From NCBI GenBank assembly GCA_951804945.1, contig OX638153.1:62248001-62312000 (forward strand): a stretch of DNA of 64,000 bases, written 5' to 3'. The notes beneath the pieces were generated by a model. The model saw only the letters and a program-made list of their open reading frames with translations, was not told where the DNA came from and did not search any database. Positions within the stretch are counted from its first letter, which is position 1, and every line of letters begins with the position of its first letter. This DNA is from Podarcis cretensis (Eukaryota). The translations under genes were made by a program, and so were the position numbers. This document shows, in pieces, positions 1 to 64,000 of the stretch.

Positions 1-71
1 CTCAACAGCCACGTTAACATGGCATGGAAGGCCTTGTGGCAGCCATCCTTCTCCTTCAGATGGAGAGTATC
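1..71 (-). CDS. AIRE: AIRE coding exon 2 (partial, continues past left edge), HSR/CARD domain
   Basis: Minus strand after polypyrimidine tract and AG reads [23 protein letters not shown], matching human AIRE [23 protein letters not shown]; phase 0 with exon 1. Confidence 0.93.
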
Positions 72-895
72 CTTCAGGGAGAAAGAAAAAGCAAGGCTAG
101 TCTACTTTCCAAATACTGGTAGATTTAACTGCTCCCCTAAATTGCTTAAGTACACTGCAGTCAAATCTGTCTTCTGAAGTTACAGCAAGAGTCTCAAATT
201 CTGGCACTGCAGGTAAAGTCCCGGGGACATACTATAGACTGAAGAACAACAACTGTGAAGTGCCAATAATGCTGAAAAAAGGGGAAACCAATGAATTAAA
301 CATGGGCCATCACACAAGCACTCCAGAACTGCTCATCTCATGAACTGCTCACTTTGAAGGTCTACGAAACAATAGTGCTTCCCTAGGCTTAATATTGTAG
401 CCAATGCTAGTGCTACTTAGAGTAGACCCATTGACATTAATAAAACTAAATTAGTAATGTTCATTAATTTTTATTTGGTCTGCTCTGATTGTTCACAGCC
501 CTTAGGATTTTGTGCCATTTGCAAGGATTTTCATACAACACCCATGATCTTTGGTGTATAAAATAATATACGATGTACACTGAGATTCATGACTACAAAT
601 CGGTGCTATGATACAAGCAGCATCAAATGAAAATAAAAACCTCTCTCTTTCTACCTGACCTCCCTAACTGGGTCCAGAGAAAATGAAATACAAAATAAAA
701 CTACCAGATTAAAATTTTAGAGAAAAATAAAAGAAATGAAGGTCATAGTCCAGCAGTACACAAACAAAAAAAGGGCAGGTATATATAACTTATCCTCTAT
801 ACAAATTATATGCATGCCACAAAAGAGATTGTTTTAATAGTTAGTAGGGAAACTTGAAGTATATATCATCTCATCATTGTTCTTATTCCTCTCAC

Positions 896-1066
896 CTTGA
901 ACATCTTTTCCGTGACAATGTCATGATCTGCCAGTCCGTGGAGCAATGGGAAGACATCGTCGACTGCCATGGAGATCTCTGTGCGATAAAGTTTAAGTAA
1001 TTTCCGCAGGTCTCCTTCTCCTAAAGGTTTGTTATCAGAACCGAACATCCTGAGACGGGGTAACAT
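896..1066 (-). CDS. AIRE: AIRE coding exon 1, HSR/CARD domain start
   Basis: [38 protein letters not shown] matches AIRE [32 protein letters not shown]; donor AAG|GTGAG; start could be ATG at 1066 or 1048. Confidence 0.93.
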
Positions 1067-2944
1067 TTACAGGATTGTTAGAAGCATGCATCTTCCATGC
1101 CCATTTCTGGTCACGGTGCAGCTGTAAACCCTTATTAAAAGATACCTTAATTCTAATGTACACTTGCATGGGTCATGGCAGATGCTGTGAAGGAACATGC
1201 ATCTTGGGTAGAAGTGATCGTACAGGGTAGAGTAAGCAGTCAGATCCTGGCTTATTTTAGAAACCTCACTCTCAAGACCACCTGCCTGTGGAAATTCAGA
1301 TTTGCAAGTATAGCTTGTAAAAAGAAACTCATATTTATATCACTCCTTTTCTATTACTCATTGTCTTTCACTTCTTCAATGACTGCTGAACATCCAGATT
1401 AGATTTGTTTTGCTTGCTCTGTCTTTGCTAAACAAAGGAGGAAGGTGGTCTTATTGGCCTCACCTGTCAAAAGGAGATGTTATTTGGTATCTGTATTTCA
1501 CATGAACCTGTTTTCTATAATTCCCTGTGCTTTTTATATGCTCAGTCTGTGGAGCATGAAGTGGGGGTGTAATGAAAAACAACCACCACCAAAGAACCCT
1601 GTTGGTGAACCAATAGAATCACAGTGATGACCCTCTGATAGATCTGGGAAGCTGAAGCTATCTCCAATTAAGTCTATTTGGCTTGCTTCGTTTTCTGAAA
1701 ATGCTTGAGAGATTTTCACTCCACCCTACACCATCTGCACACACTTACAGGACTGGAAAATGGAAGGATTATGGGAGGTACTTTTCAAAACAATTAAGAC
1801 ATGGATTGGGCTCTATAGGCTCGGTGTTGGGGCTATGTTAGTGTTGTTGTTTTTTTAAAAAAAATACAATGTATTCAGAGGTGACAACAATCCATTACAT
1901 AACCACCCTGAGAAATAAACCTTAGATTCATGTTGTCAGAAGATATCGTTACATTTGTCAATTTCCAAATTCCAAATTAAAGAACCCCTTGGGTGGGCCT
2001 AGAGCAAGGGAGAATCTGGGGTGATCAGGGATGCAGCCCTAATATAATCTAGCAGGTCAATGTCATGGGTGCAACCAGCGTGAAATCCACTGGATCATGA
2101 TTGGCATTATTGTGGGTGGATCTTGATTTGCAGAAATTTGGGGAAACCCAGATTATATGGTCCATTGAGAGCCTGATATCAGTTTTCTGGTGGAACATGG
2201 CTCTAGTAGGCAAACAAGTACATTGTTGACTGGCTGGCAGCCCGTAATATTTTCCATCTTTAAGTCAAATCAAGGGATCCTTTATTGCAGATTGATAGGG
2301 AAGAAATCCTTAGGTCCACAAATAAGAGTTGCTTCTCCAAATCGTTTCTGCAAGTAGCTAAGTATTGCTGGTTATGATGCTCCTAGTAAGATCTGTGGGT
2401 TGCCCCACCCTTCCAAACTTCAATGGACTTCCCAGAATTATTTTAGAAACCAAACACTTCTCTTAATTGTTCTCCAGTGTAATTCAGGATGGTTGGCAGC
2501 AGTTAATTACAAGCAGTGGGTGGGTTTGTTTACTTTTTACATGCTAAATCTGGGAGAACAAGTTCAGAGATGAAAACTCATGCAAACTCCCAAGCATACC
2601 ACTGGCTTCAAAGCACCTTGAAACATTGCTGTCAGTGGCAGGATTTATAAACTTTGATACCTAGCTATTATCTCTTAACTGCATGGAACTCTTCCTACTG
2701 GATGAAGCTAAAAAAAGGACAAGGCTTATTTATAGTTAGCTAAAATAGGGGTACACAACTCCAATTACTCTGTGGTCACTTTGGGGGGGGGCAAATTTAA
2801 ACCCTCCCCCTTTAAGAACGTCATACTCGTTTAACCACCTTTTCTTCTCCATGGCCCATGGAACTGGCAGAGCAAAAAGCTGAGACACCAAGTGGAGATG
2901 GAGCCAGAACCAACTAATTCTATGTCTGCCCCTATTCTCTTTAC

Positions 2945-3194
2945 CATGGGTAGGCAAACTAAGGCCCAGGGGCTGGATCGGGCCCAATCGCCTTCTAAAT
3001 CTGGCCCACGCATGGTCCAGGACTTAGCGTGTTTTTACATGAGTAGAATGTGTGCTTTTATTTAAAATGCATTTCTGGGTTATTTGTGGGGCATAGGAAC
3101 TTGTTCATCCCCCCCCCCCAAATATAGTCTGGCCCACCCCAAGGTCTGAGGGACAGTGCATCATCCCCCTGCTGAAAAAGTTTGCTGACCCCTG
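2945..3194. mobile_element. Non-autonomous hAT (Charlie-like) MITE
   Basis: Ends CATGGGTAGGCAAAC...GTTTGCTGACCCCTG; 8-bp TSD ctctttac/ttctttac; same family as 30463-30793 in opposite orientation. Confidence 0.8.
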
Positions 3195-3204
3195 TTCTTT
3201 ACTA

Positions 3205-3413
3205 TAGTGGTACCTTGGGTTACATACACTTCAGGTTACAGACTCTGCTAACCCAGAAATATTACCTCGGGTTAAGAACTTTGCTTCAGGATGAGAACAG
3301 AAATCGTGCAGCGGTGGTGCAGCAGCAGGAGGAGGCCCCACTGGCTAAAGTGATGCTTCAGGTTAAGAACAGAGCTCCAAAACGAATTAAGTTCTTAACC
3401 CGAGGTACCACTG
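3205..3413. mobile_element. Tc1/mariner (Tigger-like) MITE
   Basis: TIRs (C/T)AGTGGTACCT...AGGTACCACTG flanked by TA; related copies at 21947, 22010 and 43867. Confidence 0.85.
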
Positions 3414-5824
3414 TATTGAAAATCATACATAGTAGGTGGGAAAGCTTATTTCTATGGAGGGCCACTGACTCACAAGTGTCATTTGGGGTCTGAGCCTATG
3501 TTAGGTGGAGCCATCTCTTCCTGCCACCCATTTTTCTCTTTCTTCTAATTAGCAGAACATGCCCCTGCCCCAAGAGGTCTTCTTGCCTTGCCCCAGATCT
3601 CACACAGCATCTGTGAAGTGCAGCGTGAAGTCAGGGATAACAGGGAGTGCCTCTACTATTCTTCTAAAGTCTGAAGCCAATGGGCAGCGGCAGAGACATG
3701 CCGGATTTCCGCCTCTGTACCTGTTGGATGGCTGAAGCTCCAGAGGAAACATACAATGTAGGGTGCCTTCAGACGGCTGCATTCAGTGCCCTAGTCCCAC
3801 CCCAATCAGCATTTCCGAAGAGGGGATCACATGGGGCCAAGGTGAGTGAGATAGGATAAACCACAGCATGTCTGTTTGGCTCCATAGTCCACCTGTGGAG
3901 AAAGTGGTGCCAATGCCATCACATGCCTCTGAAGACAAGGAACAGAGCAGTGTCCATAGAGTGAGGCATTCAGCCACATCTGCAGTTTTTGCAGTAGAGA
4001 CTGTGCTTTGTGCAAAGAAGCTCCCAGGTTTAATCCCCAGTTATCTCAAGGTAAGGCTAGTTAAAACTTCCATCTGAAATCCTAGAACCAGTGGTTTGAC
4101 TCAGTATTTATGTACACCCTTGATGTTTCTATATGTGAAGAAAGGCTCCAAATGAGTATTTGGAATTCTCCATGGGAGCCACAAGCAGCTGCAGTTTTAG
4201 CTAAGAGATCAAAAGATAGTCATTCATATGCTTGCAGCAGAAGGTTCCTAGCTAAAATTGTAATTATTGTTGAAAAGTTTTGGGCATACAACAATCTTTT
4301 TCTAGGCACTTTCCCCCCCAAAAACCCCACTCCCATGGCGCGCAGATTACACCATCAAGATGATATAGACAGCCAATTGTAAGTCTCTGGGCAGATCATT
4401 GCGAGCTTTTCTCAAGCCATGTAGGATTCAATTTTTTAAAACTTTATTGGGTAACAGGAGCATGCTATACCTGGAAGACGACGCATAGCCACAAGCATAC
4501 TGTGACTTTGGTACAGGATATCTCCTGCTGCAAGAAGCAAGGCACCACATTTTGCAGCAGAGTAGATTTCCAAATGGTTGTTAAAGAACGTTATTGCTGT
4601 CAAGGATCAAGGACATTATCACCTTGTGTTACCTAGGCCTGGTGCTTGGCAACACTTTCAAGGCAGTGGGGCTATTCCCCTGTGCACATCTTAAGCCGAG
4701 TGAGGCAGCAACAGCAACAAGAGGGCTGGGGAGAGGACTTCTTATAGTTCTGGTCCCCCAGCACCTCCACCGAGAGTTCTGAAAGCAGAAGCTGCAGCTA
4801 TCATCTGCCCACTGAGGCCTACAAGACGCAGGTGAAAGTGTTGCATGAATGTGCTTGAGAATAATTTAATTGCTCTCCTTCTAGGAGGAGCTCTTGTTGG
4901 AAAATAGTATATATTGTAAATAAATCAAGTCATTTGAGTATGAAAGTTGGAAGAGAAGCCTCAACAGTGGACGGATTTGATGAAAAACCCTCAGGCAGAG
5001 CAAGAGGCTTACTAGTCTGTTTAGAAATGCAGTCTTGGTAATCAGACACTCCTATACATGCAGAAGCATCTGACATTTTATGTCATCAAAGAACACAAAA
5101 TGTCAAAATTTTCAGAAGCAAAAACAATCAACACTTTCTCTTTTGCTGCTTCTTTTGAACATGACCGGTCTATCAAGAAAATCAACACAATCTTTTGGCC
5201 AGCCTGCCATCAACAAATTCCAGAAACCTTTAGCACTGGGCCTGATTATTGGTACTTTTTAAAATAAAAAAAGTAGGATTAATTCAGCAGTAATGTGACA
5301 ATCATACGCTTACTACTAAATCATATATTTCCCCCCCCCATTACTTTGAGTTTTAAATGAACATAACCAATCAATACAAACACATGGAAAAAGAAAAATT
5401 AGCTGCTTTTTTTGCAATGTATGGAGCGAGGCATTTGTATGTATGCTACAGAACATATATCATTTGAATTACCCCTTCCAGGAAACAAAAAAGATTTTTG
5501 ATCCCTAAAACATTAAACTCAGAGTGACTGAATCTCATTCTGACGATTTCCTTCATTCGAAGGTTCAAAATTTGCCTGTGCAGAAAATATATTGCAATTT
5601 GGGGAGGTATTTAATATTAGGACCAATGAGGGATGATAATTTTAGGCATTTGGTTAGCTTATCTTGACTGGGAATGGAAACACAACTTCAAAATTAACTA
5701 TGACTATTGAAAGCAAACATTTGGAAATATCCATCTAAAAACTTTAAAGGAGACAAATTTTAATGGAAGCACTGTCACTACCATTAGTGATGGCTCACTT
5801 GTTTTCCCGAAAAAAGAGGGTACT

Positions 5825-5830
5825 TTTATT
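5825..5830 (-). terminator. Candidate poly(A) signal of the 292-aa gene
   Basis: AATAAA on the minus strand about 2.25 kb downstream of the stop, after AT-rich UTR-like sequence. Confidence 0.35.
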
Positions 5831-8084
5831 GCTTCAAAGATCCAGTAAAACTGCTTGCATTACTGACATAATGCACATCACCCAATTACATTACAATTAA
5901 TTGCATTAATCGTCTCTCCAGTCAGCCTTTTTGACATGGTTTTAGAGCGGGGCTACTTCCCATATGGGAAATCAAATGTATAAGCAAGGGCAGATGTAGT
6001 AATAAATCACTGTTCCTTAGCTTGACACAACATGCATATAATGCTGCATAAAGTTACATTTTTGGTCCATATGAAAAAAGGCAACAGTTGAAATAAAACC
6101 ATTTCTGGCAAAGGGTAACAAAATGATGGCAATTTGTTATTAGGATTTTGGGCTAGACAGGTGCCCTTTGCCTAAAAGTAACCATTTAATATTCTGAAGT
6201 ACTTGTATTTATGGAAATTATGTGAGCAAAATTTAGAAGAAGATTATGGTAACTTTAACAGGCCAGTTATATCGCCCAACGTTAATTCCAACACACAGCA
6301 TTTTGGTGCACAGTTCACATCTTCAGCCAAGAACCATTAGGTGGTGATAGATCAAGTGACGTACATATATCTGTAAACCATTCCCAATACCCCATGATTT
6401 CTAGGATTTAACTACTATACAGCCAATGGGGCAGTGTACTGAGGAATATACTCTTCCCAACATGATGGGAAACATGGGTATGGGTGTGGGTGTGTTGCCG
6501 GGTATTTGTGACTTTCCAGAGATAAGATTACAGAAATTCCACATGTGGATGTCTGTGTATACACCATGTGATCCAGAGGTCATGTAATGTAACAGTACAT
6601 GAACAGACCATCATGCATACAATATGTTTGGATCTGAGACTGTGAAAACTAGCCATCTGTATGCTGGGGAAAAACCAGTGAGGTATGAAAACAGAAGTTT
6701 TGCCTAGCTTTGAAAGGGCTGCAATCTGTACTACCAATGCTCACTGCAGGCAGAGCTACAAATTTCTCAAGATGGAAGGACTTGCTTCTGTTTCAGTGGA
6801 CATTATAACTGCAGTGCAGCTACGTCCTTCCACTGTAGCAAACACTGCAGTGCATTCATTTGCAATCCTTACTCAATGAAAAGAAGAATTAAACACCTTT
6901 AAAATAATTCGTAAGGCAGTTCCAACCCCATGCTATGTTCAGTGCATTATACATGTTTATGTCTCAAATATTTTCAATTACAAATTCTACTTTTCCACAT
7001 ATATTTCTCACCACTGATATTTAATTGCTAAGAATGCAGAAAATATACAAATAGTTGTTACCACCACATTTATACCAAGAGCCATTTTTAAAATTTCCTG
7101 ACTTTTTTTTCTTCTCACATGAACCAATGCTATTTATCAAAAGCTGCTTTTCAGAACTGTATAGGTATTTTAGGAACTAAGTATCTGCAAGATCAAACAG
7201 AGGAAACCTATTTTCTTTCGCCTGCAAGCACCTAGTCCTGAAAGGCGCAGAACCCCTTCAAGTCTCAATGAAGTAATGGCAAATTGTATATGGTCAGTCT
7301 CTTAAGACCATACAAGTATTATCAAGGTATGGAGGTGGGCATTACAGGAAACTACTGTACTTTTTAGATAATTGAGCCAATTACTGTTTTCCCTTCAGGT
7401 GTGCTTACTTACTTACTTACTGTTTTAACAGGCAGGAAGATAGCAGTCTATTGTGAGTCTCAAAAAGATCCTGCATTGTGACACACAGCCCCACAACCAT
7501 GTTCCCCTTTTAGCTGCCATCTCACGAGTTACCATTTTTTATTTTAATTGTACATGGTCTCCCAGTCTTGGGAGACACTGAGGTTGGAATGGGCAACAGG
7601 TTATATAATATGACTCTCCTGCAGGAGAGTCTGCATTTTCTCCTCACATTTCTATTTCAGGCCACTATACAACATTTCAGCAAAATGTTTTTTTAAGGAG
7701 TGTCCAGCCCAACATGAAGACTGTATGAAATGGAGAATGCACCACCTTCCTAAGAAGTCTGTTCCAGTGGTTAAATTATTATATAACATAACCTACTATT
7801 GTGCATTTGGTTTGCTTTAACAGCCAAACATTGGTTTTTCTGTCTTCCTTTGCTACACTATAGCTTTTTAGTGCACAGTACTTTCACCTTGTGAAGGTAT
7901 CAGTACAGGCCTAAACAAATCTTACTTTCTCAGTAAGCTAAAAGCCCATTTCTACTGGTGCCATTGCTTTGGTGGTGTTGCTGTACATTAATGGGGCTCA
8001 ACAAAATTATCTACATCAACTTCCAATTAGTCAGGGTATTAAGACCTCCCAAAACTTCAACAGAAACAGATTTTGAATGTTGGG

Positions 8085-8963
8085 CTAGCAGTTTTCATAT
8101 TTGTCAAAAGTCTCATAGAACCCTGGTCTGACTTTTCTGATGCTCATACGTATATGTTGACATTCAGGTGCAACTGACTCGCTATAGCTAGTTGAAGATG
8201 CTGTCCCAGTAATCCAGCCAGAAGATAGGCGCTTTCTTTTTGCCTTATGTGAAAAGTTCCCAATTCCTTTGCTGCGTCCAAGGCAGGGGTCATCTTTCTT
8301 CCTACTGCTGACATCTTCAACTGGCTGCTCATCTCTATTGGAAGTCATTCCTTTACGCTTACATGCATCTTTCTCTTCTTCTGCAATCTTCCTGAAGTGC
8401 TCCAGTGATTCTACTTTTCTTCGTCTTTCTATTGTTTCCATTTGTTTCTTGTCCACGAAGTCCTCAAAGTACATTTTTCTTTCACTCCTCTGATCTTCAA
8501 GAAATTTCCATTCAATGTCAGTCATCTTCACACCACTGTATTGCTCCAATTTCTCTCTTGTTCCTGTGTCTGTACAAAATATGTCAAAAAGCTGCTCTGA
8601 ACTCCTGTTGAAATCATCTGCTTTCTGTGTAAACAACTCATTTTTTCTTCGCTTTCTGGACTGATATAATTTTGAAAACTCCTCATACACCTTAAGAATA
8701 TGCTTCTTTATGCTTTGTGTTGCTATGGTATACAAATTGCAAAACAACCAGTGCTCCTGCAGAAGTTCAGCAAGCAACTGGGCAGCATCTTCTTTGGATC
8801 GCTGGGCTTGCCCAGCCCTTTTCGGGTGCAATAGATATAGCATGTTTTGAATGACATCCTTCTTGGTAGGCAGAATTCCTTGTGCAAATTCTGATGACTC
8901 CACATAATCAACTGTTCCCAGAGTTTTTTTTGCTTTTGCTTTAGTATCCAAAGCCGCCATCAT
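8085..8963 (-). CDS. Uncharacterized 292-aa protein, probable domesticated N-terminal part of a hATm/Cc8K15.2-like transposase
   Basis: Uninterrupted 879-nt ORF; splice acceptor TATTTCAG 29 nt upstream of ATG (exon starts 8992); motifs LPTKKDVIQ, W..C.LYT...I..HI.K.YEEF, LFDI, FLEDQR, HIR.S.RKVRP.FYET; CpG island upstream. Confidence 0.75.
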   Translation of the reverse strand: MMAALDTKAKAKKTLGTVDYVESSEFAQGILPTKKDVIQNMLYLLHPKRAGQAQRSKEDAAQLLAELLQEHWLFCNLYTIATQSIKKHILKVYEEFSKLYQSRKRRKNELFTQKADDFNRSSEQLFDIFCTDTGTREKLEQYSGVKMTDIEWKFLEDQRSERKMYFEDFVDKKQMETIERRRKVESLEHFRKIAEEEKDACKRKGMTSNRDEQPVEDVSSRKKDDPCLGRSKGIGNFSHKAKRKRLSSGWITGTASSTSYSESVAPECQHIRMSIRKVRPGFYETFDKYENC

Positions 8964-10099
8964 TCCTTTCCAGTGTCTCTTTATACCAAAAGCTGAAATA
9001 AAAGAGGTATTAGACAGCTGAAATAGAGTAGCAACAAGAATGAAAAGAAAAACTTAATTATGTGAAGCTAAGAATATGTAAGTCAAGGTGGTCAAAGTGT
9101 TCAGGACTGCAGCCAATATAAAAAATCAAGTAATTTCTGGAGAGAGCATTACTAAGTTCCAACCATTTGGATTAAGTAAGCTCCTATCTGAAAAACAAAA
9201 CTGACTTGTCAAGCAGTAAAGTATTTTATTCATGTTAGCTGCAGTCTGAATTTCCCACATGATCTGTCATTGGCACAGCTAAATCATACATATATAATTC
9301 AGTACGTTCTTATATTTTAATATTTAAAAATATAGTGCAATATCACACAAGGTAGACCCAGAGTACTTGTCCATTGATTTCAGTGGGTCTCCTTTGAGCA
9401 CGATTAACATTAGATACCATCTATTAAACCCTATTAGGGAATTCACAAAAAGCCTTCTAGCAATGGCACAGGTGTTTCTCCGATTAACTACAAATCACCT
9501 CAACAAGCAGTCTTAATATTTTGTACATTATAACTCAGAAATCTGTGGTGGCCAAGTTACCTTCAAATCTTTAAAAATATTTATTTACAACATTTCAAGC
9601 CTGCTCTCCCATCACACAGGTAGCCTTTAACAGATTGCACTGCAACAGTTCCAAGAGCTGTGCTTGGAATCCTCAAACTTGCATTTTCAAAGCTGCCTGC
9701 TGCAATAAGTGCTCTGGTATAATTACATTAATCTTCCTGTCAGTGCAACCTGATGCATATATATTCACAAGCAAGTCCCAATGAGTTGACTACAGCATTT
9801 CCTCCCAGATGTGCATAGTGTTGCAATCTGAAATGGAACAGTATTTTCTAAAGGAAACCTGAATCCCAGAATTGAAACAGGCAAATAAATACAAATAGCA
9901 CCTGTCAGCATATGTACAATGATGCTTCCAAGTTTTCGCATTCAGGCAATTTCCTATTGTCAAACTGTAAGCAAATTTTCAACTGAAGGGCTCAAAACTT
10001 GGATTTTTAAGGAGATGCAATCACAGAATTTATGAAAGTCCGCTCTAGGTCCTGGAAACTATGAGCGAGGGTAGTGCACTAAACCAAAGAGGCTTGAGA

Positions 10100-11600
10100 G
10101 CGTAACGTCCGGGGATCACGTTCTGGAGGCCAACAGGGGGGATTAACGCAGCCCACCGAGAAGGAAGGGATCTTTCTAAAACCTGTCAAGCGGACCACCC
10201 CTGCACCGCCTCAAAGCAGGGGGCTGTCAAGAGCACCAGAGAACACCTGCGCACCCCATTGCCCGCCTGCAAAGCAGGGACCAGGCACTCCACGTACGGC
10301 AGTTGCCAGCCCTTATTCCTGCCTGGAAAATAACGCCGATGAGGCGAAAGCCGCCACAGGCGCCATGAGGCGGATGGGGGTGGGGCCCGGCCGCCCTCCC
10401 TCTCAGCCCGGGCAAGTTCCTCCCCACTCCCAGGCCGAAGCCGCCTGAGGCCCAGGCGCCGTTTCCCCTGCCCGGCCGGCCAACCGTTGAATAGCCCGGC
10501 CTGGCCGGCTCTAATCCCGCCTATCCCGTTATCCCCAAGACCTGCCTTCGATCAGCAGAACCAGCCAGAAGAGGTAAAGCGTCAATTAAAAGCCCGCGGC
10601 CCATCCTTCGCCATCTTGGTAAGTCAGAGCGAGCGAGCGAGCCCTACGCAGCGGGAAAAGGGAAAGCGGTGCCGCCGCCGCCATCTTGAGAAAGGGCAGC
10701 GCGAGCAACCCTTGCCCTGTGGTGGTCTCTCATGCCGACGTCTCTATGATCTCAACTGTCATTCACCGAGTTGCTTTGAAAAAATAAACTGGGCGTTGGT
10801 AGCTAATATATGGTCCCGTTTTTGCAGCTGAGGCGAAAACCGGGCCTGTGAGGCCTCCTTGTGGGAAAAAAAAGACGAACAAGTAACGACGACGACGGCA
10901 AAAAAAAAAGACCCAGTCGCCAACTACCGTCAGGTGAGCAGAACCAGTAAGCGAAGCCAAGGCAAATGGACGAAGGGGTCTTGCTTCTTAAGGGGAAGGT
11001 CGGAGGCAGGTTATCGTCAGTGCGAGGCAACCGATTGGTTAACTAACGCAGCCGTTCCCTGCTGAGCGCCATTACGCACTGGCGGAGGAGGAAGCTGATT
11101 GGTTCTTGAGGAGGCAACCCGTCTGGTCGCGATTAAACTAATAGCCTTTCTTGGGCGGAAGCTGAAGCCGCACCAGTACCAGACTCGACCATAGACCAAT
11201 GCCCTCTTTCGGGAGACTGTCGTCATATTACTAATGATAGTGAGAGCGGGAAGAGAGAGTCAGCGGATGCCCCGGCTCCTGCGTCTCTACTACGCGTCAA
11301 CCCGCCTTGCCACTGTCAGTCCGAATTGTGTGGCGCGGATCTGATTCGTCGGTGGCTGGAGTGTTAAGCAGCCTCAGCAGCCAATAGCTACCTGGTGAGT
11401 TGGAGGACGCGGATTGGTTCGTAGCTGAAATTATGCCGTAGTAGCCAATAGGTGCGCCGCGAAGTTTGTATAAAAATGGTCGCGTTGAGGCGGAAGGTTG
11501 TGCAGTCCAGCATTCTGTTTTTAGCTGTTCTTGGATAGGCGTCTTTCTCACCCGGGGGGCGGGAGTAGTCGTATCTTTGCTTTGTCTCTATTAAGATATA
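10100..11600. promoter_or_regulatory. CpG island / bidirectional promoter for SCLY and the 292-aa gene
   Basis: Abrupt CpG-rich zone; two YY1 sites (CGCCATCTT at about 10609 and 10679), six CCAAT boxes (11034, 11098, 11196, 11381, 11413, 11445), ETS-type GCGGAAG, TATAAAA at 11469; candidate donors at 10766 (minus) and 11395 (plus). Confidence 0.85.
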
Positions 11601-13411
11601 CGCTCCCAAGTCCAAAGGGAGGTTCAGTTTATGTCTTGTGGGCAAGAGCTGAGGAGAACAGTTCTCCATTTTGTTCAGCACAATTTCAGCAGTAAAAAAC
11701 ATATCAGTGTAAATAAAATAAAAGGAACCAACTTGGTGACTCATATAATTTTTTATTTTTTTTTTGCATTAATGGTAGTATGGTGCCATCCACGTTCATG
11801 AGGCTTTGCAACAAAACAAGGAGCTGATAGGTCCCTGCCCCAAGGGGTTCACAATCCTGAAATAGGCAATGACAGAAACGGGAGGGAAGCAGAGACAAGG
11901 CTTAGATAAGCAGTTATTTCAGGTACATGTATTTAGGGTTAATTACAGTAGGCCATTGGGATTAGAAGGTTGTGCTAAAAACTTAATGGAAAGGGCGGGG
12001 TTTCAGTGCAAAAACAAAGCAATGATAATTACAAACGGAGAGGAACGATAACAACTGTGGATAGGACTGCAAGACATCTAAGGGTCTTTCATATAGTGTG
12101 AGGCTCTCCCATTCCACTCAACAACCCTCCGTTGTTGAGTGATTAGCTACACAACAAAATTTTATTCTGGTAATGTGTTGGAAGTGTCTGAAGCTAGAAG
12201 CATGTCTTTGCCCATAAACAGTGCCTATGCATTGAGCCTGTGAGAGAAAATGGAGTAGCAGGTGAAAATTGTAACGGAATAACTACCATCACTGCAGATT
12301 GAACTACAAACTTGAATTTTTGGCTTTCTATGGGTTTTTAAACTGTGGGGAGTATTGTTTTTGTTTGCTATTATGGTATGTATGGTATGTATTTTTGTGT
12401 TTTTATATTGTCAACCACCCTCTGGATGAAGGGCGGTATAGAAATTTAATAAATAATGATGATAATTTCCCCTCTACTATGAGCTTCCCTGGGGACATTA
12501 GGCAATTCACCTTTGAGGAAGAGTTGTAGCTTGGTAGTGTAAAGCACATGCTTTGTATGCAAAAGGTCCAGATTCACTTTCAGTCTCTGGCATTTCCAGG
12601 TAGGATTTTTTTTGGGGGGGGCGGATTCTGGAGAGCCACTGTCAGTCCTAAAACATATCTCCCATATACAAATCTTTTGACAATTTGTGTGACTCTTCCT
12701 TTGACTGCCTCCCAGCTGGAAACCAGGGAGGATAGCATATCAGTCCTAGGAAGACAGGGAATCTGAGAGATGGGAAATATTTCTTCTAACTTTCTTATGT
12801 CCATCTTTGGAAGTACCTCTACAGAATGGTAATGCAATATTCTTGACATAGGTGCCATCTCTATAGGATTGGACCCCCTCAATATTTGTAGGCAGGCCAA
12901 GCCCCCCCCCCATGTTGAGGGAGTGGAGGAAGCCTCCCAATGATGTGTGTCTAGTCCTTGGGCTCCTCCCACCACCACCATCCTGCCTACAAATGCAGCT
13001 GGACCACTTCAAACCGGTGCTGCCTGCCGCCTAACCTCCGCTGGAGGCCTTGCAGAAGAGACCTTGGCATAGCTGCTGCAGTGGCTGTGGAGAGCCAGTG
13101 GAGGTAAGGCAGTGCATGGGTGGTGGCGTTCTGGTCTGCAGTTGCAAGCAGGGGGCAGTGGTGTTGGGTTTCATTGCATACCCATTGGCCTCACACGTGT
13201 GATGTCATGTTGCGCTTGCGTGCTATGCTGGGCCACTCCAATCTGGGGCGCAAGTCAGTGCCTCTGATTCCTGAAGATACAGCAGAACGAGTAGTGGTGT
13301 CCTTTTGATTAATGGGCAAAGGCATGTCATAATTTATTTGTGTGCTATTTGAAGTCTAATGTTTCATGGAACAAAGTGGGTTGTGTTTTTCTTAAAATAG
13401 GTTGGTGGAGA

Positions 13412-13509
13412 ATGGAAGAGAACCAAATGAAGAAAGTATTAGTGAACAAAGGAAATGAGAACACAGAGAAAATTGGCTTTGATGGGGAAGAGAACAACTC
13501 CTCAAACAG
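13412..13509 (+). CDS. SCLY: SCLY first coding exon (exon begins 13401)
   Basis: Acceptor AATAG at 13400, ATG GAA in good context, MEENQMKKVLV...NSSN(R); donor AG|GTTTGT is phase 2, matching next exon; poorly conserved N-terminus. Confidence 0.65.
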
Positions 13510-14089
13510 GTTTGTAGCTTCCCTTGACTTTAAAAAATGGAGACAATTTTTTGACAATGGTAAGTGCTGAGATTTTGCTATTTTACCCACAATATACCTT
13601 GGGAATGAGTCCTGTTGAATTAAGTGGAACTTACTTCCAAGTAAATGTGTGTAGATTGGATTGCAAAACTCCAAGCAAGTAAAAAAATCTTAGGATTGAG
13701 ATCTAGGAACTGAAAGATTATTATAGTAGTCAACTTCTTAAGTGCTAGAATGCTGTGATTTTCAGCAAAATCACTTTAAAGATTAACAAATGCATTGTGG
13801 CATATGCTTTCATGGGCCTGGGCCCACTCTGTCACATTCATGTGAGTGTGCCATATGATGTAGTCATCAAAACTGACACCACATTTTAAAGCTTGGGGAG
13901 AGATAGTGATGTTTTATTTCAAAACCCCAGTATCATCTTTGTGGTTGTGGCAATGACGATTTCAGAAGTGGTTTGGTTAGGGCAGCATTTTTCATAACCA
14001 ACGATGCAACTTTGGCCCAAAGAGTGCTAGTGTGAATGTATCTTATTCCTTTTTCTGTTGTAACTATTCTTGCATTCTGTTCCCTTCAG

Positions 14090-14202
14090 GAAGATATACC
14101 TAGATTACAATGCAACCACCCCTCTGGCTCCAGAGGTGATTGAGACAGTTACAGAAGCCATGCATGAAGCATGGGGCAATCCGAGCAGCTCTTACACAGA
14201 AG
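14090..14202 (+). CDS. SCLY: Selenocysteine lyase exon 2
   Basis: [16 protein letters not shown]...WGNPSSSY, the class-V PLP enzyme N-terminal motif; AG/GT flanks. Confidence 0.96.
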
Positions 14203-14587
14203 GTGAGAGCAAGCCTGGATGGAAACATTCTATGAAAGCATTCATCTCATTTTTGTATTCATATTGCCTTTTTAAATTCAAGTTACTGCATTGAAATGGC
14301 CTTAAAGGAATGTATTACTTCATGTGATCCAGTCACTAGCACTCGCTGAAATAAATGCTCATGCAAGGAACACAGAGCCAAATCTGGCACTTCTTGTTGC
14401 CAGAAATAATTATTCTGTATCAAAACAATTAAACTCTTCCAGAATTTGGGTGGACTTAATAATTTGTTTATTTATCACTTTATTATATCCTGGAACTCAA
14501 AGTGGTAGTCTTCCCCTAGTGCCACTCTTTGGAGACTTCCCCCCACCTTGCCTTGATAATAAGGTAAATGTGCCTTTGATTTCACAG

Positions 14588-14688
14588 GTCGAAGGGCTAA
14601 AAATATTATAGATGGAGCCCGTGAAAGTCTGGCTAGAATGGTAGGGGGGCGACCCCAGGACATCGTCTTCACTTCTGGTGGGACAGAG
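14588..14688 (+). CDS. SCLY: SCLY exon 3
   Basis: [33 protein letters not shown]. Confidence 0.96.
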
Positions 14689-15141
14689 GTGAGATATGAG
14701 ATGCTGCTAGCACTGTTTTGACCTGGTAGTCATGTAAGAGATCAACCCATAACATGCTAGCTGTCTTTTTCCTCAATGGAGTCTGACTTTATTTGCTTCT
14801 CATAGTATTGGTGACTCCATTCTTAATTAGTGCCAAGTAAGACCCAGCAAACACTCATCAGATAAAAAGAAAGTCTATCCCTCTTCTGTTGAATGGCTCT
14901 ATCTTTTATTTAAAACCTGCAAAGGAGCATGTATTGCAATTTGATTCACTCACATGGAGGTAATGACTACAAATCAGTCCTCTGCCTCTGATCCTTCTGA
15001 GACTGAAATACAAGTCTGCCACTGAACTAGTTTTTGGGTAAGAAATTCAGCATTGTCTACTCCAGAGGACTGCACTGGTAAATCTGGATATTCATATGAA
15101 CATATGAGATTGGGATTTGTATCCTTCCTTTTTCCATTCAG

Positions 15142-15325
15142 GCAAACAATTTAGTGATCCACACTGTAGTGAAGCATTTTAAGGAAAGCAACAAGCAAAG
15201 TTCTGATGGACCAAGAGAAGATAAACAAAAGACTCTGGGGATGTGTCCACATTTAATTACATCTTGCATTGAGCATGACTCAGTCCGTCTCCCTGTGGAG
15301 CATCTGGTGAAAGAGCATGAGGCTG
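15142..15325 (+). CDS. SCLY: SCLY exon 4
   Basis: ANNLVIHTVV...HLITSCIEHDSVRLP; EHDS includes the Asp linked to Sec specificity. Confidence 0.96.
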
Positions 15326-15457
15326 GTGAGTATACTGTAGTGGATAGTCAGAGATTGCTGATAAAATTATACACACTTGCCAGATTCTGCTTCGGCAAAA
15401 GCTCTCTTTTTTTAAAAGCAATTTTAGTTTCTGAGTAGCAAATACTACTTTTTTTTG

Positions 15458-15748
15458 GTGTTGTTGTTTAGTCGTCTTAGTTGTGTTCAACTCTCTGTGA
15501 CCCCATGAACATGAGCATGCCTTGGAAACTCTCTCTTTCTTCTCAAAGCTTCTCCTTTTTTATGTCCATGGAGTTTTCTTGGCAAAATACTGGAGTGGAT
15601 GGCCAGTTCCTTCTCCAGGTGGATCACATTTAGTCTAAACTCTCTGCTATGACCTGTCCGTCTTGGGTGGCCCTGCACGGCATGGCTCAGAGCTTCTTGG
15701 AGTTATTCAAGCCCCTTGCCACGACAAGGCAGTGATCCATGAAGGGGT
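15458..15748 (-). mobile_element. BovB/RTE-derived short element
   Basis: Antisense RTE tail ttgttgtttagtcgtcttagttgtgttcaactctctgtgacccc plus BovA-like aaaatactggagtggatggccagttccttctcc. Confidence 0.75.
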
Positions 15749-15889
15749 TTATGGGTATACTGTCTCTTTATTGTTTACTCCAAATGTGAGCTGTCTAAAG
15801 GTGGCTCAGCGGTACTTTCACTGTGGTGCTAATGGTCCAGAATTGGGGGCAATTCTGAACCTTTAATTCAAATTCATTTATTTGCATCA

Positions 15890-15968
15890 TTTCCTTTTCC
15901 TTTTCCTTTTCCTATCCTTTCCTATGGTATCCTATCATCTCCTATCCTATTCTATCCTATCCTATCCT
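15890..15968. repeat. (CCTTT)n/(CCTAT)n pentanucleotide microsatellite
   Basis: Seen directly. Confidence 0.85.
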
Positions 15969-16505
15969 TCTCGCCTGTCAAATAGTGACCAACACATGGA
16001 GTCAAAGATGGCATTCCTAACCTGGCTGATAAGTGGTCTTATCACTGCATAGGGAGGGAGGAATATATAGCTTGTGTTCAAATGGTGCTAGGTTTAATCT
16101 CTGGTGCTTCTCCAATTGGGCAGGATAATGGCAGAACTCAGTATGAGACTCAGAGCTGTTAGTGGGGGCTTTTGCAAACTGAAGAGACTTAAACAGCACG
16201 CAGCATTTCCCCTCAGCTTCTTCCTCTCTTATCTTCCAAGTATCCAGCTGAGCTCCAGGAAAATCCATTTTTGCTCAGCTGCCTCTTTCATTAAATGCTG
16301 CTTCTAAGTCAATAGCCACTTCCTCCCAAATTCCCTTATGACAGCCATATCTTAATCTTTCAAGACTAAGGAGCGCTTGCCTGTTGCCTAGCAATAGGTC
16401 TGCTATTCCCTGTGACTTTCTCTACTGCTGCCAGATACATAGTAACTGCTGATGAACGCGCCGAGCTATGGGATCAACATCTTTTTTTTGCATCCTGATT
16501 TACAG

Positions 16506-16633
16506 AAGCCACTTTTGTACCCGTGTCCAAAGTGACAGGACAGGTGGAAGTAGATGAAGTGGTTGCAGCAATCCGTCCAACTACATGTCTAGTTTCCATT
16601 ATGCTGGCCAATAATGAAACTGGGGTTATCATG
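16506..16633 (+). CDS. SCLY: SCLY exon 5
   Basis: [42 protein letters not shown]. Confidence 0.96.
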
Positions 16634-16818
16634 GTGAGTTGTGCCTTCAGTTCTGATTACATGTTTAAGGATATGAGGTTCATATATGTGGTCAGATGAT
16701 CCCAAGAGCCAATGAGAGGGAGCTGATGCTCCCCCAAAATATTTCCACTCTCCTTTCACTCCACCAACTTTCAGTCTCAGTATGTTTTAGGTATACAGTA
16801 AGCCCTACAACTCCTCAT

Positions 16819-17056
16819 GCCAACCTAGCAGTTCGAAAGCACATCAAAGTGCAAGTAGATAAATAGGTACCGCTCTGGCAGGAAGGTGTACGGCGTTTCC
16901 GTACACTGCTCTGGTTCACCAGAAGCAGCTTAGTCATGCTGGCCACATGACCCGGAAGCTGTACGCCGGCTCCCTCGGCCAATAAAGCGAGATGAGCGCC
17001 GCAACCCCAGAGTCGGCCACGACTGGACCTAATGGTCAGGGGTCCCTTTACCTTTT
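16819..17056 (+). mobile_element. Sauria SINE, 5'-truncated
   Basis: gccaacctagcagttcgaaagcac...agtagataaataggtacc...cagagtcggccacgactggac...ccctttaccttt tail; CpGs preserved (young). Confidence 0.9.
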
Positions 17057-17694
17057 TAAGCCCCGCAACTTACACAGGTGTTTTAGTTCTGGGGATAGTG
17101 CATAAAGCCAAAATCATGTGTAGTCAAAACACACTGGATGCAACGCCAGGTGGGATTGCCGAAGTTTTCCCCCCAGATGCCCGCTCCTCTTTCTGCCCCC
17201 CTTTTAATTTTTTGTTTTTGCCAAGTGCCTAAAGCTAAATGCGCACATGTTAAATGTACATAAATTACAGGTCTACTGTATAGCAAAACCTTTAGTTCTA
17301 CAATTTTTGTCACCTCATTGCTCCCCCAATCTAGTTTGGAATTACAGGTTTTGCTCTCCGGAGACACAGAGACATAGCCCTATGCCGTGAACCATGGTCT
17401 CCCTGTGTAGGGTTATGTGTTCTGTGGAGTTTATATGTGGTGTCCTTTGTTTGGATGCTGAGTTACACCAAATGCTATCTTCTCCCTTGATCGCCAAGGC
17501 GGGGCAGTTGTACTACATAACAATAAAGCCATATAATACCATCAGTAAAAGTTCAAAGGCAACCATCAGCTTTCCATGCAAGTAATTCTGTGAAGGCATC
17601 ATATGCCAGCCAGTAGGGCAGTAGCCAAAGAGAGAGTCAGAACACTTGTCTTCCTGGTGAGATGATGCTTCCTGATGGTGCTTTCTTCTGTCAG

Positions 17695-17859
17695 CCTGTC
17701 TCTGAACTCAGCCAACGGATTCAAGCTCTCAATCGGAAGAGAACGGCATCTGGTCTGCCACGGATCTTGGTACACACAGATGCAGCACAGATGATTGGGA
17801 AAGGTCAAGTGGACGTGCAGGATCTGGGAGTGGATTACCTCACTATTGTGGGGCACAAG
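17695..17859 (+). CDS. SCLY: SCLY exon 6
   Basis: PVSELSQR...[11 protein letters not shown]...DYLTIVGHK, including the PLP-binding Lys. Confidence 0.97.
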
Positions 17860-18676
17860 GTATGGTGCTTCTCTCTTCTGCCTGCAATGCACTTTCTACA
17901 TGCAGGGTAAGAGATGTCCATGCATCTAGGTCATCTCCCAACATGGTAAATCCAATATCCATGGAGCAGAGAGTTGCTGTCAGCCCATAGAGTCATCCTT
18001 ATTGTTGATAAAACATTTAGAGAGAAAAATAAGAAAGAACATACCAGGGCTCCCTGAACACCAGCCATCATTCTGAGAACCAGACGGTGACCATAATCCA
18101 GAGGTGCTTTGTGTGACAGAAAGCTGGCAGTAAAAACGTTTGGTGTTCATGATTGATTCTCTCACTCATAGTTCTCATTGTGCAGGATTCCAGACTGACT
18201 CTATTAGGGCGAAAGGTGTTTTTCTTATGTTGTTTATTAAATGTGTCTAATGCTATCTACATCCTGGTTTCCAAAACTTTTTTTTTATTTGAAAGTTTGT
18301 AAAAACAGTGCACAATATGTACACACAAAGAATAAACAATGAGGCCATCTCACTTTGGCCTTTTGTGAACTTCGGGAGATTCCATGTGCTAGAGCAGCAG
18401 TTTCTCAAGTTTTTTTTTAATTGAGAACCATTGTTGATTTGCTTGCTGCTGACAATTGTATTTTGCTACAGCTGCCATGCAGATTGTCATTTGGTGACTG
18501 TAATGTAAACTCTGCCCTGAACAGTATTGTGGCCCTCTTCTCTGCAGCCCATGAATCTAGCATGGTTGCACAGGAATGCAGAAAGTGTTGTTTATATTGT
18601 CTTTTATTTTCATCATGAACTCTTGGAACACCTAAAAACATAGTGGACAGTCGATAACTCACTTCTTAGTATGCAA

Positions 18677-18710
18677 TGCAACTCAACAGCTTCTCCACCA
18701 GATGGCAATC
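18677..18710 (+). promoter_or_regulatory. Candidate CTCF site
   Basis: CCACCAGATGGCA core with an upstream TGCA motif about 18 nt 5'. Confidence 0.5.
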
Positions 18711-19230
18711 TGGGAACAATGTTGAGTGAATTTGTCCACATTTTCACATTGCGCAGGAGAGCATGACACACAGCAGGAGATGTCCAGTGTGTCAACATCA
18801 CTTTCCATTACAGTATTCAAAAACAGCTTTTCATTTTTATTTATTTATTTTGACAGTAGCCAAGTAATGATTCAAGTTAATCTCCAGGCGTAATTAGTTT
18901 AATAACTGTGGCATCTGGGAACATGTTTGTCATGTATTTTTTGAAGCACATAAATGCCTGTCAAGTGATACAGAACAGGGGGAGAAAACACAGGAAACTC
19001 TTCTGTTATGTGTGAAATAGCACTGAGATAGTCTAGGGGACGGGTAGCAGTGAGCATAGGATTCACCCATACTTCTCTCCCATGGGCAACCATGATTTCC
19101 CCAAGGATTAATGTTTGCTTCTCTGCTCTAGTCAGCCTTACTTCTCTGTGGTCAAAGCACCTCAGTTTCCTGTTGGACACACCACTTAGTTCTTGTCTGG
19201 AGGCATTAGCTTTGTGATTTTTCGTTGCAG

Positions 19231-19337
19231 TTCTATGCCCCGCGTATTGGAGCGCTGTATGTGCGAGGCCCTGGTGTCACCACTCCTCTCCATCCCATGC
19301 TGTTTGGAGGTGGGCAGGAACGGAACTTCCGCCCTGG
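19231..19337 (+). CDS. SCLY: SCLY exon 7
   Basis: [36 protein letters not shown]. Confidence 0.97.
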
Positions 19338-19654
19338 GTAAGAAGGATGAGGGCACAGAGGGAGCCAGTTAATCCAGTGAGAGACCAAGTAAGGTGGGGA
19401 CCTCTCTTGGATGTGGGAGCAATATGTGGGTAGCCCATGTTCCTCTTCTTCATGCGGGTGAGGGGCTGCAAGAGAAGACACCAAGCAGTTTTTTTTGAAG
19501 ATAGTTTTCTTTGAGACTCCAAGGATGCATAGATTAGTGAGTGAAAGGCTCAGCTTTTGAAAACCTTTCCCTTTCGTATCATGTTTCTCATTTGGCAAAG
19601 TGTGAAGAGTTTCAGGATAAGCAGCTGGGAAATGCAGTGTAGGGTTTGCATCAT

Positions 19655-19845
19655 GGGCTGTAGCTGAGTGCTAGCACACACACACTTTGCATGCAAAAAG
19701 ATTCTAGGTTCAATCCCCAACATCTCCAGGAAGGGGTTGGGAAAGACCATTGCCTGAAACCTTGGAATGCTACTGCTGGTCAATAATACTGAGCTCAATG
19801 GACCAGTGGTCTGACTTGGTATAAGGCAGCATCTGCGCTTCCTAA
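19655..19845 (+). mobile_element. tRNA-derived squamate SINE
   Basis: A/B-box head gggctgtagctgagtg...ggttcaatcccc; tail tactgagctcaatggaccagtggtctgacttggtataaggcagc; relatives near 3985, 12520, 16045, 36690 and 59290. Confidence 0.75.
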
Positions 19846-20042
19846 GTCACATTCAGATAACAAGAAAGACCAAATCTCCTCCCCCCACAACCGAGTAGCT
19901 CAGGAGCAGTAGCTCCTATCATGCAGTAGCGCCATCTTTAGTCCCTGCATTATGCTAGTTACCCAAGTAGATATAGCCCCTGTGCTTGTGTCACTTTTAT
20001 TATGCTTTAGGAATAAATACACACTGCACTTCTCTGTTCTAG

Positions 20043-20079
20043 GACTGAGAATACACCAATGATTGCTGGCCTTGGCAAG
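20043..20079 (+). CDS. SCLY: SCLY exon 8
   Basis: TENTPMIAGLGK; AG/GTAAG flanks. Confidence 0.95.
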
Positions 20080-21266
20080 GTAAGCTCAGAAGTGATGAGG
20101 GATAAAAATGACAGTTATGGATTCAACATGAGATGCTGTCCTGGTAGCAAGGCTCAGATTTCAACCCAGCATCCTTCTTACAAAAATTTAAAGGCAGAAG
20201 ATTTCCCTGGGTTTGCTTATCTGTGCTGGTGCTTCTCTTCCCTCACTCGTGCTCTCATACCAGAGGTGGAGTTGACCTATGGAGCAAAAATTCTAACTCT
20301 GTGCACAGTGGGACACTGATAGGAGACAAGGATGCTTACAAATGCATTACTGTAAACTCCGGTTGTTTCCCATCATTGTGAGGATCTGGTTACTGAGGAC
20401 TTGTTGAAATACTAGAGGTTGTTCTTCTAGGCATATTTTTCAGAGCAAATAACTAATCTTTACAGTTTTCCCTGTGGCTCTGTATGAATAGCATGCCAGA
20501 ACAAGAAAGGCACATCAAGTTGGCCTATATATACACTGGGGTGGGGTGGGGGGGAAAGTGTTCTCAATAACTCAACACCCAGCCACTGTTTTAAGGTCTG
20601 TTGGAGAATATGTCCAGATTTTCTCTAGTAGCCCTATTCATGTGCTGCTTTCACAAAGGGACAACATACATACCAGGAGCTGTGGGTCAGCATCTTTAGC
20701 CCCATGTCTAAGGTTGTGTAGCTCCTCCCAGCTTCTGCTATTGCCTTTTTGGCCAAATGCCTCCTCCCCAAGTAGTAAACAGTGTATTAAAACAAAATGC
20801 ACCATAGAGGAATAGGTTTTAAAGCAGGGAGCCTTTACTATCTGTGTAGGCTGCCAATGCAATTTAGAACCCTGTTAGATCAGGTGAGTAAACTTATGAA
20901 GAGAGCTTATGTCACTGAGGTTGCAGGTTTATAGTTATATGATTAATGGGTTTTCTTTTAGTTGATTGAGAGTGGTGGGTACCTTGCAGGTGTGCTCTAG
21001 AGAGAGAGGCTCGTGCAAAATTGTGCCATGTAGACTTTCCTTGGTCTCTGACAAATCACTGTCAGACCAAAGGAATCACATTATGAATGGGCACAAAAGA
21101 TGATTCCATTCAGATTGCCTACCCATTTCAGTACTGCATCGAATATCCTGATCTGTTTTCATCTGTCTGGATGGGGACATTCTATGGGAATCATCATTCC
21201 CTTTATGGTTCTGTCTCTTGTTGTAGCCACTGAGAAACATGTTATGCTGATTGTCTTCCTTTGCAG

Positions 21267-21350
21267 GCAGCAGACTTGGTGAGCAGACACTGTGAGGTTT
21301 ATGAAGCTCACATGAGGAAGGTCCGGGATTACCTGGAAGAGAGACTTGAA
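21267..21350 (+). CDS. SCLY: SCLY exon 9
   Basis: [28 protein letters not shown]. Confidence 0.95.
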
Positions 21351-21562
21351 GTGAGTTCTCTGGGTGCCTGTTTTTTGGATTCACCTGCAACCTTTACATA
21401 GGGAAGGGAGGATTGACCCCTGTTTGTAGATAGAATTGTATGACTTTCTTCTTGCTGCCTTCCTTTGTAGGAACGCTAAGCTGGGGGATAGTGTGGGGGA
21501 TAGTGAAGTGAGGCCAATCATTAACAAACATTTATTGAAAGTATTATTTTTGCACATTTTAG

Positions 21563-21665
21563 GCCACGTTTGAAGAGCAAGGAGTTTATTTTAACTGCAG
21601 ACTGAAAGGCTCAAGGAGACTGTGTAACACTTGTAACTTTTCTGTCATGGGCTCAGGACTAAAAG
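21563..21665 (+). CDS. SCLY: SCLY exon 10
   Basis: ATFEEQGVYFNCRLKGSRRLCNTCNFSVMGSGLK. Confidence 0.94.
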
Positions 21666-21946
21666 GTAATCCCCTATGGCTCTAAATTTTCACCATTCCT
21701 ATATGGCTGCTGTCAGTCTACTTTAGGTGTTGTTGGGGGTTTTTTTGCCTACAGCTTCCTCGGTGACCAACACGTGTTAATCCTATCTATAGATCTCAAG
21801 ACTGCATTGTTCTTAAGATAGTTTCAGAGCAGATGAAAACCAGACTGCTGCTGTGTGAGGGAGAGTGGGGAGATGCTAAAATATGGTATTGGAAATTGGT
21901 TTTCTAATTGCTCAAAGAAATTACAAATTGTGAAATTTTGCAAATA

Positions 21947-22418
21947 CAGTGGAACTTCGGGTTACGTACCGTCCTCTTATGGGTAATGAGCTCCACTAAC
22001 CTGGAAGTACAGTGGTACCTCTGGTTACAAACTTAATTCGTTCCAGAGGTCCGTTCTTAACCTGAAACTGTTCTTAACCTGAGGTACCACTTTAGCTAAT
22101 GGGGCCTCCCACAGCCGCTGCACCACCGCCTCATGATTTCTCTTCTCATCCTGGGGCAAAGTTCTTAACCCGATGTACTACTTCCTGGTTAGTGGAGTCT
22201 GTAACCCGAAGTGTTTGTAACCCAATATGTTTGTAACCCGAGGTACGACTGTAGATACTCCTGGTAGCAAACTTTGCCCCAGGATGCGAGTGGAAGTTAC
22301 GTGGTAGTGGCGGCGCAGCGGCAGCCCCATTAGCGAAAGCACGCCTCAGGTTAAGAACAGTTTCATGTTAAGAATGGACCTCCAGAACGAATAAAGTTCA
22401 TAACTGGAGGTACCACTG
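21947..22418. mobile_element. Tigger-like MITE with a second family member nested at 22010-22251
   Basis: Outer TA-CAGTGGAACTT...GGTACCACTG-TA; inner TA-CAGTGGTACCT...GGTACGACTG-TA. Confidence 0.85.
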
Positions 22419-22789
22419 TAAACAAAGGAAATGAGTTTTAAGCTTTGGCTTTTTATAATCTCAGCATGAATTTCATATTTATCTCAGGAGGGATTCTAAT
22501 TGTAAAAGCCACATCCTGATTTTATCTATTAAACCTTTTTGTCATTGAAACGCTACTTTGCCTGTTCAGATCTGCATTTGACAATTTTATATGTATGATG
22601 TGCATAACTTTTGCATTTGTTTTTTCCCCCCTTCCTTCCATCTTTAGTGAGAAGCCAGTTCTAGCAAAAGTGTAGATGGGATAAGCATTGAATGGAGTGA
22701 GGGGAGGTTGAAAACCGATTCTATGGGTTCCTTCCTCCACCAGGTCCTTGGGTATTTCATGGCATGCCTATGTCTTGTGTTTTCTGCAG

Positions 22790-22865
22790 GTCGGCTGGTG
22801 CTGTCTCACTGTAGGACTTTGCTTGCCAGTGTTGGTGCTGCATGCCACTCCGAGAAGGGTGACCG
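22790..22865 (+). CDS. SCLY: SCLY exon 11
   Basis: RLVLSHCRTLLASVGAACHSEKGD, catalytic Cys motif GAACHS. Confidence 0.97.
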
Positions 22866-23002
22866 GTAAGGAACCATGTTGGGAAACTGGGCATTCTGTG
22901 GCTGGAGGGGACAGATCCATCTGATGTAGAAAAGTGAAAGCAAAGGGTGCAACACCTGTACTCACCTACCTCCTCAGGGAACTCTGCTTCTTAATGGTAG
23001 TA

Positions 23003-23005
<3 letters not shown>

Positions 23006-23036
<31 letters not shown>
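23006..23036. repeat. (GT)n microsatellite
   Basis: Seen directly. Confidence 0.95.
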
Positions 23037-23037
<1 letters not shown>

Positions 23038-25172
23038 TAATAGTAGGATTCACCCAACCTGCCCTGTCAGCAGCAGCCCTGCACAAGGCCTTGCACTTGC
23101 ACAATGAAACCTTCCCATCTCCCACCGTGTGCCCCAAAATTGGCTTGGGGAGGGGAGTCAGGAGAACCCAACAACAGTGGGTGGAGATGGTGGGATCGTT
23201 TCATCTGGCAAGCTGAAATGCTTGTGCAGGCAAAATGATTGGAAGAGCACAATGTTGAATTCCACCCTATGACAGTAACGCCAGCCCTTACATCTTACGG
23301 TCTTCCCTCTTGCCCTCCAAAGATGTACAAAAGGAACGTTTTCCATTTTCAAACATGAAATCCTCCTGCTTTAGGAGAAGACTGCCAGAGACATGTGACA
23401 CCACCTCCCACAATCACTCACCCTGCATCCAAGCCATGCCATTTGCCCCTGGACAATGGGCAGACAAATCCTGTCCCTCCACTTAGCTGTGTGAACTGCC
23501 CTTCTCCTGGCTTTAAAGAGCTGCTGGTCCAGGACGAAGAAGTGGAAGGGGTTGTATAGTTGCCACAGTGCCAGTCCCACATTCCCCCCCCCAGGTGGTA
23601 AGGGCAGCACAGGAAAGGGTGCTAGCAGTAGGGGGTTACCGAGATAGTGTTGCAGACTGTTGCCGCTTATTCAGGAGCTGAGCTTATTATGGAAGCTGGT
23701 CAATCTGCTTTAAGTTCATAAGCTGGTTAATGTATTTGTATCTTAGTGGAAAGTGTTTTCTTTGCACTTTTGTACAAGCCAACATTTGCATAAGCTGTGG
23801 CCTTTTTACTTTGGCATCCACTCTTTTGGAACTCACAGGGGATGGTTCCAGCTGGGCAGGGAAATAGGTGATCAGCTAAGTGCCTAGGATTAGGATATCA
23901 TCAAGTGGTTTTCCTTTGAATAGAGAGAGCAGTGTAGTGTGACAGATCATGTGTCTGAGCAGCAACTTGCTCCCCTGCTGTTGTGCGCTGCTTGTTTCAA
24001 ATACTGGAGAGAGCGGTGGAAACCTAAGTGCCTTGTATTGTATTTCTTTCATCTAAAGATTTTCCTAGAATGCTTGTGGTTCAACTTTATGTCTGAGGCC
24101 TGCAAAATCATATGAGGATATTGGTATGACAAGCCTTGTGTACCAATTGATTAGCTACATAATGCTGAAGCCAAATCTGAGAACAGAATGTGCTAGAATT
24201 GAGGCTTTTGCTCACATACCTGCTCCAGAGATAATACATTTCAGTTCCATGTTTCCACATGGATGCGCACAGGATCACGTTCAAAAGCAGGTTCCTGAAT
24301 AGCAAGCGTGAAGGGCCAAACAAAATTCAGATGCCATTCACACAAGTAACAACCGCAGGAATGAGGGACAAGTCTGGACTGGCACCCTGTTATTGGGGAA
24401 GAGAACTGAGCCACTCCTCCCCTGCCATGGTGGTCCCAATCTGGATGGGGCTGCCTGTGCCTACTATATGCATGGGGGGAAAGCTTCCACTGGAGAGGAT
24501 AGAAACATTTCCCCCCAATGTGATTAACAGGGGCAGGGGTCCACAGCAGGGTCAGAGCTCTCTTACAGTACCTCCATGCCAGGGTCCCCATCCAGCTCTT
24601 CTTGCTAACACTAGATGGTGTTGCATCTAGTTTGGGCTTAAGTCAGATTTATTTGTTTGTTTTTTACATTTCTTTCTCATTCTTTGATGAGTTCAGAGCA
24701 GCATACACAGTTCTTTGACCCTCTTTGACACCAAACCTGTGAGGAGGTTAGCTAGTCACTAGCTCAAGGTCAGTTAATTATGTTTGAGCTGGGACCTAGG
24801 CTCTCCCCAGTTGTAATCTGACACTCTAACCACTCTACATACCAGTAGATGGGGAACCTTTTTTAGCCACATTCCCTCCTGGGCAATATTTCAGAGGCTG
24901 CCTGCAAGAGAAAAGTGTTGCCTATCATTTAAAACCAACACTGCAGTGGATCTGCACCTAAGCTGGAGTGACTGCAGCATTCTTAGGAAGAACAGTGATG
25001 TGAATGTGCTCTACAGAGGCAGAGTTCTTTGCGGCTCATATTGGAAACTAATGAGACTTAGAAATAAGTATAGGACTGCATAATTTTTGTTTCCTTCCTC
25101 TGTTCACTTCTTGGAACCACTGTAGGGAATTTTAGGAGGTTAAACTTGACTTACTTTATCTTTGTTCACCAG

Positions 25173-25317
25173 GCCATCCGCTATCCTGCTTAGCTGCGGA
25201 ATTCCTTATGACGTGGCACAGAACGCCTTGCGTCTCAGTGTGGGTCATGCTACCAGCAAGGAGGATGTGGACCTGATTGTGGAAGATCTGAAGCAGGCTG
25301 TGGCTCAGCTACAATAG
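25173..25317 (+). CDS. SCLY: SCLY exon 12 (last, stop TAG)
   Basis: [47 protein letters not shown]; summed CDS 1341 nt = 446 aa. Confidence 0.96.
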
Positions 25318-26022
25318 GCCAGATTTTCAGTCACCTAGTGAGACAGTTTTGCCCTCTGAAACCAGGAATTGAGCTTACCTGACCCTAATTTCCCATTGCT
25401 CTAGGTGCTATTACATTTAACAGAATGAGGCTAGATAACATTCTAGTCAGCTTCTGGCCACTGAATTCTTGTTGAATAATCTCTAGGGATTCCCCAGCCC
25501 TTGAATACAGCAGGCCAGAAATCAGTGCTCCCTGAATGTAGTCACTATGCTGAGCAGGCTCTGCCAGCAGATTTTACTCATTGAAGTGGGTAAACATTTC
25601 TAGTTGGATGTTTAGATCTATGATTGAGGTTTTTGTGTGGGTTCAGGAAACAAGCCTAAATATTATGGTTTGAATGGACAGGTGAATCCCAAAATATTGA
25701 AAAATTGGGAGCTTGCCTTGGTACCTGGAAACAGCCACTCTTTTGATGCCACCCTTCTGGGGTATTCCTTACCAGGAATGAAAAGCAGTTGCCCTCTATA
25801 TAAACACTGAAGGAACATGAATATTTCTTCTTGCTGCAGCAACAGGTTGTAGCTGCTATAGTATTGCACTGTGTTTAGCATTGAGATATGCAGTGGGACT
25901 AGAATGTGCATTCTTCTAGAGCTGAAGAGGAGAAAAAGAGAAAGAGAAAGAGAGAAACTTTCATTTCACATTGCTGTGTTTTGTGTTATGAAGGCTGCAT
26001 AGATACCAACCTCTCTAACCTA

Positions 26023-26244
26023 GGGCTTATCCACACTTCCATTGTCCTGCTGCTTTTTCTAGAGAAAACTGCTCTTTAGCGCTCAGTCAGAGCAAATGGC
26101 AATTTGGGTTTTTCCCGGATTGCTATTTGTTCTGATTTGTTGCTAAAGAGCGAGTTTTCCCTTGCAAAGGAGTGGGTCAAGCAGAAACCCCCTCAAAAGT
26201 CATACTTTCTAGGCACTGCACAAGTAGAAGTGTGGATGATCCCC
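26023..26244. mobile_element. Palindromic MITE, PIF/Harbinger-like
   Basis: Ends GGGCTTATCCACACTTC...GAAGTGTGGATGATCCC, CTA on both sides, long internal inverted repeat. Confidence 0.65.
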
Positions 26245-26899
26245 CTAGTGCTAAAGGGCTATTTAAGTTATGAAAAGAATCCTACTGGAAATGGCAATGG
26301 TGATGGTGGGGGATTTGAACCAGGAATTGTTACTGCTACTATCTGCCCTGGTCGCCAAAAGGAGGAAATCAATCATAGCTGTCATCTCCTCACGTAGCTC
26401 TTGCAACAACAGATCCTGGTTGTAGCTGTTGCTGCTGGTTTACCCTAAATGGAGAAATACTCTAACGATGGGGCAGGTGATGTCAAGAGAGCCAGCATAG
26501 CAATCATTTCCCATCAGCAAATGGTAGACAACTGCATGCTGGTTCTCTTGTCATTGCCTGCCCAGCTGGCTTGCATCTTGATCAAGCCAACAGCAAGGAT
26601 CTGACTGGCAATGGTTTTCTTTCCCATAAGAACAGGTGGTGGGGAGAATTCTGGCTTTCCAGGCAGTTCTCTTCTGCTGCTCTTTGTCTTGCCTACAAGG
26701 CATTCTGAATACCCTGATCTTCCTTGTCAGGATGCATGGCAGGGGTTGCTCCTACAGTGAGTTTCCCCCTGCAGGGAAGGACAGGTACCACATGGACCCA
26801 TTGCTATAACTGCTTACCTTGTCTGTGAGAAGGAGGCACCTACCGTATATGCAAGAATATCATGGGGGATTTTGTCATTTTTTATATATATAGAAACTT

Positions 26900-27590
26900 A
26901 CAAGCCTGGTGAATCAAGGGGATGCTGTGGATGTCATGTAGCTTGATTTCACTAAGACTTTCGATAAAGTCCCCCATGAGATTCCTATGGAGAAGCTGGT
27001 AAAATGTGGGCTGGACAAGGTTATTGTTAGATGGATTTGTAGCTCCCAAACCCAAAGAGTGTTCAGTAATGGTTCCTCATCATCCTGGGAAAAAGTGACA
27101 AGTCAGGTGCCACCGAGTTCTGTCCTGGCCCCATTGCTGTTCAACATCTTTATAAATGAATTTCATAAAGGAATTGAGAGGGTGACAGTCAAATTTGCAG
27201 ATGACACTAAACTTGGAGAGGTACCTAATGCTGCAAAATACAAAACTGGGATTCAAGATGACCTTAACAGATTGGAGAGTTGGCCCAAACTAACAAAATT
27301 TCAATAGGGAGTTGGGCTGGATGACGTTAAGAATCCCTTCCAACTCTATAATCCTATGAAATGTAAGCTTTTGCACTTAGGCAGGAATGGGGGACACCTG
27401 GCTTGCCAGTAGTAGTTGTGAAAATGATCTAGGGGTCTTAGTAGATCACAAGCTTAACATGAGTCAACAGGGTTTTGACAAGCTAGAACATGTGCAGAAG
27501 AGGAACTGTTGAGAGAGTTGAGTACGTTTAGCCTGGAAAAGAGAATGAGAGGAAATATGGTAGCCATTTTCACATACCTAAAGGTCTGCC
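26900..27590 (+). mobile_element. Degenerate CR1 LINE ORF2 (reverse transcriptase) fragment
   Basis: LDF.K.FDKVPH, VLAPLLFNIFIN and KFADDTKLG motifs with stops and deletions. Confidence 0.92.
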
Positions 27591-30462
27591 ACCTTGACCT
27601 GTGCAGCCTTTCCTAGTTGCCACTGCAGGCTCTGTGTTTGGTAGCATGGAGAGTGAGGGGAAGGAAGGATGAAGGTTATGCCTTCTCACTTATATAAGCA
27701 AGTTTGCACATTAAGCTACCATAGTCCATCTCTGTGCTAAACACTGTGATGCATGGTGCCAGTACTTTTGTTACAAAGGAGGGAGCTGGAGAAGGGGGCG
27801 GGCAAGGACAGAAGAGGGGCAAGGCAAGCAGAGTTCAGATTCTCCTTCCTTTTGGTTAGCACCTTCAGATCTTATCTGGGGTCCCTGGATTACTGCAGCC
27901 TTGATAGGTTTATAAAATAGTAATTTAGTCAGGATGGATCGTATACCCCATAGTGCTAAGGTCAATATTCTGTTGGTGCAAGAACATCTCCTTGTACAGC
28001 AGAACATTCTCCCCCTGTGTAACGCTGAATCTGTTATGGGGGTTCACCCAACCCTCTGGAGCAGATTTGGAGGGGAGTCACAGGGGGAGGAGAGGGATGG
28101 GGTCCCACTACACTAATGCAACTATTTAGCTGAATACTGTCCTATATTATTTTGTTTGGGGGCAGGAGAAGGGACCAATACATATATATTCAAAGTCCCA
28201 GGTGTGGCACATAGGTAGGCTGGTTATATTATCAGAGACAATTGTTAGCACCAGAAGCAAATGCCCACATGCAGTTCCTCAGTTTTGTGCATGGGAAGCT
28301 AGTAGGTCTAATCCTACAGGAATAGGAACGATTTTACTCAACTCAGGGAGACAGGCACCATTGTATTTCCTTAGACTGACTACCCTCAAATAGGGTACTA
28401 ATATTTGTTTCCTGTAAAAAGAGTTCAGAGAATTTAGAGAAAATAAGAATCTTGCCTGGTATCCTCTTTCCCAGTAGATGGTGCCTAATGCTTTTAGGGG
28501 ATTTGTCACATCTGTAGGAACAAATGCTTTATTTTTTAACTGGTTAGCCTTTTCCTTTATTTTCCTGGCACGTAAGCTGATTTCGTAGATCTGTATCAGC
28601 TCCCTGAACTGTCTTTTGTTTGTATCCATGAAAAGAAGACCCCAAGGACTACTTTTCAGTTAACTGTCATAGGAAAACATCAGACCTGCTGTGAAGAATG
28701 TCTTGCTGGCCCTGATTGATGGGGAAACACTGATAAAATGAAACTTGCTGGATTGGGGAGGACAGCCAGGCACAAATATATGGGGGGGGGGGGGGGAATG
28801 TCTGTCTGGAAATGTTATGTGTTATGCTATATTATGTGTATTTCTTGAAAGCTTTTGAGTTTCAGGACTATTGTGGAAGGAATTCAAAGAAGACAATTAA
28901 GTAGGGCCTAGGATAGACTCACGTCTATTTCAACTTATTTTGCTGCACAGATACAGCCAGTCCAGCTGATAATAGGGATAAGAAGACAAGATCAAGGGTT
29001 GGTTTCACGATTCTGTGGCTTTTTATAAATGTGAAATCACAAGCTATTTGCTGACCTATCAAAATGTTAATCTGGTATGCTGCTGTCTGTAGCCTTGTTC
29101 TGTGGAGCCAAGGTGGGTAACACTGTAAAACAGATATTAACTTAAAGTCTAAAATACATTAAAATGTGGTAAGTTAAAAGTAAGCCTGTATCAATGCCAG
29201 CCTGTTTTATTTATTTTTTAAGTCTTGCTATGACACAGCATTTTTCGCTATTCATAGAAGTGTAGATTTTACATTGTGAAAGCTTCAGCGAGCCAGTGTA
29301 TCTGTACTTACTTTTATCATACTTTAGGGCTAATTTGAAGATTCTATTCTCATACACCCCCATACTTCCTGCACTGAATATCTCAATTCTCTCTGTTTTG
29401 GGGCATTTGAAGAGAAGTAGCCAAAGAGCTGTCGTCAGGATATTTGTGAGCGTCTCTGTCTAGTCATTCTGCTGTCTGGGGGAAAGCCAATCAGTCTGAA
29501 ATCCCTCAAGACTTACCTCTTTTCCTGCTTTAGTATGAGTGCTTCCAGTTATTAGCTTTGACCACAGGTCTAGAGACCTGGAGTTCAGTCTTATAGCACC
29601 TTGCATGACTTGCCCAGATTGAAAGGATGGCAGTTTCCCTTCTGTCAAAAGGCTGAATTCCTCTTTCTGACTGGGACCACAGTCTAGATAAAGGCTGTAT
29701 TTACCCACTCATTACTTTTGTGCAGCTGTTCTGAGCATTGCATTTATTGCTCCAGCTGAGTTATTGTGCACCAGAACTTTGTAATCATAGTCCATTATTC
29801 CAACCTGATCACCAATAGGGCCAGAGGTCTGGCATTCTGGCCACCAGCGGCTTGTGTATGTTTGTGTGCTCTATCTGTAAAATATTTTATGTCAAAGGCC
29901 ATCCATGACTGTGCATCAGAAAATACATCTGCCCCCTTGGCTAGTGTCTGGAAGATAAGAGTAGCCCACAAGGAGGTGGAGGATGGCTGTCATTGATAAT
30001 GTATGAAATTGAAGAGTAGAGAGTTTTCCAGCATCAATCTACTAGACTTCAAAAATGTGTGTGTTTGTAGAATTCACAGAGACTTCTATTATTAAGCTTC
30101 ATGTAATGGTGTATATTCAGCTCATATGCAAAAATTCAAAAGAAGTGGGCTCCATAGTTACCTGCAATTCTATGCTTTTCCTTTGTATTTTTTTTTAATA
30201 ACAGGGTGAAAGATTTCTAGGAGGATGGAAATACACATACTAAGCCACACAGCTTATTTGCTCTACTTGAGGCATTTGTTTGTTTTATTTATTTGCCTGT
30301 CCTTCACCTGCAGGTCCCAGGATGACCAGAATTTAAAATTCAGTATTAAAAACAGTCAAAACAAATTGCAGTTGAAAGGCTAGGGCGGGTCCTGAAAACA
30401 CCTCAGGTATGAAAGGCCAGAGTAAAGAGGTGCATCTTCAACATTTGCTGAAACCTGTATAG

Positions 30463-30793
30463 CGGGGGTCAGCAACTTTTTTCAGCCGTGGGCCAGTCCA
30501 CCGTCCCTCAGACCATGTGGTGGGCCAGACTATATTTTTTTTTGGGGGGGGGGGGAGGATGAATGTATTCCTATACCCGACAAATAACCCAGAGATGTAT
30601 TTTAAATAAAAGCACTCATTCTACTCATGTAAAAACACCAGGCAGGCCCCACTAATAACCCAGAGATGCATTTTAAATAAAAGGACACATTCCACTCATG
30701 TAAAAGCATGCTGATTCCTGGACCATCCGTGGGCCGGATTGAGAAGGCGATTGGGCCATATCCGGCCCACGGGCCTTAGGTTGCCTACCCCTG
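30463..30793. mobile_element. Non-autonomous hAT (Charlie-like) MITE
   Basis: CGGGGGTCAGCAAC...GTTGCCTACCCCTG with perfect 8-bp TSD ctgtatag; internal duplication of about 70 bp. Confidence 0.9.
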
Positions 30794-30853
30794 CTGTATA
30801 GTGAAGCTGACAGGCGCATCCCTGTACTCAGCTGGTTGACTGACAACCTATGT

Positions 30854-30989
30854 CAGGCTTCTTCAACCTTGGCCCTCCAGATGTTTTTGGCCTACAACTC
30901 CCATGATCCCTAGCTAGCAGGACTAGTGTTCAGGGATGATGGGAATTGTAGTCTCAAATCATCTGGAGGGCTGAGGTTGAGGAAGTCTG
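30854..30989. mobile_element. Palindromic hAT MITE (MER3/URR1-like)
   Basis: Near-complete hairpin, ctacaactcccatgatc core, perfect 8-bp TSD acctatgt; older relatives near 49955, 50866 and 62540. Confidence 0.88.
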
Positions 30990-32450
30990 ACCTATGTTTT
31001 GCATGCAGAAGTTTACAGGGTCAAGCTTTGGCATCTCGTAACTACAAGAATTTGGGGTAGCCAGCCTAGGGCTGACATGGCCTAAGACCCTGGATTGCTG
31101 ACAAAGGCAGCTCCATGTGTTCATGTATGATCTAGCAGGTGTGGCATAGAATGCACTTTGTCATATAAGATACTGGAAGGGGTAGGTGTCCTATCAAAAT
31201 GCATAATGAATGGGGATTTGGGTTTGAAGCCTGTCTTAGCTCAAGTAAAAGTGAACTGATCTGCATTGCAGGCACAGCTGTAGAGTGAATGGAGATAAAA
31301 TTATTCTCCTTCAAATAGCAAATTCTGCTTTTACAAAAGAAGAAACAGGGTTGGGAGATTGTGTACCCTCACAACAAGTGCTGATGCAATGATCCAAATG
31401 GGAAGACCCTGGGAAAAGTTGTTTGTGTTCTGGCGGCAGAAAAATATTCTATGTGATCATTTGTTCATGTGATTTCCACAGATTTATTATGAAACAATTA
31501 TAGGAAACCATAGGGAAGATCTGCACCGTCATGGGAGGAGCAAAAATATTCTTTCTGATTACTTGCTAATGTATTGTGCATAGATTGATTATGGAACATT
31601 TATAGTTGCTTTAAATATTTTGGATTGGGAACAAAATGTGTTAAATAGAGAAAGATACTGGTAACTGGTGATTGTATATTATCTGTTTTAGTTCATTATA
31701 AAGAAAATGGAGAAAAATAATAAGGCAGCTTTGACATCTTGCCTCTGTAGAAACCCTCTTTATTAATTCACAATATTTGCCCTCTTTGGTAATATTAGAA
31801 CACTAATTTCTTTGACGGTGGAGGATTGTTGCAGTCCCAATGTGGCAGAAGTCTGTAGAACCGAATTATTTAGTGTTGTATCATCATCAGTATTTAACTA
31901 TCTCTCTTGAATTTCTGTTATTTGAACAGAAATCAGCCGCACCATATCAGAGACATGTACATCACAATTATAGGGGAAATATTAGCTTTCCCGTTTACAG
32001 CTGTGGTTTTTACAAATTTGAATCTAACTCATAAACCATCTCGCAGTGTATTTTCTGTGTTTTATCAGTCAATGCAGGAAAATACAGTAGGAACTGAAAC
32101 ACACGCTAATTGCATCATAGAGCTGTTGCTCCTGAAAGCCTGGCTCGTATTTTTCAAACTAACACCAAGCTTACTTTCTATTTTATCACACCACTCTTTA
32201 TAACAATTCAGGGTTCAGTGCCACAAGTGGAAGAAGAGTTAATAACATCCCTGATTCTGCCATGCGCTTTTAGCTGTTCTCTCTCATCGGCCATGTGCCC
32301 CTTCTTAAAAAAAACACACCCTGCAGTACATATGCTTTCTACAGTACCTTACCCGGTAACCAGAGACACATAGCACCTGGCTGGTACATAAAACAAGAGA
32401 CTCTGCGAAAGTAGGTCCTTCCAGTGAAGACAACAGCAAGGCTCCCAGAG

Positions 32451-32744
32451 ATGGGAGACCAAAGGGCTATTTTAGCTGCCAAGGAAGGAGACTTGCCTAT
32501 GCTGGAGCAGCTGCACATTGATGGTACTCTGGACCAGAACATCACTGACTGCTCGGGAGCAGGCCTGGTGCATCATGCGTCACGAGCAGGCAGGCTGGAG
32601 TGCCTCAAGTTCCTGGTACTGCAAGCAAAGCTTCCCGGGAATCAGAGAGCAAACAATGGGGCAACCCCAGCACATGATGCAGCAGCCATGGGCAACTTGG
32701 CTGAGCTGAAGTGGCTGATCAAAGATGGAGGCTACAGCATGCAG
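32451..32744 (+). CDS. ESPNL: Espin-like protein exon 1 (ankyrin repeats)
   Basis: MGDQRAILAAKEGD...GAGLVHHASRAGRLECLKFLV...NGATPAHDAAAMG; 294 nt; GTAAG donor; lies between SCLY and KLHL30. Confidence 0.95.
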
Positions 32745-33124
32745 GTAAGGGGGTCTGACAAATGGGGATCTAAGCAGCGAGAGCAAGTTAGAACGCTAGT
32801 TGCAGCTAGACATTCAATAAGTTTTCCTATCGGGCTCATTTAATTAAGGTAAGTTAGTAATGGCCATTAACAACAATAGGTCTACTCTGAGTAGGAGCAG
32901 CATTGAATACTACCCAGTGTTTTGACTGGGGTGGCAGAGAGTGCAGGCACCCCTTGTCTACAAACAACCCTTGCTGGACTACCAACAGCATTTAACTTTT
33001 CTTGTCCAAGGGAGACTGTGGTGTTTAGCAAGTCCTTCTTTGTGGTGGGTGTTGTGTTTAAAGTGGGCTTGTTCATTGCCAAAAGTCTGAAGTGAGTTCA
33101 GTATATGCTCTCCATGGAGACACA

Positions 33125-33125
<1 letters not shown>

Positions 33126-33156
<31 letters not shown>
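33126..33156. repeat. (ATT)n microsatellite
   Basis: Seen directly. Confidence 0.9.
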
Positions 33157-34139
33157 GGCTTACAGCATATGATGATACATAATAAAACATCAAAAATTCA
33201 AAACTTCCCGATACATGGCAGCAATTGTATCTCCCGCAGAATATTTGTCACTGAGTGCTGGATCACGAAGTGTTAATGGGAAAGGACACATTTTGACCCC
33301 ATGGCAATGTCCCCCAAGTGCAGCTCTTTCCCTACTCCCACATGGAGAAAGCAAGCAAGTGTGCTGGGGACATCATTGGGGTGGAGCATTAACTTGCTCC
33401 CTGCCCCTCTTGCCCCAGCTATTTGAAATCAAGCTCCTTGTCTGTATAGCCGACTGAGTTATGGTTCTCTCTAACAATGGATTTTTGGGAATTGGCTTTT
33501 TGATTAACATGGTGTCGTGGGCTTCCACTTCAAGCTGCAGCATATGCTAGTAAAGGATGCAAATGAAAGTATAACACTGCAATAACGGTTAGAAAAGCTG
33601 GTGCTTGTCTTTCTAATAATAATTACTGCTTCCAGATGTCACCACGTAGGAACACTGTATTAAAATCCCATTCACTCATCCAAAGAATGCATGGAGGGGA
33701 TCAGCAGGGCTGTGCCTGAGGGCTGCCTACACTCATTCAGGTGAAGACATGCCATCAGTGCCACATCCTGTGGACATGGCCCCTCTCCCTCTTCTACTTG
33801 TTTAATGAACATGTGAACATAAATGAGTGAAAATAGAGGCAACGACCAATTCATGTGCATCCGATTGCACATGCATGCATGGCACCAAACCCGGAAGTGA
33901 CCCAAAAACATACCTGGAAGGGGTGGAACACTTTACACAGGCCCCGCCAATGCGCATGGGGGTCCAGAACGTAACCCCTGCACAAAGTGAGCATTGCCTG
34001 TAGCTTAAAATCATTCTGGGTTCCTGGATCTTTTGATAGGCCAGCTGAGGCAGTTTTTGTTGGGATATCCTGATTACCTTCAGGATGAGGACATACAACA
34101 CAAGTACGTACGTATAAAGACATAGCCTGATTTAGCTGC

Positions 34140-34345
34140 TTTACTTATTTATCAAGATTTCTATCCCACTTTTCCTCCCAGGGGCTCAAAGCGGCAGCAT
34201 ACATGGTTTCCCCTATTTTATCCTCACAACAACCCTGCGATGTTATTTAGGTCTGAGGTCACCCAGTGTGTTTCTTGACTAAGTGGGGATTTGAACCCTG
34301 GTCTCCCAGACCACAGACCAACACTCTAACCACTATGCTACATTG
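34140..34345 (-). mobile_element. tRNA-derived MIR/L2-tailed SINE
   Basis: Reverse complement of the 46953 element family; other copies near 24660 and 38810. Confidence 0.75.
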
Positions 34346-35101
34346 GCTCTTTAATGGTTCTGGCTAGAGCCAGGCTCACAAAAAGGCAACACACTGAAAC
34401 AATCATCTCATTACTTGTTTTCTAGAGAGACGCTGGGTTGAGAATAGATGACTGAAGTCATGTTTCCTTTTGCCCCACCTATGGTTTTTTTTAAAAAACA
34501 AAAGACATGCATTTGTACAGTACTATACTGGCCTTCTTCCATACAAACGATTTACATCGTTTCCAGGCCATATTCACACTAACACTTCCATTTTCCAAAT
34601 CCTCAGTATACTTTCACTTCTGTTGTATTCTAACGAAATGGCTGATCATGAGTGCAGCAGCTTGCTAACGGAGAAACGTAAGAAGTTGCCCAAACTGAAA
34701 CAGATCAATACTGTCCACACAGACTGGGAGTGATTATTTCAGGCCAGAGGTCTTTCTCAACTCTTCCCAGAGATGACGGGGATTGAACCTGGGGCCTTTT
34801 GCATGTAAATCCTATAAAGATGCAGGATCTCATCATCCTCCAAGTCCAACACACAGTGCATGGTCTCTGGGCCATGACGCACTATTGTTACTTAATACAT
34901 TTATATAGTCCATCAATAAATATTCCACCGCATTAAGTTTGGTAAATGGGTATGTGGGCCTGTTTCAACATCCCCCAGAAGAGGCTGTTTCAGGTGGTCT
35001 CTGGGTCACAATTACAAAGCAGTCATGAGATGGACGTTAAGGAGTGAGAGTGGGTGGGGAAGAGTTAACCACTACTCCTGAACTGTTTCTTCTCTCCATA
35101 G

Positions 35102-35292
35102 GAGCAAGATGCTTCAGGGGCTTCTCCCCTCCACTTAGCTGCTCGCTTTGGACATCCAGAGGCCATTGAGTGGCTGATCCAGGCAGGCTTTGACACTGCG
35201 ATGAAGACAAGGGAAGGTGCCGTGCCGGCTCATTATGCCGCAGCTAAGGGTGATCTCACTTGCCTCAAACTGCTGGTTGCTGCAGACCACAG
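35102..35292 (+). CDS. ESPNL: ESPNL exon 2
   Basis: EQDASGASPLHLAARFGHPEAIEWL...GAVPAHYAAAKGDLTCLKLL. Confidence 0.95.
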
Positions 35293-38200
35293 GTAGGTAA
35301 AATCACAGCATACTGATTTTCAGTATAATGCTATTGCAAGGCACTGTTTCCTCACTTGGAGCTGTCACTCAGGCCTGCACTATGCACATGCAATGCATGG
35401 GGACATTATTTTCTGTGTTTGCCCCAGTGCAGTTCTACATTTACCACCTCCTTCCTCCGCATGCAGTGATGTTCTCAAGTCAGAACTTGGAGGCAAAAGT
35501 CCAGGGTCCCACTCAGAGGAGTGCTCCCAAGCACAGCAGGGCTAGATAACCACATTCTGAAGTAATACCACACATAGTCATCTAAGGAACAAATGCACGC
35601 CAGTACAATCATTGACCAGAGTTGCTGTGCCTGCCTGTGTGGTCTAGAGAACACACACTGTTGATACAAAAATTATTCAGTGAAATGAAATCAGTGTAGC
35701 TGACCATGACGGCAGCACATCCCTCCTGGGCCATTCATGTGGTCAGGGCTGATGGGAGGTATAGTCCAGCAACCTCTGGGAAGGGCACAAAACTGATGGA
35801 TTGCATGAAGAAAGTGCTCTGGGAGCTGAGTGTGTTTTTGCACGACTTCTACAATTGCAACTGTGCTTTCTGGTGCTGTTATTGTGCTGTGATCATGGAA
35901 GATGCTGCGACCAGGGGAAATGCTTTCCTGGGCAGAGCATACCGGTGTACTTGCTCTTTGTGCTGGACTTTCTTCCTGCAACAGTACACTGGGACAGCTT
36001 GTATGGAGGAAAAAGCAGCTCACAGCAACCATTTTCAGAGTTCTGAGAGTACATAGCTAAGTTAGCCTAGCAGCGTAGAGTTTTCCTTAGTGTTTTGTTT
36101 CCATACCACAGCATTTCCCAGATGCTCTGTGTTTGTTTGTTGACAGGACAGAAGGCAGGCGCTTAAGATCTTTGCTGAAGCGGATTGTGTTTCCAAAGGC
36201 AGACGCCTCATAACCATCTGCCTGAGTGCTTTTAATCTCTTCCCTCATCTACTACAGCCCAGCATCTTTTCCTCCTTCTCTCCCTCCATATATATTTTTT
36301 TTCTCATTCATTCTGCAAAGCCATGCAGAAGCTGTACAGTGCAAGAATGACAGATGTGAAAGATTAGCAATGCAAGTTGTGGGAACATAGGGAGCTGTTA
36401 TAAGGTGGTCCTTGTGACAGATTTTTACATGGCATCTGTGTATGCAAATTTAATATACTTAGATACAAATCTAAACATAATTACTACAACGTACATAGAT
36501 ACACAATGCATCTCACTGTAGTGGGGAAGACGATGCTTTGTATGGAGACATGTCCCTGTGAGTCTGCTGTCTAGACGCTAGCAGCTGATGGGAAGCATCA
36601 AGTCCCCTTTTCCTACTCTCTCTTCTTATGGTTCTTTATCTTGGACCAGGGAATCTTCTCTCCTTGGTCAAGGACACATGGCCACCCTAGTCTTATATCA
36701 GGTCAGACTATTTGTCCATTTGGCCCAGTACTGTCTACTCTGACTACTCTCTAGGATCTCAGGCAAGAGAGGTATTTCCCATCACTTGCTTCTACCTGAG
36801 CAACTTCACTAGAGATTCCAGAGTTTGACATGGGGACCTTATGCACTCAAGCAGGTGCCTTCTTCTCTTGCCTAAAGCATCCAGAATTCAAAGAAGTCTA
36901 TCTGGGAGCTCTTTTCATTCCCTTCTTTCAGTGGGATGTGACCCCACTCAGAGAAACAGGTTCCGTCTGAGGGGCATCTGGTTCTTTGTGTTTATCTACC
37001 ACCTTTCCACAGTGAGCTGTGCCCAGTGCGACCTACAGCAAACACCCACTTATTATCATATACAAAACATTGGTTGGTGAAGGTTGGGGGAGAAAACCGT
37101 TAACAAAATGTATCACTAAATTCAAAGAAGAGAAAGGTCAACAATTCAGCAAACATAAAGTAAATTCAGTATTACAAAAGAAACGATCTAGACTTAAATG
37201 CTTAAGTACAAAGCAATGTGTTCTTGTTATGATTGAGGCTGTTGCTGCCCAGTCAATGTCTTTCTGATGTGCTTATCGTTTGGGTGGATTTTCCAATATA
37301 TCTCTGATAGATATTCCCAAAGGGTCAGATTCCTCATTTCCAGAAGGCTGTTGCCCCCTAGAGCCCTCGTGTGTTGTTACAATTCCCTCAAGCTCATCTT
37401 TCACACAGAGCCCCCAAAGGCTTGTTATCTGTTAGTATCACTAGACTCCCTCAGCTGTTTACTCTGCTTCCTCTTGGGGAAACATGAGGAGCAAAAATGC
37501 TGGGAAAGACAGAGCTAAGGGAGAGGAAAATGTAGAACAACTCATCAAAGCACAGTTGAGGCAGGCTGTGGAGTGCACTAAAGCCATTGGGGTCAATATT
37601 TAAGATTGGCTTGTTTGCCCCAAAGGCTGAATACATTGTGAGAAACCTTTTTATACTCACTGTTAGGGATGGAGGAGAAATTAGATAGGCTAGTGTGTGT
37701 GTTAAAATGCATGTGTTAGTAAACATGACATACACAAATGCATGCTATTAGAGGAAATTGCTTTGCAAAAATGTGTAGATAGGCAAAATAGCATATAAAG
37801 ATGTGTAGAAAAGGAGAAATGTGCCCTTGAATGCTGATGAATTGCCATGATTACATTAACGAAAAATAAATTCGCAAACTAGTGTGAAATTTTTCAAGAA
37901 ATGAATTTAAAATTGAAGTGGGGTGAGGAGGAGAAACTAAGAGAAACTGAAATTGACAGAGTCACCTATCTCTACTCTCTCTGTGTGTCTTTTCCCTTTT
38001 ACAGTAGCAATATATAAGGCTAGGCCCTTAATTAGGCAGAGGGAGGCAACTACCTTAGGCAGTTTATTATAGGCATCATGAAAGAGCAATAGTTTGTTAC
38101 TTATTTATTATTCTAGTATTTTTTTATTGCTAGGGAGGGGAGAGAGGCTTGTGGGGTTTTCTACCTCAGGTGCAAGAATAACAAGACAGGCCATGCACCT

Positions 38201-38650
38201 TGGTTTGTTGGTGGGGCATAGTTGATATTTGCTGCTGTGCCTCAGGCAGCAAAACGTCTTGGGCTGGCCCTGGTACTATGAAATATTGGCTACAGGAGAC
38301 AGGTCAGAGGGAGGGAAGCTCACTGAGAGATGATAGGAAGGCTGGCCTAGGCCATTATCACATGAAGGGCGTAGATCACTCTAAGCATTTACCACCTTAT
38401 TGTTGTTGCTGTGGTGGAGAAAGTGGTGAGGAAGCATTTATAATGAAGCATTCTGGCCAAGAGCAATTGTCCTTTGCATTAACAGCTATTGAAGTAAGAG
38501 CCACTTTGAAATCCTGGGTGCAAAAATGCCTTAAGAGTCAACAGCACACCTCTAGTCCAAAGAAGCTTTTTAAATGAATGCAGCCAGCAATCCTATATCC
38601 CCCAGCCCTTATTCAGGAGGCAAGAGGAGAGTGATATAAAATAAACATGG

Positions 38651-38682
38651 TTGCCCTCTGTTGGTAATGGCAGTGACTGAAG
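38651..38682 (-). promoter_or_regulatory. Candidate CTCF site
   Basis: Minus-strand CCAACAGAGGGCA with upstream TTCAGT motif. Confidence 0.45.
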
Positions 38683-39809
38683 TCCACTATAAAACCCCTA
38701 AAGTAATTATGTGAACTGCTTCCAATCTGTTTCCTTCACTTCTTGCTTTTAAAGGGTTAAAATGTTTTCGTAAAAAAAAAAAAGTTTATCTACATGAATC
38801 TGAAAACTGTTATTTAGTTATTACAATTTATTCCACTCTTTTTTTCAAGAAGCTCAGGGCAGCAGTCGTGGTTCTTTCCTCTCTTCCCCAGACAACCTAA
38901 TTTTATTTTCACAATAAACTTGTAGGGTAGGTTTGGTTTAGAAGGAATGACGGGCCCAAAGTCACCTGGTGAGTTTCATGATAGAGTGGAGATACGAACC
39001 TGGGTCTCCCTTTTCCAACATTAGCTGTTGCACTGCTCTAGTTCTTTATACACAGGAGCGTTTTCACATTTAATTCAATATGCATTTTTTGTGTGTGCCA
39101 TTTCCCCCGAGATACTAAGTCCTCTTGATTAATCACAGGATTCCACTTCAACAACAATTTTGCATTTTTTTTGTCCCAAATCTCTATTTCTGCATTATAA
39201 TAAAGTTACATTTTTGCTGCTACCCCCACCGTGCTGCAGCTCCTTCTGCTGCTATTTCTGTTATTGCTGCTGTTGCTGTCTCCATTTCCACTCCTTTATA
39301 ACTTGTGTCATATTCCATGTACTATACCTGGTGCCAGGTACATTTCTCAGTGCTTTGGGGCTTTGTTACATTTGGGAAGGTCTCTTTTTTAATAGAGCTT
39401 TTCAATTTTCCAATCCCCCATTTCCATCAGGTACTCCCCTTTGCTTTCATGTTAGAGTATTTTCCCCAGTGTCTTCAATAAGTTATTTCCCCTGAAAAAC
39501 GTCAAAATACAGGGAAAGTTCTGCTATAAGACATCTGGCTCCTCAAGCTCTGCCTTTCAAATACAGCCTTCAGCCTTGCTCTCAGATGCCCTCATCACCT
39601 GGGCTTTTGGCTTGTCACCTTTGACCTGGCAGAGAATCTGTGGCTCTGACAGCTTCATGATATATATAAATTCCATGTGTCACTCTGGGAATGTGCCTGT
39701 GTACATGCAAAAATACATTAAGTAAGGAACTATGTAAGTATCACACAGAGACAATGAATTCCCAACCCCCATCCCTTCTAATATTGGCATAATTCCTCTC
39801 CTCCAACAG

Positions 39810-39996
39810 TTGCGTGAACAAGCAAACTCAGAGTGGAGCTACCCCGCTGTATCTTGCGTGCCAGGAGGGCCACCTGCACATCGTCCAGTTCCTGGTGAAG
39901 GACTGTGAGGCTGATGTGCACCTGAGAGCACATGATGGCATGACAGTGCTCCACGCAGCTGCCTGTAGTGGTCATTACGCTGTTGTCGTCTGGCTG
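39810..39996 (+). CDS. ESPNL: ESPNL exon 3
   Basis: [29 protein letters not shown]...[21 protein letters not shown]. Confidence 0.96.
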
Positions 39997-40975
39997 GTAA
40001 ACCTGTACTTTTATATTTTAGGTAGCAAGTGTCGTTTCTTGACAAGAATATGAATATGTTCCTCTGGATAACTGTGCCACTGAAGGCCCCTTCATAATTC
40101 CTTTTTATTGCACATTCATGATGTTTTCTGTTCCTTATGTTATTGGGACAGTCACACACAATCCCACTTTTTTCCTTTTCTTTAAAAAAATATATTCATT
40201 GATACTTGTCCAAAGCTTTCAAAAATTCATACCCATTGTGAACTATCTTTTTATAATGAAATAATATAAAAAAGAACAGAGGCAGAAAGAGTATAAGAAA
40301 GAAAAGGAAGAGAGAGAGAGAAGAAAGATAAAAGACTGCTGATTCTCTGTCCTGCAGCTAAATATAGTATTCACTGATTAACGTCCAACCAGTCTGTCTT
40401 CCATAAACCAGTATTTTTTTCAATCTTCAAATCCAGATAAGCAAGAAACATTTACATTTTAGCAAGGGGAGTATATTATTTGAATCAACCATGACATCAT
40501 TTTGTCCACTATAGATTGTTCTGCAGTCATATGCCAGCCATGGAGCTCAATATTCCTTTTTTATCATTCATGTTCTTAAATGCTGCATTGTTAACTAATT
40601 TGATTGCCACTCATATCTTTAATAATCAGAAACTTCCAGAATACAGAGGTCTGCCACCAAAAGGTTTAATTGCCCTTGTACATCCTTCTGTATTTAATAT
40701 AAAAGGTATGCAGTCTTAGTTTCATTAATTTCTAACACCCCTCATGTCAAGCACAATTCTGTGGTATGTATGGCATGCAGCGTATTTAGAAAACAAATTG
40801 CAGAAATGGAGGGTGCTTCCACGCTATTTATCTGTTTGCAAATTCCCTCTGCTTTCTGTGCTAAAGTACCCAAGGCAGCTGTAGAAATAGGTGAATGAAA
40901 AAACAACAGCTCATCTTAAAAAAAACCATTTGGCTTTGACTCCTATGTAACCTTCCTTTCCCCCCCTTCATGTAG

Positions 40976-41158
40976 GTTACCTTCACTGATCTCGGCCTCA
41001 CAGCTCAGGATGCAGAAGGAGCCACTGCACTCCATTTTGCTGCCAGAGAGGGACACACTGCAATTGTTGACAGACTCCTCCTTATGGGAGCTAACGTGGT
41101 GCTGGACCATTGGGGAGGAACCCCACTGCACGATGCAGCTGAGAATGGGCATCTCGAG
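40976..41158 (+). CDS. ESPNL: ESPNL exon 4
   Basis: [27 protein letters not shown]...[16 protein letters not shown]. Confidence 0.96.
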
Positions 41159-41802
41159 GTATTTGGTGATACCATGTAGGGAGGGAAATGAGTATTGGAT
41201 CAGAACTCAATTGATGGCACAGCCGTACTCACACGGTGTGTTCAGCCATGGTTGATCATGACGTGTGCATGCCATCACTCCCCTCTCCTATGTGGCTGAC
41301 AGGAGGATTTGAAATAATAATAATAATAATATTAAAAAGACCTGGAACTGCGTTCTGGTGCGTTCCACCAGAAAAAAGCATTGCTTTCCCCGAACATTTA
41401 CTCTTCCCACCTGCCTCCCAGGAAACCATCCATGTGGTTACTTAACAGATTTAGAGTAGCCCACTCTTGTCTGTTTAAACAATTAGCTCATGCATCTTGT
41501 GTTTGTGTCAATCCAGCATCCATAGTGTTTAAACAGCATAGGGAGGATTTTTTAAATGGAAGCACAAAATGAACAAATGATGGAGTTCAGTGGGAATGGA
41601 TTTTTAAGCAATGTCAGCCTACCTTCTTCAGTTGATGCAAAAAGCTTACCTTGAATAATTATTGATTTATTTGACTATTCTTTGACTGGCAAAAAAAATA
41701 ATAATGAAGAAAAAGCCCCTGTTGCATTCATGATTCCCTTATTTGCTATAAATTGGTTGTACTGATTAGGGTGATGGTGGTTGTTTATGCATTTATTTGC
41801 AG

Positions 41803-41934
41803 TGCTGTCAAACCCTGATCTCCCACCAAATAGATCCAAGCATCCATGACCGGGATGGTTACACTGCACGAGACCTGGCAGAATACAATGGACACAGGCA
41901 GTGTGCATGTTACCTACAGGAAGCAGAGAAGCTG
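41803..41934 (+). CDS. ESPNL: ESPNL exon 5
   Basis: CCQTLISHQIDPSIHDRDGYTARDLAEYNGHRQCACYLQEAEKL. Confidence 0.95.
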
Positions 41935-43866
41935 GTAATCTAAACATTATATTTTGATCATGTACAAGTCTTAGTGTTCATGTGAGTCACTGGAGACAGA
42001 GGCTTCTGTACTGTTTGCCCGGTGAGCTGGATATGTCAGCACAAGGCAGAAGACCACCCCACGAGAAAGGTAAAATTATCCAGGCTTTCATAATATTATG
42101 TATCCCTTGTTAAAAATCAAAGCAGAAACCTTCTCAAAACATTACTCGAAAAAAAAAGAGCAGTGTGAACATTTTCAGCTCATGGTCATTGAAAGCTGAC
42201 TTCCATGAGTCATTAACATGCAGCAGGTCAGTGGACAAGCCAGGGCAGGTGTTCTTGATGTTCTAGCTTGCTAGGAGCAAGAGGGTTTGTTTCTTTTCTT
42301 TGTTGCCTGGTGCAGTCTTCCGGTCCACTTGTTGAGTGATGTTCTGAGCTAAAAGCACTCATTGAAGCAGGTGGGCAGTGGAGGGGTGGGGAAATGGAGT
42401 ATCCTGAATGAAGGTATAGCTGGTCGGCTGGCTGGAACACTGAGCAGGAGCAGTCTTGCTATGTAATTTTGCACAGCAGGCTCTGCTTGTTAGATATATT
42501 AGTCACTGGGTGACTAATTAGTCACTGAGCCTGTCCCCTCTGAATCCTTAGATCTGTTTGCCTCATACCCATTCAATCCACATAAATTTATCGCCCTATC
42601 TCACCAATCGCCGTGTGCCAGACAAATATTAGGAAGTTATGTCATTGGGCTTCCACAATCTCCGCTCTGAAACAAGTGGTTGGCTCCCTTCTGCAGCCCT
42701 GATGGAATTCATTCTGTGCTCCTCTTGCCTTTGCAGCTATTTTTGGCATGCTGTTGAGCAGAGTGGAAAATTTCCACCTATTTATGTCCCTAGCACGGGG
42801 CAACAAGTGGGCAAGCATGTTGAAGAGCCTCCTGGATTCCTCTGCCAGTGTGAGGACATGGATACTAGACAGCAATTAGCCAGCAACTGATGGTGAGATA
42901 AGAAGGGTCTGAAGGAGGAGCTCAGAGGCTGCTGAGTGAGAGCCTTCAGTAGGGCAACGGCAAGTTTCCACGGCTGAGGCTCTTCAGCAGCAAGAGAGAA
43001 GCACCATGGGGCATCGGAATGGCACTGTGGCTAACTCGAGAAGCTGGCTCTGAAATCCTAATCAAGCTCTTAGGTTTCACCGAACAAAGCATAGTAAATC
43101 CTTGCCACAGCCTGAGATTTGGAATGGGAACTTTTGAAACCAGAACCTCTTCCCATCACTCAGTTTGCCATTAAAATATTAATGGGGGGAAAAAATCTCT
43201 CCAGAACACTCTTTGGCGATGACTAATTAACTCAGTGCTGACGCCCACATGTGGGTCGGGGTTCTGGAGACACAAGGGCCTGTGGACCTCTCTTGCTCAA
43301 GCCTTATGGGCTGAGGGAGGGGTAAAGACTAAAACAACTTCAGTCACGGATGAGTGCAGTCAGTTCTGTTCATGCTGTAATTCATAGGCAACGACTCCTA
43401 GAGGCCGAGGCAGTTTTGGGGGCCCCCATGTATTTTTTGAGGGGGCCCAGCTTCTCATGTTTGGAGGAGCCCCTTTGTTCCTCCTTTTGCACAAGCAATG
43501 ACTAAGCCAGGAAGTCCCAAACTAACCATAGTTTCTTATTGTCCAGGAAACAATGTTTACCATCTCTGGAACATAAGATTCTGCTTTGTTTCAAAGCGGG
43601 TAAACCATAGTTTGTATAAAATGGAAATATATGGTTCATTACACATTTCCTCATTTAATTGCAAGCAGAGACTGAAGGCTCAGGCAAGAGACTTGTGCAT
43701 CTCTTGGGTTAATAAACTAAGATATCATCATTGAAATCTTGCTAAATGTGCTAAATGTAAATATAGGTATGGAAGTACTTTCAAATTTCAATCTTCTCCA
43801 TTTCTAGATTTTCCAATCTTAGTTCAATTCTCCACACTTCTGGATTTTTCTATGTTATTTCTACTA

Positions 43867-44140
43867 CAGTGGTACCTCGGTTTAAGAACAGTCCTGTTTA
43901 CAAACGATTCAGTTTACGAACTCCGCAAAACTGGAAATAGTATCCTGGTTTGCGAACTTTACCTTGGTCTAAGAACCAAGGAGTGCCTGGCGTGCTCTGG
44001 TCCATGGGGTCACAAAGAACGGAATCTGAACAGTGGAAGGGCACTTGCGGCAGGAGGGAAAATGCGCCTTGGTTTAAGACCGTTTCAGTTTAGGAATGGA
44101 CTTCCGGAACAGATTAAGTTCGTAAACTGAGGTACCACTG
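43867..44140. mobile_element. Tigger-like MITE
   Basis: TA-CAGTGGTACCTCGGTTTA...TAAACTGAGGTACCACTG-TA. Confidence 0.88.
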
Positions 44141-45767
44141 TAATATATTCATTTTCAATGCATATGCTTTCTGAAAATATACATTTTTCTAAACATTGGT
44201 TGGAGGACTATATCACAAAATTTGGATAATTGTGAATTTTGAAGGATGGCTGTGTTTCTGTTCTTGTTTCAGAAAGTGAGAATCTGATAAATTTGATTTC
44301 AAATATGAACTGAACCATATTTCTCCTCCATCCCTTATGTGTACATAGCCAAAGTCGCATAATGTATAGAGTGTGTTAGGATGAAATTAACTATATTTCC
44401 CCACCAGCTGTGAGCATAAGATGGTGCCTGGCTAAGAGGCCGTTGGCTTTTTATGTGGTAGACATTTGCTGGTGTTCTGTTCTCTGCCTGTAATTAGCAC
44501 CACTGTACATAGTTGCCTATGCTGAGAGAGGCTTTGTTCACTAACATCCTTGGTTAGAATTACATGTCCTTCTCAGCACCTTTGACACACATACTTTGAT
44601 CCAATTTCCTCCTTGCTAGCACAACCTTTGTTCCTTCATGGGCCCGTTACTTCTTGCATTTGTGCAATGTCTTACAGTAAATGTTAGGGGAAACCTTTTG
44701 GGAGGCAGCTGCAAGAGGAGCAAAGTGTGCCAGCTCCTCTGTGACATCCTTAAGAACGCCTCCTTCTGGGGAAGCCATCTTTCTCAGCCATGCTCAGAGT
44801 TGGAAGGTTAACCCAAAGCACGCTCTTTATCAAATGGCCATCAAATTGTTACTGTTTTAATTTAGGGTTAATGTGACATTTTGCATTTTTACATTCCCCA
44901 AGAGTTTGAGATGGGCTTAACACTAGCAGTAAAATCGGATTAATAGATCAAATGTTTAGGAAACGGAGAGAAGCATTATTTTGGAGTAACACTTGAAAAC
45001 TTCATCCACTTGAAAACTGCTAGCTGGATGGGGGCAGTAATTATCTCCCTGAACTCTGCGAATAGCTCTGAGTTCATTAGTCTCATAGTTCATTATTTTA
45101 TTCTAGCCCCGTACTTAAATTACACTTTTGTAATCTATCACTGCCAATCCATTATATCCATATATAATGTATGGAGGCTGATCTGATGAGAGAAGTTATT
45201 CATGTAAAGACCATACCACACAGGACATGGGCATTCCATGGTCAGATCTCTCAACTTTAAAAAAAAAGTCATTGAGAGGGCTCCCATTTTGAACCAAGCG
45301 ATGATGAAGAAGAAGAAGAAGGGAAGTTTAGCCCCTTTCTCTCTCTGCTATTCATCTGAAATAACTACTCTGAACCTGCCATTAGCTCTGCAGCTTTAAA
45401 AAAAACAGGCATGATATAAGTGTTCCTCTCACCCAACTGCACAGTTTATAGCAGCTTCGAGCTGGGGGGTAGCAATGTAAATGTACAAAATAGCATGAGG
45501 GGAAAGAAAAATCAAATACTCTCTCCACAGTGCTGCTGCTGTGATCAAAATTGCAGTGCTGTGTGACTCCTTTAAGGTTTATTTGCCTTTTTAACAAAAG
45601 TCATCACATGATTTATCTTAAGGCTTTGCAGAGGAATATGGGAGAATTCAGGAACTCATTTTCCTCAGGATGCCTGCGGAAAATGGAACAATTCAGGCAG
45701 CCTCTGGGCCTAAATATTTTCTTGACCCTGCTGACCTCTAGGGCTGGCTACCAACAGACAGACGGGT

Positions 45768-45774
45768 TCTCTCT

Positions 45775-45808
<34 letters not shown>
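45768..45808. repeat. (CT)n(GT)n compound microsatellite
   Basis: Seen directly. Confidence 0.9.
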
Positions 45809-45809
<1 letters not shown>

Positions 45810-46304
45810 GGCTCCACTAAACCCAGCTGAGCACTCTCTTTCCATACAAAACTTATTCATTTTAGAAAATGAATGGAAAAGGGAGAAGGGCGCAGGCAGT
45901 TCAGTCTCCTGGTTACAGCTAAAGGTTCTAGACCCCTTGGGCTGCTTTGCCAGTTGCCACCTGATGCCCAGCCTTCAAATATTAATGCAATGCTAATTGT
46001 GACTCCCTGACCTCCACCCTTTCTCCTGCTGGCATTTGCCACACAATGCAGTTTCTGGCTGCCTCTAGACCGAGTGGGTTCTCCAGTTTCTCCTCCTTTT
46101 AAGAGTAGTTATTAATATTCCCTGGTTTGTTATGAAATTCTGATCTCCCTAAGGGCTGGATCTAATCTGAGCAGCGTTTGTTCATCTTTTCCCTTCCGTT
46201 CCAAATGGACCCCACAAAGGACAGGAGGTGAATAACTGGTATGTACATCTTTGGAGCAGTTCCATAAATTTCTGCCTGTCATTTCTGCCTGGTGGATAAT
46301 ATGG

Positions 46305-46321
46305 GGGCCCCCTGGTGGCAG
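46305..46321 (-). promoter_or_regulatory. Candidate CTCF site
   Basis: Minus-strand TGCCACCAGGGGGCCC, close to the core consensus. Confidence 0.5.
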
Positions 46322-46952
46322 AGAAGAATTCAGGGCAGTGCGACCAGTTATGCCACACTGGGCTGCAGGGCATCACAACTATGACTTAGTGAATTCAGAA
46401 GAACGGAAGGGGGGACATGCCAGATTTTGCGCTCACACAGGGCACAGGAAATTTGAAAGACCAAAGTTGACCCCTGCTGGTTGTGGTAGAGTTGGGGGTT
46501 AGCACTTTGGGTGATGGTATAACAATCTAAAATCTAGCCTTTGGGTGTCAATTCAAGAAATACAGAACAAACCCACAGCATGTTAATGTCTTGAACTCCA
46601 GCTGTGCTGTGCAATGTTTGTTTTCGACTGATTTTCTGAAATGCAGTGTCACTGATGGAATGTTTCAATATCGGAACACATGTTTCTGTTGATTTAGCTG
46701 AACATATCACTAATTTAATTCTAATGCCTTTTAATTCTTTTTATTCTAATGCCTTTAGAATTAAAGGCACACTTGTTTATATTTTTAAGAATTAAAAGTA
46801 CTAGTGTTTTAGTGTAACAAGTAGAAATAGCATATTATCTCTCACCTCTTTTAGTGCCTTTATACTGAGGTCCTGGTGATATGCAAATATATGCCAGTCA
46901 AATAAACCAGTTGGTTGTTAAAAGGCAGAGTATTATCAACTAAGCACCTTTG

Positions 46953-47180
46953 CTGGCGTGGTGTAGTGGTTAGAGTGCTGCATTAGGACCTGGGAGACGA
47001 GGGTTCAAATCCTCACTTGGCCATGAAGCTCACTGGGTGACCTTGGGCCCATCACTCTCTCTCGGCCTAACCTACCTCACAGGGTTGTTGTGAGAATAAA
47101 AATGGAGGGGGAAATAAGTGTGTATGCCATCTTGAGCTCTTTGGAGAAAAGGTGGAATATAAATGTAATAATAATAATAA
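46953..47180 (+). mobile_element. Full-length tRNA-derived MIR/L2-tailed SINE
   Basis: A box tggtgtagtgg, B box ggttcaaatcc, core cctacctcacagggttgttgtgag, (AAT)n tail. Confidence 0.85.
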
Positions 47181-47366
47181 TGTAATATTTTTTAATTGGA
47201 TGACAGCCCTTATGTTAACTAAATGCATAAGACTAATGCTAATACCAAGCTGTAAAGGGCAAATAGCACAACCATTCAATGGACACGGATACAATGGCAA
47301 GCTTATACCGACACAGGTCACCCCTGACAACTGTACACAGTCCTCTAAAACAGATCCCCATACATA

Positions 47367-47931
47367 TTGGAAGACACAAGATTTACCCACCCGGGAAGAA
47401 TGGCAGATGAAGTTGATGGACTACATGGAACTGGCGGAAATGACTGGCAGAATCCGAGACCAGGGAGAAGAGTCGGTGGAAGAAGACTGGAAAAAGTTTA
47501 AAGATTATTTAAGGAAATACTGTAAAATAAATGAATGCTAGGAAAATGTTGGAATGAAGTTATATGGGTTTAGTAGAAATGTTATAAGGAATTAAGTAGA
47601 AATAGATTAATAGAGTATTAAAGGGAAAAATAAGGTTAGAATGTGTTAAGATAATTATAGGATAGAAAACAGAGAAAGATGGAAAGGAATTGCTGAAACA
47701 GTTAACAGAAGTGGAATACAAAAAGGGAGGTGTGAGGAGGTCGCGGAAATAAGTGAATGAAAGATAAGATATTGAAATTATTTGATGTGTATTAATTTTT
47801 TTGTTTGTTTGTTTGGTTTTGTTAGTTTAAATGTGTTGGTGTTGTGTGGTGTTTTTGTGTTGTATTGTATTGTTCTTTTTTTTTGTAGTGTTTAAATTGG
47901 GAAAGTAATAAATATTATTTAAAAAATAAAA
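47367..47931 (+). mobile_element. 5'-truncated L1-clade LINE insertion
   Basis: Intact ORF2 C-terminus WKTQDLPTREEWQMKLMDYMELAEMT...W.KF.DY, then 3'UTR, AATAAA and A-tail; 21-bp TSD taaaacagatccccatacata. Confidence 0.88.
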
Positions 47932-49147
47932 TAAAACAGATCCCCATACATACTCTCCCTGTGCCTAGTCACAAACCAGAGAGTGGACTGCAAACAGCAG
48001 AAAGTACAATTAAGCACAAATTTAGTGAATGACAGTATGGTAGATTGAATGATAGGATGCCAGCTAGCTTGTAGGCAGGAGCGCATCTTAGATGCAGTTT
48101 GGGATCAGGTTGTAAAGCCAATATATACCTTTCTATTTTAGTTTCTTTAACTGTACGGTTACTGCTTTGCATTTTTCTATCACGCCATGTAACTGAGTCC
48201 TTCAGCCCTATGCTTTGCAATTCCTTTCAATGTTTATTCTTTTTCTTCTCATGACTTGTGCTATTGTGCTCTTATTCAGAAAGCTGTGCATCCCATATTG
48301 TTCACTACCACCCCCGCCGTACAGCAATGTTTTTCCTCAGGATCATACAGAGCTACAAGGGAGTACTATGTGATGATTTGTTCTGCTATCCTCTACAATT
48401 CTTGATGCTCTGATTGACTAGAAGGGGAAATGGCAATACAGCCATGCAAATGTGCAAGAAGCTTTTGTATTTAGAACCTCCTGGATGCTTTCCATGGGGC
48501 TGATGTACTGATTCCTCTCTTATTATCTATAGTCCACAATGGATAACCAAACAAACCTCACTGTACACAGACATGCACTTAGAAGCTTGTGCGTGAACTA
48601 GTGATGTAGGCCTAGACATGAACCTGCTCATACGCAGTGTTCAACATTTTGAGGCCCTGCTCCATGTTCTGCCAACTTTGGAGGGGTGCTTGGTGGGGGC
48701 ACAGGAACAGGCTTCTTGGTACTGGCACCCAAATTGTGGGACTCCCTCCCAAAAAGGGGTTTGATTGCCTCCTCTTTTGAGCCTTGCAAGGGTGGCAAAG
48801 ATTTTTTGATTCTACCATGCCTTTAAGCTGCTTGAACTTCCAAACATATTGCTCTGCTTTCCTTTGATCCACATCAGTGAGGCCAAGGAGTGGGTCTTGT
48901 CCTCTGAGCACCCCAGGACCTCCATACACACTGCCTGGGCTTTCACCCTGGAGGGGTCACTTTGGTGCCGCTAACACAGCAAAATCAATATGGGCGGCAG
49001 AGTTACCAATCTCTCACCCCTGGGGGCACACTCCATTGTCTCTTGAGACAGATGGATGCCAACAACAGAACAAACCAGGCCAGAGACAGAAAAAACGCTT
49101 TTAGTTTTCAAAGTTTACATCTCTAATCTTCCCTTGTGTATTTTTAG

Positions 49148-49241
49148 ATCCAGCAGCCAATGAGACCTCTTCAATCAGATGTAAGTGCTGCATCAAATAT
49201 GCAGAAAAAAGATACTAATAGCGCTCTTCATAGAGCACCTG
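49148..49241 (+). CDS. ESPNL: ESPNL exon 6 (probable)
   Basis: Strong acceptor tttttag and donor G|GTGAGT; open frame IQQPMRPLQSD...HRAP; phase 0 to 1 bridges exons 5 and 7. Confidence 0.7.
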
Positions 49242-50527
49242 GTGAGTAACGCCACCCAATTAACTTTCCTGTGAAAAATATAAAAACTGAGCATCCCTGA
49301 AATTCAGTAGACTCTTTCACATGTTAAGTGACCTCAAAGCATTCATATAAAGCTTGAAACTTGACCTTCATAATAGGAGAACCTGCCTTTTACAGGGTTC
49401 CCAGTTGTGCAGAAAGAGCCTATGTGTATGCAGGAACCTCATTAGAAATTTTAAAGAAACATGGGGGTTGGTTGTGGAGACAGAGTGTTAGATACGTAGT
49501 GTTAGATATGTTCTCTGAACACCTGCAAAAGGCTAATGTGGAGGGGATGTTGTGGGAAAGCAAGTCAGTTTATGCCACAAAGCAGACTGTTTCTTCTCGC
49601 AATTTGGGATAGGAGTGACTGTGTAGACCTACATCAGTATCCCATTTGCCACAGAGATGTTAGAGGAGGGGTTATTTATTTATAAGATTTCTTACCCACC
49701 CTCCACCATAAGTTCCCAGGGCAGGTTACAACTAGAGAATATCCAATTATAAAATCAATGATAAAACACATAAAAATGGAGCAGAACAGTAGAAATTCAA
49801 CAGGAGGTGGGTCTCACAAAAAAAGGTGAGACCTTAACTGTCAGAGGCCAGGGTAAAGATGTGTATATTAGTAACCACTTCGAGTACACATGTATATATG
49901 AATAAACTCATGATCATCATCAGCTCCAGCATGTGGCAAAAGCTGTACAATAAAGTGGCCAAAATGGTCTCCTCTGGATCTTGCTGAACTACATCTCTCA
50001 TCATCCCTGACCATGCTGGGTGGCTCTGATGGGAGGTGGAGTCCATTCCAGAGATAAAAAAAAACTTTGTTTGCTTGTGATTGAGAGTGTCCTTGAGAAA
50101 GATTAGTTTAAAATACATTGGATGAGATCTAATAAGATATACTGGATATCTCAAATAGCAACTTTCGTGGAAGGTGGTTTCAATCATGTCAAGGGATGGA
50201 CGATTCCCTGCAGTAACTCCTTTGCTTTTTAAAAACAACAGCGTGGGAGATCTTGTTAACAGATCTCCCACATCATGCCTAGTTTGCCCTTCATATTATG
50301 GGGGGTAGGCAGGCGTAATTGTGCAATGTTCCTTTGTTTACGTCCTTTGCTGGCATGACAAATACTGTTGTGTGGATGTCTACATAATTTGGAAGGAAAT
50401 TAACCTGTTCTCAATGGTGCAGAACAGAAATGTCTTAAGCTTATCAGTGGTCAATTCAATCTTCTAGCTCTCAGTGTGGATTTTGGTGCATCACTGTAGG
50501 ATTACACTAGGTTTGTCTTTCTTCCAG

Positions 50528-50643
50528 CTTCTATGTCGTTCAGCATGGTGAAACCCACTGAATCAAACAAATCACTGATACCTGAGCTGAAGACCAATAA
50601 ATCTCTGCAGAAGGCGAGAATCACCACATTGTTCTCAAGCTCT
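50528..50643 (+). CDS. ESPNL: ESPNL exon 7, WH2-like
   Basis: SMSFSMVKPTESNKSLIPELKTNKSLQKARITTLFSS; acceptor cttccag, donor GTATGT; phase 1 to 0. Confidence 0.8.
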
Positions 50644-51128
50644 GTATGTTGTATGATAATCTACACCTCTTTGTCTCTCATCTGTTTTGTATTCATAATC
50701 CCCATGATCTCTCCTGTGGTTCTATTCCATCGAATTCCTTTGTTTTATTTTTCTTTCTCTTTTCCTGCTAGATTAAGCCATTTGGCTGACCTGCCTCCAA
50801 GCACATCCTTTCAGAAGGGTTAAAAACAACCTACAAATGGAGATATATAGCTTTATGTTCCACAACAGGGACAGGGAACCTGTTGATCCTCTGGATTTAG
50901 GTGGACTACAACTCCCATCATATGTGGCCAGGCTGACTGGGGCTGATGGGAACTGGAGTCCGGCAACATCTGGAGGGCCACAGGTTCTCCAGCTTTGCTG
51001 TAGGCAGCCCTTCTGATAACGTTGGGCTTCCTGAGAAGATACGTGCCATAATGTTTTGAGGATCAATTGTGGTAGATTCATGAGCATCTGTTCTTCTTTA
51101 AACTCCTTAAAAGTTGCTAACAAGTTAG

Positions 51129-51341
51129 GTGTCCTCCACGCAGGGTGAGAAGAGAGAGACACCAGATGCTGCAGTACCAGGCAACCTGCTCTCAATGCTG
51201 GATGAGCTAGGAACATCGGACATTGATGCCTTGGTGCCTACTCATGATGAGCAAGGTTGTTCAATTCCAGAGTGGAAGCGGCAGGTGATGGTGAGGAAAT
51301 TACAGGCGCAGCTGGCATCCGAAGAAGGGATGGGCAGGAAG
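51129..51341 (+). CDS. ESPNL: ESPNL exon 8 (alternative in-frame acceptor at 51144)
   Basis: [32 protein letters not shown], the espin ABM-like motif. Confidence 0.9.
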
Positions 51342-51675
51342 GTACTGTATTGAGCCAATAGAAGGAAACTCTGTCACTGTACTGTCTTACCTGGTTCACA
51401 CAATGGCCTCCGTTTTTATTGCATTTAGGTTGCCCTAAGAGCAGACGGGCAAATAATATACACATTGTGTATGTTTTGTAAATGTGCTCTGCTAAGATCT
51501 TGGAAATTTGGATTTCAAAGTAATTCCCAGCACTTCCTTTTGCATGACTCCGTTGCTCCCGGATCAATAAATAACCAGACAAGACAGTGAATGTAAATTT
51601 GGGATCAAATAGGCCACAACTTTATAGATTACAGATGTGAATGGTTTGGTCTGAAGGCACATAAGGCCACCACCA

Positions 51676-51735
51676 TGCTTAGCAGGGTTGGGCCTGGTCA
51701 GTTCCTAGATGGGGGAATTGTCCAGGAACAACATG
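51676..51735 (+). mobile_element. 5S rRNA-derived SINE head fragment
   Basis: gcttagcagggttgggcctggtcagttcctagatggg resembles the 5S internal control region GCTAAGCAGGGTCGGGCCTGGTTAGTACTTGGATGGG. Confidence 0.65.
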
Positions 51736-51737
51736 TA

Positions 51738-53071
51738 CCGTATTTTTCCTTCTATAACACGCAGATTTTTTCTCCTAAAAAGGAAGGGGAAATGTCTGTG
51801 CGTGTTATTGAGCGAATGTGTGGTCCCTGGAGCCAAATAGTGCAAGGGGAGGCAAAAAAAAGCAGGCAAAAATCAAACCGCGCGTCTCCTAGAAGGGAAA
51901 CTTGAAAAGAGGAAGCGGCTGCTTTCCGGCATTCTGCCTCAGGGTCTTACTGCCCACCCATCTCTGTTTCCTTGCTGTGTTTGCTCAAACGGAACAAAGA
52001 GCAGGGAAAGCCCCTCCCCTCCAGGCAAGCAGAGGGGAAAGCTGAAAACATGCAGGAGGGAGAGAGAGAGAGAGAGAGAGAGCACGAGCTGGCTGGCTTG
52101 GGTGGGTAGGTGAGGGAAAACTTTTGCCTTCCTTTCCTCCCTACCCCTCTCCTGCATTCTTAGCCAGCTGCTTCTCTGCACACCCCTCTCCTGCTCCTTG
52201 TCCCTTCTGTGTTTTTCCTTCCCTCCCCACTTAAAATGTGGTTAAAAAGCATGGATCCACATGGATCCTCAGGATCTTTGCATTGGGTCAGCCCAAATTC
52301 ACCATCAGATCACATGGCATGTCCATGGCTACAGCCTGCCCCCCAAAAATCACGCACCCACTGTTGCCTGGGGCTGCAATGGTGCAAAAATGTGGCTAAA
52401 AAGCATGGATCCACATGGATCCTAAGGATCTTTGCATTGGGTCAGCCCAAATTCACCATCAGATCACATAGCATGTCCATGGCTACAGCCTGCCCCCCCC
52501 CAAAATCACGCACCCACTGTTGCCTGGGGCTGCAATGGTGCAAAAACGTGGTTAAAAAGCATGGATCTACATGGATCCTCAGGATCTTTGCATTGGGTCA
52601 GCCCAAATTCACCATCAGATCACATAGCATGTCCATGGCTACAGCCTGCCCCCCCCCCCAAAATCACGCACCCACTGTTGCCTGGGGCTGCAATGGTGCA
52701 AAAACATGGTTACAAAACATGGATCCACATGGATCCTCAGGATCTTTGCATTGGGTCAGCCCAAATTCACCATCAGAGCACATAGCATGTCCATGGCTAC
52801 AGCCTGCCCCCCAAAAATCACGCACCCACTGTTGCCTGGGGCTGCAATGGTGCAAAAACGTGGTTACAAAGCATGGATCCACAGGGATTCTCAGGATTTT
52901 TGCATTGGGTCACCCCAAATTCACCATCAGATCACATGTCTGTGGCCACAGCATGAAGCACAAAAATGATACATCCACTGTTTCATTCAGAATGTTTTTT
53001 CCCTTGTTTTCCTCCTCTAAAAACGATGTGCGTGTTATGGTCAGGTGCGTGTTATAGAGCGAAAAATACGG
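51738..53071. mobile_element. Non-autonomous Tc2/pogo-like DNA transposon with internal minisatellite
   Basis: 26-bp TIRs CCGTATTTTTC..TCTATAACACGCA, TA on both sides. Confidence 0.88.
52233..52937. repeat. Tandem repeat, 154-158 bp unit, about 4.5 copies
   Basis: atggatc anchor recurs at 52251, 52405, 52561, 52719 and 52873; units differ mainly in a poly-C run. Confidence 0.95.
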
Positions 53072-53261
53072 TAATATTGACATCAGGTATACACCTTCAC
53101 TGTACTCTTTTTGGTGCCTGCTGTTTAAACAAGCCTACACAGATATGTAGAATGCTGATATGTATTTTAATCTGTTTTTATCACTGAATTTATTTATTTT
53201 TTGAATATTTTAAATAGCTGTTTTTAACTGCTTTTACACATATTTTTATTGCTTTATTTCT

Positions 53262-53262
<1 letters not shown>

Positions 53263-53301
<39 letters not shown>
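53263..53301. repeat. (AAT)n microsatellite
   Basis: Seen directly. Confidence 0.9.
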
Positions 53302-53303
<2 letters not shown>

Positions 53304-53747
53304 TAGTTTTTGTAAACCACTCTGTGGTGGGGTTTTTTTGAATAGTCAAGCAGTATTTAAATTTTATGCAATGAATAACTAAAATAAATAAATACGTTGC
53401 CTTGGATTCCATGATAGACAAAAGGCAGGTCACATTAGTAAGTAAGTAAGTAAGAAAGTAAGTAGTAAGTACATCTATATTCAATCACTCAGGCAGGTGG
53501 CTTACTTTACAGTTGTATATCCAAGGTATAAGTGTAGCTGATGGTAAATAGTTCTGTGATAAGATGAAATTCTTTGTTCTGACTGAGGCCAGGACTTAAG
53601 GATCTGTTCCAGCCCTATATTTCTATGAATCTGTGATGTGCTCATCTGACTCTTCATTTTTGGCAGGCTGGGGAAAGGGGCCTGAATTTTGAATTTAACT
53701 GATGGCAGACTTTCTTTCTTTCTTCCCTGCTGCCCCCACCCATCTAG

Positions 53748-55310
53748 AACAAGGAAAGTTGCACACTGGAGATGGATGACTGGCAATATTCTCAGTCTTA
53801 CAATGCCATCCTGGGCCCTTTTGGGGAATTGCTCACTGAAGATGACCTGCTGTACTTAGAGAAGCAGATTGAGAAACTGCAGATGAAGAAGAAATGCCAG
53901 GAGTATGAGAGTCAGCTAGGACGCCTGACAGAGGAGCTGCAGACTGTTCTCCCTGCTCCCGTCGTCAATATCACAGTCAACCGTCAGTTTCTGCAACAGG
54001 GCTCCGAGGATGGCAGCCAGGGGCTGCCTGCCTGGTGCAGTCATGTGTCTGGACTGGTAAAAAGCATGTCCATGCTGCTCACCAATGTCAATGGCATGAA
54101 AAAAGCAGCTAATGAGAAGCCAGCTCTAAGGGATTCCCATAAGTCAAGCAAGACCAAGTGTATTTCAGGTGGCACTGTCAAGAGAGAAATCCTGGAGTGT
54201 GGCGTCTCTGTCAGGAATCTGAGGGGCAATTTTGAAAAGCAGGATCTTTGGAGACAAGACAAAGCTTTTGAGCAGCGAGGGTTGAATGCCATGCCCTGGG
54301 AACAAGGGACAGCCAAGGAGTCATCCCCTCAAATGTTTCTAGGTCCCTGTAAAAACAAGAAGCAATTGGTTTGTGAGGAACATGAGTTTGGAGACATGGA
54401 GAATGCCAGTGATTCTGGCGTCAGCTGTGAGGGAGCCTCCTCTGTGACTGGTTCTTGCGTCTCAACAGCAGAGTCTAGCAACCTCCGAAAAGAGCGCATT
54501 GTGCTTCTTTTTCTCAGTCACTGGAAGAAATCTGCCTATACGCCTTCCTTGAAACTCATGGCCAGGAGGACTCTTGACACCCAGCTGCCTGGAAAAATGG
54601 GACTAGTAGACGTGATGGCAGAGCTCAAGAAACAGCAGCCTCCAATGCAGAAGCCCTTGATGGAAATGAACAAGCTTGGCCATTTAGTTCAACAGAGATA
54701 CACTATCAAGAATCTGATTAGTCACTGGAAAGACATCATCTCCCTTGTACCATCTCGACAGATCAGGCGCCTCAATCACCGGCATGCAATCTACTCTCCA
54801 GAACAATTCCTGCCATATGTCAATGGTGAGCCTATTGACTACAATAGCTTAACGCTTGACCTGTTTATGCTCGGCTATTTCCACATCCTAGAGCTGGCCC
54901 TCTCTCCAGAAGAACGTAAGGCTAGGCATCTCCTTTGCTTTGAAGTTTTTGACCACTTGAGTGGGCATCAGTGGGAAACAGTGCGGGCCTTCCACAAAGC
55001 AGTGATTGATGAGATTGCTGCAGGCAAAAGAAGCTGGAAAGACAGTTTTGAGGATATTAAGAAACAATTTTTTGGTAATAACAAGGACCCAGCTGTGAAC
55101 TTGGAAATCAAAACATCACCAGTGGAAACAAATCTGAAACCAGTACCCAAAACAAGGGTCCCAAACATCTCTCTGGAGGAGGGAGACTCTGCCCCCGGAA
55201 AATGCTTTGAACTAGACACCTTTAGCAATGATGAGATCTGCAGGTATATAAACAGGAGTTTTGCTTTCTGGAAAGAAAAAGAAGCAGAGATCTTTAGCTT
55301 AGAGGGATGA
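53748..55310 (+). CDS. ESPNL: ESPNL exon 9 (large terminal exon)
   Basis: WQYSQSYNAILGPFGELLTEDDLLYLEKQI, ILECGVSVRNLRGNFE, LRKERIVLLFLSHWKKSAY, ICRYINRSFAFWKEKEAE; total about 990 aa. Confidence 0.96.
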   Translation, partial: NKESCTLEMDDWQYSQSYNAILGPFGELLTEDDLLYLEKQIEKLQMKKKCQEYESQLGRLTEELQTVLPAPVVNITVNRQFLQQGSEDGSQGLPAWCSHVSGLVKSMSMLLTNVNGMKKAANEKPALRDSHKSSKTKCISGGTVKREILECGVSVRNLRGNFEKQDLWRQDKAFEQRGLNAMPWEQGTAKESSPQMFLGPCKNKKQLVCEEHEFGDMENASDSGVSCEGASSVTGSCVSTAESSNLRKERIVLLFLSHWKKSAYTPSLKLMARRTLDTQLPGKMGLVDVMAELKKQQPPMQKPLMEMNKLGHLVQQRYTIKNLISHWKDIISLVPSRQIRRLNHRHAIYSPEQFLPYVNGEPIDYNSLTLDLFMLGYFHILELALSPEERKARHLLCFEVFDHLSGHQWETVRAFHKAVIDEIAAGKRSWKDSFEDIKKQFFGNNKDPAVNLEIKTSPVETNLKPVPKTRVPNISLEEGDSAPGKCFELDTFSNDEICRYINRSFAFWKEKEAEIFSLEG

Positions 55311-56173
55311 GGATCTTTACATTAACAGTCTTTATTTGTGAATAGGTGTCTATAAGATTCAGAGTGCACAGAGTGGCCTGTCAGCACTATGACATGGAAT
55401 AGACAGACATTGATTGTTCATTTTGCAAATGGCTACAAATGCCTGCAAGATTAATTTGCAAAGGGGTAAACGACAAGTGATACAGATGAAGGGTCAAGCC
55501 TTCACTTCTTCTTCGTTGCTTCTTCCCTTTAAAAAAAGGAACAAGAGATGTCAGTGCTTCATTACATATGGCTTCCCTTGACACAAGCACCCTGAAAAGT
55601 GCAAAAAGACTATGCCCACTCTGATGTCAATGCAAGTTTTAAAAATAAATAAACAGAAGGAGAACTGAAAGAAAAAAGAGTGAAAAGCTTTCCTCCCACC
55701 AGAGCATTGCTGACAGGGCTTAGGAAGTGATGGGTTCTCTGCCATGAAATATTCACCTTGGGATTGCTTAGTTTGTATTCAGTGTGTCTTTGTAAGAGTT
55801 CAAAAAGAGATAATGAGTTTTCCAGACATTTCCATTATATCTATATTTATAAGTTACAAACAGTGTATCAGCAAAATGATCCAACCTGGGAAGGCCCCCA
55901 AGACTGTTTCTTTCACTGTTTCTCTTTTCATATCTTCAGAGGACTCACCAGAGATATCAACTGTTGTTATCCACTTTTGGCATGTATTTGAGTCTCTTTG
56001 GCATCCACTGCAATTAATCATTTACTGCTGAACCTGAAATGCACAGGTCTCATGTTCTGCTACTTGCTTACTAGGCTTCATGGACTTAAAACACCTGAAT
56101 GGATGTCCAAGTATAAATAATTTCATTTTGTAACTGTACATACATTTTCTATTTTAAATTAGATTGCGCGTTT

Positions 56174-56179
56174 AATAAA
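56174..56179 (+). terminator. Candidate ESPNL poly(A) signal
   Basis: AATAAA 860 nt after the stop, preceded by TGTA elements. Confidence 0.5.
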
Positions 56180-58389
56180 AACATTTCTCTCAGTAGAAAC
56201 AAAAGGTACTTCCATCAAATTATTACTTAGAGAAATCACTAGGTTGTGTGTGTTCTTAAAAAAAGATCAGAAATAATGCAGGTTTTTTTTTTTTTACTTA
56301 AGAATCTCTGTCTAGAAAAACAAAACTAGTGTCCGTTTCTTACAGAAGGAAATATAATGGGCTTGTTTAAGGACTGCATGAAACCACTCATAGTATACAT
56401 TTAATAATGATGGTGATGAGGTATTGCCTGCCCTTCACTCTTAAGGCCCCAGGGCAGGTTAGAACAATTTAAAATACAACACTAGAAATGGTTTAAAAAT
56501 GTACAATTTAAAATTTAAAATTATGAAATGTAGGGAACAAAATTTCTGTGCTTATCACTGCAGTAACAGTTGCTAAGATGTACAAGGAAGAGACTGATCC
56601 AGTGCGCTGGGAATGGGCAAATAGAAGAGATCTTGGGTGCACGAAGCATCAGTCAGGCTGAGTCACCACGGAACCTCCATACATTTCCTTTTGCCTTCCC
56701 ATTGCCACAGTCAGACCCTTAATTTATGGCGTGATGTGGGACAGTAAAAGTAGCTCACTCTTTACTGTATGTGGAAATGCTACCCTCTGTGACTGTTGCC
56801 CTGGTTTATTTGTGGACATTATTGGGAAAGCAGCAGGGCACTACATAGGCAACCCACTGCAAGCTCTAGAATAAGCTCACTGGACTATATTTAGCAACCA
56901 ACATTGTGATTGGCAGAAAGGTTTACAGAATGAGAGTGAGTGCTTGAATCATCATCACTGAATAAATGTGGGGTGAGGTACCTTTCTTTACATTGCTATC
57001 CTTTTGTACAGTTTCTAATTAAATAACAGGGCATGTGTTGAATCTTATTTCTGGCAGTCCATGGCTCATAAGCTACCCCTCCCCTCCTCCTGAATTTTGC
57101 ACTTTAGACTATTAGTTCAAAAAAGCACACATCTATAGTGCATTGGTCAGAACCATCACACATTTTCATGTGCTTTTGCATTTCTCCCAGCCTGCCAAAC
57201 AGGTGTGTGTGAATGTGTGAATGGCTTCACCCCACACTGGCTCTGGCCTCTCTTACTGGAATGCAGGCCCTTTCAGGGGTCCAGGGAGGCCCAAATCACT
57301 TCCAGATTTTGATGCCACTAGCAGCAGCAACGGCGGCGATGAAGACAGCAACACGTGACAACAAACAAAAACAACATAAGGCACGAAAAAGAGTGAGTGG
57401 TTTATATAATCATACATTTTGAAAGGGCATGTTTGTAACCCAACCTTGTGCCATCTAAACCAATATATTTTTTTCTTTTCTTTTGACATTCTTAACTCTT
57501 AACTATGACTATGTATCCGCTAACAAAAGAATTATATCTTTTGCAAAACTGAATCTCCTGTTTGCTTTAATTTGCAGCTTTAAGTGAGGCAGCGTGTCAC
57601 ATTTTGATCCAATGCACACAAAAACAAGTTGTGAAACTTACCAGATGCCAAAAGAACCCCAGCAAGTGTCTAAATCTGAGGTCCCTTTGAACATGAGGCC
57701 CAGGCCCAGTGTCCCCCCTGCCCCAATTGGCCCTGGGGGCATGCAGCTCTTACCCACTGCTGCTGCTGGCCTCAGAGATAAAAAGATTGCCCCCAGCCCC
57801 CCCTCCATCTGATTAGCTAACGCGTATCTGTCTCAGCCTGCCCCCAACAACTAACTATGGTTGTCTGAGGCCATGGTTTTAAGTTGGTTTAGCTCCTTTT
57901 AACGGTGGTTTGCTGTTACACCTAAATCCAGTATCCTGGCTTAATCCTAATTTGCTGAGTCATTCCATCCCTGCTGCCCACCTGGCTACAGGGGCACAAG
58001 TAATGAAAATGTCCCTGCTGGTCCTTTCTGGTCCCTCCAGAACAAGCTCCTTTTTTCCACCCACTTCCTCTTCACTGACAATGGCTGCGTCCCCATGACG
58101 TTTTATTTTAGAATCAATGGAGACCGAGTACTTGCTTTTTCTGTGGAATCAACACACAATGTAGATCTGTTGCATACTTTTTGCCCCTGAAATGCACTTC
58201 TTGAGAAACTGATTTCATTCCGAAAATAAAAACTCATTGCAGATTGATTCTGCATTATCCCCACAGTGTGCCTATGTGAAAAAAGATGTAAGCGCACAAT
58301 CTCTTGAGCAGCTTCATATCTGCTTCCAATGGGCACATGACATGCTTTCCTTCCAATGCCCTCGTCTTCTTATCTCTTCGTTGGTGTGT

Positions 58390-58652
58390 TGCTTTAAGAG
58401 CAGGTGGCCTGGAGAGAATAACTGTCAACACACTTCCCAGCCCTCTCTGGCTTTAAGCCTCAGTCTAAATATATATATACATACAGAGAAGCAAGCATTG
58501 GTTGCCTCCAGCCTACAACGGCCTTAAAAAAACACACCACCCAAACCAACTCAGGGTAACTGCCTCCTCCCAGGGTCAAGGCAAGCCATTCTCCAAGCAT
58601 TATTCGAGCTCCGAATGTCTGGCTGGATGTAAAAGAAGTTAACAAGGTAAGA
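58390..58652 (+). promoter_or_regulatory. Candidate KLHL30 promoter / non-coding first exon
   Basis: E-box CAGGTG, MEF2-like ctaaatata, then strong donor AAG|GTAAGA at 58647. Confidence 0.35.
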
Positions 58653-60020
58653 ACCGGAGGCCAGACGGTTTTGATTTCTGGCAGGGCTGAATAGGACAAC
58701 ATGAGATGAGAGGGAACAAGCAAACTGGATTTGGGAAGGTGGAGCTGTCAAGTCAAAAATAGTGTACAGGCCATTAACATGAGGCACGAGGAGCTGCCAC
58801 AGTTATAAGCTATTATCTGCTAGGAAGCTAAGTATCAAACTTTTGCAGAGATCAAATACCAAGAAGTTCTTATCAATGCAGCACTGCTGAACAGCAAGCT
58901 ACTGAGAGGCAAGTTTCCTGGATATCGGGAAGGAAAGGGGGTCAATATAACCACTAACTAAAATGAGAATATAACCACTAATATTATTACTGGGGATTTT
59001 ATTATCGGTAGTGTTTTGCTACTTAATATGGCATAAGTCCGTTATTCAATTACTTTCTAGGTCAGCACTGAGGATCTGGTAGAGTAGATTGGGAAGGCAG
59101 GAACAAATTTCCCCCACCAAATTTCATTGCTTATGAACTACAAACTGTTCCTTTATTAAGAATGACAACTGGAGTAAGACTGCTTACGATACTGTTTTGT
59201 CTCCACACATCATATATGGGACTGTGTGTGTCATGTTTCTGTGGAAGCTCAGAAAAGCACCGAATTTGTTATTAGGGTCATAGGGGAAGGAAGCTCGATA
59301 GCAGAGCAATTGCTTTGTGTACAAAATGCCCCAGGTTCAATGCCTGGCATGTCCAGGTAGGGCTGGGAAATCAGGAACCCTGGAGAATTGCTGCCAGCCC
59401 GTGTACACAGTACTGAGCTAGATAGGCCCCATGGTATAAGGCAGTTTCCTAGAAACAGAATTCAGCAGCCTTCTGGTAACTTTAGTTTTCATTAACACAA
59501 CAGCCCACCATCACAATGAAGATGGGAATGAAAGTGCTTGGGCAAGGCTGGTAAAGCCTTAGATGCCATAGTGGGCTCCTGGAGGGGCTTTTGGTGGCCT
59601 TCCTTCCTCATAACTAGAAAAAGCAGGATAAATTATGCAAACTAATTTACAGAAACAAAGGTAGCTGTATTGGTCGGTAAGTACCTTTATTGGGAAGAAC
59701 AAAAAAGTCACAAAAATGTGGCAAGCTTTCAATTACTCAGAATGCTTCATGAAGCAAGATGCAGCTTTATCTGTTTTTGAGTACACCATTTAAGAAAGTG
59801 GAGTTTCAGAACAGAGAGATTTGGATAAGGTCTGTAGCTCATTCCTCGTTCTATGCAAGGAAAATGGACAGAAGTACTTTTGAGAGTCTGAAAGCTTTCA
59901 GGGGTGGGGGACATCAGTATAGATTTTTCCTTTGTTATCCCTGCAAGTTCCTTGTAGATACTTCGATCAGGACACACACATATGGCACTGTCATATTCAG
60001 TTGTTTGGGGGTACGGGGTT

Positions 60021-60189
60021 CAGTGGCGTAGCGTGGGTTGTCAGCACCCGGGGCAAGGCAAGTAATTTGCGCCCCCTAAACCATGGATTTGCGCCCCCTA
60101 ACCCGTGGATTTGCGCCCCCTAACCCTAACCCCCAGATGTTGCGCCCGGTGCAGCCGGCCCCCCCTGCACCCCCCACGCTACGCCACTG
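60021..60189. mobile_element. Young CpG-rich hAT MITE with internal 21-bp repeats
   Basis: Perfect TIR CAGTGGCGTAGCGTGGG; TSD acggggtt/atggggtt. Confidence 0.9.
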
Positions 60190-60444
60190 ATGGGGTTATA
60201 TGCCTAGTGTTATTATTTGGACATACCAGGTCACAACAGTTTGCACTTCCTTTCAAGGAGTTCCATTGATCTAAAAATGTCACTATGGAGATTTCACTTC
60301 AAGTCATGGTTGATGAAAAATATTTCCCATTTGAAGCACAAAACTTATTTGCTTCTTCTTTGCTTTCTGATTAGCACTAGGAAAAGTTTCTGTTCCATTG
60401 AAGTCATCTAAGGCCATTTCCCACGACAGGAGTGGAGCACCAGC

Positions 60445-61218
60445 ATGGTGAGGAACATCGATGACTTCGATTTTTGCCTTCCATCCCACCCCCAGTCTAT
60501 TCTGGAAGGACTTCAGACCCTTCGCTCCAATCCAAAACTCTCAGATGTCACCTTGATAGTTGAGGGACAAGAATTCCCCTGCCACCGCAGTATCCTGGCC
60601 CTCTGCAGCCACTATTTCAATGCCATGTTTGCTGGTGACTTCTTGGAAAGCATTTCAGCTCGTGTAGAGATCAAAGAGGTGGATCCAGCCATTATGGAGA
60701 CCTTGATTGACTTTGCTTACACAGGGAAGGTGACCATCAACCAAGGGAATGTGGAAGCCTTAATTCGGACATCCAACCAACTCCACTTCCCCGTCCTCCG
60801 GAAAGTCTGCAGTCGGTACCTGAGGCAGCAGATGGATGCGACCAACTGTTTGGGCATTTGTGAATTTGGGGAGCTGCATGGTTGCCCAGAAGTGTCATCC
60901 AAGGCCTGGTCATTTCTGCAGGAGAATTTTGAACTTGTGTCTCAACAAGAGGAGTTCCTGCAGCTCTCCAAAGAGAGGCTGGTTATCTACCTGTCCAACA
61001 ACTTGCTCCAAGTACAAGAAGAGCAGAGTCTAGTTGAGGCTGTGCTGAGGTGGGTGAAGTATGAAAAGTCTGTGAGAGCCATGCACCTTCCAGAACTCCT
61101 TGATCTAGTGCATCTGGTTTCATTGCCAGATCAGTACCTGCAGAACCTCTTGTCATCAGAACCACTGATTCAAGAATCGGAGGCTTGCAAGACCATCATC
61201 ACTAGGCATCGTAGCACG
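60445..61218 (+). CDS. KLHL30: Kelch-like 30 first coding exon (BTB + BACK)
   Basis: [27 protein letters not shown]...[23 protein letters not shown]; 774 nt; donor GTCAGT. Confidence 0.95.
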
Positions 61219-62021
61219 GTCAGTTCTTGGAGGCACCACAGTACCCTGATTAAGCTCCAGTTTCAGCCCCAAAGCTAGAAAAGGGATGCTGTGATCCAAT
61301 AGCTATAGGTGTCCTTAACTGCAGTGCCTAGAATCTGTTCATCTTGGTATGCCAACTTCTTGTTTGAGATAAGTTTTCATTTCTTAATTAGCCTATGAAC
61401 TGTCACCTTTGATTGGCAGTGGAAGAGTTCCTGACCTTTCCCCACTAGTTCCCCTCTTTCTTCTCTCCCCGCCTGCCCATCCATCACTAAGTCCATTGAC
61501 TCAGGAGGAGCAAGGGTGTGTGTGCATGCAGTTTTCCTAGAGATGTCACTGTGAGGAGCAATGACTGACTTCTTGGTGTACGTGGATTATGGTTATGTCT
61601 TTCCCAAAGACAGTTATAATTGGATAATTACCAAAAAGGATAGTTTATTTAGATGAGCCTATCTGAATTAACGAGGGAATATGTGCCCCAAAGCCTGAAT
61701 TTAAAGTGATCACAATTCCAGAGAAACACACTTTGTTCTAGCGCTTATATTTTAAGAAGGTTTAAAGTATGGTCCAAGTGTTCCTAAATCAGTGCATCCA
61801 AATTAGTCTAAAAAACAGTGGGAAGTGGCAACAACCATCTGTGAGGAAAGCAGCTAGAAGTCCCTGCCATGGTCTAGCATTTGCAGTGAAGTATCCCAGA
61901 GTTTTATTTGGGAATTTTGCTTTACTGAATTACATCATACAAGGTCATTGTATAAAGTGTTGGAGAAAGGGGAGAGGTGTTGGGCTTCCAGAATCATTGG
62001 GGTTTTTTTTCCTTGTCTCAG

Positions 62022-62181
62022 TTGGAGAACAAGCCATTTGTCCAGCAGAGACTGAAGGCCCTGCCACAAAAGCTTGAGGAGGTTCTAGTGGTGGTGGGAG
62101 GCAGAGCTCTGGAAGAGAATGAAGAAGATGAACAGCAACCACTAATCTCCAGGAATTTTGCCTTTTATAACACCAAGACTA
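62022..62181 (+). CDS. KLHL30: KLHL30 second coding exon
   Basis: [18 protein letters not shown]...[10 protein letters not shown]; GTAAGT donor. Confidence 0.93.
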
Positions 62182-63622
62182 GTAAGTACCTGTCCCCAAA
62201 CAATGCCAGAACTGCACACTCCAGCTCAGAGCATCTTTGCGTCAGGGAGCAACTAGGCTCACGGTGCTAGGCACTGCAAGGGATGGCAACAACTGAACGG
62301 GTGTAGCGTTTAGAGGTAGGGGAAATAAAGTCTTCACCTTGGTACCTGTTGCTATCATCTTTATGAGTTGGCCTTTACAGGGTAGATCATGCTTGATGGT
62401 GCCACTCTGTAGTGTTTTGGGGAAATGCATGTTTCCAGACCCTTGGTGGTGGGTGGGTGGAAAAGATGAGACCTGAATCCCTCAGAAACAAGACAGAGAA
62501 CCAATTATTGCAGAATAACCAGAATATGAATACAGAGGGCCTAGTATACTACAGCTCCCATCAACCCCAGCAAGCACAACCAATGGTCAGGGGTGATGGA
62601 ACCGGTATTGCAACAAAATCCAGAGGTCCTGCCAGTTATCTCATTGATTTTGGGTACACCAGTCAGGTTGTTTTAGCTCTTAGCGAGCAGTTTGGTAGAA
62701 TATTACACGTGCAGTTGTCTTTCTATCACAGCCCCCCGCCAAAAAAAACTACAATGGGCTGGAAGTTTAACTTCATTTGCTCCTTTTGCTTTCTTTTCCT
62801 TTACGGAATTCCTCTGGAATCAACAATAAAACCTCTCACCCTTCCTCCACAGAGTGGTTCCACCCTTTTATTGTTATTTATTTATTTGCTGATTATCCCG
62901 TTCTTAGATTTGCCTTTATCTATTTGCTGTTAAGTGAAAAAGTTTGAAAAATATAGGTATATAAACATTTAACATTTAGACTTGCCATCTCAAAACACCT
63001 AACATTATCCAAACCCACTTTCTGTAGCAGAAACACTGTTGAGGCCAGAAGCAACCATGCCTTGGACTTCGACCTAGAATAATGCAGGCACTGACAAACA
63101 AGGCTTTCAGTATGATGTAATGCTCTGTGCTCTTTTGGCGTTGGTGACTGCTGAGCAGCTGCATTCATCTCAGGCCAATGTTGACATTGGAAGCTGTTGG
63201 GCAGGCCTGCAAATGCAGTGCATTGGGTAGAAAAACTAATTTGGAGAAGAGGACCTTTCTCATCGTTGGCATTATCTACGCAATATGATGCAATCGGAAT
63301 GTATTCTGATAACACTGTGAACAATGAAGCAGATAATGACCATAGATAATTACCTTCAAACACACGTAGGTTTGAATAGGACTGTTTCAATATGGAAAAG
63401 TTCCATGGAAAAGAAGTGCATTTGGTCTAATCATATCACTGTCATGGGCCATGGTCTTGATTTAGGGTAGTACTGTAGAGTGATGGAACCCATAGGGGGC
63501 AAAGTCTCTTCACCTGAGAGCAGTAAAGAGTCTCAGAAAAATTAAGAGTGTTTACTGGTTATACTGGTTACCTGGTTATAACACTTTGAGGGCCACTTAC
63601 ATATTTGGTTCTATTATTTCAG

Positions 63623-63709
63623 AAAGATGGAATGCTCTGCCTGATTTTCCAGACTACAATAAATGGGGGTTTTCTGTGATTGCTCTAAATAATGATGTTT
63701 ATGTCACAG
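63623..63709 (+). CDS. KLHL30: KLHL30 third coding exon (kelch repeat; gene continues beyond window)
   Basis: RWNALPDFPDYNKWGFSVIALNNDVYVT(G). Confidence 0.95.
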
Positions 63710-64000
63710 GTAAGGATAGTGCTCTCTCCAAGTCTATGTTGTTACTAAGCCTTTGAACCTTTTTGGTGTGTTCCCATACTAAGACATTCTGCTGAGATCT
63801 TGGGAGGATGGATTTGGTTGTTTGGGGTGTGTTCTGGTCTAAAACAGATAATTTAAATCAGGGCAGCCAGATTGCATAGTTATCTAATAAAATGTAAACT
63901 GAACCACAATCCACCATTTTGAGTCATATTTTGCTCACTAATTCCACAAGATTTTCAAGAGAACCAGAACTCCTAGCAAAAATATCATGAGAGTGTTAAG

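Follow-up and report, generated by a model that had tools for sequence, protein, structure and literature searches.

A 64-kb window (64,000 nucleotides) from the genome of the lizard Podarcis cretensis carries on its minus strand a gene whose entire protein appears to be encoded by one exon. The initial annotation of this DNA had described an intact 292-codon reading frame set in AT-rich surroundings and equipped with its own splice acceptor. The frame indeed runs without interruption from ATG to TAG (Table 1), local GC content is 0.40 (0.41 within the coding sequence), and a good acceptor motif (..CCTCTTTTATTTCAG|C) places the predicted start of the coding exon at position 8992. Four open reading frames of at least 250 amino acids are present in the window, this one included; the other three are a BTB/BACK exon and two frames of 282 and 512 amino acids, neither of which matches a Pfam family. 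A protein identical to the 292-amino-acid product has already been deposited in NCBI.

Splice motifs, together with a cross-species comparison to an annotated isoform from Rhineura, point to an intron upstream of the coding exon. Beyond this putative intron lies a stretch of DNA similar to the N-terminal extension of Rhineura isoform X1 (E = 2e-5), with the similarity breaking off precisely at the predicted donor. The alignment of the isoform X1 protein to the window begins at 8993, and the exon 1 donor and exon 2 acceptor are consistent with the annotated Rhineura isoform, which spans the same junction. Exon 1 would be untranslated in this window because no ATG follows the stop in its frame.

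The upstream CpG island that had been proposed as a promoter is also present, 1-2.6 kb upstream of the reading frame, where it lies between the minus-strand gene and a plus-strand SCLY-like gene. Although its role as a promoter is putative, the island is probably a bidirectional promoter that the two genes share head-to-head.

Table 1. Features of the locus, with positions counted from the first nucleotide of the window and residues (aa) numbered in the 292-amino-acid protein.
Feature	Position	Strand	Remarks
HSR-domain exon	869-1066	minus	
Next AATAAA	5825-5830	minus	pattern only
First AATAAA past stop codon	7538-7543	minus	pattern only; 3′ UTR ~0.55 kb if used
Coding sequence, single exon	8085-8963	minus	292 codons plus TAG stop, ATG start
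Conserved C-terminal motif (QHIRMSIRKVRPGFYETFDK), aa 263-292	8088-8177	minus	63-80% identity across sauropsids
Linker, aa 207-262	8178-8345	minus	fast-evolving, predicted disordered, pLDDT <50
Basic run KAKRKR, aa 240-245	8229-8246	minus	inside linker
Two consecutive basic helices, aa 172-206	8346-8450	minus	aa 172-184 and 186-206, pLDDT 58-77, pI 9.4
N-terminal helical module, aa 8-170	8454-8942	minus	predicted beta-hairpin and six helices
5′ untranslated start of exon 2	8964-8992	minus	behind acceptor TTTCAG
Inferred intron	8993-10927	minus	donor GTAGTT 10927-10922, acceptor AG 8994-8993
3′ part of inferred non-coding exon 1	10928-11018	minus	within CpG island
CpG island	10001-11600		GC 0.48-0.66, CpG o/e 0.6-1.3
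Aminotran_5 exons, class-V aminotransferase (SCLY-like) gene	14064-17907	plus	

The protein begins with a helical module that AF2 models with pLDDT values mostly above 90, and the lizard module shares 77-82% identity with its counterpart in bird, turtle or alligator. Its pI is near neutral (8.0), and that of the entire protein is basic (9.15). Farther along the chain, the linker retains only 20-34% identity in the same comparisons, and yet a K/R-rich run is kept there that looks like a nuclear localization signal. Both of the basic runs previously singled out as resembling such signals are present, namely the one in the linker and SRKRRK at residues 102-107. A candidate zinc site (H71/C75/C130/H270) that is invariant in an alignment of 18 sequences was dropped, as conservation of H71 and C75 drops under 90% in a family of longer relatives described below.

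We found 63 relatives of the lizard protein, among which the named vertebrate matches are all from sauropsids. Squamates, turtles, crocodilians and birds are represented, solely by entries annotated as ‘uncharacterized LOC’; judged by the LOC names of the annotated proteins, each listed species has a single locus. A cluster at 90% identity unites geckos, skinks, lacertids, anguimorphs, iguanians and an amphisbaenian under no labels other than ‘uncharacterized LOC’ or ‘hypothetical’, and identity does not drop below 90% in any sampled squamate. The host gene was not found in mammals, amphibians or fishes among annotated or collected proteins, and our literature search returned nothing on the chicken locus LOC424740 or on a sauropsid domesticated transposase.

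In a phylogenetic tree the 24 sauropsid rows form a single clade (support 100/100) nested among long-branched, transposase-like rows. Branches within the clade are short and follow the species tree, with squamates on one side and, on the other, turtles joined to a group of alligator plus birds. Dozens of species, drawn from all major sauropsid lineages, preserve an uninterrupted reading frame of comparable length. At the protein level, these intact frames, the high identity among squamates and the uneven conservation of module and linker point strongly to constraint.

The transposase-like rows belong to proteins of ~930 amino acids from molluscs, amphioxus, a toadfish and marine metagenomes. 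Residues 5-287 of one such protein (P0209, 932 amino acids) align collinearly with the lizard protein, with 55% identity and an E value of 5e-98. A motif series in the lizard protein had been likened to a transposase N-terminus, and it does match the N-terminus of an actual transposase-like family. Full-length relatives are 925-948 amino acids long and lie on contigs of 3-5 kb. The family is multi-copy, with near-identical 935-amino-acid copies on several large contigs, and the toadfish carries five loci on five large contigs (122-175 Mb). Viral contigs were also scanned for the family, with nothing significant found.

One contig (L007) carries a gene of this family inside an element that runs from 662 to 4950, with inverted ends of ~190 bp whose termini are TAGGAGGGGATGT and TAGGGGGGGATGT. 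Members of the hAT superfamily generate target-site duplications of 8 bp. The L007 element is flanked by a perfect 7-bp direct repeat, TTACTAG, and an 8-bp reading of the same flanks, from this one element, matches at 7 of 8 positions. Its termini begin TAGGA.. and TAGGG.., and the consensus for hAT terminal inverted repeats is YARNG (PMC6027215). The ends of a second contig (L005) are likewise inverted repeats.

The affiliation of this family was assessed through its catalytic region. An AF2 model of a second full-length relative (P0065) contains a beta1-3/alpha/beta4 core, for which the best PDB match is the Hermes transposase (8edg_A; Z 6.9, rmsd 3.9 over 109 residues), a score below the safe level of the tool. 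This Z value is 1.4 above that of the next match, and most other top matches are RNase-H-like or actin-like folds. Residues 312-444 of the model superpose on Hermes 149-264. A Foldseek search with the same model returned only weak RNase-H-like rows (among them Mos1, HSP70 NBD and Hermes; E values of 0.02-0.14).

P0209 offers D364, D433, CxxH at 460-463, W524 and E739 as candidate catalytic residues. All 27 full-length proteins share C460, H463 and W524 without variation, and the family carries the CxxH after the second D and the conserved W of the insertion domain that are expected of hAT transposases, although CxxH also occurs in other superfamilies and so is not exclusive to hAT. The D-69-D-306-E spacing of the candidates is similar to the D-68-D-324-E spacing of Hermes, in which the catalytic-region residues are D180, D248, W319 and E572 (PMC6027215). 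Pfam detected no hAT, BED or other significant family in the 27 full-length members, and the source family was not detected in a PDB sequence profile search. We term the family ‘hAT-like’ because Pfam hAT models do not recognize it. Of the names initially suggested for its relatives, ‘hAT-hATm’ exists as a RepeatMasker class, and ‘Cc8K15.2’ was not found in the literature.

At the position of the lizard stop codon the relatives read on (..KSC|YHMS..), and their version of the C-terminal motif continues into the segment that leads to the catalytic domain. The lizard frame therefore ends ahead of the catalytic region, as had been noted from the sequence, and no relic of that region is present anywhere in the window; tblastn with ten long relatives gave matches only at 8088-8954. 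Since it has no RNase-H-like domain, the lizard protein as predicted from its sequence could not cut or join DNA. The reported lack of flanking terminal repeats likewise stands. Between 5000 and 12500 there are only five short, imperfect and chance-like inverted-repeat pairs (15-17 nt, 82-93% complementary), none of which is placed as terminal repeats would be.

The fold of the N-terminal module matches no described domain in the collections searched. Pfam and PDB sequence searches gave nothing significant for the lizard protein, for 20 longer relatives or for both family profiles, and Foldseek comparisons of the lizard model with PDB and BFVD were equally without significant result. A wide structural search with VIA-align gave a best PDB Z value of 3.6, which is not above background; faint similarities to DNA-binding domains of the winged-helix, TetR and Mu/TnsB/SETMAR types likewise did not rise above it. 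The ESM Atlas held no usable match to the lizard protein and matched a full-length relative solely to unnamed clusters. The module, of ~165 residues, is shared more widely, being present also at the N-terminus of a second, insect-rich transposase-like family. Aligning the two families with hhalign yields a probability of 99.9 and an E value of 1.4e-33, over the module stretch only. Their catalytic cores are unrelated, which implies at least one transfer of the module between proteins.

We propose that a sauropsid gene arose when a hAT-like DNA transposase was severed from its catalytic domain and only its initial ~287 codons were retained. This gene would consist of a non-coding exon 1 in the CpG island and an exon 2 holding the entire 292-codon frame, and its product would retain the helical module, the pair of basic helices, the disordered linker with its K/R run and the 30-residue C-terminal motif. 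The initial annotation had proposed a host gene retaining nothing but the N-terminus of a hAT-type transposase, and the 55% match, the multi-copy relatives and the sauropsid clade lend this proposal support. Both host-gene status and derivation from the N-terminus of a hAT-like transposase are, in our judgment, highly probable.

In cut-and-paste transposases the N-terminal region normally recognizes the ends of the element. For this reason the protein is most likely a nuclear regulator that is built around the module and binds DNA or chromatin, although DNA binding taken by itself has slightly less than an even chance of being correct. We assign the whole explanation, origin plus regulator role, a probability of about 0.7, a figure that is a compromise between the two parts. 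A more specific version, which we advance tentatively, is that the module constitutes a new fold for DNA-end recognition, carried by two different transposase cores, that became a nuclear regulator in the sauropsid ancestor under a promoter shared with SCLY.

The same origin could also have led to another job, in which the module provides a surface for protein-protein interaction or oligomerization and the protein acts as a host adaptor or scaffold. Such a role would fit the failure to recover any known DNA-binding fold, the lack of a zinc-finger, BED or THAP domain in Pfam searches of the lizard protein, and the near-neutral pI of a module that is followed by two consecutive helices. In Hermes structures, moreover, the region directly before the catalytic core contributes to multimerization. 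However, the module is N-terminal in two transposase-like families, which is the usual place of end-recognition domains, and the protein as a whole is basic and carries K/R runs. An adaptor or scaffold seems rather unlikely, though it is the strongest of the competing accounts.

A protein that has kept its N-terminus and lost its catalytic domain also resembles known truncated-transposase repressors in its architecture. Like the KP and 66-kDa proteins of P elements, it might compete for the ends of related elements or poison their transposase. We consider this improbable, as no full-length relative occurs in any sauropsid among the named matches, and neither identity of at least 90% across all squamates nor persistence through the sampled sauropsid lineages would be expected of a repressor deprived of its target.

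The presence of the same module on two unrelated catalytic cores could instead mean that an old host domain was captured by transposons, with the sauropsid gene as the original. This direction of transfer is very improbable, given that outside sauropsids the searches turned up transposase-like proteins and fragments but no named host-like homologue, that the sauropsid clade branches from within the diversity of the long proteins, and that similarity runs through the linker position and the C-terminal motif only to stop abruptly in the middle of conserved long-protein sequence. We give almost no weight to a functionless, decaying transposon fragment or annotation artefact, which the missing Pfam domain, the lack of literature and the ubiquitous label ‘uncharacterized’ might suggest, because it is contradicted by the similar-length frames that remain open throughout the major sauropsid lineages, by conservation that varies between domains, by a branching order matching that of the species, and by an entry from the snake Crotalus horridus (A0A0K8RTD7) that presumably derives from a transcriptome.

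Vertebrates have repeatedly gained regulators from domesticated transposases, and most known examples are mammalian and have recognizable zinc-finger or HTH domains. The gene described here is nameless and has been kept in every major sauropsid lineage, and its source is a large transposase-like family outside Pfam. Taking the sauropsid stem as the time of retention, it would have been kept for an estimated ~300 million years. It offers a clean case for asking what the module binds, why the gene was retained for so long and where the source family belongs among cut-and-paste transposons. Identification would give a name to dozens of ‘uncharacterized LOC’ entries. If the module is indeed a new end-recognition fold in a sauropsid regulator, the gene would represent a family of reptile and bird transcription factors without a mammalian counterpart.

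Several known systems resemble this gene in part. Hermes (hAT; PDB 8edg, 4d1q) is the best structural match for the catalytic core of the relatives, a core that the lizard protein lacks, but Hermes has no sequence-level match to the source family, whose N-terminus differs and has no BED-like domain. The ZBED family, the Buster-derived genes and DAYSLEEPER are domesticated hAT-derived genes of vertebrates and plants, and the lizard gene is similarly a host gene of hAT-type derivation, immobile, without terminal repeats and present as one gene per genome (by LOC names). In those genes a BED zinc finger persists, often together with the hAT C-terminal dimerization domain, whereas the lizard gene has neither according to Pfam, carries instead a helical module of unrecognized fold, stops ahead of the RNase-H-like core and is restricted to sauropsids among the named matches.

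The truncated P-element proteins (KP and the 66-kDa repressor) and the THAP-domain genes also retain the N-terminal, end-recognizing part of a transposase without the catalytic part. The lizard gene shares this organization but comes from another superfamily, with another fold and no THAP zinc finger, and differs from KP and the 66-kDa protein in being a fixed, anciently conserved host gene rather than the product of an active element. SETMAR and other host-transposase fusion genes likewise put the N-terminal region of a transposase to host use. In contrast to these fusions, no joined host domain is evident in the lizard protein; its whole coding sequence is transposase-derived and lies in a single exon, and the only addition appears to be a non-coding exon from the adjoining CpG island.

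The 292-residue lizard protein is collinear with residues 5-287 of P0209, a 932-residue relative (55% identity, E 5e-98), and invertebrate relatives extend beyond the lizard stop into a conserved region (..TY.DDGSKKQGAGSF.., ..F..TD.T.HN.. and ..C.VHP..). A search with this post-stop region returned 103 proteins from molluscs, amphioxus, toadfish and marine metagenomes, many of them 925-948 residues long on contigs of 3-5 kb; no Pfam domain was found in relatives of that length. Nothing of the remainder of the source protein survives in the window, because tblastn matches of ten long relatives are confined to 8088-8954, with no relic of the catalytic part. Both the collinearity and this result bear out the initial annotation, according to which the frame ends before any DDE catalytic domain.

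The long (~930-residue) relatives appear, from their sequences and models, to behave as transposases. One 90%-identity cluster comprises 935-residue copies on several different large contigs. On a marine metagenome contig (L007), a 970-codon frame lies between inverted repeats of ~190 bp (656-845 and 4779-4956) that terminate in TAGGAGGGGATGT and TAGGGGGGGATGT. The element (662-4950; 4,289 bp) looks complete, and the 7-mer TTACTAG is found immediately outside each end, a direct repeat seen in this one element. Its N-terminal coding part is split over two frames, 1021-1494 and 1458-4370. The two ends of a second contig (L005) are inverted copies of one another. The toadfish Thalassophryne amazonica has five near-identical loci (P0241, P0338-P0341; at least 90% identity, catalytic part) on five contigs of 122-175 Mb, which suggests that a teleost has seen recent activity or transfer of the family.

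An AF2 model of the long relative P0065 shows the RNase-H-like order strand-strand-strand-helix-strand at residues 340-432. In a Foldseek-independent structural scan of 48,161 PDB representatives, Hermes, a transposase of the hAT superfamily, was the top match to this model (8edg_A; residues 312-444 aligned to Hermes 149-264, 109 residues, rmsd 3.9), with a Z of 6.9, below the tool's safe level; the runner-up scored 5.5, and the remaining rows were mostly RNase-H-like or actin-like folds. Residues invariant in 27 full-length proteins include D364, D433, C460, H463, W524 and E739 (P0209 numbering). Hermes has D180, D248 and E572, with W319 in between, so that the D-D-E spacing is 69 and 306 in the source family compared with 68 and 324 in Hermes (PMC6027215). 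The source family went undetected by the hAT and BED models of Pfam and by sequence profiles of the PDB. Because these profiles are blank, the Z of the Hermes match is under the safe level and the flanking repeat comes from a single element, we describe the source as 'hAT-like'. The initial annotation had proposed a Cc8K15.2-like, hATm-type origin; 'hATm' is an existing RepeatMasker class, and a literature search for 'Cc8K15.2' found no paper.

What the lizard gene retains is an N-terminal helical module. Its AF2 model, built on a 55-sequence alignment, has a confident domain at about residues 10-165 (pLDDT mostly >90) consisting of a beta-hairpin and six helices, followed by a pair of successive helices (172-184, 186-206), disorder at 205-263 and a conserved, weakly ordered tail. 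The module matched nothing in Pfam, PDB sequences, Foldseek searches (PDB, BFVD) or a wide structural scan, where the best Z was 3.6 and the tied weak rows included winged-helix, TetR and Mu/TnsB/SETMAR DNA-binding domains. It is also N-terminal in a second, very abundant family of ~750 residues (P0129-type proteins, alignment A5; at least 953 clusters, of which some contain hundreds of proteins), whose named matches are insects (phylloxera, pollen beetle and psyllid) and which has no Pfam domain and its own conserved D..D..C.LH..E pattern. When the profiles of the two families were compared with each other, the alignment was confined to the module (probability 99.9%, E 1.4e-33; columns 8-185 of one and 10-178 of the other), which is therefore a separate unit that has been joined to different cores. 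The starfish protein LOC117293082 (P0013, P0334, P0335; Asterias rubens and A. amurensis; 405-430 residues) carries two tandem modules and no catalytic part, and may be an independent domestication.

A protein search found 63 relatives of the lizard protein. Vertebrate matches with names are exclusively sauropsid, all annotated as 'uncharacterized LOC', each listed species having a single locus name, and no mammal, amphibian or fish orthologue is among the named protein matches. Identity to the lizard protein is 99% in Lacerta agilis, which marks the window as lacertid DNA, 87-92% in squamates, about 67-70% in turtles, 59-65% in birds and 62% in alligator. The 90%-identity cluster containing it spans geckos, skinks, a lacertid, anguimorphs, agamids, an iguanid and an amphisbaenian; the snake cluster takes in pythons, boas, vipers, elapids and colubrids. 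The Pogona vitticeps orthologue (P0346) is called 'Transcription elongation regulator 1-like protein' in one UniRef entry, a name for which our searches gave no support. In a maximum-likelihood tree of 49 N-terminal regions, all 24 sauropsid rows form a single clade (support 100/100), in which squamates, with geckos as their first split, are separate from turtles plus (alligator plus birds); terminal branches are 0.003-0.2 for sauropsid rows, against branches of 0.25-3.4 for transposase-like rows. Compared with its bird, turtle and alligator counterparts, the lizard protein is 77-82% identical in the module (residues 25-170), 20-34% in the linker (207-262) and 63-80% in the last 30 residues. 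An intact frame across dozens of lineages with such uneven conservation is the pattern that purifying selection would produce.

The frame itself (GC 0.41) runs unbroken from ATG to TAG over 292 codons, as first reported, and is one of four of at least 250 residues in the 64-kb window; the others are a BTB/BACK exon and frames of 282 and 512 residues that matched no Pfam family and may belong, as large exons, to an espin-like gene. Other features proposed at the outset were also recovered: basic runs at residues 102-107 and 240-245, an upstream CpG island (GC 0.48-0.66, CpG o/e 0.6-1.3), and a putative splice acceptor (pyrimidine tract then TTTCAG|C, coding strand) that would start an exon 29 nt ahead of the ATG. 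Flanking terminal-type inverted repeats are indeed lacking: 5000-12500 has only five short imperfect pairs, none positioned as terminal repeats would be. The longer annotated isoform from the amphisbaenian Rhineura (P0354, 335 residues) aligns from 8993 onward, and its N-terminal extension aligns to 10929-11018 within the CpG island (E 2e-5), stopping exactly at ACG|GTAGTT. Since the upstream frame in the window has a stop and then no ATG, exon 1 is untranslated in this lizard and the protein begins in exon 2; we infer a two-exon gene with a non-coding first exon. The aminotransferase exons would fit an SCLY gene that starts within the CpG island and is arranged head-to-head with the lizard gene. 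The HSR exon resembles by eye the first coding exon of an AIRE gene that would extend past the window edge.

Features of the window around the lizard gene
Feature	Position	Strand	Basis or remark
HSR-domain exon	869-1066	minus	Pfam, E 1.9e-11; downstream of lizard gene, same strand
Second AATAAA past stop	5825-5830	minus	pattern
First AATAAA past stop	7538-7543	minus	pattern
Lizard ORF	8085-8963	minus	ATG to TAG
Exon 2 (inferred)	starts 8992	minus	acceptor motif, P0354 alignment
Intron (inferred)	10927-8993	minus	donor GTAGTT and acceptor motif, P0354 alignment
Exon 1 (inferred)	ends 10928	minus	P0354 extension match and donor motif
CpG island	~10001-11600		
Class-V aminotransferase exons	14064-17907	plus	Pfam; successive profile positions 1-34, 122-156, 169-202
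Reverse-transcriptase (RVT_1) fragment	26942-27304	plus	E 6e-10; probable intronic LINE remnant
Ankyrin exon	32424-32840	plus	Pfam
Open frame, 282 aa	52209-53057	plus	no Pfam match; GC-richer stretch between ankyrin and BTB-BACK exons
Open frame, 512 aa	53772-55310	plus	no Pfam match; same stretch
BTB-BACK exon	60445-61275	plus	Pfam

Because the RNase-H-like core is absent, the lizard protein is unable to catalyse transposition. Recognition of the element ends by cut-and-paste transposases is normally the task of their N-terminal region, as with BED in hAT, THAP in P and the paired-like HTH in Tc1/mariner elements. The N-terminal place of the module in two families, the basic character of the lizard protein (pI 9.15) and a conserved K/R run in its linker would be in keeping with DNA or chromatin binding in the nucleus, a reading to which we give a probability of about 0.45. 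A role as a protein-protein adaptor is a less likely alternative. That the protein represses transposons is improbable: such a role is hard to reconcile with the long conservation of the gene, and no full-length relative is among the named sauropsid matches. Capture in the reverse direction is more doubtful still, and absence of function is the least credible reading.

The lizard gene belongs to a known kind, the domesticated transposase genes. A literature search for the gene itself found no paper. Of most interest are the unrecognised module and the ~930-residue source family, which is unannotated. Unlike the hAT-derived ZBED/Buster genes, the lizard gene has neither a BED finger nor a hAT C-terminal domain. 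It also differs from them in that all of its coding sequence lies in a single exon of transposase origin, to which only a non-coding host exon has been added, and in being confined, among named matches, to sauropsids.
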